Assembly: GCA_026936335.1 (NCBI GenBank)
Contig: JAPMXV010000051.1
Location: 124,001-188,000, forward strand
DNA length: 64,000 bases
DNA from: Mantamonas sphyraenae STR306
Taxonomy: Eukaryota; Protista; CRuMs
Direction: 5' to 3'
Below are positions 1-64,000 of the stretch, in pieces. Within the stretch, counting starts at the first letter, position 1; each line of letters starts with the position of its first letter. The position numbers and the translations under genes are program-made. Below the pieces are notes generated by a model that saw only the letters and a program-made list of their open reading frames with translations, ran no database searches and was not told the origin of the DNA.

Positions 1-861
1 CAGCAACAATGATGCGGGTGTGTCCAGTGTCTGGTTTGTCGGAAACCGACGTTGGAAGGCGTGAATGTACTCGCGGACCAAGTCCACCTCGTGGTTCAGT
101 TGCACCCCTACTTGCTCACCCAGGCCACCCTTCACCCCATGACTCGAAAGCATACTTTCCCATTCAACTTGTGTCAGTTTGGGGGACAAGCGCACACTCG
201 TTGGTGAAAACTCCTTCACGGCCAACTCCGCTGCGGAATCTCGTGTGGAAAGAATCACTGCCCCGTTGTCCAGTCCGATGCGCTCAACAAGTCCCCTAAG
301 CTTTTCTCGGTCCGCCACAGTGATTCCGTCGAGTACAACCACCCACAACTGCCCGTCTCGCCCATACAGCTCCTGTACGCGCTGCACAACACGCGTCAGC
401 GTTGAATGCTTGTCCACATAGCCCTCCCTGGTGCCCAGCCTCTCATCCAGGTCCTCCAAACATTCTTGCAACCCATCTCCATGCCCAATTAACCACTTGG
501 ACTTGTTCTGTGGAGAGCGCATGGTCCTGTCCTTCAGCTCGGCTATGGCGCTTGTTTTCCCGCTTTTCGCCGGCCCGCTCACGACGATGAGTCCCCCTGG
601 CCGAATGTACACGTTTTCCATCGCTGTTCGTGGAGTGTTGTTGCTGGATGTGACGACCAGGCGTGCCTCCCGCTCCTTTCGAGCTTGGTTGCTGCGATTT
701 CGTTCTTTGACCCAGGCGTACCCGCTGGATAATCCTGCACACAGTGCAACGCCGTGCACGAGGAGTTGCATTGTATTCGCTACATCCTGTAGCTTTGTGG
801 AGGGGCCCTGTGCTGTTCTCCTTGGAGAGCCAGCAAACGTGCTGGCTGTTCGACGAAACAT
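1..861 (-). CDS. STAND-like P-loop NTPase, 3'-truncated by the window edge; absent from the supplied ORF track
   Basis: Manual translation: the minus frame is stop-free from 978 to 1. First ATG at 861 (MFRRTAS...). Hydrophobic segment LLVHGVALCAGLSSGYAWV (~709-768), Walker A LIVVSGPAKSGKT (~553-591), Walker B WVVVLDGI (~322-345), sensor-1-like VILSTRD (~238-258). Start uncertain; could be a continuation of the upstream giant gene. Confidence 0.75.
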   Translation of the reverse strand, partial: MFRRTASTFAGSPRRTAQGPSTKLQDVANTMQLLVHGVALCAGLSSGYAWVKERNRSNQARKEREARLVVTSSNNTPRTAMENVYIRPGGLIVVSGPAKSGKTSAIAELKDRTMRSPQNKSKWLIGHGDGLQECLEDLDERLGTREGYVDKHSTLTRVVQRVQELYGRDGQLWVVVLDGITVADREKLRGLVERIGLDNGAVILSTRDSAAELAVKEFSPTSVRLSPKLTQVEWESMLSSHGVKGGLGEQVGVQLNHEVDLVREYIHAFQRRFPTNQTLDTPASLLL

Positions 862-896
862 GTTTTGTGTGGCGGCGCTTCGCCTGCATTCATTGT

Positions 897-3800
897 TCAG
901 CGTGAATGCATGCCCACAAGCACTAAAAGGAAAACGAATCCTCCTCCCACAATGCCCAGATTGATGCGGCCATGATCGCTAATGCGGTTGTTGCGGGCTC
1001 GGGATCCATCGTCGTCGCTCCTGCTGCTGTCGGTGTCTGAGTCGGAATCACTGGATTCATCATCTGAGGATTCTGCTCTGTCCCCAGAGTCACCGCCGTT
1101 GCCATCATCGCCACCACCACCTCCACCTCCTCCAGCACCGGCATTCTCGCCACCTTGGGCATCGTCACCTTCACCGTCTCCTCCTCGTTGCGAGCGTATG
1201 TCGCTATTGACATTGTACGTATCACTATCGCTTCCGCTGCCATCGTTGTCCGAGTCTGCATCGCCGGACTCTTCATCTGAGGACACTGGTCTGTCCCCGG
1301 GGTCACCGCCGTCGCTATCATCGTCTCCACCTCCTCCACCTCTTCCAGCACCGGGATTCTCGCCACCTTGGGCATCGTCACCTTCACCGTCTCCTCCTCG
1401 TTGCGAGCGTATGTCGCTATTGACATTGTACGTATCACTATCGCTTCCGCTGCCATCGTTGTCCGAGTCTGCATCGCCGGACTCTTCATCTGAGGACACT
1501 GGTCTGTCCCCGGGGTCACCGCCGTCGCTATCATCGTCTCCACCTCCTCCACCTCTTCCAGCACCGGGATTCTCGCCACCTTGGGCATCGTCACCTTCAC
1601 CGTCTCCTCCTCGTTGCGAGCGAATGTCGCTATTGACATTGTACGTATCACTATCGCTTCCGCTGCCATCGTTGTCCGAGTCTGCATCGCCGGACTCTCC
1701 ATCTGAGGACACTGGTCTGTCCCCGGGGTCACCGCCGTCGCTATCGTCGCTACCACCATCTCCACCTCCACCTCTACCCATTTCAGCAGTATTCCCGACA
1801 CCTTGAGCATTGTCGCCTTCATCAGGTTGCGAGTGAATGTCGCTGTTGGCGGGGGAAGAGGATTGATCCTCCTGACCACCTGTCGAGACCGTACTTACTG
1901 CTTCTTCGACATTGTCACGAGCGAAAGAGCGGACAAGTTCCCCATGCCGCAGCGACCGGTTGTTCTCTCCCTTGGTATCGTGCACCGCAGCAATGGTCTT
2001 CAAACTTCTTACCGAGCCCTCATTCTCCTCCCTATCCCGGTTCGAGGACCATAGCGTCTCGGTGCATTTCTTGATGCTATTCAAGACAGCGAGCACGAGC
2101 TGACGGGATGCTTGTGTCGTTAGGAGGATCACTCTTGCTTGTTCATACAGCGCAAGCCCGATCGTACTCTCCCTTGGCCTGGTACACCCCAGCCATGTTG
2201 TTGATGCTCGCGGCCACATGTGCTCATCCCCACCATGCACCCGCGCATCTCCAGTGCCTGTTCGATCAGTGCCCGATCGTACTCTCCCTTGGCTAGTACA
2301 CCGCAGCCATGTTGTTGATGCTCGCGGCCACATCCGGGTGCTCATCCCCACCATGCACCCGTCGCCTGATCTCCAGTGCCTGTTCATGCAGCTCCAGTGC
2401 CCGATCGTACTCTCCCTTGGCATAGTACACCGCAGCCATGTTGTGGATGATCTTGGCCACACTCGGGTGCTCATCCCCACCATGCACCCGTCGCCTGATC
2501 TCCAGTGCCTGCTCATACAGCTCCAGTGCCTGATCGTACTCTCCCTTGGCCTCGTACACCGCAGCCATGTTGTAGATGCTCGCAGCGACTTCCGGGTGCT
2601 CACTCCCACCATGCACCCGTCGCCTGATCGCCAGTGCCTTCTCATACAGCTCCAGTGCCTGATCGTACTCTCCCTTGGCATGGTACACCACAGCCATGTT
2701 GTGGATGCTCGTGGCCACATCCGGGTGCTCATCCCCACCATGCACCCGTCGCCTGATCTCCAGTGCCTGTTCATGCAGCTCCAGTGCCCGATCGTACTCT
2801 CCCTTGGCATAGTACACCGCAGCCATGTTGTGGATGATCTTGGCCACACTCGGGTGCTCATCCCCACCATGCACCCGTCGCCTGATCTCCAGTGCCTGCT
2901 CATACAGCTCCAGTGCCTGATCGTACTCTCCCTTGGCCTCGTACACCGCAGCCATGTTGTAGATGCTCGCAGCGACTTCCGGGTGCTCACTCCCACCATG
3001 CACCCGTCGCCTGATCGCCAGTGCCTTCTCATACAGCTCCAGTGCCTGATCGTACTCTCCCTTGGCATGGTACACCACAGCCATGTTGTGGATGCTCGTG
3101 GCCACATCCGGGTGCTCATCCCCACCATGCACCCGTCGCCTGATCTCCAGTGCCTGTTCATGCAACTCCAGTGCCCGATCGTACTCCCCCTTGGCATAGT
3201 ACACCGCAGCCATGTTGTGGATGCTCGCAGCGACTTCCGGGTGCTCATCCCCACCATGCACCCGTCGCCTGATCGCCAGTGCCTGCTCATACAGCTCCAG
3301 TGCCTGATCGTACTCTCCCTTGGCCTCGTACACCGCAGCCATGTTGTGGATGCTCGCAGCGACTTCCGGGTGCTCATCCCCACCATGCACCCGTCGCCTG
3401 ATCCCCAGTGCCTGCTCATACAGCTCCAGTGCCTGATCGTACTCTCCGTTGGCCTCGTACACCGCAGCCATGTTGTGGATGCTCGCAGCGACTTCCGGGT
3501 GCTCATCCCCACCATGCACCCGCCGCTTGATCTCCAGTGCCTGCTCATACAGCTCCAGTGCCTGATCGTACTCTCCCTTGGCATCGTACACCACAGCCAT
3601 GTTGTGGATGCTCGCAGCGACTTCCGGGTGCTCATCCCCACCATGCACCCGTCGCCTGATCTCCAGTGCCTGTTCATGCAACTCCAGTGCCCGATCGTAC
3701 TCCCCCTTGGCATAGTACACCGCAGCCATGTTGTGGATGCTCGCAGCGACTTCCGGGTGCTCATCCCCACCATGCACCCGTCGCCTGATCGCCAGTGCCT

Positions 3801-6800
3801 GCTCATACAGCTCCAGTGCCTGATCGTACTCTCCCTTGGCCTCGTACACCGCAGCCATGTTGTGGATGCTCGCAGCGACTTCCGGGTGCTCATCCCCACC
3901 ATGCACCCGTCGCCTGATCTCCAGTGCCTGCTCATGCAGTTGCAGTGCCCGATCGTACTCTCCCTTGGCATGGTACACCACAGCCATGTTGTGGATGCTC
4001 GCAGCGACTTCCGGGTGCTCATCCCCACCATGCACCCGTCGCCTGATCTCCAGTGCCTGCTCATGCAACTCCAGTGCCCGATCGTACTCTCCCTTGGCAT
4101 GGTACACCACAGCCATGTTGTGGATGCTCGCAGCGACTTCCGGGTGCTCATCCCCACCATGCACCCGTCGCCTGATCTTCAGTGCCTGCTCATACAGCTC
4201 CAGTGCCCGATCGTACTCTCCCTTGGCCTCATACACCTCAGCCATGTTGTGGATGCTCGTGGCCACATCCGGGTGCTCATTCCCACCATGCACCCGTCGC
4301 CTGATCGCCAGTGCCTGCTCATGCAACTCCAGTGCCCGATCGTACTCTCCCTTGGTATGGTACACCACAGCCATGTTGTGCATGATCTTGGCCACACTCG
4401 GGTGCTCATCCCCACCATGCACCCGTCGCCTGATCTCCAGTGCCTGTTCATGCAACTCCAGTGCCCGATCGTACTCCCCCTTGGCATAGTACACCGCAGC
4501 CATGTTGTGGATGCTCGATGCCACATCCGGGTGCTCATCCCCACCATGCACCCGTCGCCTGATCTCCAGTGCCTGTTCATGCAACTCCAGTGCCCGATCG
4601 TACTCTCCCTTGGCATCGTACACCACAGCCATGTTGTGGATGCTCGTGGCCACATCCGGGTGCTCATCCCCACCATGCACCCGTCGCCTGATCTCCAGTG
4701 CCTGCTCATACAGCTCCAGTGCCTGATCGTACTCTCCCTTGGCCTCGTACACCGCAGCCATGTTGTGGATGCTCGCAGCGACTTCCGGGTGCTCATCCCC
4801 ACCATGCACCCGTCGCCTGATCGCCAGTGCCTGCTCATACAGCTCCAGTGCCTGATCGTACTCTCCCTTGGCCTCGTACACCGCAGCCATGTTGTGGATG
4901 CTCGCAGCGACTTCCGGGTGCTCATCCCCACCATGCACCCGTCGCCTGATCGCCAGTGCCTGCTCATACAGCTCCAGTGCCTGATCGTACTCTCCCTTGG
5001 CCTCGTACACCGCAGCCATGTTGTGGATGCTCGCAGCGACTTCCGGGTGCTCATCCCCACCATGCACCCGTCGCCTGATCCCCAGTGCCTGCTCATACAG
5101 CTCCAGTGCCTGATCGTACTCTCCGTTGGCCTCGTACACCGCAGCCATGTTGTGGATGCTCGCAGCGACTTCCGGGTGCTCATCCCCACCATGCACCCGT
5201 CGCCTGATCTCCAGTGCCTGCTCATGCAACTCCAGTGCCCGATCGTACTCTCCCTTGGTATGGTACACCACAGCCATGTTGTGGATGCTCGTGGCCACAT
5301 CCGGGTGCTCATCCCCACCATGCACCCGTCGCCTGATCTCCAGTGCCTTCTCATGCAACTCCAGTGCCCGATCGTACTCTCCCTTGGCATAGTACACCTC
5401 AGCCATGTTGTGGATGCTCGCAGCGACTTCCGGGTGCTCATCCCCACCATGCACCCGTCGCCTGATCGCCAGTGCCTGCTCATACAGCTCCAGTGCCTGA
5501 TCGTACTCTCCCTTGGCATCGTACACCACAGCCATGTTGTGGATGCTCGTGGCCACATCCGGGTGCTCATCCCCACCATGCACCCGTCGCCTGATCTCCA
5601 GTGCCTGTTCATGCAACTCCAGTGCCCGATCGTACTCCCCCTTGGCATAGTACACCGCAGCCATGTTGTGGATGCTCGCAGCGACTTCCGGGTGCTCATC
5701 CCCACCATGCACCCGTCGCCTGATCGCCAGTGCCTGCTCATACAGCTCCAGTGCCTGATCGTACTCTCCCTTGGCCTCGTACACCGCAGCCATGTTGTGG
5801 ATGCTCGCAGCGACTTCCGGGTGCTCATCCCCACCATGCACCCGTCGCCTGATCCCCAGTGCCTGCTCATACAGCTCCAGTGCCTGATCGTACTCTCCGT
5901 TGGCCTCGTACACCGCAGCCATGTTGTGGATGCTCGCAGCGACTTCCGGGTGCTCATCCCCACCATGCACCCGTCGCCTGATCTCCAGTGCCTGCTCATG
6001 CAACTCCAGTGCCCGATCGTACTCTCCCTTGGCATAGTACACCTCAGCCATGTTGTGGATGCTCGCAGCGACTTCCGGGTGCTCATCCCCACCATGCACC
6101 CGTCGTCTGATCTCCAGTGCCTGCTCATGCAACTCCAGTGCCCGATCGTACTCTCCCTTGGCATAGTACACCTCAGCCATGTTGTGGATGCTCGCAGCGA
6201 CTTCCGGGTGCTCATCCCCACCATGCACCCGTCGTCTGATCTCCAGTGCCTGCTCATGCAACTCCAGTGCCCGATCGTACTCTCCCTTGGCATGGTACAC
6301 CACAGCCATGTTGTGGATGCTTGCAGCGACTTCCGGGTGCTCATCCCCACCATGCACCCGTCGCCTGATCGCCAGTGCCTGTTCATGCAGTTGCAGTGCC
6401 CGATCGTACTCTCCCTTGGCATGGTACACCACAGCCATGTTGTGGATGCTCGCAGCGACTTCCGGGTGCTCATCCCCACCATGCACCCGTCGCCTGATCT
6501 CCAGTGCCTGCTCATGCAACTCCAGTGCCCGATCGTACTCTCCCTTGGCATCGTACACCACAGCCATGTTGTGGATGCTCGCAGCGACTTCCGGGTGCTC
6601 ATCCCCACCATGCACCCGTCGCCTGATCTCCAGTGCCTGCTCATGCAACTCCAGTGCCCGATCGTACTCTCCCTTGGCCTCGTACACCTCAGCCATGTTG
6701 TGGATGCTCGATGCCACATCCGGGTGCTCATCCCCACCATGCACCCGTCGCCTGATCGCCAGTGCCTGCTCATACAGCTCCAGTGCCTGATCGTACTCTC

Positions 6801-9800
6801 CCTTGGCCTCGTACACCGCAGCCATGTTGTGGATGCTCGCAGCGACTTCCGGGTGCTCATCCCCACCATGCACCCGTCGCCTGATCTCCAGTGCCTGCTC
6901 AAACAGCTCCAGTGCCCGATCGTACTCTCCCTTGGCATAGTACACCTCAGCCATGTTGTGGATGCTCGCAGCGACTTCCGGGTGCTCATCCCCACCATGC
7001 ACCCGTCGCCTGATCTCCAGTGCCTGCTCATGCAACTCCAGTGCCCGATCGTACTCTCCCTTGGCATCGTACACCACAGCCATGTTGTGGATGCTCGCAG
7101 CGACTTCCGGGTGCTCATCCCCACCATGCACCCGTCGCCTGATCTCCAGTGCCTGCTCATGCAACTCCAGTGCCCGATCGTACTCTCCCTTGGCATAGTA
7201 CACCTCAGCCATGTTGTGGATGCTCGCAGCGACTTCCGGGTGCTCATCCCCACCATGCACCCGTCGCCTGATCTCCAGTGCCTGCTCATGCAACTCCAGT
7301 GCCCGATCGTACTCTCCCTTGGCCTCGTACACCTCAGCCATGTTGTGGATGCTCGATGCCACATCCGGGTGCTCATCCCCACCATGCACCCGTCGCCTGA
7401 TCGCCAGTGCCTGCTCATGCAACTCCAGTGCCCGATCGTACTCTCCCTTGGTATGGTACACCAAAGCCATGTTGTGGATGCTCGTGGCCACAGACGGGTG
7501 CTCATCCCCACCATGCACCCGTCGCCTGATCGCCAGTGCCTGCTCATACAGCTCCAGTGCCTGATCGTACTCTCCCTTGGCCTGATACACCTCAGCCATG
7601 TTGTGGATGCTCGCAGCGACTTCCGGGTGCTCATCCCCACCATGCACCCGTCGCCTGATCGCCAGTGCCTGCTCATACAGCTCCAGTGCCCGATCGTACT
7701 CTCCCTTGGCATAGTACCCCTCAGCCATGTTGTGGATGCTCGCAGCGACTTCCGGGTGCTCATCCCCACCATGCACCCGTCGTCTGATCTCCAGTGCCTG
7801 CTCATGCAACTCCAGTGCCCGATCGTACTCTCCCTTGGCATGGTACAACTTAGCCATGTTGCTGATGCTCGTGGCCACACCCGAGGGTTGATCTCCACCA
7901 TGCAGCCGTCGCTTGATCTCCAGAGCCTGCTGATACAGCTCCAGTGCCTGATCGTACTCTCCCTTGGCATGGTACACCACAGCCATGTTGTGGATGATCG
8001 TGGCCACACTCGGGTGCTCATCTCCACCATGCACCCGTCGCCTGATCTCCAGTGCCTGCTCATGCAACTCCAGTGCCCGATCGTACTCTCCCTTGGTATG
8101 GTACACCACAGCCATGTTGTGGATGCTCGATGCCACATCCGGGTGCTCATCCCCACCATGCACCCGTCGCCTGATCTCCAGTGCCTGCTCATGCAACTCC
8201 AGTGCCCGATCGTACTCTCCCTTGGTATGGTACACCAAAGCCATGTTGTGGATGCTCGTGGCCACATCCGGGTGCTCATCCCCACCATGCACCCGTCGCC
8301 TGATCTCCAGTGCCTGCTCATGCAACTCCAGTGCCCGATCGTACTCCCCCTTGGCATGGTACACCACAGCCATGTTGTGGATGCTCGTGGCCACAGACGG
8401 GTGCTCATCCCCACCATGCACCCGTCGCCTGATCGCCAGTGCCTGCTCATACAGCTCCAGTGCCTGATCGTACTCTCCCTTGGCCTGATACACCTCAGCC
8501 ATGTTGTGGATGCTCGCAGCGACTTCCGGGTGCTCATCCCCACCATGCACCCGTCGCCTGATCGCCAGTGCCTGCTCATACAGCTCCAGTGCCCGATCGT
8601 ACTTTCCCTTGGCATCGTACACCACAGCCATGTTGTGGATGCTCGCAGCGACTTCCGGGTGCTCATCCCCACCATGCACCCGTCGCCTGATCGCCAGTGC
8701 CTTCTCATACAGCTCCAGTGCCTGATCGTACTCTCCCTTGGCATAGTACACCTCAGCCATGTTGTGGATGCTCGCAGCGACTTCCGGGTGCTCATCCCCA
8801 CCATGCACCCGTCGTCTGATCTCCAGTGCCTGCTCATGCAACTCCAGTGCCCGATCGTACTCTCCCTTGGCATGGTACACCACAGCCATGTTGCTGATGC
8901 TCGTGGCCACACCCGAGGGTTGATCTCCACCATGCAGCCGTCGCTTGATCGCCAGTGCCTGCTGATACAGCTCCAGTGCCTGATCGTACTCTCCCTTGGC
9001 ATGGTACACCACAGCCATGTTTTGGATGCTCGTGGCCACAGACGGGTGCTCATCTCCACCATGCACCCGTCGCCTGATCTCCAGTGCCTGTTCATACAGC
9101 TCCAGTGCCCGATCGTACTCTCCCTTGGCATGGTACACCACAGCCATGTTGGATGATCGTGGCCACACTCGGGTGCTCATCTCCACCATGCACCCGTCGC
9201 CTGATCGCCAGTGCCTGCTCATGCAACTCCAGTGCCCGATCGTACTCTCCCTTGGCATCGTACACCTCAGACATGTTGTGGATGCTCGCAGCGACTTTCG
9301 GGTGCTCATCCCCACCATGCACCCGTCGCCTGATCTCCAGTGCCTGCTCATGCAACTCCAGTGCCCGATCGTACTCTCCCTTGGCATAGTACACCTCAGC
9401 CATGTTGTGGATGCTCGCAGCGACTTCCGGGTGCTCATCCCCACCATGCACCCGTCGCCTGATCTCCAGTGCCTGCTCATGCAACTCCAGTGCCCGATCG
9501 TACTCTCCCTTGGTATGGTACACCACAGCCATGTTGTGGATGCTCGCAGCGACTTCCGGGTGCTCATCCCCACCATGCACCCGTCGCCTGATCTCCAGTG
9601 CCTGTTCATGCAACTCCAGTGCCCGATCGTACTCTCCCTTGGCCTCGTACACCTCAGCCATGTTGTGGATGCTCGATGCCACATCCGGGTGCTCATCCCC
9701 ACCATGCACCCGTCGCCTGATCTCCAGTGCCTGCTCATGCAACTCCAGTGCCCGATCGTACTCTCCCTTGGTATGGTACACCAAAGCCATGTTGTGGATG

Positions 9801-12800
9801 CTCGTGGCCACATCCGGGTGCTCATCCCCACCATGCACCCGTCGCCTGATCTCCAGTGCCTGCTCATGCAACTCCAGTGCCCGATCGTACTCCCCCTTGG
9901 CATGGTACACCACAGCCATGTTGTGGATGCTCGTGGCCACAGACGGGTGCTCATCCCCACCATGCACCCGTCGCCTGATCGCCAGTGCCTGCTCATACAG
10001 CTCCAGTGCCTGATCGTACTCTCCCTTGGCCTGATACACCTCAGCCATGTTGTGGATGCTCGCAGCGACTTCCGGGTGCTCATCCCCACCATGCACCCGT
10101 CGCCTGATCGCCAGTGCCTGCTCATACAGCTCCAGTGCCTGATCGTACTCTCCCTTGGCATCGTACACCACAGCCATGTTGTGGATGCTCGTGGCCACAT
10201 CCGGGTGCTCATCCCCACCATGCACCCGTCGCCTGATCTCCAGTGCCTGTTCATGCAACTCCAGTGCCCGATCGTACTCCCCCTTGGCATAGTACACCGC
10301 AGCCATGTTGTGGATGCTCGCAGCGACTTCCGGGTGCTCATCCCCACCATGCACCCGTCGTCTGATCTCCAGTGCCTGCTCATGCAACTCCAGTGCCCGA
10401 TCGTACTCTCCCTTGGCATGGTACAACTTAGCCATGTTGCTGATGCTCGTGGCCACACCCGAGGGTTGATCTCCACCATGCAGCCGTCGCTTGATCTCCA
10501 GTGCCTGCTGATACAGCTCCAGTGCCTGATCGTACTCTCCCTTGGCATGGTACACCACAGCCATGTTGTGGATGATCGTGGCCACACTCGGGTGCTCATC
10601 TCCACCATGCACCCGTCGCCTGATCTCCAGTGCCTGCTCATGCAACTCCAGTGCCCGATCGTACTCTCCCTTGGCATAGTACACCTCAGCCATGTTGTGG
10701 ATGCTCGATGCCACATCCGGGTGCTCATCCCCACCATGCACCCGTCGCCTGATCTCCAGTGCCTGCTCATGCAACTCCAGTGCCCGATCGTACTCTCCCT
10801 TGGTATGGTACACCAAAGCCATGTTGTGGATGCTCGTGGCCACATCCGGGTGCTCATCCCCACCATGCACCCGTCGCCTGATCTCCAGTGCCTGCTCATG
10901 CAACTCCAGTGCCCGATCGTACTCCCCCTTGGCATGGTACACCACAGCCATGTTGTGGATGCTCGTGGCCACAGACGGGTGCTCATCCCCACCATGCACC
11001 CGTCGCCTGATCGCCAGTGCCTGCTCATACAGCTCCAGTGCCTGATCGTACTCTCCCTTGGCCTGATACACCTCAGCCATGTTGTGGATGCTCGCAGCGA
11101 CTTCCGGGTGCTCATCCCCACCATGCACCCGTCGCCTGATCGCCAGTGCCTGCTCATACAGCTCCAGTGCCCGATCGTACTTTCCCTTGGCATCGTACAC
11201 CACAGCCATGTTGTGGATGCTCGCAGCGACTTCCGGGTGCTCATCCCCACCATGCACCCGTCGCCTGATCGCCAGTGCCTTCTCATACAGCTCCAGTGCC
11301 TGATCGTACTCTCCCTTGGCATAGTACACCTCAGCCATGTTGTGGATGCTCGCAGCGACTTCCGGGTGCTCATCCCCACCATGCACCCGTCGTCTGATCT
11401 CCAGTGCCTGCTCATGCAACTCCAGTGCCCGATCGTACTCTCCCTTGGCATGGTACACCACAGCCATGTTGCTGATGCTCGTGGCCACACCCGAGGGTTG
11501 ATCTCCACCATGCAGCCGTCGCTTGATCGCCAGTGCCTGCTGATACAGCTCCAGTGCCTGATCGTACTTTCCCTTGGCATGGTACACCACAGCCATGTTT
11601 TGGATGCTCGTGGCCACAGACGGGTGCTCATCTCCACCATGCACCCGTCGCCTGATCTCCAGTGCCTGTTCATACAGCTCCAGTGCCCGATCGTACTCTC
11701 CCTTGGCATGGTACACCACAGCCATGTTGTGGATGATCGTGGCCACACTCGGGTGCTCATCTCCACCATGCACCCGTCGCCTGATCGCCAGTGCCTGCTC
11801 ATGCAACTCCAGTGCCCGATCGTACTCTCCCTTGGCATCGTACACCTCAGACATGTTGTGGATGCTCGCAGCGACTTTCGGGTGCTCATCCCCACCATGC
11901 ACCCGTCGCCTGATCTCCAGTGCCTGCTCATGCAACTCCAGTGCCCGATCGTACTCTCCCTTGGCATAGTACACCTCAGCCATGTTGTGGATGCTCGCAG
12001 CGACTTCCGGGTGCTCATCCCCACCATGCACCCGTCGCCTGATCTCCAGTGCCTGCTCATGCAACTCCAGTGCCCGATCGTACTCTCCCTTGGCATAGTA
12101 CACCACAGCCATGTTGTGGATGCTCGCAGCGACTTCCGGGTGCTCATCCCCACCATGCACCCGTCGCCTGATCTCCAGTGCCTGCTCATGCAACTCCAGT
12201 GCCCGATCGTACTCTCCCTTGGCCTCGTACACCTCAGCCATGTTGTGGATGCTCGATGCCACATCCGGGTGCTCATCCCCACCATGCACCCGTCGCCTGA
12301 TCTCCAGTGCCTGCTCATGCAACTCCAGTGCCCGATCGTACTCTCCCTTGGTATGGTACACCAAAGCCATGTTGTGGATGCTCGTGGCCACATCCGGGTG
12401 CTCATCCCCACCATGCACCCGTCGCCTGATCTCCAGTGCCTGCTCATGCAACTCCAGTGCCCGATCGTACTCCCCCTTGGCATGGTACACCACAGCCATG
12501 TTGTGGATGCTCGTGGCCACAGACGGGTGCTCATCCCCACCATGCACCCGTCGCCTGATCGCCAGTGCCTGCTCATACAGCTCCAGTGCCTGATCGTACT
12601 CTCCCTTGGCCTGATACACCTCAGCCATGTTGTGGATGCTCGCAGCGACTTCCGGGTGCTCATCCCCACCATGCACCCGTCGCCTGATCGCCAGTGCCTG
12701 CTCATACAGCTCCAGTGCCTGATCGTACTCTCCCTTGGCATCGTACACCACAGCCATGTTGTGGATGCTCGTGGCCACATCCGGGTGCTCATCCCCACCA

Positions 12801-15800
12801 TGCACCCGTCGCCTGATCTCCAGTGCCTGTTCATGCAACTCCAGTGCCCGATCGTACTCCCCCTTGGCATAGTACACCGCAGCCATGTTGTGGATGCTCG
12901 CAGCGACTTCCGGGTGCTCATCCCCACCATGCACCCGTCGTCTGATCTCCAGTGCCTGCTCATGCAACTCCAGTGCCCGATCGTACTCCCCCTTGGCATG
13001 GTACACCACAGCCATGTTGTGGATGCTCGTGGCCACATCCGGGTGCTCATCCCCACCATGCACCCGTCGCCTGATCTCCAGTGCCTGTTCATGCAACTCC
13101 AGTGCCCGATCGTACTCCCCCTTGGCATAGTACACCGCAGCCATGTTGTGGATGCTCGCAGCGACTTCCGGGTGCTCATCCCCACCATGCACCCGTCGCC
13201 TGATCGCCAGTGCCTGCTCATACAGCTCCAGTGCCTGATCGTACTCTCCCTTGGCCTGATACACCTCAGCCATGTTGTGGATGCTCGCAGCGACTTCCGG
13301 GTGCTCATCCCCACCATGCACCCGTCGCCTGATCGCCAGTGCCTTCTCATACAGCTCCAGTGCCTGATCGTACTCTCCCTTGGCATAGTACACCTCAGCC
13401 ATGTTGTGGATGCTCGCAGCGACTTCCGGGTGCTCATCCCCACCATGCACCCGTCGTCTGATCTCCAGTGCCTGCTCATGCAACTCCAGTGCCCGATCGT
13501 ACTCTCCCTTGGCATGGTACAACTTAGCCATGTTGCTGATGCTCGTGGCCACACCCGAGGGTTGATCTCCACCATGCAGCCGTCGCTTGATCGCCAGTGC
13601 CTGCTGATACAGCTCCAGTGCCTGATCGTACTCTCCCTTGGCATGGTACACCACAGCCATGTTTTGGATGCTCGTGGCCACACTCGGGTGCTCATCTCCA
13701 CCATGCACCCGTCGCCTGATCTCCAGTGCCTGTTCATACAGCTCCAGTGCCCGATCGTACTCTCCCTTGGCATGGTACACCACAGCCATGTTGTGGATGA
13801 TCGTGGCCACACTCGGGTGCTCATCTCCACCATGCACCCGTCGCCTGATCGCCAGTGCCTGCTCATGCAACTCCAGTGCCCGATCGTACTCTCCCTTGGC
13901 ATAGTACACCTCAGACATGTTGTGGATGCTCGCAGCGACTTTCGGGTACTCATCCCCACCATGCACCCGTCGCCTGATCTCCAGTGCCTGCTCATGCAAC
14001 TCCAGTGCCCGATCGTACTCTCCCTTGGCATAGTACACCTCAGCCATGTTGTGGATGCTCGCAGCGACTTCCGGGTGCTCATCCCCACCATGCACCCGTC
14101 GTCTGATCTCCAGTGCCTGCTCATGCAACTCCAGTGCCCGATCGTACTCTCCCTTGGCATGGTACACCACAGCCATGTTGTGGATGCTTGCAGCGACTTT
14201 CGGGTGCTCATCCCCACCATGCACCCGTCGCCTGATCTCCAGTGCCTGCTCATGCAACTCCAGTGCCCGATCGTACTCTCCCTTGGCATAGTACACCTCA
14301 GCCATGTTGTGGATGCTCGCAGCGACTTCCGGGTGCTCATCCCCACCATGCACCCGTCGCCTGATCGCCAGTGCCTGTTCATGCAGTTGCAGTGCCCGAT
14401 CGTACTCTCCCTTTGCCTTGTATGCCAACGCCATTTTGTGGATGATCGTGGCCACAGACAGGTGCTCATCTTCACCATGCACCCGTCGCCTGATCTCCAG
14501 TGCCTGTTCATGCAGCTCCATTGCCCGATCGTACTCTCCCTTTGCCTTGTACGCCAACGCCATGTTTTGGATGATCGTGGCCACAGACGGGTGCTCATCT
14601 CCACCATGCACCCGTCGCCTGATCTCCAGTGCCTGTTCATACAGCTCCAGTGCCCGATCGTACTCTCCCTTGGCATGGTACACCACAGCCATGTTGTGGA
14701 TGCTCGCAGCGACTTCCGGGTGCTCATCCCCACCATGCACCCGTCGCCTGATCGCCAGTGCCTGTTCATGCAGTTGCAGTGCCCGATCGTACTCTCCCTT
14801 GGCATAGTACACCTCAGCCATGTTGTGGATGCTCGATGCCACATCCGGGTGCTCATCCCCACCATGCACCCGTCGCCTCATCTCCAGTGCCTGCTCATGC
14901 AACTCCAGTGCCCGATCGTACTCTCCCTTGGCCTCGTACACCTCAGCCATGTTGTGGATGCTCGCAGCGACTTCCGGGTGCTCATCCCCACCATGCACCC
15001 GTCGCCTCATCTCCAGTGCCTGCTCATGCAATTCCAGTGCCCGATCGTACTCTCCCTTGGCCTCGTACACCTCAGCCATGTTGTGGATGCTCGCAGCGAC
15101 TTCCGGGTGCTCATCCCCACCATGCACCCGTCGCCTGATCTCCAGTGCCTGCTCATGCAACTCCAGTGCCCGATCGTACTCTCCCTTGGCCTCGTACACC
15201 TCAGCCATGTTGTGGATGCTCGCAGCGACTTCCGGGTGCTCATCCCCACCATGCACCCGTCGCCTGATCTCCAGTGCCTGCTCATGCAACTCCAGTGCCC
15301 GATCGTACTCTCCCTTGGCATAGTACACCTCAGCCATGTTGTGGATGCTGGATGCCACATCCGGGTGCTCATCCCCACCATGCACCCGTCGCCTCATCTC
15401 CAGTGCCTGCTCATGCAACTCCAGTGCCCGATCGTACTCTCCCTTGGCCTCGTACACCTCAGCCATGTTGTGGATGCTCGCAGCGACTTCCGGGTGCTCA
15501 TCCCCACCATGCACCCGTCGCCTCATCTCCAGTGCCTGCTCATGCAATTCCAGTGCCCGATCGTACTCTCCCTTGGCCTCGTACACCTCAGCCATGTTGT
15601 GGATGCTCGCAGCGACTTCCGGGTGCTCATCCCCACCATGCACCCGTCGCCTGATCTCCAGTGCCTGCTCATGCAACTCCAGTGCCCGATCGTACTCTCC
15701 CTTGGCCTCGTACACCTCAGCCATGTTGTGGATGCTCGCAGCGACTTCCGGGTGCTCATCCCCACCATGCACCCGTCGCCTGATCTCCAGTGCCTGCTCA

Positions 15801-18800
15801 TGCAACTCCAGTGCCCGATCGTACTCTCCCTTGGCATAGTACACCTCAGCCATGTTGTGGATGCTCGATGCCACATCCGGGTGCTCATCCCCACCATGCA
15901 CCCGTCGCCTCATCTCCAGTGCCTGCTCATGCAACTCCAGTGCCCGATCGTACTCTCCCTTGGCCTCGTACACCTCAGCCATGTTGTGGATGCTCGCAGC
16001 GACTTCCGGGTGCTCATCCCCACCATGCACCCGTCGCCTCATCTCCAGTGCCTGCTCATGCAAATTCCAGTGCCCGATCGTACTCTCCCTTGGCCTCGTA
16101 CACCTCAGCCATGTTGTGGATGCTCGCAGCGACTTCCGGGTGCTCATCCCCACCATGCACCCGTCGCCTGATCTCCAGTGCCTGCTCATGCAACTCCAGT
16201 GCCCGATCGTACTCTCCCTTGGCCTCGTACACCTCAGCCATGTTGTGGATGCTCGCAGCGACTTCCGGGTGCTCATCCCCACCATGCACCCGTCGCCTGA
16301 TCTCCAGTGCCTGCTCATGCAACTCCAGTGCCCGATCGTACTCTCCCTTGGCATAGTACACCTCAGCCATGTTGTGGATGCTCGAGCCACATCCGGGTGC
16401 TCATCCCCACCATGCACCCGTCGCCTCATCTCCAGTGCCTGCTCATGCAACTCCAGTGCCCGATCGTACTCTCCCTTGGCCTCGTACACCTCAGCCATGT
16501 TGTGGATGCTCGCAGCGACTTCCGGGTGCTCATCCCCACCATGCACCCGTCGCCTCATCTCCAGTGCCTGCTCATGCAGTTGCAGTGCCCGATCGTACTC
16601 TCCCTTTGCCTTGTACGCCAACGCCATTTTGTGGATGATCGTGGCCACAGACGGGTGCTCATCCCCACCATGCACCCGTCGCCTGATCGCCAGTGCCTGC
16701 TCATACAGCTCCAGTGCCCGAGCGTACTCTCCCTTGGCATGGTACACCTCAGCCATGTTGTGGATGATCGTGGCCACACTCGGGTGCTCATCTCCACCAT
16801 GCACCCGTCGCCTGATCGCCAGTGCCTGCTCATACAGCTCCAGTGCCCGATCGTACTCTCCCTTGGCATAGTACACCTCAGCCATGTTGTGGATGCTGGA
16901 TGCCACATCCGGGTGCTCATCCCCACCATGCACCCGTCGCCTCATCTCCAGTGCCTGCTCATGCAACTCCAGTGCCCGATCGTACTCTCCCTTGGCATAG
17001 TACACCTCAGCCATGTTGTGGATGCTCGCAGCGACTTCCGGGTGCTCATCCCCACCATGCACCCGTCGCCTGATCTCCAGTGCTTGCTCATACAGCTCCA
17101 GTGCACGCTCGTACTCTCCCTTGGTATGATACACCAAAGCCACGTTGTGGATGCTCGTGGCCACAGACGGGTGCTCATCCCCACCATGCACCCGTCGCTT
17201 GATCTCCAGTGCCTGTTCATACAGCTCCAGTGCCCGATCGTACTCTCCCTTTGCTTCGTTCATCTCAGCCAAGTTGTGCATGCTCCTTCCCCAACCCTCA
17301 TTCTCATCCCCATCCATGCCTGCCCTCTTCTGCACCTCCATCACCTCCTCCAGCACCCTCTCCGCCTCTTCATATGCTCCCATCCATTCATGCACCTCTG
17401 CCACATTCTGCCCAACCCAACACACGTCTTTCACCTCACCTGCTGCTTGGCATGCTGCATGACACACCTTCCACACCCGTTCCCCATGCATAAGCATCCC
17501 TCTGTGCCACACCAGCTCCTCCAATGCCCCACGGCTGTTGATTTGGAACTCCTTCCACAGCATCCTCAGCACACGCTGACATGCCTCCATTCCCCCGTCT
17601 GTCTCCGCCTGTAGCTCCTCCCCTCCTCGCGCCATCATCTGCACCAATTCATGCACCTGCCAACCATCCCCATCCACAGCCCGTTGCAACAGCGACACAC
17701 GCTTCAGCGCCTTCATAGCCTTCTTCGCTCTCCTCTTGGCCTTTTCCCTGCTACCAACTCCGTCCACATCCTCCATCAGTGTCACTACCACCCGCTCCTG
17801 CACCCCTCCCCCATCCAACAGTGCCAGACACTGCATCAGTCCCACTGCATCCTCGTTCTCCTCCCCAGCTGCCTCCATCGCCATCTTCCACACTGCCATC
17901 GCCGTCATGTCGTACACATCTGACACAATTCCATCCTCCATAACCTCCACACTCGCCTTCAGTCCCTCTCTGAAGTCGCTCACTCGCGTTTCGTCTTCCT
18001 CTTCCCCAATCACAGCCGCTGCTTGTCGCACAGCCAGCGCCATCCCTCCCAGAAGCCCCTTCAGCTCCCAATACGCCTTCACCTCCTCCTCTTCATCCTC
18101 TCCATCCACTATCACCACTCCCTCACTGGCAAACACTGCATCCACCTCCTTGTCCTCCATGATCCCCACTCGCACCACTTTGTCCACCGCCCTCTTGTCC
18201 CAAATCCCATCCTTCCACGTCGTCACCACCACCGTCCCTCCCTCCTGCAGCACAGGTTCCACATCGTCCCACTTCTCCACTCCATCCATAACCATCACCC
18301 ACCGTCGTCCCTTCAGCGCACGCATCGTCTGCCCCGCCATCCCTTCCCGCACCTCCTCCTTGTTCGCCATACCCACCTTTTCATCCGTCAACACCCCCAA
18401 TGCCACACCCAATTGCAGCACATCACTCATCACCTCCTCCCTGCTCTGCCCACGCACCCACCACACCACCTCTGCCGCCCTTTCCTCCTTCACCTTCCAC
18501 GCATACATCTGTGCCACACTTGTCTTGCCCATGCCCCGTGCCCCATGCATCACCACCACCCCGTCTTCACCCCACACCTTCTCCATGACCCCATTCCTCT
18601 CCACCAGCTCTCTTTCCTTGCTCAGATTGTCCACCCGCTTTGCCCATCCTGCCTCTGCCTCCTTTGCACTTCTCCCTCTCCCATTCACCAGCCTCTCCTT
18701 CTCCCACCCCTCCCACGTCACCAACACTGCCTTCTTCCCCTCTCTGACCCCACCTGCCTTCTGTGCTTCCCCAAACGCCGTCTCCACGCTTTCCCCCGCT

Positions 18801-19510
18801 CCCAATGCCTCATAGAACGCCCCTGCTATCTTCACAGCTGCCCCATCCAGCACCTTCTCCCTGTATCCAATCACCACTGGCACATACTCACCCACCTTCT
18901 TTGCCATCTCCTCGCTCTCACACCCGTTCAGAAACACCAGCACGGGCCTTGCCTCCCTCACTGCATCCACAAGTGTCTGCCGCATCACATCCGCATCCTC
19001 AGCCTCCACGTACTCCCTTCCCATGTGTGCCGCAATATGCACCATGTGCTCCCCATACTCACGCACAAGCCGCACCACAGCGTCCTGACGCGTCTCCAGC
19101 CTCGCCAATGGCTCCAATGGCGACTCATGACACACCCCCTCAATCACCCGCTGCTCCTCCACGGACCCCAGTGTCCCATCCCCATCATTCCCCAGCACCA
19201 GCACCCTCACATCCCTCATTCCGCCCTCCTCCCACCAGTGATCACCAAACTTCCCCCTTCTTTTCGTGTTCTCATCCTTTCCCTGCCCATCCCTCCCTCC
19301 AGACGACGAAGATGACTCACCCGTATGCGTCCCACCCACCCTCCCCACTCCATCCACAACCACACCCTCTTCCTCACCCCCCTCCCGCCCTTCCCTCTCG
19401 CGGCCGCTTTCCCCTCTTGACATCTCCACCTCCCCCGCCCTTCCCTTCCCTCCCTCCTCCCTCTCTCTCCTCCCCCCTGCTTCCCCATCTGTACTCTCCC
19501 CTTTCTGCAT
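897..19510 (-). CDS. Giant NLR-like protein (~6,100-6,200 aa): CHAT protease + NB-ARC/STAND + ~117 TPR (kinesin-light-chain-like, 43 aa) + acidic Gly/Asp/Ser repeats + C-terminal hydrophobic helix; frameshifted in this assembly
   Basis: Stitched from ORFs 9092..19510, 16056..16370, 2293..14865 (TPR frame below ~9150) and 897..4160 (tail below ~2150). CHAT: MVHIAAH, LVFLNGCES, VPVVIGY, D-AA-IAGAFYEALGAGESVETAF. NB-ARC: GARGMGKT, WVMVMDGVE, VVVTTW, GGMALAVRQAAA, VHELVQ. Indels against the repeat consensus at ~16385 (-1), ~16062 (+1), ~9150 (-2) and several at ~2150-2295. Alternative start ATG at 19219 (MRDVRVLVLG) avoids overlap with the HLTF ORF. Confidence 0.85.
1107..1745 (-). repeat. Three near-identical tandem 213-bp (71-aa) coding repeats, D/G/S-rich, with degenerate flanking copies
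   Basis: The motif ctcctcgttgcgagcg recurs at 1181, 1394 and 1607 (period 213). Unit: DSDGGDPGDRPVSSDEESGDADSDNDGSGSDSDTYNVNSDIRSQRGGDGEGDDAQGGENPGAGRGGGGGDD. Confidence 0.95.
2135..17285 (-). repeat. Tandem array of ~117 copies of a 129-bp coding unit (43-aa TPR)
   Basis: Consensus MAEVYYAKGEYDRALELHEQALEIRRRVHGGDEHPEVAASIHN; ~15.15 kb / 129 bp = ~117 units; no spacers between units. Confidence 0.97.
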
Positions 19511-22500
19511 CCTGCACCAACTCTCTCTCTATTGAACGTTGCCCACCACCGCGCACCCCTCCCTCCCTCCCTCCCATCACTCCACCACCTCCACCCCCCC
19601 CATCCCCCCTCCCCCTCGCAAACCCCGGCAAATCAAACAACATCGCCACATCCCTCCCCTGCAACCTCCTCACCGCCTCCCCATCCAACCCCTGCCCCAT
19701 CGCCACCTGCGCCATCGCCCGCTTCCTCTCCTGCAGCTTCAAAATATTCTCCTCAATCGACCCTGCCATCACATACCGCACCACCTTCACCGGCCTCCTC
19801 TGCCCACACCGATACACCCTATCCACCGCCTGCGACTCTGTGGCCGGATTCCACCACGGGTCCATCAAAAACACCTGGTTTGCCCTCACCAAGTCCAGAC
19901 CCGTCCCACCCGCACGCAACGACACCAAAAACACACGCACCCCATCGTCCTCCTCAAACCGTTCCAGCTCCGCCTGCCGCTCCTCGTTGCCCATGCTCCC
20001 GTCCAGCCTGCACACCTCCAGGCCCTCCTCCCTCAATCCCTTTTCCACAATGTCCAGCATCGACGTCCACTGCGAAAACACCACTGCCTTGTTCGACTCG
20101 GGCATCTCCCGCAGTGCCTCCATCAGTGCACGCACCTTTGTCGACTCTCCCGGATCCGCACTTGCCAGCAGCTCTGCACGCGTCGCCTTCACCGCCTGTG
20201 CCTGCTTGGCCTGTGCCGTGGCCTCCACCTCTTCACCCAGCCGCACCAGATGGTTCACCTCCACATCCGCACGGCACAGTGGACACGTGCTGCGTCCCAG
20301 CTGCCGAAACTGCGACTGCAGAAACGCACGGATGCACGCCCAGCAAAACACGTGTTTGCACGCCGTAATCGTCGCCTCCTCACGCTGCACGTCCTCCAAA
20401 CAGATCACACACTCCAACGCATCGCCGCTCTCCTGCACCAGCTGTGCCTCCAATGCCTCCTGCAGACCCTTGACCGTCTCTGCGTCCAACATGTCCACCT
20501 GCGCCTGCTGGCCACCGCTCCCACTCGCTGCATTCTCCCGCTCCTCCCGCGCCGCCTCCACCGCCTCGTGCACATCCCTCACCGCCGCCTCCATGTCAAA
20601 CAAGTGCGTGGGATGGTCGCACAGCTGCCGCAGCCGCATGAGGATGCCCAACACCACCGAGAACCGCCTCATCACCTCTCCGTGCTCCTCATACTCCTCC
20701 AACGCCTCCACCGCCACGTCGTAAAACGCCTGGAAGCGATCGCGTTCCAACGAGGACATTTCCAGCCGCTGCAGGTACTCCTTGCGCGGTGGCAGACGCA
20801 GGATGGGCTGCCCGTCCATCGTGGTCTGTTTCGTGCGCCGCAGACACAGTCCCAGCATCAGATTCTGCACGTTGCGAAACGCAGACTCCTCCTTCTTACG
20901 CCACGGCCGCGCAATCACCCGCTGGAACAGTTTCTGGCTGTCCAGCGGTTCCACCTTGAGAAACTCCAGGATGGCGTACAGCTCGCGGATGTGATTCTGC
21001 AACGGCGTCCCACTCAGAATCCAACGCCTGTGTGCACGCAACTCCACTGCCCCCTTGTGTGTGGCCGTCGCCGCGTTGTTGATCAGATGGCCCTCGTCCA
21101 GCACCACGCGCAGAAACGCACACGCCATCAGCGGCCACTTGCTCTTCTTCCCACCCTTCCCACGCAGACTCTTGCTCGTGGCAGTCTCCTTGTCGACGCC
21201 ACGTCGCATCAGCGAGTACTCCTTCTGCACCACGTTGTATGTGGTCAACACAATGTCGTGTTCCTGCAGAAACGCAGGATCCCCACTGCGCTGTGGCCCG
21301 TGATGGATGTACACCGACAGCGCGTTCTTCACGGTGTGTTTCTTGATCTGTTGGTGCCACTGGCCCACCAACGACAGCGGGCACACAATCAGTGTGGTTT
21401 TGCCAAACCCCTCCGCAGGCCCTGCCGGATTGCACGCCACCAGTGCAATTGCCTCCAGGGTCTTGCCCAGGCCCATGTCATCTGCCAGCACACCACTCTT
21501 GGCAAAGCGCAGGCCGGGGTCGTCTGCCAGCCGTGTGGTGTTGACAAACGGGTTGTGGAACGCCTTTTTCCCGTTGTGCGTCGTTTCGTTGTGACACGCA
21601 CGCACACACCCGTGCGTCTCCACGTTGGCCATCCAAAACAGCGCCTGCCGCTGGTACGGATACAGTTCGGTGGTCACAATGGCCCCCTCCTGCAGCATCG
21701 GCATGTCTGCCACGTCTCGAGAGATCTTGCCAAACAGGGCATTCAGTGCCTCTTCGTTCGTCCTGTCCATCAACTCGGTCGACATGGCCACTTGAGAGGA
21801 CGACGACGACGACGATGAAGAGGACGACGACGACGAACGTGACAACATCCATCCCAGCTGCTTCTCCACACGCGCCCGTGCGTCTTCCGGCCCATACACC
21901 TCCACCCGCACCGGACTCTCATAATACCCACTGGCACCGTACGGCACAACGGCCTCCAGTGTCACCTCGTCCATCGAGTCCATGATCACGCTCAGCCGCT
22001 TGGCCTCGGTGGCCTTGATGTGGCCCACCTTGACACCTGACAGGTTGTCCACGCGGATGGCATTCCGGTCGTACGGATTCCGTGGCTCACGCACAAGGTA
22101 CACCACCTCGCCGTTGTTGAGAATCCCCGAGTAGTAGCGCTTGCCGACACACGTGCCCTCGCACGTGCCCAGCAACACGTTGGGTTCCGGAGATTCCGCC
22201 CGCTCCTCTTCTCCCTCCTCCTCACGCAGCGCAAACTGGTTGGCACGTCCCATGGCCAGCGCCTGCGACAGTGGGATGTCCTTGAACCCATCCTCCAGTT
22301 CCATCAGCTCACTCTCCACTTTCCCTTTGCCCCCCTTGCCGTCCGTTGACATCCCAAGCAAACTCACCGCCCTTGACACCTCCACCCCGGCTGCACGCAC
22401 TGCCTCCAGATTCGACGTCGGTCCCTTCTTGGGCGACTTTGGCCCACCACGCTTGCGCTTCTTTGCAGCCGGTGTCCCCTTGCGTGTCCCTGCGTCCTCT

Positions 22501-22706
22501 CCGTCACGGTACATCTCCTCCTCCTCCTCCTCCTCCCCTTGTCCCGCTCCTGCCTCCCACTCCTCCTCTTCCTCCTCCTTCCCTTTACGCTTCCTCGACA
22601 CTCTCCCTTGATCCACCTCCTCCTCACCCAGCAACTCTTCCAGTTCCTCCTGCGATGCAAATCCTTCGCGCTTCACCTGCGACCTGCTTCGTCGTGGTCT
22701 GCTCAT
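19374..22706 (-). CDS. HLTF: HLTF/Rad5-family SNF2 translocase with HIRAN and RING domains
   Basis: HIRAN (LVREPRNPYDRNAIRVDN...VGHI), SNF2 motifs GVLADDMGLGKT, VVLDEGH, WILSGTPLQN, RING CVICLED...CKHVFCWACI...CPLCR, helicase-C VFSQWTSMLD, GLDLVRANQVFLMDPWWNP, DRVYRCGQ. Single exon; the G-rich C-terminal ~80 aa are uncertain. Confidence 0.9.
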   Translation of the reverse strand: MSRPRRSRSQVKREGFASQEELEELLGEEEVDQGRVSRKRKGKEEEEEEWEAGAGQGEEEEEEEMYRDGEDAGTRKGTPAAKKRKRGGPKSPKKGPTSNLEAVRAAGVEVSRAVSLLGMSTDGKGGKGKVESELMELEDGFKDIPLSQALAMGRANQFALREEEGEEERAESPEPNVLLGTCEGTCVGKRYYSGILNNGEVVYLVREPRNPYDRNAIRVDNLSGVKVGHIKATEAKRLSVIMDSMDEVTLEAVVPYGASGYYESPVRVEVYGPEDARARVEKQLGWMLSRSSSSSSSSSSSSSSQVAMSTELMDRTNEEALNALFGKISRDVADMPMLQEGAIVTTELYPYQRQALFWMANVETHGCVRACHNETTHNGKKAFHNPFVNTTRLADDPGLRFAKSGVLADDMGLGKTLEAIALVACNPAGPAEGFGKTTLIVCPLSLVGQWHQQIKKHTVKNALSVYIHHGPQRSGDPAFLQEHDIVLTTYNVVQKEYSLMRRGVDKETATSKSLRGKGGKKSKWPLMACAFLRVVLDEGHLINNAATATHKGAVELRAHRRWILSGTPLQNHIRELYAILEFLKVEPLDSQKLFQRVIARPWRKKEESAFRNVQNLMLGLCLRRTKQTTMDGQPILRLPPRKEYLQRLEMSSLERDRFQAFYDVAVEALEEYEEHGEVMRRFSVVLGILMRLRQLCDHPTHLFDMEAAVRDVHEAVEAAREERENAASGSGGQQAQVDMLDAETVKGLQEALEAQLVQESGDALECVICLEDVQREEATITACKHVFCWACIRAFLQSQFRQLGRSTCPLCRADVEVNHLVRLGEEVEATAQAKQAQAVKATRAELLASADPGESTKVRALMEALREMPESNKAVVFSQWTSMLDIVEKGLREEGLEVCRLDGSMGNEERQAELERFEEDDGVRVFLVSLRAGGTGLDLVRANQVFLMDPWWNPATESQAVDRVYRCGQRRPVKVVRYVMAGSIEENILKLQERKRAMAQVAMGQGLDGEAVRRLQGRDVAMLFDLPGFARGRGDGGGGGGGVMGGREGGVRGGGQRSIERELVQDAERGEYRWGSRGEEREGGGREGKGGGGGDVKRGKRPREGRAGGG

Positions 22707-22839
22707 CCGAATTTAATTGCATCCGTACGCGTGTGGTCACACCCACCACGGACATCCACCCTAGTCCAACAAGTGCACATCATCACATCACAACTCAGTC
22801 TCACCCTGACAAAATCCACAATCCATTTCTCTCACCACC

Positions 22840-25356
22840 TCAATTCCCCCCCGCCGAATCCACCGCAGCCTCGTTCACCCAAAAATCCCTGTTGGCCTGA
22901 ATCTGATCGAGAATAATCGTGTGCTCGAGGAAAGTGCAGTACGTCTCGAACAAGGGCAGACACACAAAGTCCAAAAAGCCACACTGGGAGCGTGCCAACG
23001 AGGCGTTCTCGCGGTCCATAAAGGGACTGACGGGCAGGCCCATCTCCTTCTCCCGATCGCCCTGGGCATAAAACTCCTCGGTGATGGCCCTGGTCCAGAT
23101 CTTGTGCAGTTCCAGGGGTTTGCCTGCGTGGCCAATGTCGCTCACCTTGATGGCACACTTGAGCAGGAGGCGCCTGTCTGCGGTCTCGCCTGCATCAAAC
23201 CCAGTGTCTGCAGCCACCCTGGACTTGAACTGGCCCAGGATGTCAAAGTGTTTGGACATGTCTGTGGCCAACACCATGTCGATGACCACGTCCCGAAACA
23301 CCTTGCGATCGTCGCGGTTCATCCCGGTGAGGATGTTGTACCGATCCTCCTTCATCAGCATAAAGGACGACGCCGCATGGTGTTGCTCCAACACACTGAT
23401 GTCGTTGTAGCGGATGGCCAGGTCGGTGTGGGCGTTGATCTGAAACGCATTGTTCACTCCCGGATGGTCGTGGTCGTGCACAATGGCAGCCCACAGGGCC
23501 GCAAACACCTCCACCTCGGTCAGGTAGGCCGACAGCCCTGCGCTGGTGATGATGTAGTTTGTGTTCATCAGCACATCCGCCGCGTGCGTGTTGTTGTGGT
23601 ACGGGTTCTCCGGATGGTACCCCTCCTCGATCCGTTGGATCAACGCACGGAACTTGCCCACATCGATGCCAAACTTGGTGAACAGATTGTGGCGATGGAA
23701 CAGGTAGTTGGCCACAAAGAACAGCGGCCGTCCGTGTGTCAGCTCCTTCACCTCCAAGATGTTGAACGTCGCCCAGTTTTCAATCTCCTCCAACTGTTCG
23801 TTCAGTTTGGCCTCCTCCGCACTCGTGAGTGCCAACACGTTCTTTGACGACAGTGTGTGTGTGATGTCCTTGCTCGTCACACGCGGGTCCTCCGTCTCCA
23901 CCGCCTGTTCGTTCATCGACGACGACGCAAGCGTTGCCGCGTCCACCAGGTCGTCCGGGTTGTGGAATCGAATGCTTCCACTCTCCTTTTCCTTCTGGGC
24001 CAGTTCGTAGAACAGATACTCCTTCATGTCCTCGTCCAGGTCGATCTTCCCCTCCTTCACCTGCTTTGCAAAGTTCGGTGCCCAGATCGACTGCGTGTTC
24101 GACAGAATCCTCGACACAAGCTCCAAATCGTCTGCGTCTCCCTCGTTCAGTGCTATCCTCCCGCCTCTGTGTCAGTTCCCTCCTCCGTTGGCCTGCCCCC
24201 CCCACAAACTCACTGCCGCCGTTGCATTTCGCCAAAAAACGGCTACCTCCCCCCCCCGTTGCCTCCTTTTTGCCTCTTCCTCTCCCCTCCTGCCACATCC
24301 CTACCCTCCGACGCCACTCACCATTGGTCGCCTTGACCCGCCTGATGATCGACAGGACCTTTTCCACGGGTGCGTCCATGTCCACGGTGTTGCGCTTGTC
24401 TTGCTTGCGAAGCACGTCCAGCTTCCTCTTGAGACGGGCGTTCTCCTTGGCCACTGCACGGGATGCAAGGAAGGTCTGACGGCTGAGGTTTTCGGCCTGG
24501 TAGGCCTGGGACGAGTAGATGACGCCAGCACCCACAATCACAAACACAGCCACCATGCCCTTGTTCACCGTGGTGTAGCTCTGGGCCACAAACGTCGCCG
24601 TCGCGTACCACACCACCACCAGCACACTCACTGCCACTGCAGGGATCGCACGCACCTAATACACACCACACCCTCGCACGTGTCAGTGGAAATCCCCCCC
24701 CCTCTCTCTTCATCCGCCCTCTGCCTCCCCCTTCCTTCCAACTGCCGTCCGCGCAAAAAGCTTCCGTCGCCCGCCTTCTTCCCATGCAAACCCACCTTGA
24801 GAAAGGGAACCATGGCGCTCAGAATGACCAGGATGCCCGGAACGGTGATCAAATCGGTGGTGTTGCCCGACGGCAGTGTGCTGTGGATGAGCATGATGCA
24901 GCCCAGGGCCGAAAGCAGGGCGTTGGGAATCTGTGCGTTGCCCACGTACGACGGGTGGTACGTGAAAGCAAACGCAGCGAGAGCAGGCACCACAAAGCCA
25001 ATGATGGACAAGAGGAGCACCTGCGTCTGATGGGCCTCTGTCAACTCGTCGTTCATGACGATGTACAGAATCGACAGCAGCAGGTACAGAAACGCTGCCA
25101 CCACGTACGTCGTCTTCATCCCCTTGGCGTTGTGTCGCACGTAGTACTCCACAAACTCCTTCTCCAGGAATGGGTTTGAGTACCGCAGCGTAAACCGGTT
25201 GCTGCTCGTCTCTGTCGCCATCGTCGTCTCCGTGATGTTGCTAAACGCCCCGAAGCTTGTGATGGTCGAGTTGCTGTACTTCCTCGACCCCATGCCCCTT
25301 GGCGACGCAGATCCTCCCGCAGACCTGATTGATCCTGGGCGTGGCCTCAACGACAT
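22840..25356 (-). CDS. Class I cyclic-nucleotide phosphodiesterase with N-terminal multipass membrane domain; exons 25356-24796, 24655-24322, 24152-22840
   Basis: PDE motifs YHNNTHAADV, HDHDHPG, SVLEQHH, LATDMSKH, SDIGH, EFYAQGDRE, SQCGFLD. GT-AG introns at 24656-24795 and 24153-24321 join three ORFs in frame. About six hydrophobic helices in exons 1-2. Confidence 0.88.
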
Positions 25357-25471
25357 GTTGTTTTGGTTGTCTTGTGTCACGGTGCGCGGGATTCTTTCCC
25401 CGTTCATTGGCCCTGTGACGTCTTTGCCCCAAGTGCGCACCACACCATCACCCATCATCCATTCATTCCCT

Positions 25472-28400
25472 TCATTCCTCTTCCTCCTCCTCCTCCTCCT
25501 CCTTGGCCAACAACCCCACCTGACTGCCAACATGACTCTCAACATCCCCATCCCTCAACACCCCCTCCGCCTCTGCCGCCGTCGTCCCACCCACTTCTGT
25601 AGCCGCACTGCTTGTGCTGCTATCATCATCACCACCACTCTCCCCTTCCTCCCCTTCTTCTCCCTCTTCCCCCTCCTCTCCTTCCTCCCCCTCTCCTTCC
25701 TCCTTCTCCACAACCTCCAACTCTGCACGCAACTCCTCCACAAGCACCCCTCCTCCACTTCCTCCATCTCCACTGTCTGCTGGCGACCCTGCATCCATGG
25801 GCGACCCCAACACCTGTGCCTCCAACTCCCCATCCACCCCACTCAAATCCACCTCGCTCAACCATCCCTCCACACGCTGATCCTCCACCGTTTCCACATG
25901 ATGATGCTTCCTGCTGTGCCCGCTGTGATGCCGTCCATGCCCATGCCCATGTCCATGCTTGTGATGATGCCCATGCTTGTGATGATGCCTCTTGTGGTGT
26001 TCGCTTCCTGCCCCACTGCTCTCACCACCCTTGCTCTCGTGCCTGTGGTGGTGGTGATGGTGGTGGTGATGATGGTGCTTCCTCTCCTCCCCAGCCACTC
26101 CTTCTCCTTCTTCTCCTCCCGCGTGTTCTCTGTCCTCCTCCACTCCGCTCTCGCCACCCTTGCTCTCGTGCCTGCTGTGGTGATGGTGGTGATGATGATG
26201 CCCATGCTTGTGATGCCTGTGCTTTCCATGATGGTGCTTCTTCCTCGATCCACTCCCCGTCGTCCCACTGTGCCGCGACGCCTCTTCAAACGCTTCCAAA
26301 TCGCCCACGCTCAGCGTCGCACGCGTCAACGTCGGCGACAAAGCAACCGCCGCCGCCCCCTCCTCCTCCACCACCGCTCCAGTACCCACACCACCCTCTC
26401 CACTCCCACCTTCCTCCACGGCTGCGGCTGCTGCTGCTGTTGCACCCACCACGCCTGTGCCCTGTCCGCTCTCCTCTCCTGCCCCCTCCACAATCAACTC
26501 CACCATCTCCAACGCCTCGGCCATCTTGCCCCCCTCGTCCACCTCCTCCAACGAACCCAGACGTCCCACCATGGACAAACCACGCTCCCGTCCCTCACTG
26601 CCTTCCTCTCCATCCAGCGATCCCGCCACACTGCGTGTTGCCACACTCATCGCACGCTGTCGTCGCTGCCTGGAAATCCTCCTCCTCAGCTGCTGCTGTC
26701 GTCGCTCGTACGAGTGCACACTCATGTACGGGTTTGCCGCATGGTTGGCCACGTCAAACCGGTTCATGTTGGTCGTCGACAGGCCTCCACCCGACGCAAA
26801 GATCGAATCCAGCCTCGACAAATCCGAACTGCTCACTGCGGCCGCAAAGTCATCCACGCCCGCAGCCGTCCCCTCTCCACGTCGCTTGTACTTGCGCATC
26901 TTGCCTCCTCCACGTCCCAGCTCCGGCGTGGCCACCTCGCCAATGCCCCCAAAGACATTGGCACTGTGTGCCGCAGCCAACTCCACGTTGTCTCGCTCAC
27001 ACCACATGCCAGGCTCCAATTGGTCGCCTCCGTCCTGCGCACGCATCCGTTCGCCAAACTCCAGGGACTTTTGCCTGCGCAGCTGGATCATCTTGGGGTC
27101 CTTGATGATCTTCATCTGCACCTCCTCCATGTTGTCCTCGTCAAAGTCAAACCCGCTGCCAATGTACAGCTCACGGTGGGCCTGCATGTGCATGACATCC
27201 ACCAGGTCGTCCTCCGAGGGTCCCTGCCGCGTGAAAAAGGGCATCAGCACCTCCTGGTCCAGCTGCCGCCAGCGCATCTTCCACGTCGGCTCGTGAAGTC
27301 CCACAATCATCTGCAACGCAGGACCGTAGTACTCAAAGATCTTGGGAAACACATAGTCGGCCAGTTTCAGCTCTGTCTGCTCGCGCTGGATCGACCGCTG
27401 CACGTGCAGCCGCTCCAGGATGGGTTTGATGGTGGTGCCCTGCACAAACACGGTAAACAGCACCACACACAGCGTCACCGTGATCAGACTCTGCCTTGCC
27501 ACCATGTCTGCCGGGAGGATAAACGCAAGTGCAAAGGCAATGGCACCACGCAGGCCTCCGTAGGCCATGACAAACTGTTCAATCCAGGGGATCTTGCGCA
27601 GACGCTGCTTGTTGGCCACCCATGTCAGACCAGCCACACCCAACGCACGGTACACCAGTGTCAACACAATGGTCAGCACAATCAACGCCCAGTCGTACTC
27701 CCGCAGCTGCAGGATCGTCACAATGCCCAGGTACATAAACACAATCGTTTCCGCCGTGGCACTGAGCATCTTCAACAGGAACTTCACCGTCACCAGCGAA
27801 CGACGCGACAGATTGCCCTGTGTGTAGTGGGCCATCACCACACCACAGAACAGAATGGCCATGATGCCCGACAGATGGAAGATCTCTGCCACCACGTAGC
27901 TCAGGTACGCAAACGTGATGATGATCAGCGGCTCAATCACAGGCACATGTGCCGTAAACAGCGTCATGTACGCACTTGCAAGCCCAGACACAACCCCAAT
28001 CACTGTCCCTCCCAATGCCACAATCAGAAACTTCACCACTGCCAGCGCAAGCGTGGCCGAGCTCGTGTCTCCCGTGCTCCTCACGCTCTCAAACAGCCGG
28101 TACAGCACAATCGACACCGCATCGTTCAGCACACTCTCACCAAACACAAGGATGTTCAGCGTCTCGTTCACGTGCACCTCTTGAAAGATGCTCAGCACCT
28201 GTGTCCATCACGTGCAGTGTGTGTGTCAGTCGCCCGCCAATTTCCCCCATTCCCAGATTCGGCAACCAAACATGCGCCTCCCCCTCAAACTCACCGCAAC
28301 TGGGTCCACAGCTGAAATCAGACTGCCAAACAGCAGCGAGTCGATCAGCGTCAGCTGTGTAGCCACGCCTCCCGCCGCAGACATCCCGTACAGCGTCAAT

Positions 28401-29064
28401 CCTGTGTGTGTGTGTGTGTGTGTGTCAGCGATTGCATGAGCGCCTTTGGTCCGTCCGTCCGGAATCTCCGGACGCCTCTCGCCCCTTCTTCCAGCCCAGC
28501 CCGTGACCCCACCTGCTGCGCTACAACCTACCAATGGCAAACGTGTTGAACATGGTTCCGATCACTGCATACAGAATGATGCTGCCAAAGTTCAGAAAGA
28601 AGAACTGTGCCGGCAGAAAGAATCCTGTTCCCGCCGCGTTGTGCTTGTGGTCAGCCTCTTCCTCCTTCCCCCCTTCCCCCTCCCCCTCTCCCTCTCCCCC
28701 TCTCTCTGTGCTTACCTGCATCAAAGATGATCGGAGGGATCAAAATGAGAAAGAAGGTCTCGTTGTTAAAGGTGAACAATTGGGAGCTTGCTTCGTCTGC
28801 GCCGGCCTCTTGCACCAGGAGACCAATCAAGCCAAACACAAAGCCCACCAGAATCAACAAGGAGCTCTCTGGCACCGACTTGATGTCAATGTTGTGGAAA
28901 ATGACACGCAAGATCGTGGTCACCAGGATAAACACCAGGATCAGAAACAACGACTGCGTCAGCCCGTGGAAGTTGACTTCCACCAGCGACAGTGACGGAG
29001 AATGCCCTCCCTCTCCAGCAGCCACAGCATCGCCTCCACCCGAAAGTAGAACAGACAGTAGCAT
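25472..29064 (-). CDS. Na+/H+ exchanger (CPA1/NHE family) with long His- and Glu-rich C-terminal tail; exons 29064-28716, 28624-28532, 28401-28295, 28198-25472
   Basis: VPES, FFLILIPPIIFDAG, LFGSLISAVDPVAVL, VFGESVLNDAVSIVL, SGIMAIL, YGGLRGAIAFAL, VQGTTIKP. Three GT-AG introns (91, 130, 96 bp) restore the frame. Confidence 0.92.
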
Positions 29065-29251
29065 GGTCTCTCTGTGTGTTGTGTCTCGCTGTCTTCTTGC
29101 TCTTCTCGCTTTGGCTCCCACAGCGCAGCGCATCCCTCTCCTCCTCTCTCCTCCATACCCCCACCCCCCCCCCCCTCTCAACCCTTTCCTCCTCCTCCTC
29201 CCCTACCCCCACAGCCCCCTCCCCCTTTCCCCCACCAACCCAATCCCATCC

Positions 29252-30838
29252 ATGTCCTCCTCCAAAAAGCGACCCCGTTCCAACTCGGACGACTCCTACA
29301 CCCACTCCCCCTCCTCCCCCTCCTCCCCCTCCTCCTCCTCATCCTCCTCCTCCCCATCCCCTTCCACCCACGACACCAAACGCCAACGAACCACCCCCAC
29401 CGCCACCCACCGCCCATCCCGCTCCGCCGCTCTCCGCGCCCAACAATCCATCCGTGTGGCCATGCAACACGACATGTCCATGTATGGCACCTCTGCTGCC
29501 CATGAACTCCTTCGTCAACACCAGGAATCCCTCTCCCCTCCGCCCAAGCAACTCCCGCCAAAACCAGACGGCTCTCCTCCCCGCCCCGTCGTCCATCAAG
29601 CCCCGCAACCCAGCCTCATTGCAAATGTCTTTGGCTACCTTGGCTCCTGGTTTGGTGGTCCTCCATCCAACACCTCCTCCAACGACCAACCCGCCTCCTC
29701 CTCCTCGTCCTCGTCCTCGTCTTCCTCCCAAGCTGATCCTGATCCCAACCCTTCCTCCTCCTCCCCACCGTCCTCCCCACCGTCCTCCCCGTCCTCCTCC
29801 TCCCCTGCATCCTCTCCATCCCTCCCGCCTACCATCATCAACACATCCACCTCTCCATCACCTCCGCCTCCCTCCCCACCCCCACCCCCGTCCCCGTTCT
29901 CCATCCCACAATCCTTCTCCTGTGAAATCCCCTTCTCCGATCTCTCCCTCGGCCCCACCATTGGCTCCGGTGCCTTTGGCACTGTGAGAAAGGGTGAATG
30001 GTTTGGCTCCCCAGTGGCCGTCAAACTCCTCCTTCACATGCAACACCACGCCCCAGACAAACTCATCCTCCAGTTCCAACGCGAGGTTGCTCTCCTCGCA
30101 CGCCTCCGCCACCCAAACGTCGTCCTCTTTATGGGTGCCTGCACACAGCCCCCCAACCTTGCCATCGTCATGGAGTACATCCAACACGGCTCCCTCCACG
30201 ACCTCCTGTACATTGCCAACGGCAAAGCCATCACCACCTCTTCTTCCTCTTCCTCCTCCCCTCAGAAACTTCAACAGACAAACACCCAACCCTATGCAAA
30301 GGCCCTTGCCATTGCCGTCGACATCGCCCGTGGCCTCGTCTTTCTCCACGGAAACAAGATCATCCATCGCGACCTCAAACCCGCAAACCTCCTCGTCGCA
30401 GACAGCGGCCGCATCAAAATCACAGACTTTGGTGTCAGCCGCGAGGCCAGCGGCACCTCTTCCATGACCGGCTTTGTCGGCACCTGTGTCTACATGGCGC
30501 CGGAGCTGATCGATGGCGACTCACGCTACGACGCCTCCTGCGACCTCTACTCATTTGGTGTCATCCTCAACGAGCTCCTCTCTGGCGAAGCCCCCTACCC
30601 GCCCATGCACGCCCTCAAACTCGCTCTCAAGGTTCGTGCCGGAGCCCGCCCCAAGCTCGTCTCCAAACGCCGATGCCGCGACGATGACGTCCGCGCCCTC
30701 ATCCAGCAATGCTGGCACGACGACATCTCCCAACGGCCCACCAGTCTCGACGCACTCGCCGTCCTCAACACAGCTCTCGAAAACGACCAGCTCCGAAGGT
30801 CCAACAAGAGCAAGGGAAAGGCAAAGACCACACAGTAA
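29252..30838 (+). CDS. TKL (Raf/MAP3K-like) Ser/Thr protein kinase with S/P-rich N-terminus
   Basis: IGSGAFGTV, VAVK, FQREVALLARLRHPNVVLFMGAC, HRDLKPAN, DFG, GTCVYMAPE, DLYSFG, CW...RP. Start chosen at ATG 29252 (MSSSKKRPR). Confidence 0.9.
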   Translation: MSSSKKRPRSNSDDSYTHSPSSPSSPSSSSSSSSPSPSTHDTKRQRTTPTATHRPSRSAALRAQQSIRVAMQHDMSMYGTSAAHELLRQHQESLSPPPKQLPPKPDGSPPRPVVHQAPQPSLIANVFGYLGSWFGGPPSNTSSNDQPASSSSSSSSSSSQADPDPNPSSSSPPSSPPSSPSSSSPASSPSLPPTIINTSTSPSPPPPSPPPPPSPFSIPQSFSCEIPFSDLSLGPTIGSGAFGTVRKGEWFGSPVAVKLLLHMQHHAPDKLILQFQREVALLARLRHPNVVLFMGACTQPPNLAIVMEYIQHGSLHDLLYIANGKAITTSSSSSSSPQKLQQTNTQPYAKALAIAVDIARGLVFLHGNKIIHRDLKPANLLVADSGRIKITDFGVSREASGTSSMTGFVGTCVYMAPELIDGDSRYDASCDLYSFGVILNELLSGEAPYPPMHALKLALKVRAGARPKLVSKRRCRDDDVRALIQQCWHDDISQRPTSLDALAVLNTALENDQLRRSNKSKGKAKTTQ

Positions 30839-30904
30839 ATTTTGATTCACACCAAAATCCACACAACAAACCAAACACACACATTTGCATCTCAATCAAA
30901 ATTT

Positions 30905-33900
30905 TCACTGCACATAGTTGCTCGGCACAAACCCCTCCACGCCATCCTTCCTCCTCACTCTCGTCCACCCTTCATCATCATCTTTGGCCTCCCAGGCCAC
31001 CAGTTCCACGACATCGCCTTCCTCCACCTGCACCGTGTCCTCCTCTGCCCCATCGTACGCGAACAGCACCGTCACCTCCTCCGCCGTCACAGCAGGAGCA
31101 GGAGCTGCTTCACTCACTTCAGCTTCTTCCGGTTTGCTCCTCCTCCCTCCTCCTCCTCCTCCCCCTCCTCCTCTCCTCACCTCTGCCGCCCACCCCTTCT
31201 TCTCTTGGCCAACCCGACTCAAACTGCGCACCATCCCACCGCTCCCCTCACTTTCCACATCCTCCTCCACCACACCCACATGCATCATCTTCTCCACCTT
31301 TCCTTCATCCATCTGGTCAATCCTCTCTGTACGCAAACTCTGCGGCTGGATCCTTGCACGCGTCCCTTCCCGCTCCGGCCGCATGGAAAAGTCCTTCAAC
31401 TCCTCATCCAACGAGTCCAAATCCTGCTCATACTCCACCTGCTCACGCGTGCACATGGCCAACCACATCCCTTGCGACGCCTCGTGCGCACGCCGTGTTG
31501 CAAGCAGAAGCCGCTCCACCCACAGCTGGTCGTTCGGCCCGGGTTCCGACGAAAACAGAAACGCAAGCACCTGGTACCGTACGGGCGAGTACACCATCAT
31601 GCGCACATTGTCCACGCGCATGTGCGTCGTCTTCATGTCCTTCTGAAACTCCACAAAGTCGTGCAAGGCAAACACCGCCTCCAGGATCTCCGACTTGTAC
31701 TCTCCAAAATGGATCACCGCCTTGTTCAGCTTCTTGATGTGTTCCGGTGTCAGGAACGACCATGCCACCTCTTCAATCTCCAGGTTGTCCATGCGCACCA
31801 CTCGGTCCCTTTCCGGAATCTTGCCCGCAGACTCCAGCGCCACCAGCCTCTCCTCACGCGTTTTCTCCCGCCTGAACCGCGATCGCGATCGGATCGACCG
31901 CTTCTCCTGCACCACAAACAGCAACACCACACCAAACATACTCAGCAGCAGGGCAATCACAAGGTTGGACATGATCTCCACCGTCGTCGATTCCAATCCC
32001 TCCGCAAGGAACGCCACACCCAGCACCATCACAAAAAAGTTCAGGATGAGCATGGACAGGGACATGACGTTGTGGTACCGATACCTGTACGGGCCCGCAT
32101 GCACTTGCAACAGACACGAGGCAAGCAACACCACCTGCCCGCTGATCCCCTGCACCACCCCGCTGCCCACAAAGAACACCTTGATGGCAATGAATCCTGC
32201 CTTGCGCAGCAGGTTCACAACCTCGTACCAGTACCACTCGGCACGGTAGCGGTCGTACAGCACACCAAACGTGTTGAGGTTCTCCTCGTTGGCCAGCTGG
32301 AACCGGTGCTTGTACAGCAGGACAAGGAACACCAACGGCGTGCCCACCACCCACAGCACAAGCGACGCAATGGCCCAGTACACCAGTTCCATGTGTTCTG
32401 GCGTCCAACATCCAATGTCCGGCGACGCAATCAGCACCAACTCGTCGCCCAGCTCGCTGCAAGCAAACATTTCCACCGTCTTGTTGGTCAGCATGATGTA
32501 CATCAACGAGGACATGAGCAGGTACGCATTCACCGTCGAGCGTGCCACCTCACGGTACTCCTGCGGCTCCGTAAACAGGGTGCTCACTGCATACCGCCAC
32601 TCGTCCAACTGCCGCAACACACGTGCACGCAGCTCGTGTGGCTTCACAGACGATGGGATGCGGCAAAACTCGGGATGATCCACACGGAAGCGTTGGCCGT
32701 ACCGCGACGCCCACCAGCTGCGCAGACATTCCAGCAGAAACAACACCAACATGACACCGGCCACAATGAATGGCATCAGCATAAACAGCACATACTTGGT
32801 CGAATACGTCACCCCGTTCACGTTGCACTCCGGGGCCGCAATGTCGATGTTCAGGTTGAAAATCGTCAGCAGCGAGAACCAAGCAAGCACCTCTTCCGGC
32901 CAGCGCAGCTGAAAGTCACCCATCAGTGCTGTCATCTGCAGCAGCGCAAGACCCATGGCCAGAGTGCCTGCACTGCGACGTACGCCCAGCTTGCGTACCA
33001 CCAGAAGGAAGCCCAGAAACAGGATGACGGAAAAGATCAGATTCAGCGACGAGTTGGCTGGGCACTCCACGCAAATGTTGTTCAACTTGTAGTAGCCCTG
33101 TTTGCATGTCGAACACAACCGACCCTGGTAGCCCTCTGCACACCCTTGTGTGCCTCCCAAACATGCCACAGACACGGTGCATCGCGCAAACGCAAAATCC
33201 TGACCCGAGTTCCAAAAGCCCGGCTTGGCCACAGGCGCCACCAGCTGGCCCTGGCACTCGGCCCCCTTGGGACACACCGTACATGCCTTGCCCGCATCCC
33301 CGTTGGGTTCGTAGAAGCCACTCTTGCAACCGCAATCCTCCAGGCGTCGGCTGTTGGTTGCGCTCAGCGTGTTCTCGGGACACGGTTGCACCGTCGCGCT
33401 CCCTGGGCCGCAGTACGTGTCCGACGGGCAGTTGATGCAAATGCCATCGCCTGCAGCTGCCTTGAATGTGCCTGCCTCACACGGCGAGCACTGCTGGCTC
33501 ACGTCACCGTCGGGCAGGAACGAACCTGCACGGCACGGCTCGAAAAAGTTGAACACGGCCGGCTCTGAAAACTGCTGGCCATTCAGCGCCACACGTACGT
33601 CCATCAAGCCGGAAGTGCGGTTAAACACAGGCAAGGTGGCCACCAGCTGGCCCGAGTTGATGTACAGGCCATCCACAAGTTCCCAGGCGCCGTGAAGCGT
33701 GGCGTTGAGCTTGATCTCGTTGGTGGGGAAAAACGGCCCACCAAACACAGCCACAATGGGCACACTGGTGGTGGGAGCACCTGCGGGCGTCAATGTGCTC
33801 ACTTCCACCTGAGCCAACAGGGTGAATGACACCGAGGAGAAGGGCACTCCGTTCACGTCAGCCACAGGGTTCCACGATCCGTCGTACTCACCCGACCAGT

Positions 33901-36638
33901 CTCGCCTGTTCAGCGACACCGTGACTGCCTGCACCGAAATCAATCCCACCAAAGGCGACGCACCCGCAGGCCCTACTGCAGGCGACTGCGTAAAGTCGGG
34001 TGACTCACACACAATGGCGTGTTGGGTGGCACTTGTGCCCGGTCCACTGCCCGTCCCCGCCGGTTGCCACACGCAGGACTTTGCGTACCGCACTCGCTTC
34101 TGAGCGTCACGGAAGCGCATGCGAGGTTCCACGTCTGTGGGCCACAGGCCGGGCGACAACACGGTGATCGAGGTGTTGCCCACGTTCAGGCCATTGGCAG
34201 GCACAAGTTGACGCCCTCCGGCCGTGGCCAGCGATTGGTCGTAAAACACAAAGGTGCCTGGCACACGCTGGTACTGTTGGCCATTGAAGGACACATCCAG
34301 CAGGTATGGACCCGTGCGTGTGTGGTTGACCCCCTGCGTCACATCGGGGGACACACAGGCAAACGCAGTGCTGCTCAACGCCATCACATCTGTGTTGGCG
34401 ACGCCGTGTACACCGGTGCCGTGGTTGGGTCGCCGTCACGCAACACCTTGGTGAAGCGACACCGATGGCCGTTACCCGTGGTCAGAAACGCACTGCCGCG
34501 CATCGTCACAGCCAGCCTCCCGTTCACCTGGACACTCGTCGGGTAGGGTCTGTCCAGCGTCGTGTTGTAGTAACTGTATGTGCGTCGGGTGTACCCTGCA
34601 AACACACCGAGATCGGCCACCAGCTCCACCACACGGACCCCGTTTGTGTCGTAACGAGGCATCGTGCACACCTTGCGTGTCGCCGTGCCACCCGTGCACA
34701 CAAACGACTCGGTTTGTCCACCCTGCGTCACGTAGAACGTCTGCGACGCCCCAAAGTTGGCACCGTCAATCGTCACCACCGTGGCCCCGTCTGCAGGGCC
34801 CGACACGGGCGACACACTGCTCACTGCCGCAAACGACACGTTGCACACGGTGAGACCACTCTGCACATTCGACGTCCCAAACGGACACCGGAAGCACGAC
34901 ACCACATCCCTCTCCCTGGAGTACTCTCCAGGGGGACACTGAGCACACGTGGACCCCAGAAACCCACCCTCCTCACCCGGTGCACACGACCCACTCATCA
35001 CTGTACGCCCCCCCCCCACCCCCCACCCCAATTCACCCGTAGTGTGTGTGTGTGTGTGTGTGTGTGTCAGCATTCCCGCTTTCCATCCCACACCAACAAC
35101 GCCACTTTCCCCCCCCCCTCCCACCCCACAAACTCACTCAACACGCGTCCACTTCCAGACGACGGACTATCATACCCCGTGGCTGCCATGAGAAAGACGC
35201 CTCGGTCGTCCACCTGCACCATGCGTGAGCCCATGTACTCATATCCGCCGTAGTACAAGGCATCGGTTTGACCCCAGGAACCGGGCACCATCACCTCCCC
35301 AGAGGGAAAGTACCTGCCCAACATCACCATGCGTCCACGACTGGAACTGTATGCAGGGCAACCCAACAACAACGTGTCGTTGGTATGCATGCTGACACCC
35401 ACCGAGTGTCCACACTGTGCGTTTGCCCCCGCCGTCGCCACCGCCACCTCTGCCGTCCCGTAGCTGTCTGCACCCACACGCAACACACTGACAGCAGCCC
35501 CAACGTTGTTGTTGTTGTTGTCCACACGATGGTAGGGACATCCCATGGCCACCAGCCATCCGTTGGTGGCCACACTCGACCCACACTGTCCGTTTGCCAC
35601 CCCACTCTCCAGCTTGTGGACCAAGCCCCATGCGTCTGTGCCCCCGTTGTGTCGATGGTAGATGTATGCCACTCCTTGTCCCTCTGTGCGTGCCCCCACC
35701 ACCAACTGGTCCCCTTTGAGCGCCAAGGCCCCGCCAAAACGGGCGTTGTTGGGATTGTTGGCTGTGGAGGACAACACCAACACGGGTTGGCTCAACACCA
35801 CCTGACGTGGAAGGGGCACCTGTGTTTCCACCGTCACATTCACACATGTGGTGTTGATGCTTGTGCTGTTGTTCACCCACATGCCCAGCGTGGCGTTGTA
35901 CTCGCTGTGGTGCACCGTCGTGTTGCTGCAATTGGCCACCACACTCAGCTTCGTTTCAAACTCCGTTGTCGCCGCCATTCCCGTCAGTGTTTCGTTGTAC
36001 GTCAGCGTGCGATACACATACACCCTTCCCTGTCGACTCGTCTCCTCCGGTGCTCCCACAAACACATGGTCGCTGTCCATGGCCAGGGCCGCCCCAAAGT
36101 ACCCGCCCACCACCCCACTGCTCAGCCGTTGTCGCACAGGCCATCCGTACTCACGCCTCTCCCAGTACCCTCCCGTGCCATTGACCACAAACTCGTTCAC
36201 GGTGTTGTTCGCCTGTGTCGTGTTGTACAGATACACCGCCCCGGCCTCCGTCGCACGCGTTGCCCCCACCCCAATCACCTGGCCCTCACCACCCACAGAC
36301 TCTCCAAAGAATTGGTTGCTGCTCACACGATCCTCTACAGGCTGTTCCGCCGTATCAATCCATTTCCAGTCTCCGGCCGTCTCCCCACTGCCTGTGCGCA
36401 CGTAAAACTCTGCCCGCCCTTGCTGCGGCATATCCCCATCCGCTCCAGGCGCCCCCACCACCATTCGGCTCCCGTCGCTCCACATGCTTCGTCCAAACTC
36501 TGCAAACGAACCCGTAAACGGATTGGGCAACGTTGCCACCGAAGCATTGACCCTGTCCACCGTCACCGTGCACACAACCAAGGCCACCACAAAAAGAAGC
36601 ACTTCCCGTGACGCAGCTGCTGTTTTCCGGTTCTTCAT
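30905..36638 (-). CDS. Large surface receptor, paralog 1: signal peptide, FG-GAP propeller, IPT/TIG, Cys-rich repeats, multipass TM domain, C-terminal SH3; exons 36638-35138 and 35000-30905, with a frameshift near 34387
   Basis: FG..VVGAP, FG..VFVGAP and FG..LVVGAR repeats; SPVSGPADGATVVTIDGANF (IPT); CxxCxxG repeats; FGVLYDRYRAEWYWYEVVNLLRK; SH3 VLFAYD...EGDVV...EGW...GFVPSNYV. Intron 35001-35137. Confidence 0.8.
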
Positions 36639-36763
36639 CCGCGAAAAAAGATTGGTGGCACCTTGGCATTTGTTTCTTCACATTCATCACCATCATCATC
36701 ATGATCATGGTCATGACACCCACACCTCACACAGCATACTGCAGCAGCAGCTGCACACACCTC

Positions 36764-38658
36764 TCACGAGCTCAAATCCTTCAGGAACTGCTCCACCTCG
36801 GAATGGCCCTGACGCACGGCATCGTCCAAGGGCGTGCCACCCCAACGGTCCTTGGCCGACGGATCGGCACCCACCTTGGTCAGGTAGCGCACGGCGTCCA
36901 TCTGACCCTCACTTGCAGCCAGATGCAAGGCAGTGCGCATGTCGTAGTCGGCGTCGTTGACATTGACACCACGTGCGACCAGGTTGCGCAACTGGTCTGC
37001 ATCTCCCTCGGCCGCTGCCCACAGCAGGTCGATCACCGCACTGTGCTGCAGCTGTCGCTTGCGTCCACGCGGGTCCTTCTTCTTCTTCTCACCACCCTCC
37101 AGGATGTCGAAGCAGTGGAAGTTGAAGCGCGTGAGCAGCTCCCTGTAGAAGGCCACACCACGCACCGAGTTGCCCTGTGCGTCCAGACGGGGCGAAAACG
37201 TGGCAAACCCAGCCACGCCAGGCACCACCGCAAACACACAGCCTCCCACACCACTCTTGGCCGGAATGCCCATGCGGAAAGCCCACTGACCACTGTAGTC
37301 GTACATACCACACGACAGCATCAGCGACAGGCACATCTTCACCGTCTCGGCCTTGAAAATGCGGTCGCCCGTCAACGGGTTCACGCCTGCGTTGGCCAGC
37401 GTCGCCGCCATAATCGCCATCTTTTCGCATGTCACCTCCTGCGAGCACACCTGGAAGTACGTCTCCAGCGTCTGGATCATGTCGCATCCGTCCGGGAACG
37501 CCCCACTCTCCTTCATCATGTAGCCCAGGCAAAAGTTGCGGTCCGCCGTCTCGCGCTCGCTCAGGTACGTCGAGTTGCTGAAGCCAATCTTCTTGCCTCC
37601 AAACAGACGCGTCCAGATCTTGGTCATCTCCGAGAAGCGGTCGCCGCTGTTCAGGTCACGGAACAGCATCGACACGGACATGATCGCACCGGCGTTGATC
37701 ATCGGGTTGTGCGGCAGACCACGCGGGTTCAGCACCATCGAGTTGAATGCCACACCAGACGGCTCTGTGCCAATGTGCCTCTCCACCTCATCGGCACCCT
37801 CCTGCTCCAGCGCAATGCAGTAGGAAATGGGCTTGGAGCACGACTGCACACAAAAGTCCACGTTGTAGTCCCCATGGTGGAACTGCTGACCAGACACCGT
37901 GCACACAGACACGCCAAACTGCTCCGGATCCACCTCGGCCAGTTGCGGGATCTGTACACACGCACACACACAGCCACAGCCACTCCGAGTGTGAGCGTAA
38001 CGTCCACGCAATTCCCTTCCGACGCTTTTGCTTGACACGCCCCCTCACCCCACCCACCCACAACCCTTGCACTTACGTAGTCTGCGTTGGCGCCATCCTT
38101 GATGGGCTCCACCTCGTCAAACACCTCCACCACTTCCTCGCAGAACGTCTCGAAATCGGGGATGGTCAGGAACCCACACAGGGCCTGGGCAATCAGGATC
38201 TGTCCCTCCAGCAGCTCCACAAACTGGTCTTCCGTCAGCTGCGTCTTGTGGTCGTAATCCTTGGTGCTCTTGCGGAATTCCTCCAAACGCGGGTCTGAGT
38301 CCAGCAGGCCACATTTGCGAACCATGATGGCCAGGTCATAGAAATTCAGCGTCTCCTCGCCTTGCGCAATGGCCGAGAAGATGGCCTGTGTGCACGTGAG
38401 CGCCTTGGCGTCAGTGTTCCCCTCATTCTTGCCATGCTTGCGGCCTCGCGTGTCCACCCGTGGAAGGTTGGCTGGGGAAAAACGTGGAACCTTGCGAGAA
38501 AAACAAAGGCCCTCGCTTAAAATGCAACGCCGGCTCCTTTTGTCTCGCGGGTCCCCTCCGCACGTGCCACACCACCCCACACTCACCTTAGCCGACAGGT
38601 CGGGCAGATCTTCCTGCGCGACAACAGATTTGGGGTTGGACAATCCGACAGTGGTCAT
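36764..38658 (-). CDS. GLS: Glutaminase, animal kidney-type architecture (EF-hand-like N-domain, catalytic domain, C-terminal ankyrins); exons 38658-38587, 38385-38077, 37951-36764
   Basis: GANADY|IPQLA across intron 37952-38076; QSCSKP (catalytic SxxK), EPSGVAFN, NPMINAGAI, SCGMYDYSGQWAF, PAKSGVGG, SPRLDAQGNSVRG; ankyrins DYDMRTALHLAASEG and DRWGGTPLDDA. Confidence 0.95.
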
Positions 38659-38804
38659 TTCAGACGGGTAGCTACTTTTCTTTCGTGTGAGAGGGTTTGA
38701 GCTGGCGCCGCATCCGCGCAGTATTTTTGTGACAACTGAGTCACACGCGCGGCGCCCACGCAGCCACACGCACACATCCGTCCACACACTCTCCTTGACA
38801 GGAC
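38659..38804. promoter_or_regulatory. Putative bidirectional promoter between the glutaminase and ammonium-transporter genes
   Basis: 146 bp between divergent ATGs; inferred from geometry only, no specific motif identified. Confidence 0.5.
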
Positions 38805-41152
38805 ATGTCGGATCCCTCGTGTATCAACAATGGCGACACCGCCTGGATGCTCACTGCCATCGGGTTGGTCATGCTCCAGACCCCCGGCATGGGTCTGACC
38901 CAGGCGGGCCTCATCCGCCGCAAAAACTCCCTCTCCATGCTCATGCAGGTCATCATGGGCCTCATGATTGGCTCTATCCTCTGGTGGGCCATCGGTTACA
39001 CCCTCACCTTTGGTCCCGATCAAGGTGTACGTTGTGTCCCTTCCCCCCCTCTTTGGCCTCGTATTCTGCGCAAGGCTCTTTGCGAACATGCACCGCCCTC
39101 CGCACGACCCTTCGCAGCCCTCGTACGCCCTCCCATGCCGTTTCCGGCCCCCGCCGTCCATCTGCCATCCACTGCATGCCATCGACCCACCCCATTCCAT
39201 GGGCCTTCCACGCACCCTCCCTCTGCAAGTGGTCGCCTGCGCTCCCGAGCCCGCCCACAGCTTCCAATTTTTTTCCCCGCGCTCGCATTTCCTGCGACCC
39301 GCTCGTCCCATGGCCCTCCCCTTCACCCGGGCATCACCACTGACCCAAACCAACGGCCTACGTGTCCCGTACGCCTGCCCCCCTGTGTTATACAGGGCTT
39401 CATTGGCGGTTTTGAGAACGCATTCTACATTGGCGTGCCCATCCACGGGTGCATTGAGGGCCAGTCGATCCCTGGCGTTGTGTTTGCCACCTTCCAGATG
39501 ATGTTTGGTCTGATGGTGCCTGTGATCATCACGGGTGCCTGGGCCGAACGTTTCCCCTTTGTGGCATCGTTGTGGTTCTTCTTCTTGTGGCCCATCTTTG
39601 TGTACTACCCGCTTGCCCACTGGGTGTGGGGCGGTGGCTGGCTGGGCTCCTTGGGTGTCATCGACTTTGCAGGTGGCATCACCATCCACACCAACGCCGG
39701 TGTGGCCTCTCTGGTGGTGGCCAAGATGCTGCACAAGCGCAAGCACTTCTTTGAGATCATGGATTCCCACCACAACATCCCGCTCACCGTCGTCGGTGGC
39801 GCCATGATCTGGTTTGGCTGGTATGGCTTCAATGGAGCCAGTGGCCTCATTTCCGACGGTCTTGCCGGTCAGGCCCTGCTCAACACCCACATGGGTGCAT
39901 GCACCGCAGGTATGGTGTGGGTGCTCATGGCCTACCTGAACGACCATCACTTCCACCTCACCACCGCCCTCAACGGTGCCTTTGCCGGCCTGGCTGCCGT
40001 CACCCCTGGATCGGGGTACATGGAGGCATGGGCGGCTGTGGTGACTGCGGCCCTGGCTGCAGTGGGCTCCTACTACACCTCGGACTACCTCAAGGGCCGT
40101 GTGCATCTGGACGACGTGTTGGACGTCAGTTCGCTGCAGGGCACGGCTGGCATGATTGGGTCCATCTGTGCAGGACTGTTTGCCACGCAGACGGTGAACG
40201 CCGCGGGTCCCAACGGCGCCTTCTACGGCAACGGCGCCCTGCTGGGCTACCAGATTGTGGGTGTGCTGATGGCCATTGTGTGGTCTGGCTTCTGGACCTA
40301 CGTGGTCATGAAGGTCATCGAGAAGATGGTGGGCATCCATGTCAGCTCGGAGCTGCAGGAGAAGGGTCTGGACTTTGCCGAGATTGGCGAGAGTGGCTAT
40401 GCCCTGGAGGACATGGAGGCCGGTGTGGCTGTCATCAACGAAGCTGCGGCCTCGGGCAACCTGGCCAAGCTCAAGGATTTGCGTGATGCAGGTGCCATCA
40501 TTGACACCAGCGATTACGATGGCCGTTCGCCCCTGCATCTGGCTGCCAGCCAGGGTCAGTCGAGGTGGTCAAGTACCTGTTGGATGTGGTGCACGTGGAC
40601 GCCAACCGCACCGATCGCTGGGGTGGCACTGCCCTGGCAGACGCCAAGCGATACAACCACCAGACCATTGTCGAGCTCCTGGCACCCGTCACCACCGTCA
40701 CCGAACAGACCGAACGTGTCTCTGTCACCGAAGTCTGCGAGGCTGCCTACCGTGGCGACCTGGAACTGCTGCGTGAGTACAAGAGCCGCGGTGCCAACCT
40801 GCAGCTGGGCGACTACGACGGACGCACCCCGTTGCACTTGGCCGCCGCCCAGGGTCACATGGACATTGTCACCTTCCTTGTGGAGGATGCCCATGCCAAC
40901 CCGTCCCGTACCGATCGCTGGGGTGGCACTCCCCTCAAGGATGCCACCATGTATTCCCACCAGGACGTGGTGGACTACCTGCAGCCCCTCACCATCCTCA
41001 CCGAGGACGCTGTCCCGGGCAACGATGACATCCTTGACCTCGACGACCATCACCACGTGCCCGACGGTGCCCTCCATCCCGTTGCCATCCATCATCGCGA
41101 GAAGCGAGGCAAGCTCACTGCCTTTGGTGCTGACGATGATGTCGTGGAGTGA
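38805..41152 (+). CDS. Amt/Mep ammonium transporter fused to two C-terminal glutaminase-like ankyrin modules; exons 38805-39026 and 39396-41152; 1-nt frameshift at ~40559
   Basis: GDTAWML, FQMMF, ITGAWAER, AHWVWGGGWL, DFAGGITIH, WFGWYGFNGAS, NGAFAGLAAVTPG, LDDVLDV. The ankyrin ORF 40565..41152 joins if one G is restored (ggt cag [g]tc gag gtg = GQVEVVKYL). Confidence 0.9.
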
Positions 41153-41337
41153 TCCTCGGGCGATCTCTCTGCTCGTCCTCTCCCCCCCAACCCCACCCCC
41201 ATACCAACACAGACACCATACAGACGGAGAGCGAGAACAACGAGAAAGAGAGAACAGAGAGAGAGAAGCGCACATGCACAATGAAAAAGGCAATGCTCAC
41301 CTCTGCTCAGTGCCAGCCAAACCATCACACGTCCCAC

Positions 41338-41685
41338 ATGGCTGACTCTGAAAGCAAGGACACCACAACAACGACGCAGAGCACCAAACCATCCGCATCG
41401 CCATCCAGCACCAGGCGGAGCCGCTTCTCCATGAGTCGTGGAGGCAGCGGACGGTTTGGGCTTGGGCGACGGGCCAAGGAAGACGAGGAGGCGGAGGTGG
41501 AGGACGACAACGACACCAAGGACACACGCAATGGTGATGATGGAGACAGAGAGGAGATGGGAGAGGAAGAGGGTAGCAGTGGTGGTGCTGTGGTAGACAC
41601 CACCAGCCAGGGTCAAGACGGAGCAGGGATTGGCAACTCGTCCTCGTCCTCCTCTTCCTCGTCCTCTTCATCCTCCTCCTCTGCC

Positions 41686-41717
<32 letters not shown>

Positions 41718-43639
41718 CCAACGCACAGCATCCCCATTCCGAAACACTCGCCAGGACACACGTGGACAGTCGTCCGATTTGAGTGCGTCGAGCACGCGAC
41801 GCAACCAGCAACCGACGCTTTCGCGAGAGCAACGGCTTGCGCGCCTCGATCAACTGTACCCGCCTGAAACATGTGAGTGAGCACACGGAGAACACACACA
41901 TACGCGGATTCCTGCCATCCATCCACATGGGCACCCATTCACACCCTGGCACACGTCCACAGATGCCCACCTGATCAAGGAGGTGGAAGACACGCCGCTG
42001 GAACGTGTCCGGCAGAAATTCAAAATGATTCTCCTTCGCCAGAGGCTGCAGCAGGCCGAGTTTCTGGAAGCCGACCAAGTGAACATGAAGAGTGGCTTCC
42101 GTCCATCCACTTTGTGTGAAATCGAAAAGCAGGGTTACAGCATCGACAACGTGGTCATTCCTCAGCTCAACGACGAGTGTCTGGGGTTCACCGACCTGGA
42201 ACTCGACCATGAGACGCAACACGTGAGTGAGACAGCGCCCCATCCCTTCTCCCTTGCCTTCTACCTCTCTCTCTGTGTCTGCCCTTGATCCCATTTTCAT
42301 GGTCGTACTGACTGACAAGGGCATCACCCACCACCACCACCACCACCACCACCACCACCACCACCACCACCACCCACCACAGCTCGTGCGAAGGCCACAC
42401 CCCACCACATTTCGTGCCACGGTCCTTCACGCCGACTTTATCCCATTGCCACCACCGGCCGATGCACGCAACAGTGAAAACGGGGCGAGTCTGCCGGAAC
42501 GGACGATTGCCCATCGCAAGGTGCGTGTGGCGCTGTACAACCGTGCGGAACGGGTGGAAGACAGGGAGTTTTACGGCAATGTGCACTCCATCCGTGCCAC
42601 GTACGCCAATGGGGAAAAGAACACGTGGAAGTTCCTGAAACGCGGGGTGGGTGACACGTCCATGGAGGCCAAGTTGAACGAAAACAGCTGCCTGGTGCGC
42701 ACGGAACAGGCCCACGAGGAGCTGTTTCTGCTGTTTGAACTGATTGTGGTGTATCGTGTGCGTGCCCCGTCCCTGGGCAACACCCTGCCCGACCGTGTGG
42801 GCTACATCTATCAGGAGTTGAGTTGCGGCTGGACTGCGTTGCCCCTGTACAACGAGGTGCAAGGGGCCCTGGAGCAAACGGAGTACAAAACGTACGAGTT
42901 GCCCCTGTACGGAGGCACCCCGTTCGACAGCGTGGGCCAAGACGCACCCAAGATTGACGAGAACATGAGTGAGGCGTACCAGAACGTGCTGTTTGCCAAG
43001 ATGCGCAACAAGACAAACAGGCCCATCCTCAAGGTCAGACTCAGTGCCCTCAGTCTCACCGACCGCACCGACGCCTCCCTCCTGCCCGACTCCATCATTT
43101 GTGCCCAGAGCACCGTCGGGCTCATTGTCTACTTTCGCGAACTGCTCATTGACGCCCTGCTGGTGAACATGACCAGTGACACCGCCGAGGAGATGGGTCT
43201 CCTGCACGATCCCGTCATTGCCACCTTTCCACGCCTCCTCATCGAACCCGACCTCCTCGAGGAACTCAAAGTCCAGTGGGATGTGCGCTACAAGAACCTG
43301 AAGAACGCCGAGCGCAACTCGGGTCGCATTGTCAAGCGTGTCTTTCGCGATCTCGTCCTGGAGTTTTGGCCCCTCACACGCATGCGCGACCTCGCCGACT
43401 TTCGCTACGCCGACGAAAAGGTGCTGGCCCAGCGTGACCAGTACTTTGACGCCTACAACAGCAGCAGCATGGAGGAGAACCTGCTCAGCAACACAAACGG
43501 CTTCATGTACCGTCCCTTCAACACCAGCGAGATGGTCTTTGACCAGGCCGAGGCCCAGCACAACCTGCGTCGCATTGGCGTCCACCACCATTTCCATGAC
43601 GTCGAGGGCGGACAAGACGCCAACGCAAGTTTCTTGTGA
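41338..43639 (+). CDS. NPHP1: Nephrocystin-1-like ciliary transition-zone protein (C-terminal nephrocystin homology region); exons 41338-41872, 41963-42222, 42383-43639
   Basis: GFRPSTL, RKVRVALYN..GNVHSIRAT..TWKF, LFELIVVY, ELSCGW, KTYELPLYGGTPF, LLPDSII, VYFRELL, PVIATFPRLLIEPD, YRPFNTSE match NPHP1 as I recall it. Introns 41873-41962 and 42223-42382 give in-frame joins. Confidence 0.8.
42328..42380 (+). repeat. (CAC)n microsatellite inside NPHP1 intron 2
   Basis: Direct reading; lies between a CTGAC branch-like motif (~42308-42316) and the acceptor AG at 42381-42382. Confidence 0.9.
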
Positions 43640-43640
43640 T

Positions 43641-43674
<34 letters not shown>

Positions 43675-43698
43675 ACGATTGAACGATTGAATGCACAT

Positions 43699-46600
43699 TC
43701 ATTCCAACTTTTTGCAGTACGACGTGGGCACGTAGCCCTGCTTGCCATCCGAAGGTCGCTTGCACAGAGTCCACTGGGGTGTGGCCTGGAGGACGTCCAG
43801 GATCTCTCCCGCGCTGGCGTCCATGTCTGTCTCTCCCACGTGGGTATAGTTGGCAACCACCTGCACTTGGGCCTGTTTCCTTCCCACCCCGCTTGCACTG
43901 GGTGCTGCCTGCGACACACTGCGTGCCAGTGTGTTGTGTTGCACCGTGCTCTTGGTCCTCGGTTGCCTTTGATGCACGGTGCTCATTGTACGCACTGCCC
44001 CACTGTTGCTGCTGCTGCTACTGCTGCTACTGTTCCCTCCATCCACATCCATCGTCTCGCCTCCATCCCCGTCTGCCCTGCTGTTGTCCTCATTGGCCAA
44101 CGACTGCATCTCAATGGCCTCGCCGCCTCGCGACATGCGCGCCTGCTCCACAGCCGCCTGCAACACCTTGGGTCGCGTGGGCACCGCAGGCTTGCTCTGC
44201 CTGTCTCCAGCAGCAGCAGCAGCACCACCAGCCGGGGCCATGCTGACACGCTTGTCCTGCTGCTGCTGTGGTGCCGCAGCTGCACCCCCGTGTCGCTGGG
44301 ATTGCGATTGCTGAACATCGTTGGGCACGAGGGTGTCCATGTTCTGGCCGGTGAGACGGTTGCCCATGCGTGTGATGAGACTCTTGTCTTCGGTGACAAA
44401 GGTGGGATCCAACATACGCGCCAGGATCTCGTCCATCTTGGCCACCGTGGGCAACACAAAGTCGCCTGTGCTGCCTTTGATGTCCTGTGCATCCTGCAAC
44501 ATCTTCATAGCCTTGAGCAGCCTACGCACCCAAATCTTGTGTGCCTCGTTCACCTCGGGGGCAGCCAGGAAGTTGACCGCCTCGAAACGAACCGTCTCCA
44601 GCATAAACTCCTCCACGAGGGTCGAATCCAACTGCCGCGCAGGCGACGATCGGAATTCGCTCATAAAGTAGCGCAGAGCCACCAGAGACATGCGCACCTC
44701 CTTCTTGAAGGCCTGCATCTTGTCGAGCAGACTGAGAAAGGTGGGGATGTACTCGGGGGCAAACACGTCCCAGGCGAGCTCCTCGATTTGGAACGACTCC
44801 ATGTCCACCAGCGAGTCACCCGTGCTGTCCATCTGGCGCCTGCGCTTGAACAGTTCGTACTCGCGTTGGAAAAAGTCGTGGGAGCGCACGTTGAAGCGTT
44901 CGTGGAGACCGGCAAGGACAATCAGTGCGGCGGCACCCAAGATCAGGGTGAGCACAAGACCCGTGAGGGTGTCCACACTCTGCACGTCCAGATCCTCGGC
45001 CAGGAAGGACATGCCCAGCACAAGGACAAGGAAGTTGGTCAGGTTGAGGGTGTTGCTCACCGTGTTGAGATGGGCAAACTTGTATGGCACGGCATTCACC
45101 TGCACCAGGGCACCCAAGAGCAGAATCACCTGACCCGTCATGCCCTGCACCACACCCGTGTGGAGAAACACCTTGCCTGTGATGAACCCGGTGGCCATGG
45201 CCTTTTCCCACAGGCCAAACCAAGTCCACCGGGGCAGGAAGCGATCGTACACGGTGCCCATCAACTCGCGTGTGCTCTCCTTGTCCATGCGATTGCGAAA
45301 CAGATAGAGCAGCAGGGCTTGGAGCAGAGGCACACCCAGGGTGTAGCCCAGCAGGCCTGCCAATGCCATGGGTTGGTACTCTGCATGGCGTCCGGTGCCA
45401 CACTCAAACTGCGGGGCGACACTGAGCACGGTGCGTGTGGCATCCACACTGATGCAGGAAAACATCTGCAGCACACGGTCGGTGATGGGCACGTAGAGGA
45501 AGGAGAGCACAAGCATGTACGCGTTGAAGGCGTGTCGGCATGCGGTTGTCATGTTGGATGGCAGGAAGAAGAGGGTGCTGAATGTGTACCGCACCCACGA
45601 CAGCACATACACCACATGCTCACGCACTGTGTATCGCTTTCCCTCCTGGGGCGTGGCTGTGAATCCGCTGTACTTGTTGCGGAATCGTTCGCCCGTCTCC
45701 TGCACAATCAGGGTGCGGATGGTGTCCAGCACAAGAAGCGCCACAAACAAAGCCAACACGTAAAGTGGCACTTCCAGTGTGACCTGCAGCTTGTCAAACA
45801 CGTCAAATCGCTGCTGCAGACACTCCACACCGGCCAGATCCACGTTGGCGTTTACCAGAGACAAGCCCGCAAGCACACGCAACACAGAGTCGGGCCACGA
45901 AAACAGAAAGTCTGCAAACAGAGTCGTCACTGTGAGTGAGTGAGTGAGTGAGTGAGTGAGTGATTGAGTGTGCGTGTGAGTGAGTGTGTGAGTGTGCGTA
46001 TGAGAAATTGTGTGACACGCGCTCTCCCTCCCCTCGTTCCCAAACTCACACTGCAGGGCTTGGATGCCCAGAAGGATGACACTGGTGCTGCGTTTGATGG
46101 CTGCGTAACGCATGACAAAGAGCAGCAGAAGGAAGCAGAGGAGGGCAACGGCCAGGGAGCCCGAATAGCTGTTGGAACAGGCGTCGCACAGGTTGCCCAG
46201 CTGATAATGGGTGTCCAAACACGTGCGACACAGGAAGCCCGAATAGCCTGGGGCACAACTGACGGAGCCTCCCTGGCACGCGGCGGCCACGGGACAGGTG
46301 AGGAAGATAAAGTCGCTGCCGCTGTTCCAGAAGCCCGGCTTGGCCAGGGGCAGGGCGGTGGAGCCCGAACAAAAGGCGCCGCGGGGACACTCTGTGCAGG
46401 GACGACCCGCACGTTGGTTGGGTTCGTAGTAGCCTGCACGACAGCGACACTGGTCCAGGCGTGAGGAGCGGGCCACGGAAAAGGTGTTGGTGGGACAGTC
46501 GTTGCGTTTGGAGGCGCCGCGTTCGCAGTAGGTGTCCACGGGACAGATGGTGCATGTTCCAGAGCCCTTTTTGTCCTTAAAGGTGCCCTCTTCGCAGGGG

Positions 46601-49461
46601 ATGCAGGGTTCGCTGGGCGACGGCGCGTAGTTGCCCACGTCGCAGGGGCGAAACATGTTGAATTCCACCGCGTTGGTGTACTGCTGGTTGTTCAGCGTAA
46701 TCGACACGTTGGCCACGCCCGAATCGTTAAAGTTGTGCATCACAGTGCGGATTTCGCCCGAGGTGCGATACGTGCCCTCGGCGTAGTACACCACCCCGTT
46801 CAACTCCTGCCGCACACGGATCAACTCCGCTCCCGTGTTGACATAACTGGTGCCCAGCAACGCCACCGTGGGTCTCGAGTCGCTGAGTGCCCCCGGGGGA
46901 TCGGGCCGCGTGATGCGATACTCGCCAAAGGCAATGAGCAGCAGGTTGTCCAGGTGAGAGTTGAACTGGGTCGCATCGGCATTGGGACTCACCTCGACCT
47001 GCAACGGATGGATAAAGGCCACCAAAGGCAATCCCAACATGGGCAGGGTGCGACAATGCAGGGTGGCATTCACGCCCCATTGTGCGTCGATGCACTCGTG
47101 GTACGTGCCCGTGTTGTCACGCAAGCGCACACGCGGCGATTCCCTGGTGCGACGCAACCCGGGCGCAGACACAACGATGCTGGTGTTGCCTGTCACCAAC
47201 GCATACGGAGGATACACGGTGCCCTGGCCCATGGCATGGTTGTACACCACCCATGGGATGGCGTTGCTGTACTGTTGCCCGTTCAGACTCAAGGCCACCT
47301 GCGTGTCACCCAAGGACACGTTGCGTGCCACCAACGACGGCGTGGCACACTGCACACGTGTGGCACTCACAAACGTGGCAACTGCGTCTGCCCCCGCCGT
47401 GGCGTCGCCCAGGCGACACCTGAGCAAGCCGCTGTCGATGGCACGCGTCACCGCAAATGTCGTCGTCGTCGCTCCGCCAATGGGACCCGATGTGGGGGCA
47501 CTGCTCAGCAAGGTGGTGTTGTAAAACGTGTACACAGGCGGAGTGTACCCAGCCTTGTGTGCACCGCCGGGGGTGGCGGAAAAGTTGTAGGCTGCAATTT
47601 GGCCCTGAGCAAAGGTGGGCAAGGCAGGCGTGGTGCACACCATGCGTGTGGCAGACGTCACACCACAGGCAAGGGTGAGTTGTGCAGGGAGTCCCGGAAC
47701 ATCGGTGGTCATGGTCACCGTTTGGGTGGGTCCCACAAAGTTGACACCCGTGGCCACCACCTCGGTGGCACCTGTGTTGGGACCCAGAGGGGGCGAGATG
47801 GCGGTCACTGCGGCAAACACGTCGGGGCAATCCGTGCGATCCACACCGACGGTGGTGCGTCCCAAGGGACACTGGAAGCACAGGGTGCGATCGTTGCCAC
47901 GTGGTTTGTACTTGCCATCGGGACATGCCATGCACTCGGAGGAGGTGACGTCAAACGGGAATGCCACCTGCTGTTGGGGCGGACACACACCACGGTAGGC
48001 ACGCAGTTGACCCCGTCGCGAGGGACCCCCTTCCAGCTCACCCACAAACAGATCCGCCTTGGCAGGAGGGGACACAGTGTGCAACAGACTGCCAAATTGC
48101 AGGTTGGAACTCACGGGGCTGCGCAGCTGGTACTGCAGCCCCCAATGGGTGCTGTTGTCCAGGATGCCAAGCGGTTCGTCGTAGTGGTACGCCCACACCT
48201 TGCCATTGCCCGTGCCACAGTTGCGTGAGCCCGTGGCACCCACCATGGCACTCAGATCGTTGGGGTCCACATACACGGACGCCCCAAAGTACTGGTAATC
48301 GCTGCCGCAAAACTCGTCCGGCGAATTGATCACCTTTTCCACATCCCACGTCTCACTCACGTTGCTGATCACACGCCGACGCAGGATGTGAACAGAACCA
48401 ATGTCCCTCTCGTCACCGTCTGTGTAGGGTGCCCCCACCACCATCACCTCGGTGCCCAGGGCCACCGCGTGGCCGAAACGCGCTCCCGACTGCCACGCCG
48501 AGGCACTAAACGCAGCCGCCAGACCCCAACTGTCGACCACTCCGCCCTGGTTGCGGTTGAACACATACACCGCACCCACTGCGGACGATGTGGCGCCACC
48601 CACGTGTGGTGCACCCGGTGCGCCGACCACAAGGACGTCCTGGGTCATGGCAAGGGCATATCCAAAATCCATGTTGTTGTTCAACACCACCGGCACCTGC
48701 AACAACACATGGGCCGCGTACGCATGGGTGCCATTGTTCACCTTGCGAAACACACTCACTGTGCCTGCCCGCTGTGTGGGCGAGTCGCCCGTGTTGTAGG
48801 CGTCCACAGAGGCGACGGCAAGGAAGCCCGAGTTGGAGTCGCCGCTGGTGGTGGCCATCCGGTAGCCGTATCTGTCGCCTCCCCTGCGGCCCTGGATGCT
48901 TTCCAGGGTGTGAATGTCAAACCAGTGGGAGTAGGGTGTGGTGGCGTTGGTTTGATTGGTGGCATGGGTGATGTTGTACACCAGCACCCGGCCCTCGTTG
49001 CTGTTGGAATTGGGGGCACCCACCAGCACATACGGAGGGTCCACCGCCACGCTCCACCCAAACGCCCCCAGCGAATCGTGCGTCGAACGGGCGTCGTTCA
49101 CATAGTCCCACTGCAGGGTGGTGTGATTGAATCGGTACAGGTACGCTGCACCCCTGTAGGTCAACCCTTGCGGACGAAGGTCGTCGTTGCTGGCGCCCAC
49201 CACCAAATAGTCCCCCTGTGTGCTGATCGACACGCCATAGTCCCCAGATCCAGTGGGATACGGCGATTGGAGTTCCAATTGGGACAGGCCACCGTTGCTG
49301 GACACCTCTGCCCCCTGTGTGGGCTGTACCAGCACTGCGAAAACAAGAAGCAGGAACAGCGGAGGCAGCGGCTGCCAGCATCGCTCACCTTTCGCCCCCT
49401 TTGGCTTCCTTTGTCCACGCATGGGTGTGACCCCGTGTGTAAAGAGACACTGCAAGGACAT
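43699..49461 (-). CDS. Large surface receptor, paralog 2: signal peptide, FG-GAP propeller, Cys-rich, IPT/TIG repeats, multipass TM domain, C-terminal SH3; intron 45930-46049
   Basis: LFLLLVFAVLV signal; YG..LVVGAS, FGWSV..LVGAP, FGYAL..VVGAP, FGHAV..VVGAP; ISPPLGPNTGATEV; shared with paralog 1: LNGQQ, AKPGFWNSG.DF, GY.G.LC.TC; SH3 VVANY...QW...GYVPTSY. Removing the (CACT)n in-frame intron gives ALQLTTLFADF, matching LLQMTALMGDF in paralog 1. Start could be 49461 or 49422. Confidence 0.82.
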   Translation of the reverse strand: MSLQCLFTHGVTPMRGQRKPKGAKGERCWQPLPPLFLLLVFAVLVQPTQGAEVSSNGGLSQLELQSPYPTGSGDYGVSISTQGDYLVVGASNDDLRPQGLTYRGAAYLYRFNHTTLQWDYVNDARSTHDSLGAFGWSVAVDPPYVLVGAPNSNSNEGRVLVYNITHATNQTNATTPYSHWFDIHTLESIQGRRGGDRYGYRMATTSGDSNSGFLAVASVDAYNTGDSPTQRAGTVSVFRKVNNGTHAYAAHVLLQVPVVLNNNMDFGYALAMTQDVLVVGAPGAPHVGGATSSAVGAVYVFNRNQGGVVDSWGLAAAFSASAWQSGARFGHAVALGTEVMVVGAPYTDGDERDIGSVHILRRRVISNVSETWDVEKVINSPDEFCGSDYQYFGASVYVDPNDLSAMVGATGSRNCGTGNGKVWAYHYDEPLGILDNSTHWGLQYQLRSPVSSNLQFGSLLHTVSPPAKADLFVGELEGGPSRRGQLRAYRGVCPPQQQVAFPFDVTSSECMACPDGKYKPRGNDRTLCFQCPLGRTTVGVDRTDCPDVFAAVTAISPPLGPNTGATEVVATGVNFVGPTQTVTMTTDVPGLPAQLTLACGVTSATRMVCTTPALPTFAQGQIAAYNFSATPGGAHKAGYTPPVYTFYNTTLLSSAPTSGPIGGATTTTFAVTRAIDSGLLRCRLGDATAGADAVATFVSATRVQCATPSLVARNVSLGDTQVALSLNGQQYSNAIPWVVYNHAMGQGTVYPPYALVTGNTSIVVSAPGLRRTRESPRVRLRDNTGTYHECIDAQWGVNATLHCRTLPMLGLPLVAFIHPLQVEVSPNADATQFNSHLDNLLLIAFGEYRITRPDPPGALSDSRPTVALLGTSYVNTGAELIRVRQELNGVVYYAEGTYRTSGEIRTVMHNFNDSGVANVSITLNNQQYTNAVEFNMFRPCDVGNYAPSPSEPCIPCEEGTFKDKKGSGTCTICPVDTYCERGASKRNDCPTNTFSVARSSRLDQCRCRAGYYEPNQRAGRPCTECPRGAFCSGSTALPLAKPGFWNSGSDFIFLTCPVAAACQGGSVSCAPGYSGFLCRTCLDTHYQLGNLCDACSNSYSGSLAVALLCFLLLLFVMRYAAIKRSTSVILLGIQALQCEFGNEGRESACHTISHTHTHTLTHTHTQSLTHSLTHSLTVTTLFADFLFSWPDSVLRVLAGLSLVNANVDLAGVECLQQRFDVFDKLQVTLEVPLYVLALFVALLVLDTIRTLIVQETGERFRNKYSGFTATPQEGKRYTVREHVVYVLSWVRYTFSTLFFLPSNMTTACRHAFNAYMLVLSFLYVPITDRVLQMFSCISVDATRTVLSVAPQFECGTGRHAEYQPMALAGLLGYTLGVPLLQALLLYLFRNRMDKESTRELMGTVYDRFLPRWTWFGLWEKAMATGFITGKVFLHTGVVQGMTGQVILLLGALVQVNAVPYKFAHLNTVSNTLNLTNFLVLVLGMSFLAEDLDVQSVDTLTGLVLTLILGAAALIVLAGLHERFNVRSHDFFQREYELFKRRRQMDSTGDSLVDMESFQIEELAWDVFAPEYIPTFLSLLDKMQAFKKEVRMSLVALRYFMSEFRSSPARQLDSTLVEEFMLETVRFEAVNFLAAPEVNEAHKIWVRRLLKAMKMLQDAQDIKGSTGDFVLPTVAKMDEILARMLDPTFVTEDKSLITRMGNRLTGQNMDTLVPNDVQQSQSQRHGGAAAAPQQQQDKRVSMAPAGGAAAAAGDRQSKPAVPTRPKVLQAAVEQARMSRGGEAIEMQSLANEDNSRADGDGGETMDVDGGNSSSSSSSSNSGAVRTMSTVHQRQPRTKSTVQHNTLARSVSQAAPSASGVGRKQAQVQVVANYTHVGETDMDASAGEILDVLQATPQWTLCKRPSDGKQGYVPTSYCKKLE
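45931..45996. repeat. (TGAG)n/(TG)n microsatellite in the intron of receptor paralog 2
   Basis: Direct reading; directly abuts the minus-strand acceptor AG. Confidence 0.85.
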
Positions 49462-49547
49462 TTGAGTTTGTGTTGTGTGTGTTGCGTGTGGGAAATGATT
49501 GCCTTTGTCGTCGCAACCTTTCCTCCTCCTCCTCCCCCCCTCCCACC

Positions 49548-52118
49548 ATGGGCAACTGCGGCTCGCGTAGCAGACGCGTACGGCCGCAGCCTGCCTTGAG
49601 TGCGGCGTCGACATCGTCGAACTCTGCGGTTGAGGAGGACCCCGTGCGGGGGCGGTTGTTCAGTCAGCCGTCGAGCACCGGCGGCGACGAGAACCATCCC
49701 ATCCCCGAAATCACCAGTCCCACCCGCTTGGCTGCCACATTGTCCGCAACCAAGTCGGTGGAGGAGCGCAGGCGATCGTGGGGCCGTGCTGCTGCCGCCG
49801 GTCAGATGATGATGGCCGCTGCGGCTGAACACGACACATCGCCCGGCAAACACAGACGACGAAGCAGCGACCTACGTCGACATTCCGTCAGCATGGGGTC
49901 CGAAAAACGAAGCCCCGGGTCGCCTTCCAGTGGGGGTGGGTCACGCAAGGCGTCACTGGCACGCAACACAAGCTATTCGTCACCCAGCAACCAGAGTGTA
50001 AACCTGCAGCGGGACGAAAGCAAGCGCAGTTCGCCCGAGCCCCAGGTCCGTTTGCAGACCCCGTCGGACGAAGGGACCGACCTTTTCCCGGCCTCTGCCG
50101 ACGATGACGATGGCATGTTCTTCCTCATGGCCAAGAAGAGCAAGAGGAGGGATTCTGTGAGCTCCGTTGCCCTCAGCACCGCCTCCTTCTCCCCCACAGA
50201 ACGCGATTCCCCGGGTCTCGACGGCCGTCGCCGCGGTTCCATCTCCAACGATCGCACCAGCTCTCGCCGTCTCCGCGCAAAGGTCGCCGGCCGCCGTTCC
50301 TCTCTCGTCGGATCACTGGGTAAGTGTGCACACAGTTGGCCCACCACCCCCCCTCGTCCCATTCCACACCCTTTCCCCTTCCTCGATGCGTGAGAGTCTC
50401 GAAGCCATTTCTCCGCAACGGCTATTCCTTCGGCCCAGGCCGATTTCCTTCCAAAAACGCCTTGTGCTGACACGGACACGCTGCGGTTGGACAGTGATTG
50501 GCCAGGAATACCTTGATTTCCATGCCTCGCATGCGTTGCGCATCCCCACCACAGTCACGACCCACGTAAGCACGGGCAAGGACGACTTTGGTAAGGGCAC
50601 CAGCGTTTTTTCAGACACCGGATTTCACACAACACAAACGCTGCCAAACCACACGTTGTCACCCAATTTGCTCACCAAGAGAGAGCGACACACACACACA
50701 CATACACTCACACACACGCACACACACGTTTTGCACACAGGGTACAAGTTTGTCAACCAGTACAACCTTGTCAGCACGCTTGGTCGTGGCTCCTACGGCA
50801 AGGTCAAACTGGCCGTCAACATCGAAAACGACACTCCTTACGTGCGTTTTGGCCATTTTGCACGTTTCCCAACGCCCCCTTCCCCGCCTGCCCCCAACCC
50901 GCACAGTGTCACTCACACACCTCAACCCACCGAAATGCATGTGTGTGTGTGTGTGTGTTGCTGCTCCTCGCACAGGCCATCAAAATCTGTACAAAGTCAA
51001 AGCTGAAGCGCAAGCGTTTCGCAGGAGCCACGAACGCGTTGGCGGACGTGCGTCGTGAAATCCTGCTGCTGAAACGGCTGGAACACCCGCGTGTGGTGAA
51101 GCTGTTTGAGGTGATTGACTCGTCGTTCCATGATCGCCTGTATATGATCATGGAACTGTGCGACCGCAGCGTGTTTACGTCAAAGAACATGACGCCCCTG
51201 CCCGTGCCCACCATCCGTGCACACATGCGCGATCTGGTGCTGGGCATCGAGTACCTCCATTCCCAAGGGATCATTCACAGGGACATCAAACCGGAGAATC
51301 TGCTGGTGACCCCGTCCGGCGTGCTCAAGGTGTCCGACTTTGGCGTCTCTGAGATTGTGCCCACCCAGGACACGCTCATCAAAAAGACCGCCGGCACACC
51401 GGCCTTCCTTGCACCCGAGTGTTGCTCGGGTGAACCCTTCCTGGGCCCGCCCGTGGATGTGTGGGCCATGGGGGTCACCCTGTATGCCTTTACCTTTGGC
51501 CGTGTGCCCTTTCGTGCACAGGCCCTCATGGACATGTACGAAAAGATCAAGAGCGCAGAGATCACCTTTCCCTTTGACGTGGACCACTGGCTGGCCGATC
51601 TGCTCATGGGCATGCTCGAGCGCGACCCTGCCAAGCGATTGACCCTGCCTGAGATTCGCGAGCACCCGTTTGTCACCGAGAATGGCATGTATCCCATGCC
51701 CGACCAGGACATGAGCACCAACGAGTGGCCCGGCCTGGAGAACGACCAGGACGCAGACGTGTACCGAAGCCCCGAGGTCAAGGATGCCTTTGGCTACCAT
51801 CATGACCGTGGTGACGACGCACTGCGCCAGGAGTACCTCAACGCTCCGGGAGGCGCCGGCGAACGCAGCGCCTCTTCCCTCTCTCACTTTTCCGAATCCT
51901 CCTTTGAGGAAACAAGCATGATCGAGGGCCGCGGCTCCACCGTGGTCTTTCGCGCCATGGACGACGACGTCGAACACGAACACCTCATGCTGGACAGCGA
52001 CAGCGGTGCCCATGCATCGCTCACAAACACTCCGTCGGGTTCGGCCCACGAAACCCTCTCCTCCATGTTTCCCTCCATTGAAAAGCTGCCTGTCCTCAAC
52101 ACAACCGAGGTGGATTGA
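49548..52118 (+). CDS. CAMKK/GRIK/SAK1-family kinase with putative N-acylation motif; exons 49548-50319, 50495-50590, 50741-50841, 50976-52118
   Basis: MGNCGS N-terminus; TTHVSTGKDDFGYKFVNQY, LGRGSYGKVKLA, AIK, HRDIKPEN, DFG, TAGTPAFLAPEC, DVWAMGVTLY. Three GT-AG introns join in frame. Confidence 0.85.
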
Positions 52119-52270
52119 CACACATCCATGGTCAGCGAGGTGCGCACGCACACACACACAAGGGGAACCCCGTTTCAGGGACAACGAATCACAAAAGAAG
52201 GAGGACATGCGGATTGGCCCACACATGGGCACTTGATTGAGCTTATTTGTCGGAATGGAAGAAAATTGGA

Positions 52271-55117
52271 TCACAAATCCCCCAGCAACTGATGCGCCTT
52301 GCCCAGCACAGACGCCGTGTCTTGACTGCTCTTGGCCACAATATGACCCAACTTGTCCTGTGAGTACACTTGGTTGAACGACAGCTTGCGTCTTCCTCCG
52401 CGTCGTCCAGCAGGCTGCACACGCGGCAACGAACGCGTCTTTGTCTCGGACCACACCGCACGCGACCCATCGCCCACCGGACTGCCTCCTCCCACCCGCG
52501 AACCTTCGTGTTCCCTTGCTGGTTCCGTCGTCGGAGTGTGCACATTCACAAAGCGCTTGTTCGACGATGCCACGCGCATGATCAGCGACTCGAAAGGATC
52601 CGTGCGTGTTGCCCCTTCACCATCGCCACCTGTCTCCTCTTGCTCCTCCTCTTGTTCCTCCTCCTCCTCTTCTTCACCTTCTTCCTCGTCATACAACAGC
52701 GTCGAATCGCCCAGGCGATCCACGCTGGGTTCTGCCTTGACCACGTCCGCCACGCTGTCCTCATCACTCTGCACACGCTCATGACGAGCCATGGGGCTGC
52801 CCCGAGAGGGAGATATGTACACCAAAGGCATCCCGTGTCCCTGCTGCCTGCCTTGCGTGGGCACGGGGCTGCCTCCCGTCTTCTTTGCCTGTCGCAGTTC
52901 TGCTTCCAACGCCTCCATCTGCTGCCTGTCCTGTGCACGCACCCTCTCAATGGTCTCCTGCAAGAGTTGCCTCGATTGCGCCTTGGACTGCTCCACGCGC
53001 GCGTTGGCCTCTGCGCGAATGCGTGCCAGCGAGTCACGAAACTCGCGCATCATCTTGGCCTGCTCCGCATCCAGAATGGCCTTGATTTGCTTCTTGGCAC
53101 TGCTGGGCAGTGCGTTGTGTGCCTCCGATTGTGGTGCCTCTGTGTTGCCTGCAACCCGTGGAGGTGTGCTGGCGGGGCTGCTACCATGGCCACTTCCCAA
53201 CTCGCTCAGGCGCATCCGCGAACGCGCTCGCTCTTCGTTCAAGCTCTCCTGCAAAGTCTGTGCGCGTTCCATCCATGCTGTCAACTGTTCACGCTGCTGT
53301 GCGTTGGTTGCCACGAGTTGTTCGTTCACCTGGGCCAGCTGGCGACACTCTTGCCGCGTGGCCTCCAGCAATTCTTGCACCACCGCGTGCTCCTCCTTCT
53401 TCACACCCACCTCCACTTCCACCACACGTTCCACCACCCTCTCCACTTCCACCACCTCCACCTCCTTCTCCCTTTCCCGTGCACCACCCTCACCACCCTC
53501 ACCACCCCCACCACCCTCACCATCCTTCTCCTTGCGCACCCGTTCGTACGCCGATCGCCACTGTTCAATCTCCCGTCCAAACCCATCCCTTGCCCGTTGC
53601 ATGTTCTTTTCCATGGCCGCTTTGTCACGCACCAATGCGTCGATCTGCTCCTGCATCTGCGCTTGCATGCTCGCGTACCGCTCCTGCATGCGTGCACGCT
53701 CGGCATCCATCGAGGCACCCACGCCACGTTGCGACCCGGCTGTGCGATCGTACCGTTGCAACTCTGCCACCTGGCCCGTGAGCGAGTTGATCACCGTCAC
53801 GTTGGTTTCCAACTGTTCCTGCACCTCTGCATACGCCCTCTCCATGGCCGCATGCCTACTCCTCCACTCTGCCTCCTTCTCCTTGGCCACACGTGCCTCC
53901 TTGGCACGTGCCTCCTCGCTGCGCTTGCTCCGCTGCAACGCCCCCTGCACCTCCTGCAACTCCCGTCCCTGCGACGCAAGCTGTTTGCTCAACGCCTCCA
54001 TGCTCTCCCGATAGTATCCCATCTTGTTCTCGCTGCTGCTTTCCAACTCACGCAACTCACGCGCCTGCGCACGATGCACCACGGTCAGCTGTGCCAGCTC
54101 CATGTTCACCCGTTCCAACTCGTTCGCCTCTGCCAGCTCCTGCGCACGCAGCCTCGCCTCCAGCTCCTTCACACGTCCTTCCAACGCCTGCTTTGCCTGC
54201 TGCTGCCCATATGCAAAGCCTCGCACCTGACGCAACTCGTCGTTCACCGCCTGCAACTCTGCCCCGCGCAACAGCTGCAGGTTGTCCCAGTGCATCCCGG
54301 GACTCGCATCCCGGTTAAACTCGCTCGCTTCCAACGACTTGACCTGTGCCTTTAGCATGCCCACATGCTCTCTGCTGTCTCTCAACTGCGACTGTACCAA
54401 CACCAGTGCATCCTGCGTCTCACGCAGCTCCTTTGCCTGCGCAGACATAAACTCTCGGCTAGCTGCATCCAATGCCTGTGCATTGTCCACTGCCATGCGC
54501 AGTGCACTCACATACCCACGCAGCTTTGCCATGTCTGTGTTGCTGCTTGGGTTCAACGCCTCGTTGTCCACCTGCACGCTGAACCGCGACTGCGCCGCTG
54601 CCAGCACTCGCCGTGTTTCTTCCAGCGCCTCCACACCCTCCTCTGCCTCCTCTGTGCCGTGTGACACCCCCGTGTGGCCCGTTCCATCCATGGATGTGTC
54701 GTTTCGTCCTGTGTTTGCGTCTGCACTGTCCCTGCTGCTTTGTCCCTGGCTCCCGCTTGCCTCTTGGCGCCAATTGCCCCGTGCCTCGCTCTTCTCTGTG
54801 CCCTCTTGCGTCTTCAACCCTTGCTCACGTGCCTCCCATTCGCCAGATTGGATCAAGTGCTCCATGGAACGCCGTGTGTTTTCTCCGTGAGTCGTGCTGG
54901 GCTCCTGGTACGCCTCGTCGTCCTCGTCGTCAAACTCCTCGTCAGCATCCTCGTCCGAAAAGCTCAGTTCCGCGTCCATGTCCCGCAGCTGGTGGTACAG
55001 CAAATGGTGCAATTCTTGCTCGCGGATGCTTTGGTCCAACGACTGGCCCTGGTCCTCGTCGTCGTCAAAGTCGAACCGGATGCCCTCGTCGTCAAGAAAG
55101 AGGTCGAGATGGTCCAT
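52271..55117 (-). CDS. Long coiled-coil protein with acidic N-terminus (possibly centriolar)
   Basis: ~950-aa E/Q/R/L-rich ORF with heptad character; start chosen at ATG 55117 (MDHLDLFLDDEG) to avoid overlap with the upstream gene. Confidence 0.65.
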   Translation of the reverse strand: MDHLDLFLDDEGIRFDFDDDEDQGQSLDQSIREQELHHLLYHQLRDMDAELSFSDEDADEEFDDEDDEAYQEPSTTHGENTRRSMEHLIQSGEWEAREQGLKTQEGTEKSEARGNWRQEASGSQGQSSRDSADANTGRNDTSMDGTGHTGVSHGTEEAEEGVEALEETRRVLAAAQSRFSVQVDNEALNPSSNTDMAKLRGYVSALRMAVDNAQALDAASREFMSAQAKELRETQDALVLVQSQLRDSREHVGMLKAQVKSLEASEFNRDASPGMHWDNLQLLRGAELQAVNDELRQVRGFAYGQQQAKQALEGRVKELEARLRAQELAEANELERVNMELAQLTVVHRAQARELRELESSSENKMGYYRESMEALSKQLASQGRELQEVQGALQRSKRSEEARAKEARVAKEKEAEWRSRHAAMERAYAEVQEQLETNVTVINSLTGQVAELQRYDRTAGSQRGVGASMDAERARMQERYASMQAQMQEQIDALVRDKAAMEKNMQRARDGFGREIEQWRSAYERVRKEKDGEGGGGGEGGEGGAREREKEVEVVEVERVVERVVEVEVGVKKEEHAVVQELLEATRQECRQLAQVNEQLVATNAQQREQLTAWMERAQTLQESLNEERARSRMRLSELGSGHGSSPASTPPRVAGNTEAPQSEAHNALPSSAKKQIKAILDAEQAKMMREFRDSLARIRAEANARVEQSKAQSRQLLQETIERVRAQDRQQMEALEAELRQAKKTGGSPVPTQGRQQGHGMPLVYISPSRGSPMARHERVQSDEDSVADVVKAEPSVDRLGDSTLLYDEEEGEEEEEEEQEEEQEETGGDGEGATRTDPFESLIMRVASSNKRFVNVHTPTTEPAREHEGSRVGGGSPVGDGSRAVWSETKTRSLPRVQPAGRRGGRRKLSFNQVYSQDKLGHIVAKSSQDTASVLGKAHQLLGDL

Positions 55118-55143
55118 CTGCGTTGCCCTGCCTTTTGTTTTGT

Positions 55144-57342
55144 TCACCTCACCGCAGTGCTGTCCATCACTGCCAGACACTCGTCCAACACTTCCACAGG
55201 CATGTCCCGTTCCTTGTGCTCCACGTGATCCACTGCACGTGCGACAAAGGCGCGCAGCAGGGCTGTGTGTTCGTCCACCGTGGTCGTCGCCTCCATCCAT
55301 CGGGCCACCACACACTTGTTCTTCAGCATGAGCACACACACTCGCATCTCCTCTATCCTTGCCTCTTGTGCATCTTTATCCTGTGTCGACCCCTGTGTGG
55401 TGTCGAGGAAGCCATCATCGTCGTCGTGGGCACCCGCGTCTTCCTCCTCCTCATCGTGCTCCAGACATGCTCGCTTGCGGGCATTGTACGCCTCCAGGGT
55501 GGTGTTCCAGTCGCCAAAGTGCTGTTGCACCCACCATGGGTCGTCTGCGTATGTTTCCATGCTCTCCATGCGCTCATGGTGGTAGGTTGCGTTGAAGAGC
55601 AAGCGAGCCAGGCATTCCCACAGCATGGCTTTGTGCGGTCTGAATTCCAGCTGTCGCGCAAGGGCGTCTGCAAACATGGCGTTGTCCACCACACCGCGTG
55701 TGTGCAGGGTGGCCAGTCGTTGCAGGGCCAGGGTGGACGATGGGTCGCAGGAGAGCCAAGCAAGCACGCAATCACGTCGCTCCTGGGCAAGGGCGGCAAA
55801 GTTGGGCCGTTGCAACACGTCGCTGTACAGTCGGTGCATCACCGGATTCTTCCAGTTGAGTTGGGTGAACCAGCGCAGCACCACACGCATCTCTTCGTAC
55901 TCGCCTTGCAACTGCAACACTTTGCACAGGTACACCAGGAAACAGTCGTTGTGTGGATCCAGACCCAACGAACTGCGCAGGTGTACCAATGCCTGTTTGG
56001 CAAGTGTCTTGGCATGCGACGTCATCTTGCCCCCGTTCGCTGCGTCCTCCTCGTCGTAGTCGTCGTCGTTGTCCTCCCCGTCCTCATCGCTCACCACCTC
56101 TGCCTCTCTGCCTCCCCTCTGCCTCCCCTGCTTGCCTCCTCCACGCCGCAATCGTGCCTTCCCCTCCTCCTCCTCCTCCTCCTCCTCCTCTCCATCGCCA
56201 CTCTGTGTGATCACTGCCCTGTTCAGACTGCCACTGCGTCGTCGAGTCGCCACCGCCCCGTCGCCACCCGTCACGTTCAGCAACACCCGCTGTGTGCGAG
56301 ATCGCATCGCACGCACACTGCTTCCAGACGCTGCTGCTGCATCCAGCACTGCCACTGCCTTGTGCTTGCCCATCCCACCTTGTCTCTTCTGCCCCTGTCC
56401 CTGCTCCTCCTGTTCCTCCAGTTCCTCGTCATCATCCTCTTCGTCCTCGTCGCCGCCGCCGCCGCTGCTGCTGCTGCTGCTGCTGCTGGCATCGTCGTCG
56501 TCGTCCATGTCGTCAATCGAGTACTGTCGTGCTCGCATGCGCTTCAATGCACTCTTGGGTGTCAATGACTGTTGGAATTGAGCCTCGATGCTGTGCATGG
56601 AGGCAACGGCGGTGGATGGGGTGCTGGGTGCGCCCGAGGCGGACTGGCTGCTGGCTGTTCGCTGCTGCTGCGCCGCACGGGCACTCCTGTCCAGCTCCTC
56701 CATCAACAGACGAAGCTGCAGCATGCCACAGTACCCTTGCATCAGCGCGTTGTTTTTGAATTTGGACGACGATAGCAGGTGTTTGTGGAGAAAGTCGTAC
56801 GCCTGCTGAAAGTTGCCCAGCCGCATCGACGAGTACGTCAGTTCAAACAGACACGGCATGTACAGTTGCTTGAACTTCATCAATCGTTTGTAGAACCGAG
56901 TGTGTCGCGTGTGCACCTCATTTGTCGTCCGCAACACCTCTACACATGCGGCAAAGGCCATCCGTGCATCGCCCCCCAGCTTCATGAACCCCACCAGCTG
57001 TTCACACGCCCTCCGATAATCTTGTCGTTGCAAACTCTTCATCATGTTCTCAAACGCATTCGAACGCAACCTCCCACGGATGGTATAGTTGCCCTGTGCC
57101 GTCGTCTGGTCCAGGTACCCTCGCACCAACGCCGTCGCTCTGCTTTCCTCCGCCTCTCTTTGCCCTTCCACGTCCATCTGGCTCCAAACATTGTTGTAGA
57201 CCTCCTGTGCCATCGTGTTCATGCCATCCATCTCGTGTTGTTCAATGCCACCACCACCACCACCACCGCTGCTGCTGCTGCTGCTGCTGCTGCAGCTCGC
57301 TGGCTCCTCCTCCACACCCCACTGCCACGCCAGACGATCCAT
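55144..57342 (-). CDS. TAF1A/Rrn11-like helical-repeat protein (RNA Pol I initiation factor candidate)
   Basis: GYCGMLQ, FLVYLCKVLQLQGEYEEMRVVL..NPVMHRLY and LWECLA resemble TAF1A as I recall it; large acidic insert. Start at ATG 57342 is uncertain. Confidence 0.5.
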   Translation of the reverse strand: MDRLAWQWGVEEEPASCSSSSSSSSGGGGGGGIEQHEMDGMNTMAQEVYNNVWSQMDVEGQREAEESRATALVRGYLDQTTAQGNYTIRGRLRSNAFENMMKSLQRQDYRRACEQLVGFMKLGGDARMAFAACVEVLRTTNEVHTRHTRFYKRLMKFKQLYMPCLFELTYSSMRLGNFQQAYDFLHKHLLSSSKFKNNALMQGYCGMLQLRLLMEELDRSARAAQQQRTASSQSASGAPSTPSTAVASMHSIEAQFQQSLTPKSALKRMRARQYSIDDMDDDDDASSSSSSSSGGGGDEDEEDDDEELEEQEEQGQGQKRQGGMGKHKAVAVLDAAAASGSSVRAMRSRTQRVLLNVTGGDGAVATRRRSGSLNRAVITQSGDGEEEEEEEEEGKARLRRGGGKQGRQRGGREAEVVSDEDGEDNDDDYDEEDAANGGKMTSHAKTLAKQALVHLRSSLGLDPHNDCFLVYLCKVLQLQGEYEEMRVVLRWFTQLNWKNPVMHRLYSDVLQRPNFAALAQERRDCVLAWLSCDPSSTLALQRLATLHTRGVVDNAMFADALARQLEFRPHKAMLWECLARLLFNATYHHERMESMETYADDPWWVQQHFGDWNTTLEAYNARKRACLEHDEEEEDAGAHDDDDGFLDTTQGSTQDKDAQEARIEEMRVCVLMLKNKCVVARWMEATTTVDEHTALLRAFVARAVDHVEHKERDMPVEVLDECLAVMDSTAVR

Positions 57343-57465
57343 GGTCAATCCTCCCCCCACTCGAACCAATGATAATCCTGACTCCACTTGCGCACTTGTG
57401 CACTCGTGCAGTTGGATTCCCATTCCCCCCCCCCCCGGCTAACCCAACCAAAAACCCACGCAACG

Positions 57466-58958
57466 ATGCGTTCGCGCAGTCTCCTTCGAAGAGGTTTGAC
57501 CCATTGCAATGGAAACGGTTCCACCCAAATAGCATCGTCGTCGTGTCGTGGAAGCAACAGCCGTGTGTGTTTGTCATCGTCGTCATCCTGGTCTGGGATG
57601 TCGTCAACAACAACGCGCCATCCAACAACAACGACGACGGACATCCGCGGACTTTCCACCTCTGCACAGGCGGCCACAGTGACGCAATGGGGTGCGAGTC
57701 ACACAGCAGCGGCGTGCAGGAACGAGTCAAGGACAACACAGGTGGGATTGCATGTGTGTGGGAGCCGTGGAGGGCTGGGTGGCCCCGTGGCAGGGTCTGC
57801 AGGCGTGCTTTCGCGCTGCTCGTTTGCGGCAATGCCGAAAGAGGACCTGCTTTCCTTCTACGACACACGCGTGGAGCAACACGCACGGATCCCGCGGCGC
57901 AAACAGAGCATGCGTCAACTGGTGGAGTTTGGGCGGAATGTGAACGAGAGCAAACTGCTCCAGAGTGCCCAGTACGTGCATGCCGAGCTTCCGAACCGGC
58001 TTGCGCGTCGCCTGGTCGAACTGCGCACGTTGCCATACATCGTGGTGCGCAACCCACACATCTTTCAGGTCTACGAGCTGTACAAGGAGGCCTTTGAGCT
58101 GCTCCTTTCCTTCCCGCCCATCGAAACCCAGGCGCAGGAGCAAGAGTTTACGCGCCTGCTGAAACGCCTCGTCAGCGACACCACCTCGGTGGTCGAGTTG
58201 CTGAGCAAAGGCACACAGGAGATTCGCTCGCGAATGGGCAACACACGCGAGCTGATGGACAGCTTCCTGCGCAACATGCTGCGCGGACGCATCGGACGGC
58301 GTGTGCTTGCGGAACAGCACATCATGCTGCGCGAGCAATTCCAGGCCAGGCAGTCGGGACTTGAGGTGGACGAGAGCATGGTGGGGGTCATTGACACGGA
58401 GTGCAGCGTGTATCGCAGTGTCATCAACGCCGTGCGGGACTGCGACAGCATCTGTAGGATGAACTTTGGCAAGGCACCGGCCGTCAATGTCCAGGGCGAC
58501 ATCGAGGAGACACTCATGTATGTGCCCTTTCATCTTGAGTTTGTGCTGCGTGAGCTCATCAAGAATTCCATGAGGGCGGTGGTGAAGAAGCACACATGAT
58601 GGGCACCCTGCCGCCGGTGGAAATCACCATTGCACGCGGCACCAACGACACCTTTATTCGCATCAGCGACCAGGGAGGAGGCGTCACACGCGCCCAACAG
58701 ATGCGCATCCTGGAGTTTGGATTCACCACCACCTCTGCGGAGGAGGACATTCCGCAAACCTCGGCCGTGGGATCCCTGGGCAACACAGACGCCGTCCAGT
58801 CGCCCATGAGTGGCCTCGGCTTTGGTGTGCCCTTGGGTCTCCTTTACGCCGAACACTACGGAGGGGACGTCCAGCTCATCCCCATGGAGGGCTACGGCAT
58901 GGACACCCTGCTGCGCATGGATCACAGCGGCGACCACATGGAAGCCACCGAATTTTGA
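57466..58958 (+). CDS. Mitochondrial alpha-ketoacid dehydrogenase kinase (BCKDK/PDK family); frameshift at ~58594-58598
   Basis: R/S/T-rich presequence; ELPNRLARR, LPYIVVRNPHI, RIGRRVLAEQH, ELIKNSMRA, ISDQGGG, FGFTT, SGLGFGVPLG..YAEHYGG, MEGYGMD. ORFs 57388..58599 and 58596..58958 are two halves of one GHKL kinase. Confidence 0.88.
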
Positions 58959-59103
58959 GCCATGCACACCCAGGCACGCGGTCAAGTCAAAAGGGTGAGG
59001 CAAACACAAGATGGGAATGGAACCAAAAGAAAAGACAAATTGGATGCTGTGTGTGCGTGTGCGTGTGTGTCGCCAGCTCAAACTTTGTTCCAATCTTGTG
59101 TCC

Positions 59104-60283
59104 ATGGTCGTCGACGAGACGACCCTCAAGGTGGTTGTCTGTGTCAGCGGCGTGTTGTCCATTCTTGGCACCAGCCTCATTGTGGCCAGCTACGTGGTGT
59201 GGCCCGAGACAAGAAGCAAGTGGGTTTTTGCGAGGAAGCAGATTGCCCCTCTTCTGCGTTTGCAGAAAAAGCCCACCGGCAGTGCCATCCACTGACACAA
59301 ACCACGCTCCCTCCCACGTACACACACATACACCCACATTGCGTGCATGCACACGTGCACCTGCTGCACCTGCTGTGCCCAGGGCACGATACCTTTTGTG
59401 TTGCCTGAGCGTGGTTGATTTCGTCACCGCCCTGGGCAACATCCTCGGGGCAGTGTTGGACACAACCACCCCGTGGGTTTGTACATTCCAATCCTTCATG
59501 ACGACCAGCAGTTCGATGATGTCCTTCTTCTACACGGTGGGGATCGCCCTCTACATGTTCCGCAGCGTCTCCACACCCAGCTACGGCAACCTCAACGAGA
59601 TGCCCGCGCACAAAACCATCCAACGCAGCACGTACAACAGCATGGGACCCACAGACGATGGATCGGGAGGGGAGGATGGCCGTGATGAGTCGTCCAGCAG
59701 CTCGGTGACCGTGCCCGGGTTCTCCTCACCCCTCATGAACGCAGTGTGCATCGGGGTACCCTTGGGAATCACCACATTGGCCCTGCTGTTTGGCATGTTG
59801 GGCCAGGACACACGCATCACCGGCGGCTGGTGTTGGATTCGAGGCGAAGGTGGCAACGCCCTGTTTTGGGAGCTGTTTGCTGGCAAGTTCTGGGAGCTGG
59901 GCAGCTATCTGGCCACCTGTGTCATCTACTTTGTCATTCGCAAGACATTGCGTTCGCTGTTGCTGGATGTGAACCAGCATGTGGTGTCGCCGGCCACCAT
60001 CAGTGCAGTCACCAGTGCAGAGGTCAAGATGCTGGCCATTCCTTGCCTCTTCATCCTCGTGCGCATCTGGGGAACCATCCGATGGTTCATTGCCGTGGGC
60101 AATCTGCCCGAATCGCCCTTCCTCACCTATCTGCAGGGCTGGGGCGACTCTGCACAAGGCGCTGCCAACGCCCTCCTCTTTGTGTTTTTCACCCCTCGCA
60201 TACGCAGACTGTATTTCAATGCCATTGCCACCCACTGTCTGCCCCAATCACGTGGCGCTGGCGGCTTTCGTGCGCTGGCGTGA
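59104..60283 (+). CDS. cAMP-receptor-like 7TM GPCR (GPR157/GCR1 group); exons 59104-59219 and 59383-60283
   Basis: SGVLSILGTSLIVASYVVWPETRSKARYLLCCLSVVDF, CTFQSF, WCWI, GKFWE, IPCLFILVRIWGTIR, GDSAQGAANALLF; intron 59220-59382. Confidence 0.85.
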
Positions 60284-60304
60284 CCAGCAGGGGACGGGAA
60301 AACC

Positions 60305-60358
60305 ATGGGCAAAAGTGCAAAGGCCAAAGCCAAACGCAAAGCAAAGCGCAAGGAGGCC

Positions 60359-60391
<33 letters not shown>

Positions 60392-62051
60392 CCATCGACC
60401 ATCAATGAACACCAACAGGGTGCCTCGTCATCCACCATCACTACGTCGTCGTCGTCGTCGTCGTCTCCTGCTGCCCCCTACGCCGTGTTGGAAGCTGCCT
60501 TTCACGCCGAGTACGTTGCAGCGCTGACACGCCTGATGGAGCTGGCGTATGACCCGCAAACGTCGTACGCCAAAGTGTTTGTGGCTGTGGAGGAGCTCAA
60601 GGCCTTTGAGGAGGAGTCGAAAGAGCAGCAGGAACGGTACGGAGAGGAGGCAGCAACAAACGACAACAACAACCTGGAGCGCTTTGTCGCTTGGATGAAA
60701 CAGTGCAACCTTGGCATGCAAGATGGCCTGCGTGTCGATGTAGGATTGAACGAAGGCAATGGCATTGTGGCCACCAGGGATATCGAGGTAGGTTGTGGAA
60801 AGCGGGGGGGGGAAGATGATGAAGGTCGATTCCTCACTCGCTCACTCTTCTTTAAACACCCTCCCCCCTTTTCAACCAACCCACACCACACACCTGTCAC
60901 AGGAGGGAGAGATGCTGTTTCGCATTGCACGCAAGCACATGCTGTGCACAGAGGATGCATTGCAGGACAAGGTGCTAGGGCCGTTGCTTATGACAAAGCT
61001 GGGCTCCAGTTTGCTCCAAGTGCCCACACTTCTGCTTGCGTTGCAACTGATGATGCACGAGGAAATGGGCGACGAATCCCCGTTTGGTGCATTCATTGGC
61101 ATTGTGCCACGAGTGTACACGACGCCGTTGTACTGGGCGGCGGCCGATTTTGCGCACTTTGCCGGGTCGCCTGCACATTACGACTTGGTGCAGTACCACC
61201 GTTCCATGTGCCAAAAGTATGCGTTTCTGGTGCGTTTGAACGACAGCTCGCCTGTGTTGAAGCAGCCGCTGACGTGGCACCGCTTCAGGTGGGCGCTGAG
61301 TGCGGTGACGTCGCGTGGCAATGTCGTGCCCGGGTGCACACGGGCCACGCAGGACACGCAACAGTTGGCCCTCATTCCCGGGTGGGACATGCTTAACCAC
61401 GAGTTTGGCACGGCCAACACCCACTTTGACGTGGAAGGGCGTGTGTTGGAATGTTGGGCAAACAGACCCTACTCCCAGGGCGACCAGGTGTACATGCACT
61501 ACGGTGACAGGGACAACACCCAACTGCTCATCAATGCCGGCTTTGTGTTGCCTCACAACCCGTTCTCAGGCGTCGCCGTCAAGCTGCCTCCCGTCGACAC
61601 GCAAGATCCGCTGCTGCGCCTCAAGATCACCTGGTTGCGTGACATGCCCCAGGATCTTGTCGCCAGTGTCCACGAGAGCACTGCGGTGGAGCACCTGGCG
61701 TCTGTTTGGGCCTATGCACGTCTCTGGGCCATGGATCAGGATTGCACCGACGTTGCCCTGGACGCCCTGGACGCAAACTCGTTCAACACACGCCTGAGCA
61801 AGGCAAACGACGACAAGGCCTTTCAGGTCATTTGCGACGCATGTGACAAGCGTCGTGCCACGTACAGCACCTCGTTGGACAAGGATGTGGCGCTTGCGGC
61901 GGACGACGACGCCGCTGACAGTGACAGTGAGACGCGATTGTCGCCTGCACATCGCCTCGCCCTCACCCTCCTCATCCAAGAGAAGAAACTGATTGACAAG
62001 TTGGTCGAGTTGGCCGCAGAAGAGTTTCAGGCGTCATCCTCATCGTCATGA
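60305..62051 (+). CDS. SETD3/LSMT-family SET-domain methyltransferase; exons 60305-60787 and 60903-62051
   Basis: GNGIVATRDIE|EGEMLF, TPLYW, FRWALSAVTSR, LIPGWDMLNH, QVYMHYG..NTQLLINAGFV, C-terminal Rubisco-substrate-binding-like region; intron 60788-60902. Confidence 0.85.
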
Positions 62052-62164
62052 GGCAAAGCCAGAGACAGGAACGCGCAGGACTCTGCACAGACGAGGCAGG
62101 TGGAAGAAGATGTGAAAGCAAGGGTGAGAAGGCTGCTTGATGCTCACAATGGTTAGACGACATT

Positions 62165-63947
62165 TTAATCGTTCTTCTTTGCTTCGTCATCCTTGGGTTC
62201 TGTCTCTTGTTCTTCCTCTTCCTCTGCACCCTTGTCGTCTCCTTCCTTGTCGTCGTCGTCGTTGCTGCTGCTGCTGCTACTGCTGCTGCTGCCGTCGTCG
62301 GCCTTGCTGCTTGAGGCGAGTTTCTTTGTGGTGTCGTCGCCGTCAGCCTCGTCCTCGGGAACAAAGCCATCTTCGGTGCGCTTGGGGTCGACACGGTAGA
62401 TGTAGCGCTGGATCATGTACACAATAAAGACGAGGTCGTCGCGGAAGCAACTGAGGCGATGCATGGTGGGCATGGTGATGATAAAGGCAAAGAGATCGTC
62501 GATAAAGGTGTTGAGGGCCTTGTACACAAAGGTACGCCAGGGCAGATGGGCCACGCTCTTGAGCTTGTAGTTGATAAACAGCTGGGGACACATCATGATG
62601 AAGCCAAAGGTGTACACGGCACCCGTGAGAGTACCCAACACATACGAGTACCACGACTTGTGGGTTTCGTAGTACAGCGAGTACACGGCGTAGCCCAGGA
62701 GCAAGGGCACCAGCGCCCACGAGAGGTACTTCATGGCCATCTCGTCATACTCCTTGGTTTTGGACACGTACGAGTCGCGATCCTCAAAGGTGACCCACGG
62801 GAAGCTGCCGTTGCGGTCGACCTTGACAATCACGGCCTTGTTGATCTTCCAGCACTCGATGAGACAGCCGATGCCCGCGCTGATGAGAATCATGAAGGAG
62901 GTGTCGTTGTCCAACAGGTACAGGAAGATGATGATCTGGGAGCCTGCGTTGATGAAGAGCGAACGGATGCTCAGGCCCTCCATGTTCTTTGCGTTCTTCC
63001 AGAACTGGATGTCGTTCTTGAAGGCCAGAAAGTCAAACACCATGTGGAGAATGGAAACGACAAAGGTGACACCCAACAAATACGGATTGGTTTCCAGCAG
63101 CATGCGCTTGAACTCATCCTTGTCGCCCTCGCTGCTGGAGCCAAACTGCTCCTGCATCTCAAAGGACTGGTCCATCTGCACCATCATGGTCCACTTGATC
63201 AGTCCAATGGGCGAGTACTCCATGTGGAGGGGCAGTTCGTCCAGCGTGTCGTTGACCGGATACAGGTGGTTGCGCAGCGTCCAAAAGTCGTTGAAGAACA
63301 CAATGGGGCAGAAGCGTCCCTGCGCATCCATATCCATGTGCTCTCCAATCTGCTGGGGAATACGGCCCATGGGATAGGCACTAAAATCTTCCACCACCTG
63401 CACCGTCATGTTGGGATTCCAGTAGGAAATCAACACCTCCTCCCCCTTGGCCGCCTTGCGTGTGTCCAACACCTCCTCCTCCTTGCCCGTCAGCAGGTTC
63501 TTTTGCATCGTCACTCGCGGTTTCTTCAGATACACGTTGAGTCGCTTGCGACGGTAGCAGCTCGCGGACGGATGATACGACGGCGACGACGGATCCGGCG
63601 AGAACCCGTGCTGTGTGATGTACGCGTGTGCATACAGACTGCCGTTGTTTTGAACATTCTGTGTGTGTGTGTGTGTGCGACGGGGTTACCACGTACCGTG
63701 GCGTAGGAGTGTAGGAGTGAGTGATTCTGGCGGCGTGCATGTTTTCGGTCCCCGGGCCTCCCTTCTCCCTCTCTCTCGTGCACCACACCTGTGCACCTAC
63801 CTGGGAAATGGGCACGCGGATGTCCTTGCTGCGTTCGTACTCCTCGCCCCATGCGCCGTACACAATGTCCTGCTCCTGCCACACCAGGGCTTGGTTGTTG
63901 GCAAAATCCTCAAAGAGTGGATCCTCCGACACATACACTTGCAGTTT
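62165..63947 (-). CDS. CLPTM1: CLPTM1-family membrane protein, 5'-partial; exons 63947-63801 and 63658-62165
   Basis: VQNNGSLYAH, KNLLTG, ETNPYLL, FDFLAFKNDIQFWK, PQLFINYKLKSVAHLPW, YKALNTFIDDLFAF, QRYIYRVDPKR; intron 63659-63800; upstream exons lie beyond the window. Confidence 0.92.
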
Positions 63948-64000
63948 CTGTGTGTGTGCGTGTGTGTGTGCGTGTGTGTGTGTGTATGCGCATGGGGTTC

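What the first reader, a model, noticed from the sequence alone, without database searches (positions are those of the whole stretch)
897..19510. Giant protease-armed NLR-like immune receptor (CHAT-NB-ARC-~117xTPR) in a protist
Seen: one coding unit of ~18.6 kb joins an N-terminal CHAT domain, an NB-ARC-type STAND NTPase and ~15 kb of near-identical TPRs. Established: effector-STAND-repeat is the NLR architecture. Fungal allorecognition NLRs (HET-E/HNWD type) keep highly homogeneous repeats that reshuffle to change specificity, and CHAT/caspase-like proteases activate gasdermins in bacteria. Inference: this is a self-diversifying, protease-triggering innate-immunity or allorecognition receptor. 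Its sensor array is far longer than typical NLRs (on the order of 100 nm if extended). Best candidate in the window for an undescribed system.
Basis: partly seen in the sequence, partly recalled or inferred. Interest (0 to 1): 0.9.

Follow-up and report, generated by a model that had tools for sequence, protein, structure and literature searches.

The report
Giant protease-armed immune-type receptor gene
A marine protist (Mantamonas) carries an immune-receptor-like gene whose sensor of repeated units has recently grown to about 116 near-identical units. The design itself is already known from fungi and bacteria, and the assembled gene is interrupted in several places.

Summary
On the minus strand lie a short CHAT (caspase-fold) domain, an NB-ARC STAND NTPase and a 15.1-kb array of about 116 tandem 129-bp (43-aa) TPR_10/12 units.

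It is not one intact 18.6-kb ORF. The longest ORF has 3,472 aa (19510-9092). Three internal frameshifts, a stop at 2293-2295, a decayed last unit and an out-of-frame C-terminal cap and tail interrupt it.

The three internal frameshifts all sit in >=99.5%-identical duplicated blocks of a PacBio-CLR assembly and may be consensus errors. The 3' damage lies in unique sequence and is probably real.

The gene belongs to a family of about 12 Mantamonas sphyraenae paralogs with 5-24 units each. This scan had already noted that family elsewhere in the genome (s1-582073, s1-596404).

The family's TPR units evolve in concert across loci. They vary at canonical concave-face positions (pN/pS 1.7-3.6), as in fungal NLRs with highly conserved repeats. 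The giant array is a recent amplification and is less diverse than its paralogs.

CHAT-armed NLRs are known in fungi and bacteria, so this is an extreme new member of a known kind. Expression, true array length and protease function are untested.

The parts
19220..19510 (-). Low-complexity stretch that is either an N-terminal extension or a 5' leader. The start codon is uncertain (ATG at 19510, 19423 or 19219).
   Evidence: The ORF opens at 19510. It overlaps the end of the upstream SNF2-HIRAN-RING (HLTF/Rad5-like) ORF 19377-22706. The motif 'WEEGGM' just before the Met at 19219 is conserved even in the 50%-identity subfamily.
18725..19219 (-). Short CHAT (caspase-fold, clan CD) protease domain. 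The conserved residues are His 19025-19027 (in 'HMG' instead of 'HG'), His 19037-19039 and Cys 18920-18922.
   Evidence: Pfam CHAT scores 19.5 bits, below its cut-off. The paralog profile gives 8,594 hits, and the top ones carry Pfam CHAT at 33-95 bits. The alignment keeps H61, H65 and C100. The AF2 model has pLDDT 86.4, and Foldseek ranks SAVED-CHAT, separase, C11 protease and caspases highest.
18089..18571 (-). NB-ARC STAND NTPase. The P-loop GARGMGKT lies at 18521-18544.
   Evidence: Pfam NB-ARC scores 36.4 bits against a cut-off of 23.5. The P-loop is invariant in 9 paralogs. Read directly from the translation: Walker B-like 'VMVMDG', 'VVVTTW', GLPL-like 'GGMALAV' and MHD-like 'VHE'.
17627..17857 (-). 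Winged-helix-like module of NB-ARC-TPR proteins (DUF7779).
   Evidence: Pfam DUF7779 scores 26.7 bits, just under its cut-off of 27.
2156..17285 (-). Array of about 116 tandem 129-bp (43-aa) TPR_10/12 units. There are 73 distinct nucleotide units and 61 distinct protein units, and mean pairwise identity is 92%.
   Evidence: There is no in-frame stop in 115 units when each segment is read in the TPR frame.
14801..16477 (-). Four-unit (516-bp) block repeated 3.25 times at 99.6-99.8% identity. It holds frameshifts 1 and 2.
7708..12865 (-). Twenty-unit (2,580-bp) block duplicated in tandem. The copies differ by 10 substitutions plus the 2-nt deletion, and 7 of the 10 substitutions fall in codons 39-43. 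The second copy holds frameshift 3.
16380..16390 (-). Frameshift 1: GCATCG becomes GCTCG (1-nt deletion) in unit 6.
   Evidence: The string is unique in the array, while the intact form occurs 9 times.
16058..16070 (-). Frameshift 2: TT becomes TTT (1-nt insertion) in unit 9. It restores the frame after three out-of-frame units.
9144..9157 (-). Frameshift 3: CCACAAC becomes CCAAC (2-nt deletion) in unit 62. The N-terminal frame then stops at 9092-9094.
2291..2301 (-). Frameshift 4 in unit 115 (1-nt deletion). It creates TAG at 2293-2295 and ends the frame used by units 63-115.
2176..2290 (-). Decayed last unit of 115 nt. It carries four deletions and one insertion, net -14 nt.
2040..2153 (-). 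C-terminal capping segment, 'ALYEQARVILLTTQASRQLVLAVLNSIKKC...'. It is homologous to the caps of the close paralogs but sits in a third frame, after a further 2-nt deletion. The paralogs' stop codon is absent here.
   Evidence: 73% identity to the cap at C67:115502-115621.
1015..1768 (-). Acidic Gly/Asp/Ser-rich repeats, 213 bp (71 aa) x 3.5. They are in the same open frame as the cap.
897..1014 (-). Conserved acidic stretch followed by a C-terminal hydrophobic segment (about 909-959) and the stop codon (897-899). This is a tail-anchor-like module.
   Evidence: It is 55% identical over 64 aa to the C-terminus of another CHAT protein at C68 (L037:23-3037).

Best explanation
This is a real member of a Mantamonas sphyraenae multigene family of CHAT-NB-ARC-TPR STAND (NLR-like) proteins. 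Recent unequal crossing-over blew its TPR array up from the family's usual 5-24 units to about 116. The duplicated blocks of 4 and 20 units are still 99.5-99.8% identical.

The three internal frameshifts are most likely uncorrected PacBio-CLR consensus errors. If so, the gene still encodes a protein of about 5,700 aa, or at least 3,472 aa, that ends at the TAG in unit 115. The damaged junction to the old C-terminal cap and the acidic, tail-anchor-like module is probably real.

Inferred mechanism, by analogy with NB-ARC/NLR proteins. None of these steps is shown.
1. The TPR superhelix binds a ligand on its concave face, where the family's hypervariable residues sit.
2. Binding releases the NB-ARC switch.
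3. Nucleotide-dependent oligomerisation brings the N-terminal CHAT protease domains together.
4. The activated protease cleaves an unknown substrate.

Repeat shuffling and patch conversion within and between loci generate new sensor variants.
For: - Domains.
- Family: about 7 paralogs are 80-83% identical and about 5 are roughly 50% identical in the N-terminal 730 aa. Their arrays have 5-24 units.
- The N-terminal 633 codons carry no stop or frameshift. dN/dS is about 0.4 against paralogs at dS 0.22-1.0, the same as between other paralogs.
- No in-frame stop occurs in 115 units.
- All three internal indels lie inside the >=99.5%-identical blocks, which make up 46% of the array. 150-bp Illumina polishing cannot work there.
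- The assembly is RSII CLR + FALCON + Racon/Pilon (PMC10492846). Three indels in about 6.8 kb of unpolishable sequence looks to me like a plausible residual error rate.
- Every giant unit's nearest neighbour is another giant unit, which indicates local amplification.
- TPR pS between subfamilies is 0.14, against 0.52-0.57 in the N-terminal region, which indicates concerted evolution.
- Cross-validated hypervariable sites show pN/pS 2.1-3.6. A-priori concave-face positions 33, 34, 2, 5, 9, 12 and 13 show 1.7-2.8, against 0.25-0.45 elsewhere. The repeat register comes from Pfam TPR_1/2, and the positions come from PMC1261162.
Against: - The 3' end is broken in unique, polishable sequence: TAG at 2293-2295, 14 nt missing from the last unit, and 2 nt missing before the cap.
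- No transcript evidence was obtained. Only Logan contig sets of unclear type could be laid, and paralogs cross-map on them.
- No read evidence for or against the frameshifts or the array length.
- The giant array is less diverse at hypervariable positions 18 and 35 than its paralogs. That is also what a young non-functional amplification would show.
- No substrate (gasdermin or other) was found nearby.
- Protease, NTPase and immune roles are all inferred.
Confidence: 0.5

Rival explanations
1. A recently pseudogenised paralog. The frameshifts are real. Once freed from selection, the TPR array behaves like a coding-derived minisatellite and has expanded by unequal crossing-over. At most a truncated 3,472-aa product with three garbled units is made.
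For: - Six frame-disrupting lesions are present as assembled.
- The 3' junction, cap and tail are out of frame in unique sequence.
- Diversity at the hypervariable sites is lower than in paralogs.
- Only one frameshifted unit (128 bp, in the C76 array) was seen in about 113 paralog-array units, against three internal frameshifts in 116 here.
- The Illumina-derived contigs laid on 13750-19700 showed no repaired letters at frameshifts 1 and 2. This is weak evidence.
Against: - The N-terminal 633 codons are intact with dN/dS about 0.4.
- There are no nonsense codons in 115 units.
- All three internal indels sit exactly where polishing fails.
- The lesions must be very young, because each sits in an otherwise identical copy of a duplicated block.
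Confidence: 0.3
2. The array length is partly an assembly artefact. FALCON over-expanded the array on noisy CLR reads, or joined two haplotypes in tandem. The real gene would then lack, for example, the second 2,580-bp block or the extra 516-bp blocks.
For: - The genome is diploid, read N50 is 11 kb, and the reads are error-prone RSII reads.
- The near-identical tandem blocks are where such errors arise.
- No piece listed by read laying spans the stretch that was laid.
Against: - Outside the two block families (about 54% of the array), the order of distinguishable unit types is unique. An 11-kb-N50 read set at 106x should tile it.
- Removing all duplicated copies would still leave about 85 units.
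Confidence: 0.12
3. A non-immune STAND regulator or scaffold. The family would use TPRs to bind endogenous partners, as some bacterial NB-ARC-TPR regulators do, and the CHAT domain would process a housekeeping substrate.
For: - NLR-related STAND proteins with non-immune roles exist (the AfsR example in the abstract of bioRxiv 10.64898/2026.09.02.748808, listed).
- No defence partner was found nearby.
Against: - The family is lineage-specific and multi-copy.
- Its repeats evolve in concert with pN/pS above 1 at ligand-face positions. That is the signature of fast-changing recognition, not of a conserved partner.
Confidence: 0.06

Closest known systems
Fungal NLRs with highly conserved repeats (HET-E/HET-D/HNWD WD40 type and fungal NB-ARC-TPR NLRs)
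   Same: - Both have the tripartite effector-NOD-repeat layout.
- The repeats are about 90% identical at the DNA level.
- Variation is concentrated at a few binding-face positions with an excess of non-synonymous change.
- Shuffling and concerted evolution occur within and between loci (review PMC10197012; here).
   Different: - The host is a CRuMs protist, not a fungus.
- There are 116 repeats. From memory, not checked here, fungal arrays reach at most a few dozen.
- The gene is interrupted as assembled.
- Allorecognition is not testable here.
CHAT-carrying NLRs of fungi and multicellular bacteria, and CHAT/gasdermin two-gene clusters
   Same: [quoted passage not shown] A bacterial example with the same short-CHAT-NB-ARC-TPR order is P0090 from GCA_046328715.1.
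   Different: - No gasdermin gene lies beside it.
- The genome-wide Pfam gasdermin search was blank, but its control was silent too.
- The CHAT domain is a minimal form of about 165 aa with His-Met-Gly instead of His-Gly.
SAVED-CHAT protease of bacterial cyclic-oligonucleotide defence (PDB 8tl0); separase; caspases
   Same: It is the best structural match of the N-terminal domain (E 1.4e-8, TMq 0.75, 22-24% identity). The caspase fold carries the His/Cys dyad.
   Different: Activation there is by ligand-induced SAVED filaments, not by a STAND NTPase. There are no TPR arrays.
Apaf-1/CED-4 apoptosome
   Same: This is the works-like analogy. NB-ARC oligomerisation activates a caspase-fold protease by induced proximity.
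   Different: There the caspase is a separate protein recruited through CARD domains, and the sensor is WD40. Here the protease is part of the same polypeptide and the sensor is TPR. No orthology is implied.
Very long TPR_10/12 proteins in public data (for example P0158 at 5,115 aa, P0228 at 4,565 aa, P0198 at 4,490 aa, and the TIR-NB-ARC-TPR protein P0255 at 3,626 aa)
   Same: They have the same repeat type and a comparable overall size, so arrays approaching 100 TPRs have precedents.
   Different: All of them are uncharacterised. They share only 24-42% identity with this array, most have other or no effector domains, and whether their repeats are near-identical was not examined.

Membership tests
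CHAT domain (Pfam PF12770, caspase-like clan CD peptidases) | Score above Pfam's gathering cut-off | tested here: not met
   The score is 19.5 bits against a cut-off of 24, and only profile positions 223-264 match. In the six-frame genome search, one paralog (C67) reaches 26.9 bits when its neighbouring matches are added.
CHAT domain (Pfam PF12770, caspase-like clan CD peptidases) | Significant profile homology to bona fide CHAT proteins | tested here: met
   The profile of 9 Mantamonas domains gives 8,594 hits at E<=1e-3 and 378 at E<=1e-10. Of 20 hits scanned, 19 carry Pfam CHAT at 33-95 bits over the matched stretch.
CHAT domain (Pfam PF12770, caspase-like clan CD peptidases) | Caspase-like alpha/beta fold | tested here: met
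   The AF2 model has pLDDT 86.4 and pTM 0.85. The top Foldseek matches are SAVED-CHAT 8tl0 (E 1.4e-8), separase, C11 protease, caspases and legumain.
CHAT domain (Pfam PF12770, caspase-like clan CD peptidases) | Catalytic His and Cys after consecutive beta strands | tested here: met
   H65 and C100 align with the 'HG' and 'NAC' motifs of 35 CHAT proteins and are invariant in 9 paralogs. The Gly after the His is replaced by Met.
CHAT domain (Pfam PF12770, caspase-like clan CD peptidases) | Cysteine-protease activity | not testable with these tools
   This needs biochemistry.
NB-ARC STAND NTPase (PF00931) | Score above the gathering cut-off, with P-loop and downstream motifs | tested here: met
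   The score is 36.4 bits against 23.5. The P-loop GARGMGKT is invariant. Walker B-like, GLPL-like and MHD-like motifs can be read in the translation. DUF7779 scores 26.7 bits against a cut-off of 27.
TPR_10/TPR_12 repeats | Score above the gathering cut-off, tandem 42-43-aa units | tested here: met
   TPR_10 scores 259 bits and TPR_12 scores 217 bits on the first seven units alone. There are 116 units.
NLR-type receptors with highly conserved, shuffling repeats (fungal HNWD/HET-E type) | Effector - NOD - repeat order in one polypeptide | tested here: inconclusive
   The order is present. Continuity of the reading frame through the whole array is broken in the assembly.
NLR-type receptors with highly conserved, shuffling repeats (fungal HNWD/HET-E type) | Repeats highly similar at the DNA level, with evidence of recombination or concerted evolution within and between loci | tested here: met
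   - Identity is 92% within the array and 87-89% between loci.
- TPR pS between subfamilies is 0.14, against 0.52-0.57 in the N-terminal region.
- Tandem block duplications and recurrent YYA-to-YHT patch changes are present.
NLR-type receptors with highly conserved, shuffling repeats (fungal HNWD/HET-E type) | Excess non-synonymous change at predicted ligand-contact positions | tested here: met
   pN/pS is 3.6 in the giant at sites chosen on the paralogs, and 2.1 for the reverse test. It is 1.7-2.8 at the a-priori concave positions, against 0.25-0.45 elsewhere. This is a counting method, not a likelihood test.
NLR-type receptors with highly conserved, shuffling repeats (fungal HNWD/HET-E type) | Repeat-number and specificity polymorphism among individuals; a role in non-self recognition or cell death | not testable with these tools
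   Only one genome of the species is available.
CHAT-gasdermin pyroptosis-like modules | A gasdermin or other pore-forming substrate gene adjacent to the protease | tested here: not met
   The neighbours are an HLTF-like helicase, a phosphodiesterase, a Na/H exchanger, a kinase and a P-loop/TPR ORF. The genome-wide PF04598 search was blank, but its control was silent too, so absence is not shown.

The most novel reading that the evidence does not exclude
The gene is intact in vivo and makes a protein of about 5,700-6,100 aa. It would be a protease-armed STAND receptor carrying about 115 near-identical TPRs, a superhelical rod on the order of 100 nm. If the 3' lesions are also errors or are bypassed, it would be anchored to a membrane by the acidic, hydrophobic tail. 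That would make it the longest NLR-type sensor known. It would also be a natural case of receptor diversification by repeat amplification and patch conversion in a deep-branching, non-fungal eukaryote.
Probability: 0.2. Interest if true: 0.7.

Novelty: new member of a known kind. Interest (0 to 1): 0.45.

Why it matters
If the family works as inferred, receptor-fused caspase-like proteases are not confined to fungi and bacteria. The fungal way of generating sensor diversity, through near-identical repeats that recombine within and between loci, would also extend to the CRuMs lineage near the base of Amorphea. That bears on how old NLR-like, protease-triggered defence is in eukaryotes.

The giant copy shows how far such an array can run away, with 20-unit blocks duplicated only about 0.4% divergence ago. 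It would be a convenient marker locus for repeat instability among isolates. It is also a caution: long near-identical coding arrays in CLR-based assemblies carry unpolished indels and can look either broken or bigger than they are.

Tried and rejected
- **AlphaFold2 on the paralog-only alignment.** Mean pLDDT was 41, so the model was unusable. It worked only after 35 distant CHAT hits were added.
- **Read evidence.** The single run search returned only Logan contig sets labelled 'DNA?'. Laid on 13750-19700, they were short, cross-mapped from paralogs and left holes in the most repetitive part. They settle neither the frameshifts nor expression. I considered reading runs X3 and X4 as RNA. I rejected that because most of their depths track X1 at a ratio of about 0.04-0.08, as low-coverage DNA would. 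Frameshifts 3 and 4 were never examined with reads.
- **Word-based protein search with the N-terminal 643 aa.** It found only six weak NB-ARC-TPR hits at 24-27% identity. The Mantamonas proteome is not in that database.
- **Gasdermin (PF04598) genome search.** It was blank, but so were the controls, so it is uninformative.
- **Intron rescue of the 3' end.** There are 104 formal GT-AG pairs that join the array frame to the cap frame. All leave 5-6 out-of-frame residues before the cap, because the 2-nt deletion lies downstream of every acceptor. Without RNA none has support.
- **Bacterial contamination.** I rejected this because the flanking genes are eukaryotic, on a 578-kb contig.
- **Antisense ORFs of 2,312 and 2,391 aa on the plus strand.** These are by-products of a unit that lacks stops in those frames.
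- **Broken frames.** The pieces were searched apart or read with X at the breaks.
Full report
**Source**

The window is G000:C51:124001-188000 of a 25.06-Mb, 78-contig genome. Earlier scan notes name the organism as Mantamonas. The size and contig number match the published M. sphyraenae assembly. That assembly used PacBio RSII CLR reads (N50 11 kb, about 106x), was assembled with FALCON and was polished with Racon and then Pilon using 150-bp Illumina reads. The organism is reported to be diploid (PMC10492846). Flanking genes are ordinary eukaryotic genes (an HLTF/Rad5-like helicase, a phosphodiesterase, a Na/H exchanger and a kinase), so this is nuclear DNA and not contamination.

**The observation**

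Tandem Repeats Finder reports one array at 2156-17285, with period 129 bp, 117.4 copies and 92% matches. Anchoring on the KGEY codons resolves 116-117 units of 43 aa on the minus strand. Of these, 112 are exactly 129 bp long.

Upstream of the array the ORF that opens at 19510 contains the following.
- **NB-ARC.** Pfam gives 36.4 bits against a cut-off of 23.5, followed by DUF7779 at 26.7 bits (cut-off 27).
- **Strong TPR_10/TPR_12 matches**.
- **A domain of about 165 aa** that starts at the Met at 19219 and scores only 19.5 bits on Pfam CHAT, below the cut-off of 24.

I tested the CHAT call in three other ways.
1. A profile of the domain from nine Mantamonas paralogs (alignment A1) finds 8,594 proteins at E<=1e-3 among 1.84 billion. 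Nineteen of the twenty hits I scanned carry Pfam CHAT at 33-95 bits on the matched stretch. Several have the order short-CHAT, then NB-ARC/NACHT/nSTAND, then TPR/WD40/HEAT.
2. With 35 of these hits added to the alignment, AlphaFold2 gives a confident model (pLDDT 86.4, pTM 0.85). Its best PDB matches are the SAVED-CHAT protease 8tl0 (E 1.4e-8, TMq 0.75), then separases, C11 proteases, legumain and caspases.
3. The His and Cys of the CHAT dyad are kept (H65 and C100 counted from the Met at 19219) and are invariant in the paralogs. The usual His-Gly reads His-Met-Gly.

**What is not confirmed: a single intact coding unit**

Following the TPR frame along the array gives this picture.
- Seven units are in the N-terminal frame.
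- A 1-nt deletion follows (GCATCG to GCTCG, 16380-16390).
- Three units are then out of frame.
- A 1-nt insertion (TT to TTT, 16058-16070) restores the frame.
- Fifty-two units are in frame.
- A 2-nt deletion follows (CCACAAC to CCAAC, 9144-9157), and the N-terminal frame stops at 9092-9094.
- Fifty-three units are in a second frame.
- A 1-nt deletion in unit 115 makes TAG at 2293-2295.
- The last unit lacks 14 nt in four gaps.
- A further 2 nt are missing before the C-terminal cap.

The longest real ORF is therefore 3,472 aa (19510-9092).

The start is also uncertain. The ATG at 19510 lies inside the end of the upstream HLTF-like ORF (stop at 19374-19376). However, the residues just before the Met at 19219 are conserved even in the distant subfamily.

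**The 3' end**

The close paralogs end their arrays with a cap of about 45 aa and then a stop. The giant keeps a homologous cap (2040-2153, 73% identical to the C67 cap). Here it sits in a third frame and lacks the stop.

That frame stays open for 418 codons. It runs through 3.5 acidic 71-aa repeats (1015-1768) to a hydrophobic C-terminus and the stop at 897. The last 64 aa are 55% identical to the C-terminus of another CHAT protein on contig C68. This tail-anchor-like module is therefore a genuine coding segment.

Whether it is, or was, joined to the receptor cannot be decided. There are 104 formal GT-AG pairs that would join the frames, but all leave junk residues before the cap. I have no RNA evidence.

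**Family context**

The genome holds about seven paralogs that are 80-83% identical and about five that are roughly 50% identical over the N-terminal 730 aa. Their TPR arrays have 5 to 24 units. Only one frameshifted unit was seen among about 113 paralog units.

The giant's N-terminal 633 codons have no stop or frameshift. They show dN/dS of about 0.4 against paralogs at dS 0.22-1.0, the same as paralog-to-paralog comparisons. The gene has therefore been under selection for most of its history.

This scan had already described the family on other contigs (s1-582073, s1-596404). What is particular to this finding is the array.

**Array anatomy**

Mean identity between units is 92%. There are 73 distinct nucleotide units and 61 distinct protein units.

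Two recent tandem duplications stand out.
- A 4-unit (516-bp) block is present 3.25 times at 99.6-99.8% identity (14801-16477).
- A 20-unit (2,580-bp) block is present twice (12865-10286 and 10285-7708). The copies differ by ten substitutions plus the 2-nt deletion.

Seven of those ten substitutions fall in codons 39-43. The same double change (Tyr-Ala to His-Thr) occurred twice, each time yielding a unit type that exists elsewhere in the array. This looks like patch conversion rather than point mutation.

Every giant unit has its nearest neighbour inside the giant array, so the amplification was local.

**Are the frameshifts real?**

All three internal indels are lone changes inside the >=99.5%-identical blocks. 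Each affects a copy that is otherwise identical to its sister. Those blocks make up 46% of the array. They are exactly where 150-bp reads cannot be placed uniquely, so Pilon cannot correct Racon's residual indels.

The chance that three random lesions all fall in those blocks is about 0.1. Three indels in about 6.8 kb seems to me within the residual error expected of CLR consensus. That figure is my estimate, not a measurement. I therefore lean (about 65%) to assembly error for these three.

The lesions at 2150-2300 lie in unique sequence, and one unit has four separate gaps. I take them as probably real.

The only read evidence I could obtain was Logan contigs of four runs laid on 13750-19700. 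They show no repaired letters at the first two sites. However, they are fragmented, cross-mapped from paralogs and filtered in the most repetitive part, so they decide nothing. Array length, expression and frameshifts 3 and 4 remain untested, and both read tools are exhausted.

**Evolution of the repeats**

Synonymous divergence between TPR units of the two subfamilies is 0.14, the same as within arrays. Their N-terminal regions differ at pS 0.52-0.57. The repeats therefore evolve in concert across loci on different contigs.

Variation is concentrated at unit positions 29, 32, 35, 39, 42 and 43, plus 11, 16 and 18. Pfam's TPR_1/TPR_2 alignments fix the register, with unit position 35 equal to canonical position 5. 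On that register the first six positions are canonical positions 33, 2, 5, 9, 12 and 13. These are six of the seven positions that Magliery and Regan found most variable and exposed on the concave, ligand-binding face (PMC1261162).

The pN/pS results are as follows.

| Sites tested | Array tested | pN/pS at sites | pN/pS elsewhere |
|---|---|---|---|
| Chosen on the paralogs | Giant | 3.6 | 0.25 |
| Chosen on the giant | Paralogs | 2.1 | 0.45 |
| A-priori concave set | Giant | 1.7 | 0.41 |
| A-priori concave set | Paralogs | 2.8 | 0.45 |

These are counting estimates on recombining repeats, not likelihood tests.

The giant is less diverse than its paralogs at positions 18 and 35 and uses fewer residue types at positions 39 and 42. 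It is a young amplification of a few unit types, not an especially rich sensor.

**Comparison with what is known**

- CHAT peptidases are a described class of fungal NLR effector domain. [quoted passage not shown] Highly conserved repeats that shuffle within and between genes are an established fungal NLR feature (PMC10197012).
- I found a bacterial protein with the same short-CHAT, NB-ARC, TPR order (P0090, from GCA_046328715.1).
- Very long TPR_10/12 proteins also exist: 4,000-5,115 aa in metagenomes and up to 3,744 aa in Branchiostoma. Among the shorter hits some carry CHAT (2,000-3,270 aa) or NB-ARC (up to 3,626 aa).
- No gasdermin or other obvious substrate lies in the window. The genome-wide Pfam gasdermin search was blank with silent controls.

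**Verdict**

The architecture is a known kind in a new lineage, and the scan has already recorded the family. This copy is its extreme member.

My odds are as follows.
- About 0.5: a real giant gene that still codes for at least 3,472 aa and probably about 5,700 aa.
- About 0.3: a just-pseudogenised paralog with a runaway array.
- About 0.12: the array length is partly mis-assembled.
- About 0.06: a non-immune regulator.

The activation mechanism is inferred from the families involved and is shown nowhere here. It runs from ligand binding on the TPR concave face, through the NB-ARC switch and oligomerisation, to proximity activation of CHAT.

Noticed in passing
window 1-861 (minus strand), continuing to G000:C51:122720 (L036:7723-9861): A separate 713-aa ORF starts only 36 nt after the stop at 897. 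It has a P-loop-like 'GPAKSGKTS' that aligns weakly with the giant's Walker A, and one weak TPR_10/12 match (29 bits). It looks like a second, degenerate STAND-like gene directly downstream, as note s1-603740 proposed.
   Followed up: partly
L037:23-3037 (G000:C68:213523-216537): A 1,005-aa ORF has an unassigned N-terminal 580 aa, a Pfam CHAT domain (29 bits) and a C-terminus made of two copies of the same acidic, hydrophobic tail-anchor-like module found at window 897-1014. It is followed by a 1,787-aa LRR protein. CHAT proteases in this genome may often be membrane-tethered.
   Followed up: partly
L013 (G000:C67:112553-113482): One close paralog carries a hydrophobic insert of about 45 aa ('...WLWNIALGSLVMLVLIGLAVSIV...') between the CHAT domain and the P-loop. 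It is a possible transmembrane segment inside an NLR-like protein.
   Followed up: no
G000, seven loci (C5:280368, C13:240111, C68:203388, C68:215266, C49:453018, C51:534893, C67:112913): The six-frame Pfam CHAT search finds at least seven further CHAT-domain loci, in open frames of 484-2,387 aa. The protist has a sizeable CHAT repertoire beyond this family.
   Followed up: no
window 2156-17285: The variable residues of the giant array are not freely combinatorial. Positions 29 and 32 occur in only seven pairings (E-A in 60 of 113 units). The four most variable positions give 27 combinations. This speaks against a TALE-like one-residue code (note s1-603692).
   Followed up: partly
window 19377-22706 (minus strand): The SNF2-HIRAN-RING (HLTF/Rad5-like) helicase ORF ends 136 nt inside the giant gene's first possible start codon. 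Either the receptor starts later (19423 or 19219) or the two genes are packed with overlapping ends.
   Followed up: no
L036:1979-4756 (G000:C51:116979-119756, minus strand): A 926-aa ankyrin-repeat ORF and an unassigned 816-aa ORF lie just beyond the window start. Together with the STAND genes, the neighbourhood is rich in repeat-array genes (compare note s1-603712).
   Followed up: no

Follow-up and report, generated by a model that had tools for sequence, protein, structure and literature searches.

Background

The ammonium transporters (Amts) of bacteria are gated by PII/GlnK proteins, which to our knowledge are missing from eukaryotes outside plants, so that the control of Amts in these organisms is largely open. 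A pair of pore histidines is central to current models of Amt selectivity and proton-coupled transport. The pair has been reported to be important for selectivity and mechanism, and the natural variation reported in it concerns the first histidine, which is replaced by Glu in fungal Mep1 and Mep3 (PMC9040831). Amts with fused cytosolic domains, such as Ks-Amt5 and Sd-Amt1, act as ammonium receptors, for which the N1/N2 signature Q-x6-E-x15-N-x2-D-F/T ... T-x2-S/T has been described; fused Amts also exist outside the receptor cluster, with their function open (PMC11152129). Ankyrin repeats are known from both sides of the system considered here. In human glutaminases an ankyrin bundle common to each dimer restrains activity (PMC10912226), and in the erythrocyte ankyrin-1 complex Rh, a member of the Amt/Mep/Rh superfamily, is reported to be bound by ankyrin repeats at the cytosolic side (bioRxiv 10.1101/2022.02.10.479914).

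Here we analyse a glutaminase gene and an Amt gene of the protist Mantamonas sphyraenae that stand head-to-head and both end in ankyrin modules. The pair lies in a stretch of 64,000 nucleotides, hereafter the window, to which all coordinates refer.

Results and discussion

Structure and expression of the gene pair

The divergent arrangement described in the original prediction, with start codons 146 bp apart, is confirmed in its coordinates, strands and motifs (Table 1). On the glutaminase side, the Pfam family Glutaminase (PF04960) matches at 1e-105 over profile positions 7-286 of 286. Strand, start codon and domains of this gene had been read correctly, but the presumed single first exon is split by an intron at 38385-38585 (201 nt). 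This intron and a further one at 37952-38076 are removed in a spliced contig of run X3, which carries the joints 37951|38077 and 38384|38586. The transcript contig extends to at least 38685. After splicing, ~24 residues precede the EF-hand exon; this N-terminus is net acidic and, on inspection of the sequence, has no obvious mitochondrial presequence. The genome contains three glutaminase-family genes, and by alignment with the Amt-linked glutaminase of locus L048 the S-x-x-K motif is kept only in the Amt-linked gene and lost in both paralogs, which on this alignment are pseudoenzymes.

Table 1. Features of the glutaminase/Amt locus in window coordinates
Feature	Position	Strand	Evidence or content
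Glutaminase gene	ATG 38658, stop 36764-36766	-	three coding exons
Glutaminase first coding exon	38586..38658	-	spliced transcript contig; translation
Glutaminase middle exon with EF-hand_14	38077..38384	-	Pfam EF-hand_14 (PF17959) 7e-07
Glutaminase last exon	36767..37951	-	catalytic domain, then linker, then one ankyrin module
Glutaminase catalytic domain	~37109-37951	-	S-x-x-K motif intact
Glutaminase ankyrin module	36767..37039	-	Pfam Ank_2/Ank_4/Ank
Shared divergent promoter region	38659..38804		146 nt between ATGs; transcript-contig ends 38685 and 38784, at most 98 nt apart
Amt gene	ATG 38805, stop 41150-41152	+	two exons
Amt exon 1, first transmembrane helices	38805..39026	+	Pfam Ammonium_transp 1e-14, profile positions 1-60
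Amt exon 2	39396..41149	+	rest of core (to ~40400), conserved C-terminal region, two ankyrin modules, acidic His-rich tail
Gln codon at second pore histidine site (E. coli AmtB H318)	40137..40139	+	alignments to solved Amt-1 and Mep2
Amt ankyrin module 1	40422..40696	+	102.1 bits with the module HMM, the break being written as XX
Amt ankyrin module 2	40721..40996	+	module HMM 118.6 bits; 109 bits to foreign-module profile

In the Amt gene, exon 2 matches Pfam Ammonium_transp (PF00909) at 3e-80 over profile positions 79-399 and, within the same exon, Ank families (2e-20 for the last piece); the GT..AG intron at 39027-39395 is spliced out in a contig of run X3. The reading frame is broken in the window at 40558/40559, inside ankyrin module 1. 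All three sequencing runs have one extra base at this point (G in two, A in one) that restores a single open frame, so the break is a one-nucleotide assembly error or a rare allele. A pseudogene, a tiny intron and a programmed frameshift were rejected for the same reason. Both genes are spliced and expressed, as seen from spliced contigs of both among the assembled contigs of one RNA-like run.

A family of ankyrin-tailed ammonium transporters

The best solved match of the Amt is A. fulgidus Amt-1 (1e-61), with entries for Ks-Amt5 and Sd-Amt1 also among the solved structures, and its nearest non-eukaryotic relatives are Nitrososphaeria Amts (~45% identity). The first pore histidine (equivalent to H168) is present and the second is Gln, giving a His-Gln pair in place of the twin histidines. 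At the H318 column each of the 76 Amts with ankyrins has Gln and 133 archaeal-type Amts have His, while the equivalents of F107, F215, W148, S219 and D160 are kept in the Mantamonas Amt and nearly all clade members.

Amt-ankyrin fusions were found in choanoflagellates, amoebae and a diatom (Balamuthia, Entomoneis, Diaphanoeca, Savillea), and also in many contigs from metagenomes. They form one clade in a quick tree with SH-aLRT 100% as its sole support measure, with ankyrin-less members nested inside, and the junction and first module can be aligned across the clade. Judged from these comparisons, the fusion is old and ancestral to this eukaryotic Amt clade as a whole. Our full-text literature search found no paper describing an ankyrin-bearing His-Gln Amt subfamily; it also found no paper combining ammonium transporter, ankyrin and glutaminase, and among titles and abstracts on ammonium transporter, ankyrin repeat and fusion none concerned such a fusion. 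The ankyrin-tailed Amts are a large, apparently undescribed eukaryotic family.

The shared ankyrin module

The matching ankyrin modules noted originally are of one three-repeat type, which ends both proteins, at 41-48% identity: compared with the glutaminase tail, the halves of Amt module 1 show 43% and 41% and Amt module 2 shows 45% identity, and between the two Amt modules the identity is 48%. All three window modules fit the same layout (cap helices, a full repeat, a cap-like repeat) and have the motifs DYDxR and DRWG; in the alignment of foreign modules the D, Y, D and R of the former and the D and R of the latter are invariant or nearly so. The glutaminase module scores 126.5 bits with the module HMM and is the top match in the genome to a profile of foreign modules only (125.6 bits). 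For Amt module 2, the best non-self match in the genome is the neighbouring glutaminase tail (76 bits), followed by both other glutaminase paralog tails, and other ankyrin proteins remain below 40 bits; apart from the three glutaminase-family genes and the Amt, hardly any gene of this genome carries the module type. In the wider family it is also found on kinases, channels and asparaginases. Since the glutaminase tail is ~48% identical to consensus-designed ankyrin proteins, by our own count on the alignment, much of the original "mirroring" of the two tails appears to consist of the ankyrin consensus and the two special motifs. When the module sequence was compared with solved structures, multi-repeat designed proteins dominated the matches, and a protein-atlas search with P0353 returned generic ankyrin clusters only, below 0.9.

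Recurrence of the linkage in other lineages

Glutaminase and Amt-ankyrin genes also adjoin head-to-head in L038 and L048/L052, from an AT-rich marine eukaryote lineage, and tail-to-tail (convergently) in L053, so that what is conserved is not the sharing of a promoter. The Amts of these loci fall in a different subclade from that of Mantamonas, and the adjacency thus spans two subclades. The distance of L038 and L048 from Mantamonas is judged by protein identity (45-53%), GC content (0.33-0.35 vs 0.60) and their position in the Amt tree. In a quick tree from a quick search, built without named eukaryotic sequences, the linked glutaminases form one group (SH-aLRT 94). At most Amt-ankyrin loci with usable flanks (at least 10 contexts) no glutaminase is nearby (Balamuthia L043, L044, L045-47, L050, L039, L040, L062, L049, L072). 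Junctions were surveyed with the pattern Q[IVM]GEQAYD from a 7-sequence alignment, which leaves the Mantamonas junction unmatched and therefore biases the survey to the L048-like subclade. The search for such fusions and their linkage in other protists, proposed originally as a check, thus reveals widespread fusions and a linkage kept in some lineages. Candidate partners other than glutaminase bear the module as well: the ankyrin-less relative P0004 stands head-to-head with a separate protein containing three such modules (100-113 bits). For the L071 lineage the module-bearing candidate is an ankyrin-armadillo protein. With three glutaminase-family genes among the 9,416 genes of the 25 Mb Mantamonas genome (PMC10492846), we estimate chance adjacency at ~6e-4 per genome. 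In view of its recurrence, we do not regard the pairing of glutaminase and Amt-ankyrin as due to chance.

Structural models

The AlphaFold model of a tandem two-module tail resembles the continuous ankyrin domain of plant potassium channels, with the domains of SKOR, GORK and AKT1 as the best structural matches (query-length normalised TM-score 0.68-0.71, rmsd ~4 A over ~200 columns); at the sequence level the plant channel domains match the tail as two stretches. A face-to-face intramolecular pairing of the tandem modules, an idea taken from the tight m1-m2 and m3-m4 spacing, is disfavoured by the overall shape of this model. When the glutaminase module is modelled in a complex with Amt module 2, the score is 0.65, against 0.00 for the best of three controls; that mark was attained by 51 of the 78 solved complexes and by 2 of 108 mismatched pairs. 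The runs share at least 80% of contacts, with a partner pLDDT of 87 or more. In the model the interface has two-fold symmetry and involves D40, Y41, D42, R44, R74 and W75 of chain 1 with their equivalents in chain 2.

Alternative explanations

The original prediction suggested that the Amt may have captured its ankyrins from the neighbouring gene. A recent domain capture or gene conversion, by which the adjacent glutaminase gene gave the Amt its ankyrins or renewed them, would agree with the neighbour tail being the top non-self match within the genome, with the sister position of Amt modules 1 and 2 in the best module tree (support 97/93), which implies remodelling of the tail in the Mantamonas lineage, and with the AU test, in which a clade joining the three Mantamonas modules is not rejected (p 0.68; only 92 columns). 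We nevertheless consider such an event very improbable. The fusion is ancestral to the clade; the identity is merely 41-47%; many foreign modules match the Amt modules equally well or better than the neighbouring tail does; and the careful tree, which by our arithmetic lies ~6 log-likelihood units above the constrained one, places the glutaminase tail within the glutaminase-module clade (support 93/88). The Amt ankyrins cluster for the most part with those of other Amts. The two sets of modules most probably match since a widespread, presumably self-associating type of module is present in both proteins, and not by copying. An accidental adjacency in a compact, gene-dense genome, combined with a generic ankyrin likeness, is improbable as well. 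The closeness of the module to the ankyrin consensus, its presence on many unrelated proteins and the majority of Amt-ankyrin loci without glutaminase speak for an absence of any functional link; it is countered by the adjacency of the same two families in two or more Amt subclades, in genomes that differ widely in base composition, and by the restriction of the module type within this genome to these proteins.

A physical association, in which the glutaminase module pairs with an Amt-tail module through the DYDxR and DRW surfaces for channelling or mutual regulation, would tether the enzyme beneath the transporter as a eukaryotic counterpart of AmtB-GlnK. The complex model passes its controls with an interface built from precisely the two family motifs, the module type scarcely occurs outside these genes, their linkage recurs, and P0004 with its separate module protein presents a Rosetta-stone pattern. 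However, the modules presumably self-associate as a family, so that passing the controls cannot tell which member binds which, and a similar complex has been solved in the human glutaminase dimers with their shared ankyrin bundle (PMC10912226), so that the pass may reflect likeness only. The glutaminase module could be satisfied by homodimerising, the tandem modules are predicted as one continuous domain of the plant potassium channel kind, most Amt-ankyrin genes have no glutaminase neighbour, trimeric Amt and tetrameric glutaminase differ in symmetry, and the module tree gives no sign of co-evolution. We therefore treat docking as a tentative proposal. Equally doubtful is its broader form, in which the His-Gln Amts of eukaryotes would use self-associating ankyrin modules as a platform for module-bearing cytosolic proteins (glutaminase in Mantamonas and L038/L048, the ankyrin-armadillo protein in the L071 lineage), as a PII-independent counterpart of AmtB-GlnK with an altered proton relay. 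A role of the His-Gln ankyrin-Amt mainly as an ammonium sensor (transceptor) or regulated channel, with other partners such as kinases or the cytoskeleton and the glutaminase as a mere regulon neighbour, is likewise conceivable rather than likely. This role is favoured by the receptor function of other Amts with fused cytosolic domains (PMC11152129), by the alteration throughout the clade of a histidine pair important for selectivity and mechanism (PMC9040831), by the structural likeness of the tandem module to the regulatory domains of SKOR, GORK and AKT1, and by ankyrin proteins, not glutaminase, as neighbours in other lineages. On the other hand, the fused module consists of ankyrin repeats, which are not an enzymatic transducer such as a kinase or cyclase, and all other transport residues are retained. 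The N1/N2 receptor signature is missing, the exon 1 region containing no Glu at all, and the Amt was rejected as an N1/N2-type receptor.

A probable co-regulated nitrogen gene pair

We hold with moderate confidence that the glutaminase and the Amt form a co-regulated pair, one producing ammonium and the other conducting or sensing it. The kidney-type glutaminase would make glutamate and ammonium, probably in the cytosol. The Amt is transcribed in the opposite direction, the promoter region measuring 146 bp or less, and the ammonium source would be produced together with its membrane conduit or sensor. Mantamonas feeds on bacteria, which makes export of waste ammonium the likely direction of transport. 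The two-gene nitrogen pair envisaged originally stands, with its short shared promoter region, its expression and its recurrent linkage in support, and the docking of enzyme and transporter is a plausible proposal.

Conclusions

From this locus emerges a large subfamily of eukaryotic Amts that is directly testable via its constant ankyrin tail arrays and Gln pore substitution; the natural His-Gln clade is a ready-made experiment on the mechanism ascribed to the histidine pair. Given the recurrent pairing, glutaminase or a free-standing module protein is a concrete candidate partner. If the pairing holds true, it would be a simple case of a metabolic enzyme wired to the membrane conduit of its product, and if the ankyrins do serve as a docking platform, glutaminolysis would be directly coupled to ammonium release or sensing. 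Should docking fail, a useful annotation is still obtained for a deep-branching protist, comprising one glutaminase predicted to be active, two pseudo-glutaminases and one atypical Amt.

Comparison with known systems

A functional parallel is the amtB-glnK pair of bacteria and archaea, in which an ammonium transporter gene likewise stands beside the gene of a cytosolic nitrogen-metabolism protein and the products form a complex at the cytosolic face, which is only proposed for the Mantamonas pair. In Mantamonas, however, an enzyme, glutaminase, takes the place of the PII signal protein, the two genes diverge instead of forming an operon, and the linkage is present in some lineages only. Compared with canonical Amt/Mep proteins (E. 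coli AmtB, A. fulgidus Amt-1, yeast Mep2), the ankyrin-Amt clade shares PF00909, the Phe gate, W148, D160, H168 and S219, but has Gln for the second pore histidine and a C-terminus lengthened by 2-4 ankyrin modules; the Mantamonas Amt has no adjoining PII/GlnK gene. Human GLS/KGA and GLS2 have the same three-part layout of EF-hand_14, Glutaminase and C-terminal ankyrin, with a single ankyrin module as in Mantamonas, whose enzyme differs in its short, acidic N-terminus, in its gene being head-to-head with an Amt gene, and in the two pseudoenzyme paralogs of the genome.

Ks-Amt5 (histidine kinase) and Sd-Amt1 (diguanylate cyclase) resemble the Mantamonas Amt in that the conserved C-terminal region is followed by a fused cytosolic module. 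These proteins are bacterial, whereas the ankyrin-Amt clade is eukaryotic, and the Mantamonas Amt has a protein-binding repeat instead of an enzyme and lacks the receptor signature. In the Rh-ankyrin-1 complex, the repeats belong to a separate scaffold protein, while in the Mantamonas Amt they are within the transporter chain. AKT1, SKOR and GORK, finally, also carry a C-terminal cytosolic ankyrin domain on a membrane transport protein; the Amt is of a different transport family, and the channels have no link to glutaminase.

Gene structures and expression

Mantamonas belongs to the CRuMs group and is a flagellate that feeds on bacteria. The M. sphyraenae assembly used here comprises 25,061,354 bases in 78 contigs with a GC content of about 59-60%; the published FALCON assembly has 25.06 Mb, 78 primary contigs, a GC content of 59.19% and 9,416 genes (PMC10492846). 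Gene models for the divergent glutaminase and Amt genes are listed in the table, together with the other loci discussed; searches were run per exon, without a joined spliced model. Because the Amt core runs into ankyrin module 1 on the same exon and in the same frame, the genomic DNA itself encodes a genuine fusion. Two paralogous giant receptor-like genes flank the pair; each has FG-GAP repeats, ephrin-receptor-like Cys-rich repeats and, at the C-terminus, an SH3 domain. Elsewhere in the window, GC skew is strongly negative at 16001-20000 (-0.38, -0.64 vs about -0.2 in the remainder).

Features of the glutaminase-Amt region and of the compared loci
Feature	Location	Strand	Basis or remark
Glutaminase ATG	38658	-	gene model
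Glutaminase first coding exon	38586-38658	-	spliced contig
Glutaminase intron 1	38385-38585	-	skipped in run X3 contig
Glutaminase second exon, EF-hand_14	38077-38384	-	domain match and splicing
Glutaminase intron 2	37952-38076	-	skipped in run X3 contig
Glutaminase last exon, catalytic domain and one ankyrin module	36767-37951	-	PF04960, 1e-105
Glutaminase stop codon	36764-36766	-	gene model
Amt ATG	38805	+	gene model
Amt exon 1	38805-39026	+	spliced contig
Amt intron	39027-39395	+	skipped in run X3 contig
Amt exon 2, remaining Amt core, two ankyrin modules, acidic tail	39396-41149	+	domain matches
Giant receptor-like gene	30905-36638	-	TRP-like multi-pass membrane region
Giant receptor-like gene	43699-49614	-	IPT/TIG seen in this gene only
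Glutaminase paralog L003	G000 C45:77717-80980		catalytic motif lost
Glutaminase paralog L005	G000 C45:165211-168438		catalytic motif lost
Long ankyrin array	G000 C3:344000-346300	-	one module at 85 bits
Four Amt genes in tandem	C60:99295-106206
Further Amt gene	C59:179271-180062
L038, glutaminase and Amt-ankyrin	ENA metagenome contig		head-to-head; GC 0.34
L048 and L052, glutaminase and Amt-ankyrin	NCBI GCA_977009595.1 and MDTB01122429.1		head-to-head; one lineage; GC 0.33-0.35
L053, glutaminase and Amt-ankyrin			tail-to-tail; GC 0.42
L053 glutaminase	3871-7751	-	N-terminal cNMP-binding domain, two catalytic domains in one reading frame, one ankyrin module
L071, neighbour of ankyrin-less Amt	7233-9803	-	856 residues

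Three sequencing runs from one study cover the stretch, as assembled contigs, so that depth cannot rank expression. Contigs of run X3, labelled 'DNA?', skip the Amt intron and both glutaminase introns at canonical boundaries; despite its label, this run behaves as RNA. Expression of both genes is seen in its contigs; that of the glutaminase ends at 38685 and that of the Amt starts at 38784, leaving at most 98 nt between the transcripts. Within the Amt coding sequence, at 40558/40559, the window lacks a base that all three runs carry (G in X1 and X2, A in X3), and with this base a single open frame runs through Amt module 1. The assembly was built from PacBio reads and polished by Racon and Pilon (PMC10492846), and an indel left over at a site polymorphic for G and A would suffice to explain the frame break. 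Gene predictions from the assembly will truncate or split the Amt because of the missing base; our local scripts read the tail through the break, with XX placed at that point.

Shared ankyrin module and glutaminase paralogs

The original prediction that the two tails carry matching ankyrin modules was borne out: pairwise alignment gives 41-45% identity between the glutaminase tail and the Amt modules and 48% between the two Amt modules, and the top non-self match of Amt module 2 in the genome is the neighbouring glutaminase tail (76 bits), followed by the tails of two glutaminase paralogs on contig 45, with all remaining matches below 40 bits. The likeness is specific within the Mantamonas genome. 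A profile built from foreign modules only scored 126, 109, 93 and 93 bits for the glutaminase tail, the Amt and the two paralog tails, then 85 bits for one match in an ankyrin array on contig 3, the sole non-glutaminase, non-Amt match above 69 bits, and at most 69 bits thereafter. Beyond Mantamonas the module is widespread: at 50-63% identity to the glutaminase tail, it occurs in ankyrin-only arrays, bacterial and eukaryotic glutaminases, cNMP-binding/HCN-like channel proteins, asparaginase/lysophospholipases, protein kinases and a U-box protein. It lies close to the ankyrin consensus, with about 48% identity to designed repeat proteins, and is distinguished by the hairpin motifs DYDxR and DRWG, in which most residues are invariant or nearly so across the module alignment columns.

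The catalytic S-x-x-K motif is kept in the window's glutaminase and in the linked glutaminase of locus L048, as judged by alignment. The contig-45 paralogs retain the module and have Q-x-x-L and A-x-x-T at this position; thus the Amt-linked gene is the only catalytically intact glutaminase found in the genome. By their motifs the paralog products are probably pseudoenzymes, and they are possible candidates for regulators or module partners.

The Amt-ankyrin family and its pore

Amt-ankyrin fusions, looked for in other protists, were found in abundance: a search with a full-length fusion returned more than 70 clusters of such proteins (650-1070 residues), with hosts including the amoeba Balamuthia mandrillaris, the diatom Entomoneis paludosa and the choanoflagellates Diaphanoeca grandis and Savillea parva. 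The closest relatives of the window's Amt are ankyrin-less proteins from the amoebae Clydonella and Paramoeba, followed by many Amt-ankyrin proteins and then by Amts of Nitrososphaeria at about 45% identity. In the Amt-core tree, a quick tree with SH-aLRT as sole support measure, the Amt-ankyrin proteins form one clade (100%), and ankyrin-less Amts are nested within it, adjoining Mantamonas; therefore the fusion is ancestral, and the tail was later lost in some lineages. Across the family, sequences can be aligned at the junction that follows the Amt's conserved C-terminal region. Four modules in two tight pairs are the usual layout (31 of 44 de-replicated proteins), and Mantamonas has one pair. 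The five other Amt genes in the genome are 32-34% identical to the window's Amt, and their matches stop before any ankyrin region.

Alignment to the solved Amt-1 and Mep2 places Gln at the second pore histidine of the window's Amt. In counts on sequences that were not de-replicated, the same residue occupies this column in 76/76 Amts with ankyrins and in 16 clade members that lack them or are truncated, vs His in 133/133 archaeal-type relatives; the Phe gate, Trp, Asp, Ser and first His are retained. In the literature consulted, reported natural variation in the pore histidine pair concerns the first histidine only, and altering the pair changes selectivity and mechanism (PMC9040831). This eukaryotic His-Gln clade branches beside the Amts of ammonia-oxidising Nitrososphaeria, a neighbourhood that hints at archaeal origin or old gene transfer.

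Origin of the modules and linkage to glutaminase

It had also been suggested that the Amt captured its ankyrins from the neighbouring gene. Module trees, which have weak resolution over 92 columns (our trees being quick searches or short alignments), show strong clustering of host labels; the two Mantamonas Amt modules are sisters (support 97/93), and the clade that contains the glutaminase tail (93/88) comprises 24 modules, of which glutaminases contribute 22. A grouping of all three Mantamonas modules was not rejected by an AU test on the 92 columns (p 0.68); together with the ancestral fusion, the module results make recent capture improbable.

Linkage of the two genes in other genomes held in part. 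Among the loci compared, for which the metagenome survey was biased by its search pattern, a glutaminase adjoins an Amt-ankyrin gene in L038, L048/L052 and L053, whereas none was found in the available flanks of Balamuthia (L043), L044, L045-47, L050, L039, L040, L062, L049 and L072. The Amt cores of L048/L052 and L038 share 90% identity, and the linked Amts sit in a well-supported subclade distinct from that of Mantamonas; their glutaminases cluster with the window's glutaminase (quick tree, SH-aLRT 94). P0004, an Amt of locus L071 that lacks ankyrins and falls in the subclade nearest Mantamonas, lies head-to-head with a protein containing three modules of glutaminase type (100-113 bits) and an armadillo-like region, an arrangement resembling the fusion split into two genes; in L039 the head-to-head neighbour of the Amt is an ankyrin array of generic type. 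Most genomes thus have the modules fused to the Amt and others have them in its divergent neighbour, a classic signature of functional association between the Amt and module-bearing proteins.

Functional interpretation

We slightly favour the reading of the pair as a co-regulated unit that is ammonium-producing and ammonium-conducting or -sensing. Ammonium made by the glutaminase would be conducted or sensed by the Amt, with export a plausible direction in a phagotrophic host. Adjacency by chance is an improbable account of the arrangement. The further proposal that the glutaminase docks on the Amt through ankyrin-ankyrin contacts is structurally plausible and agrees with the module's restricted distribution within the Mantamonas genome and with the L071 arrangement. 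When the glutaminase module was modelled in complex with Amt module 2, the score was 0.65, a mark reached by 51/78 solved complexes and 2/108 mismatched pairs, vs 0.00 for the best of three controls. Contact agreement between runs was at least 80% and partner pLDDT at least 87; the modelled interface is symmetric, with the first helix, DYDxR, the inner helix and the RW of DRWG contributing on both chains. As a prediction, the model supports binding of this module pair. Human glutaminases have an ankyrin bundle common to each dimer (PMC10912226), therefore the model's success may reflect recall of a similar complex, and it does not tell which member of the module family binds. We hold docking only tentatively, as a prediction.

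A role of the Amt as sensor or scaffold, which overlaps with both the co-regulated pair and docking, appears to us possible but not probable. The AlphaFold model of a two-module Amt tail (P0003) has a pLDDT of 93.9 and a pTM of 0.77, and its best structural matches are the ankyrin domains of the plant channels SKOR, GORK and AKT1, which it resembles with query-length-normalised TM-scores of 0.68-0.71.
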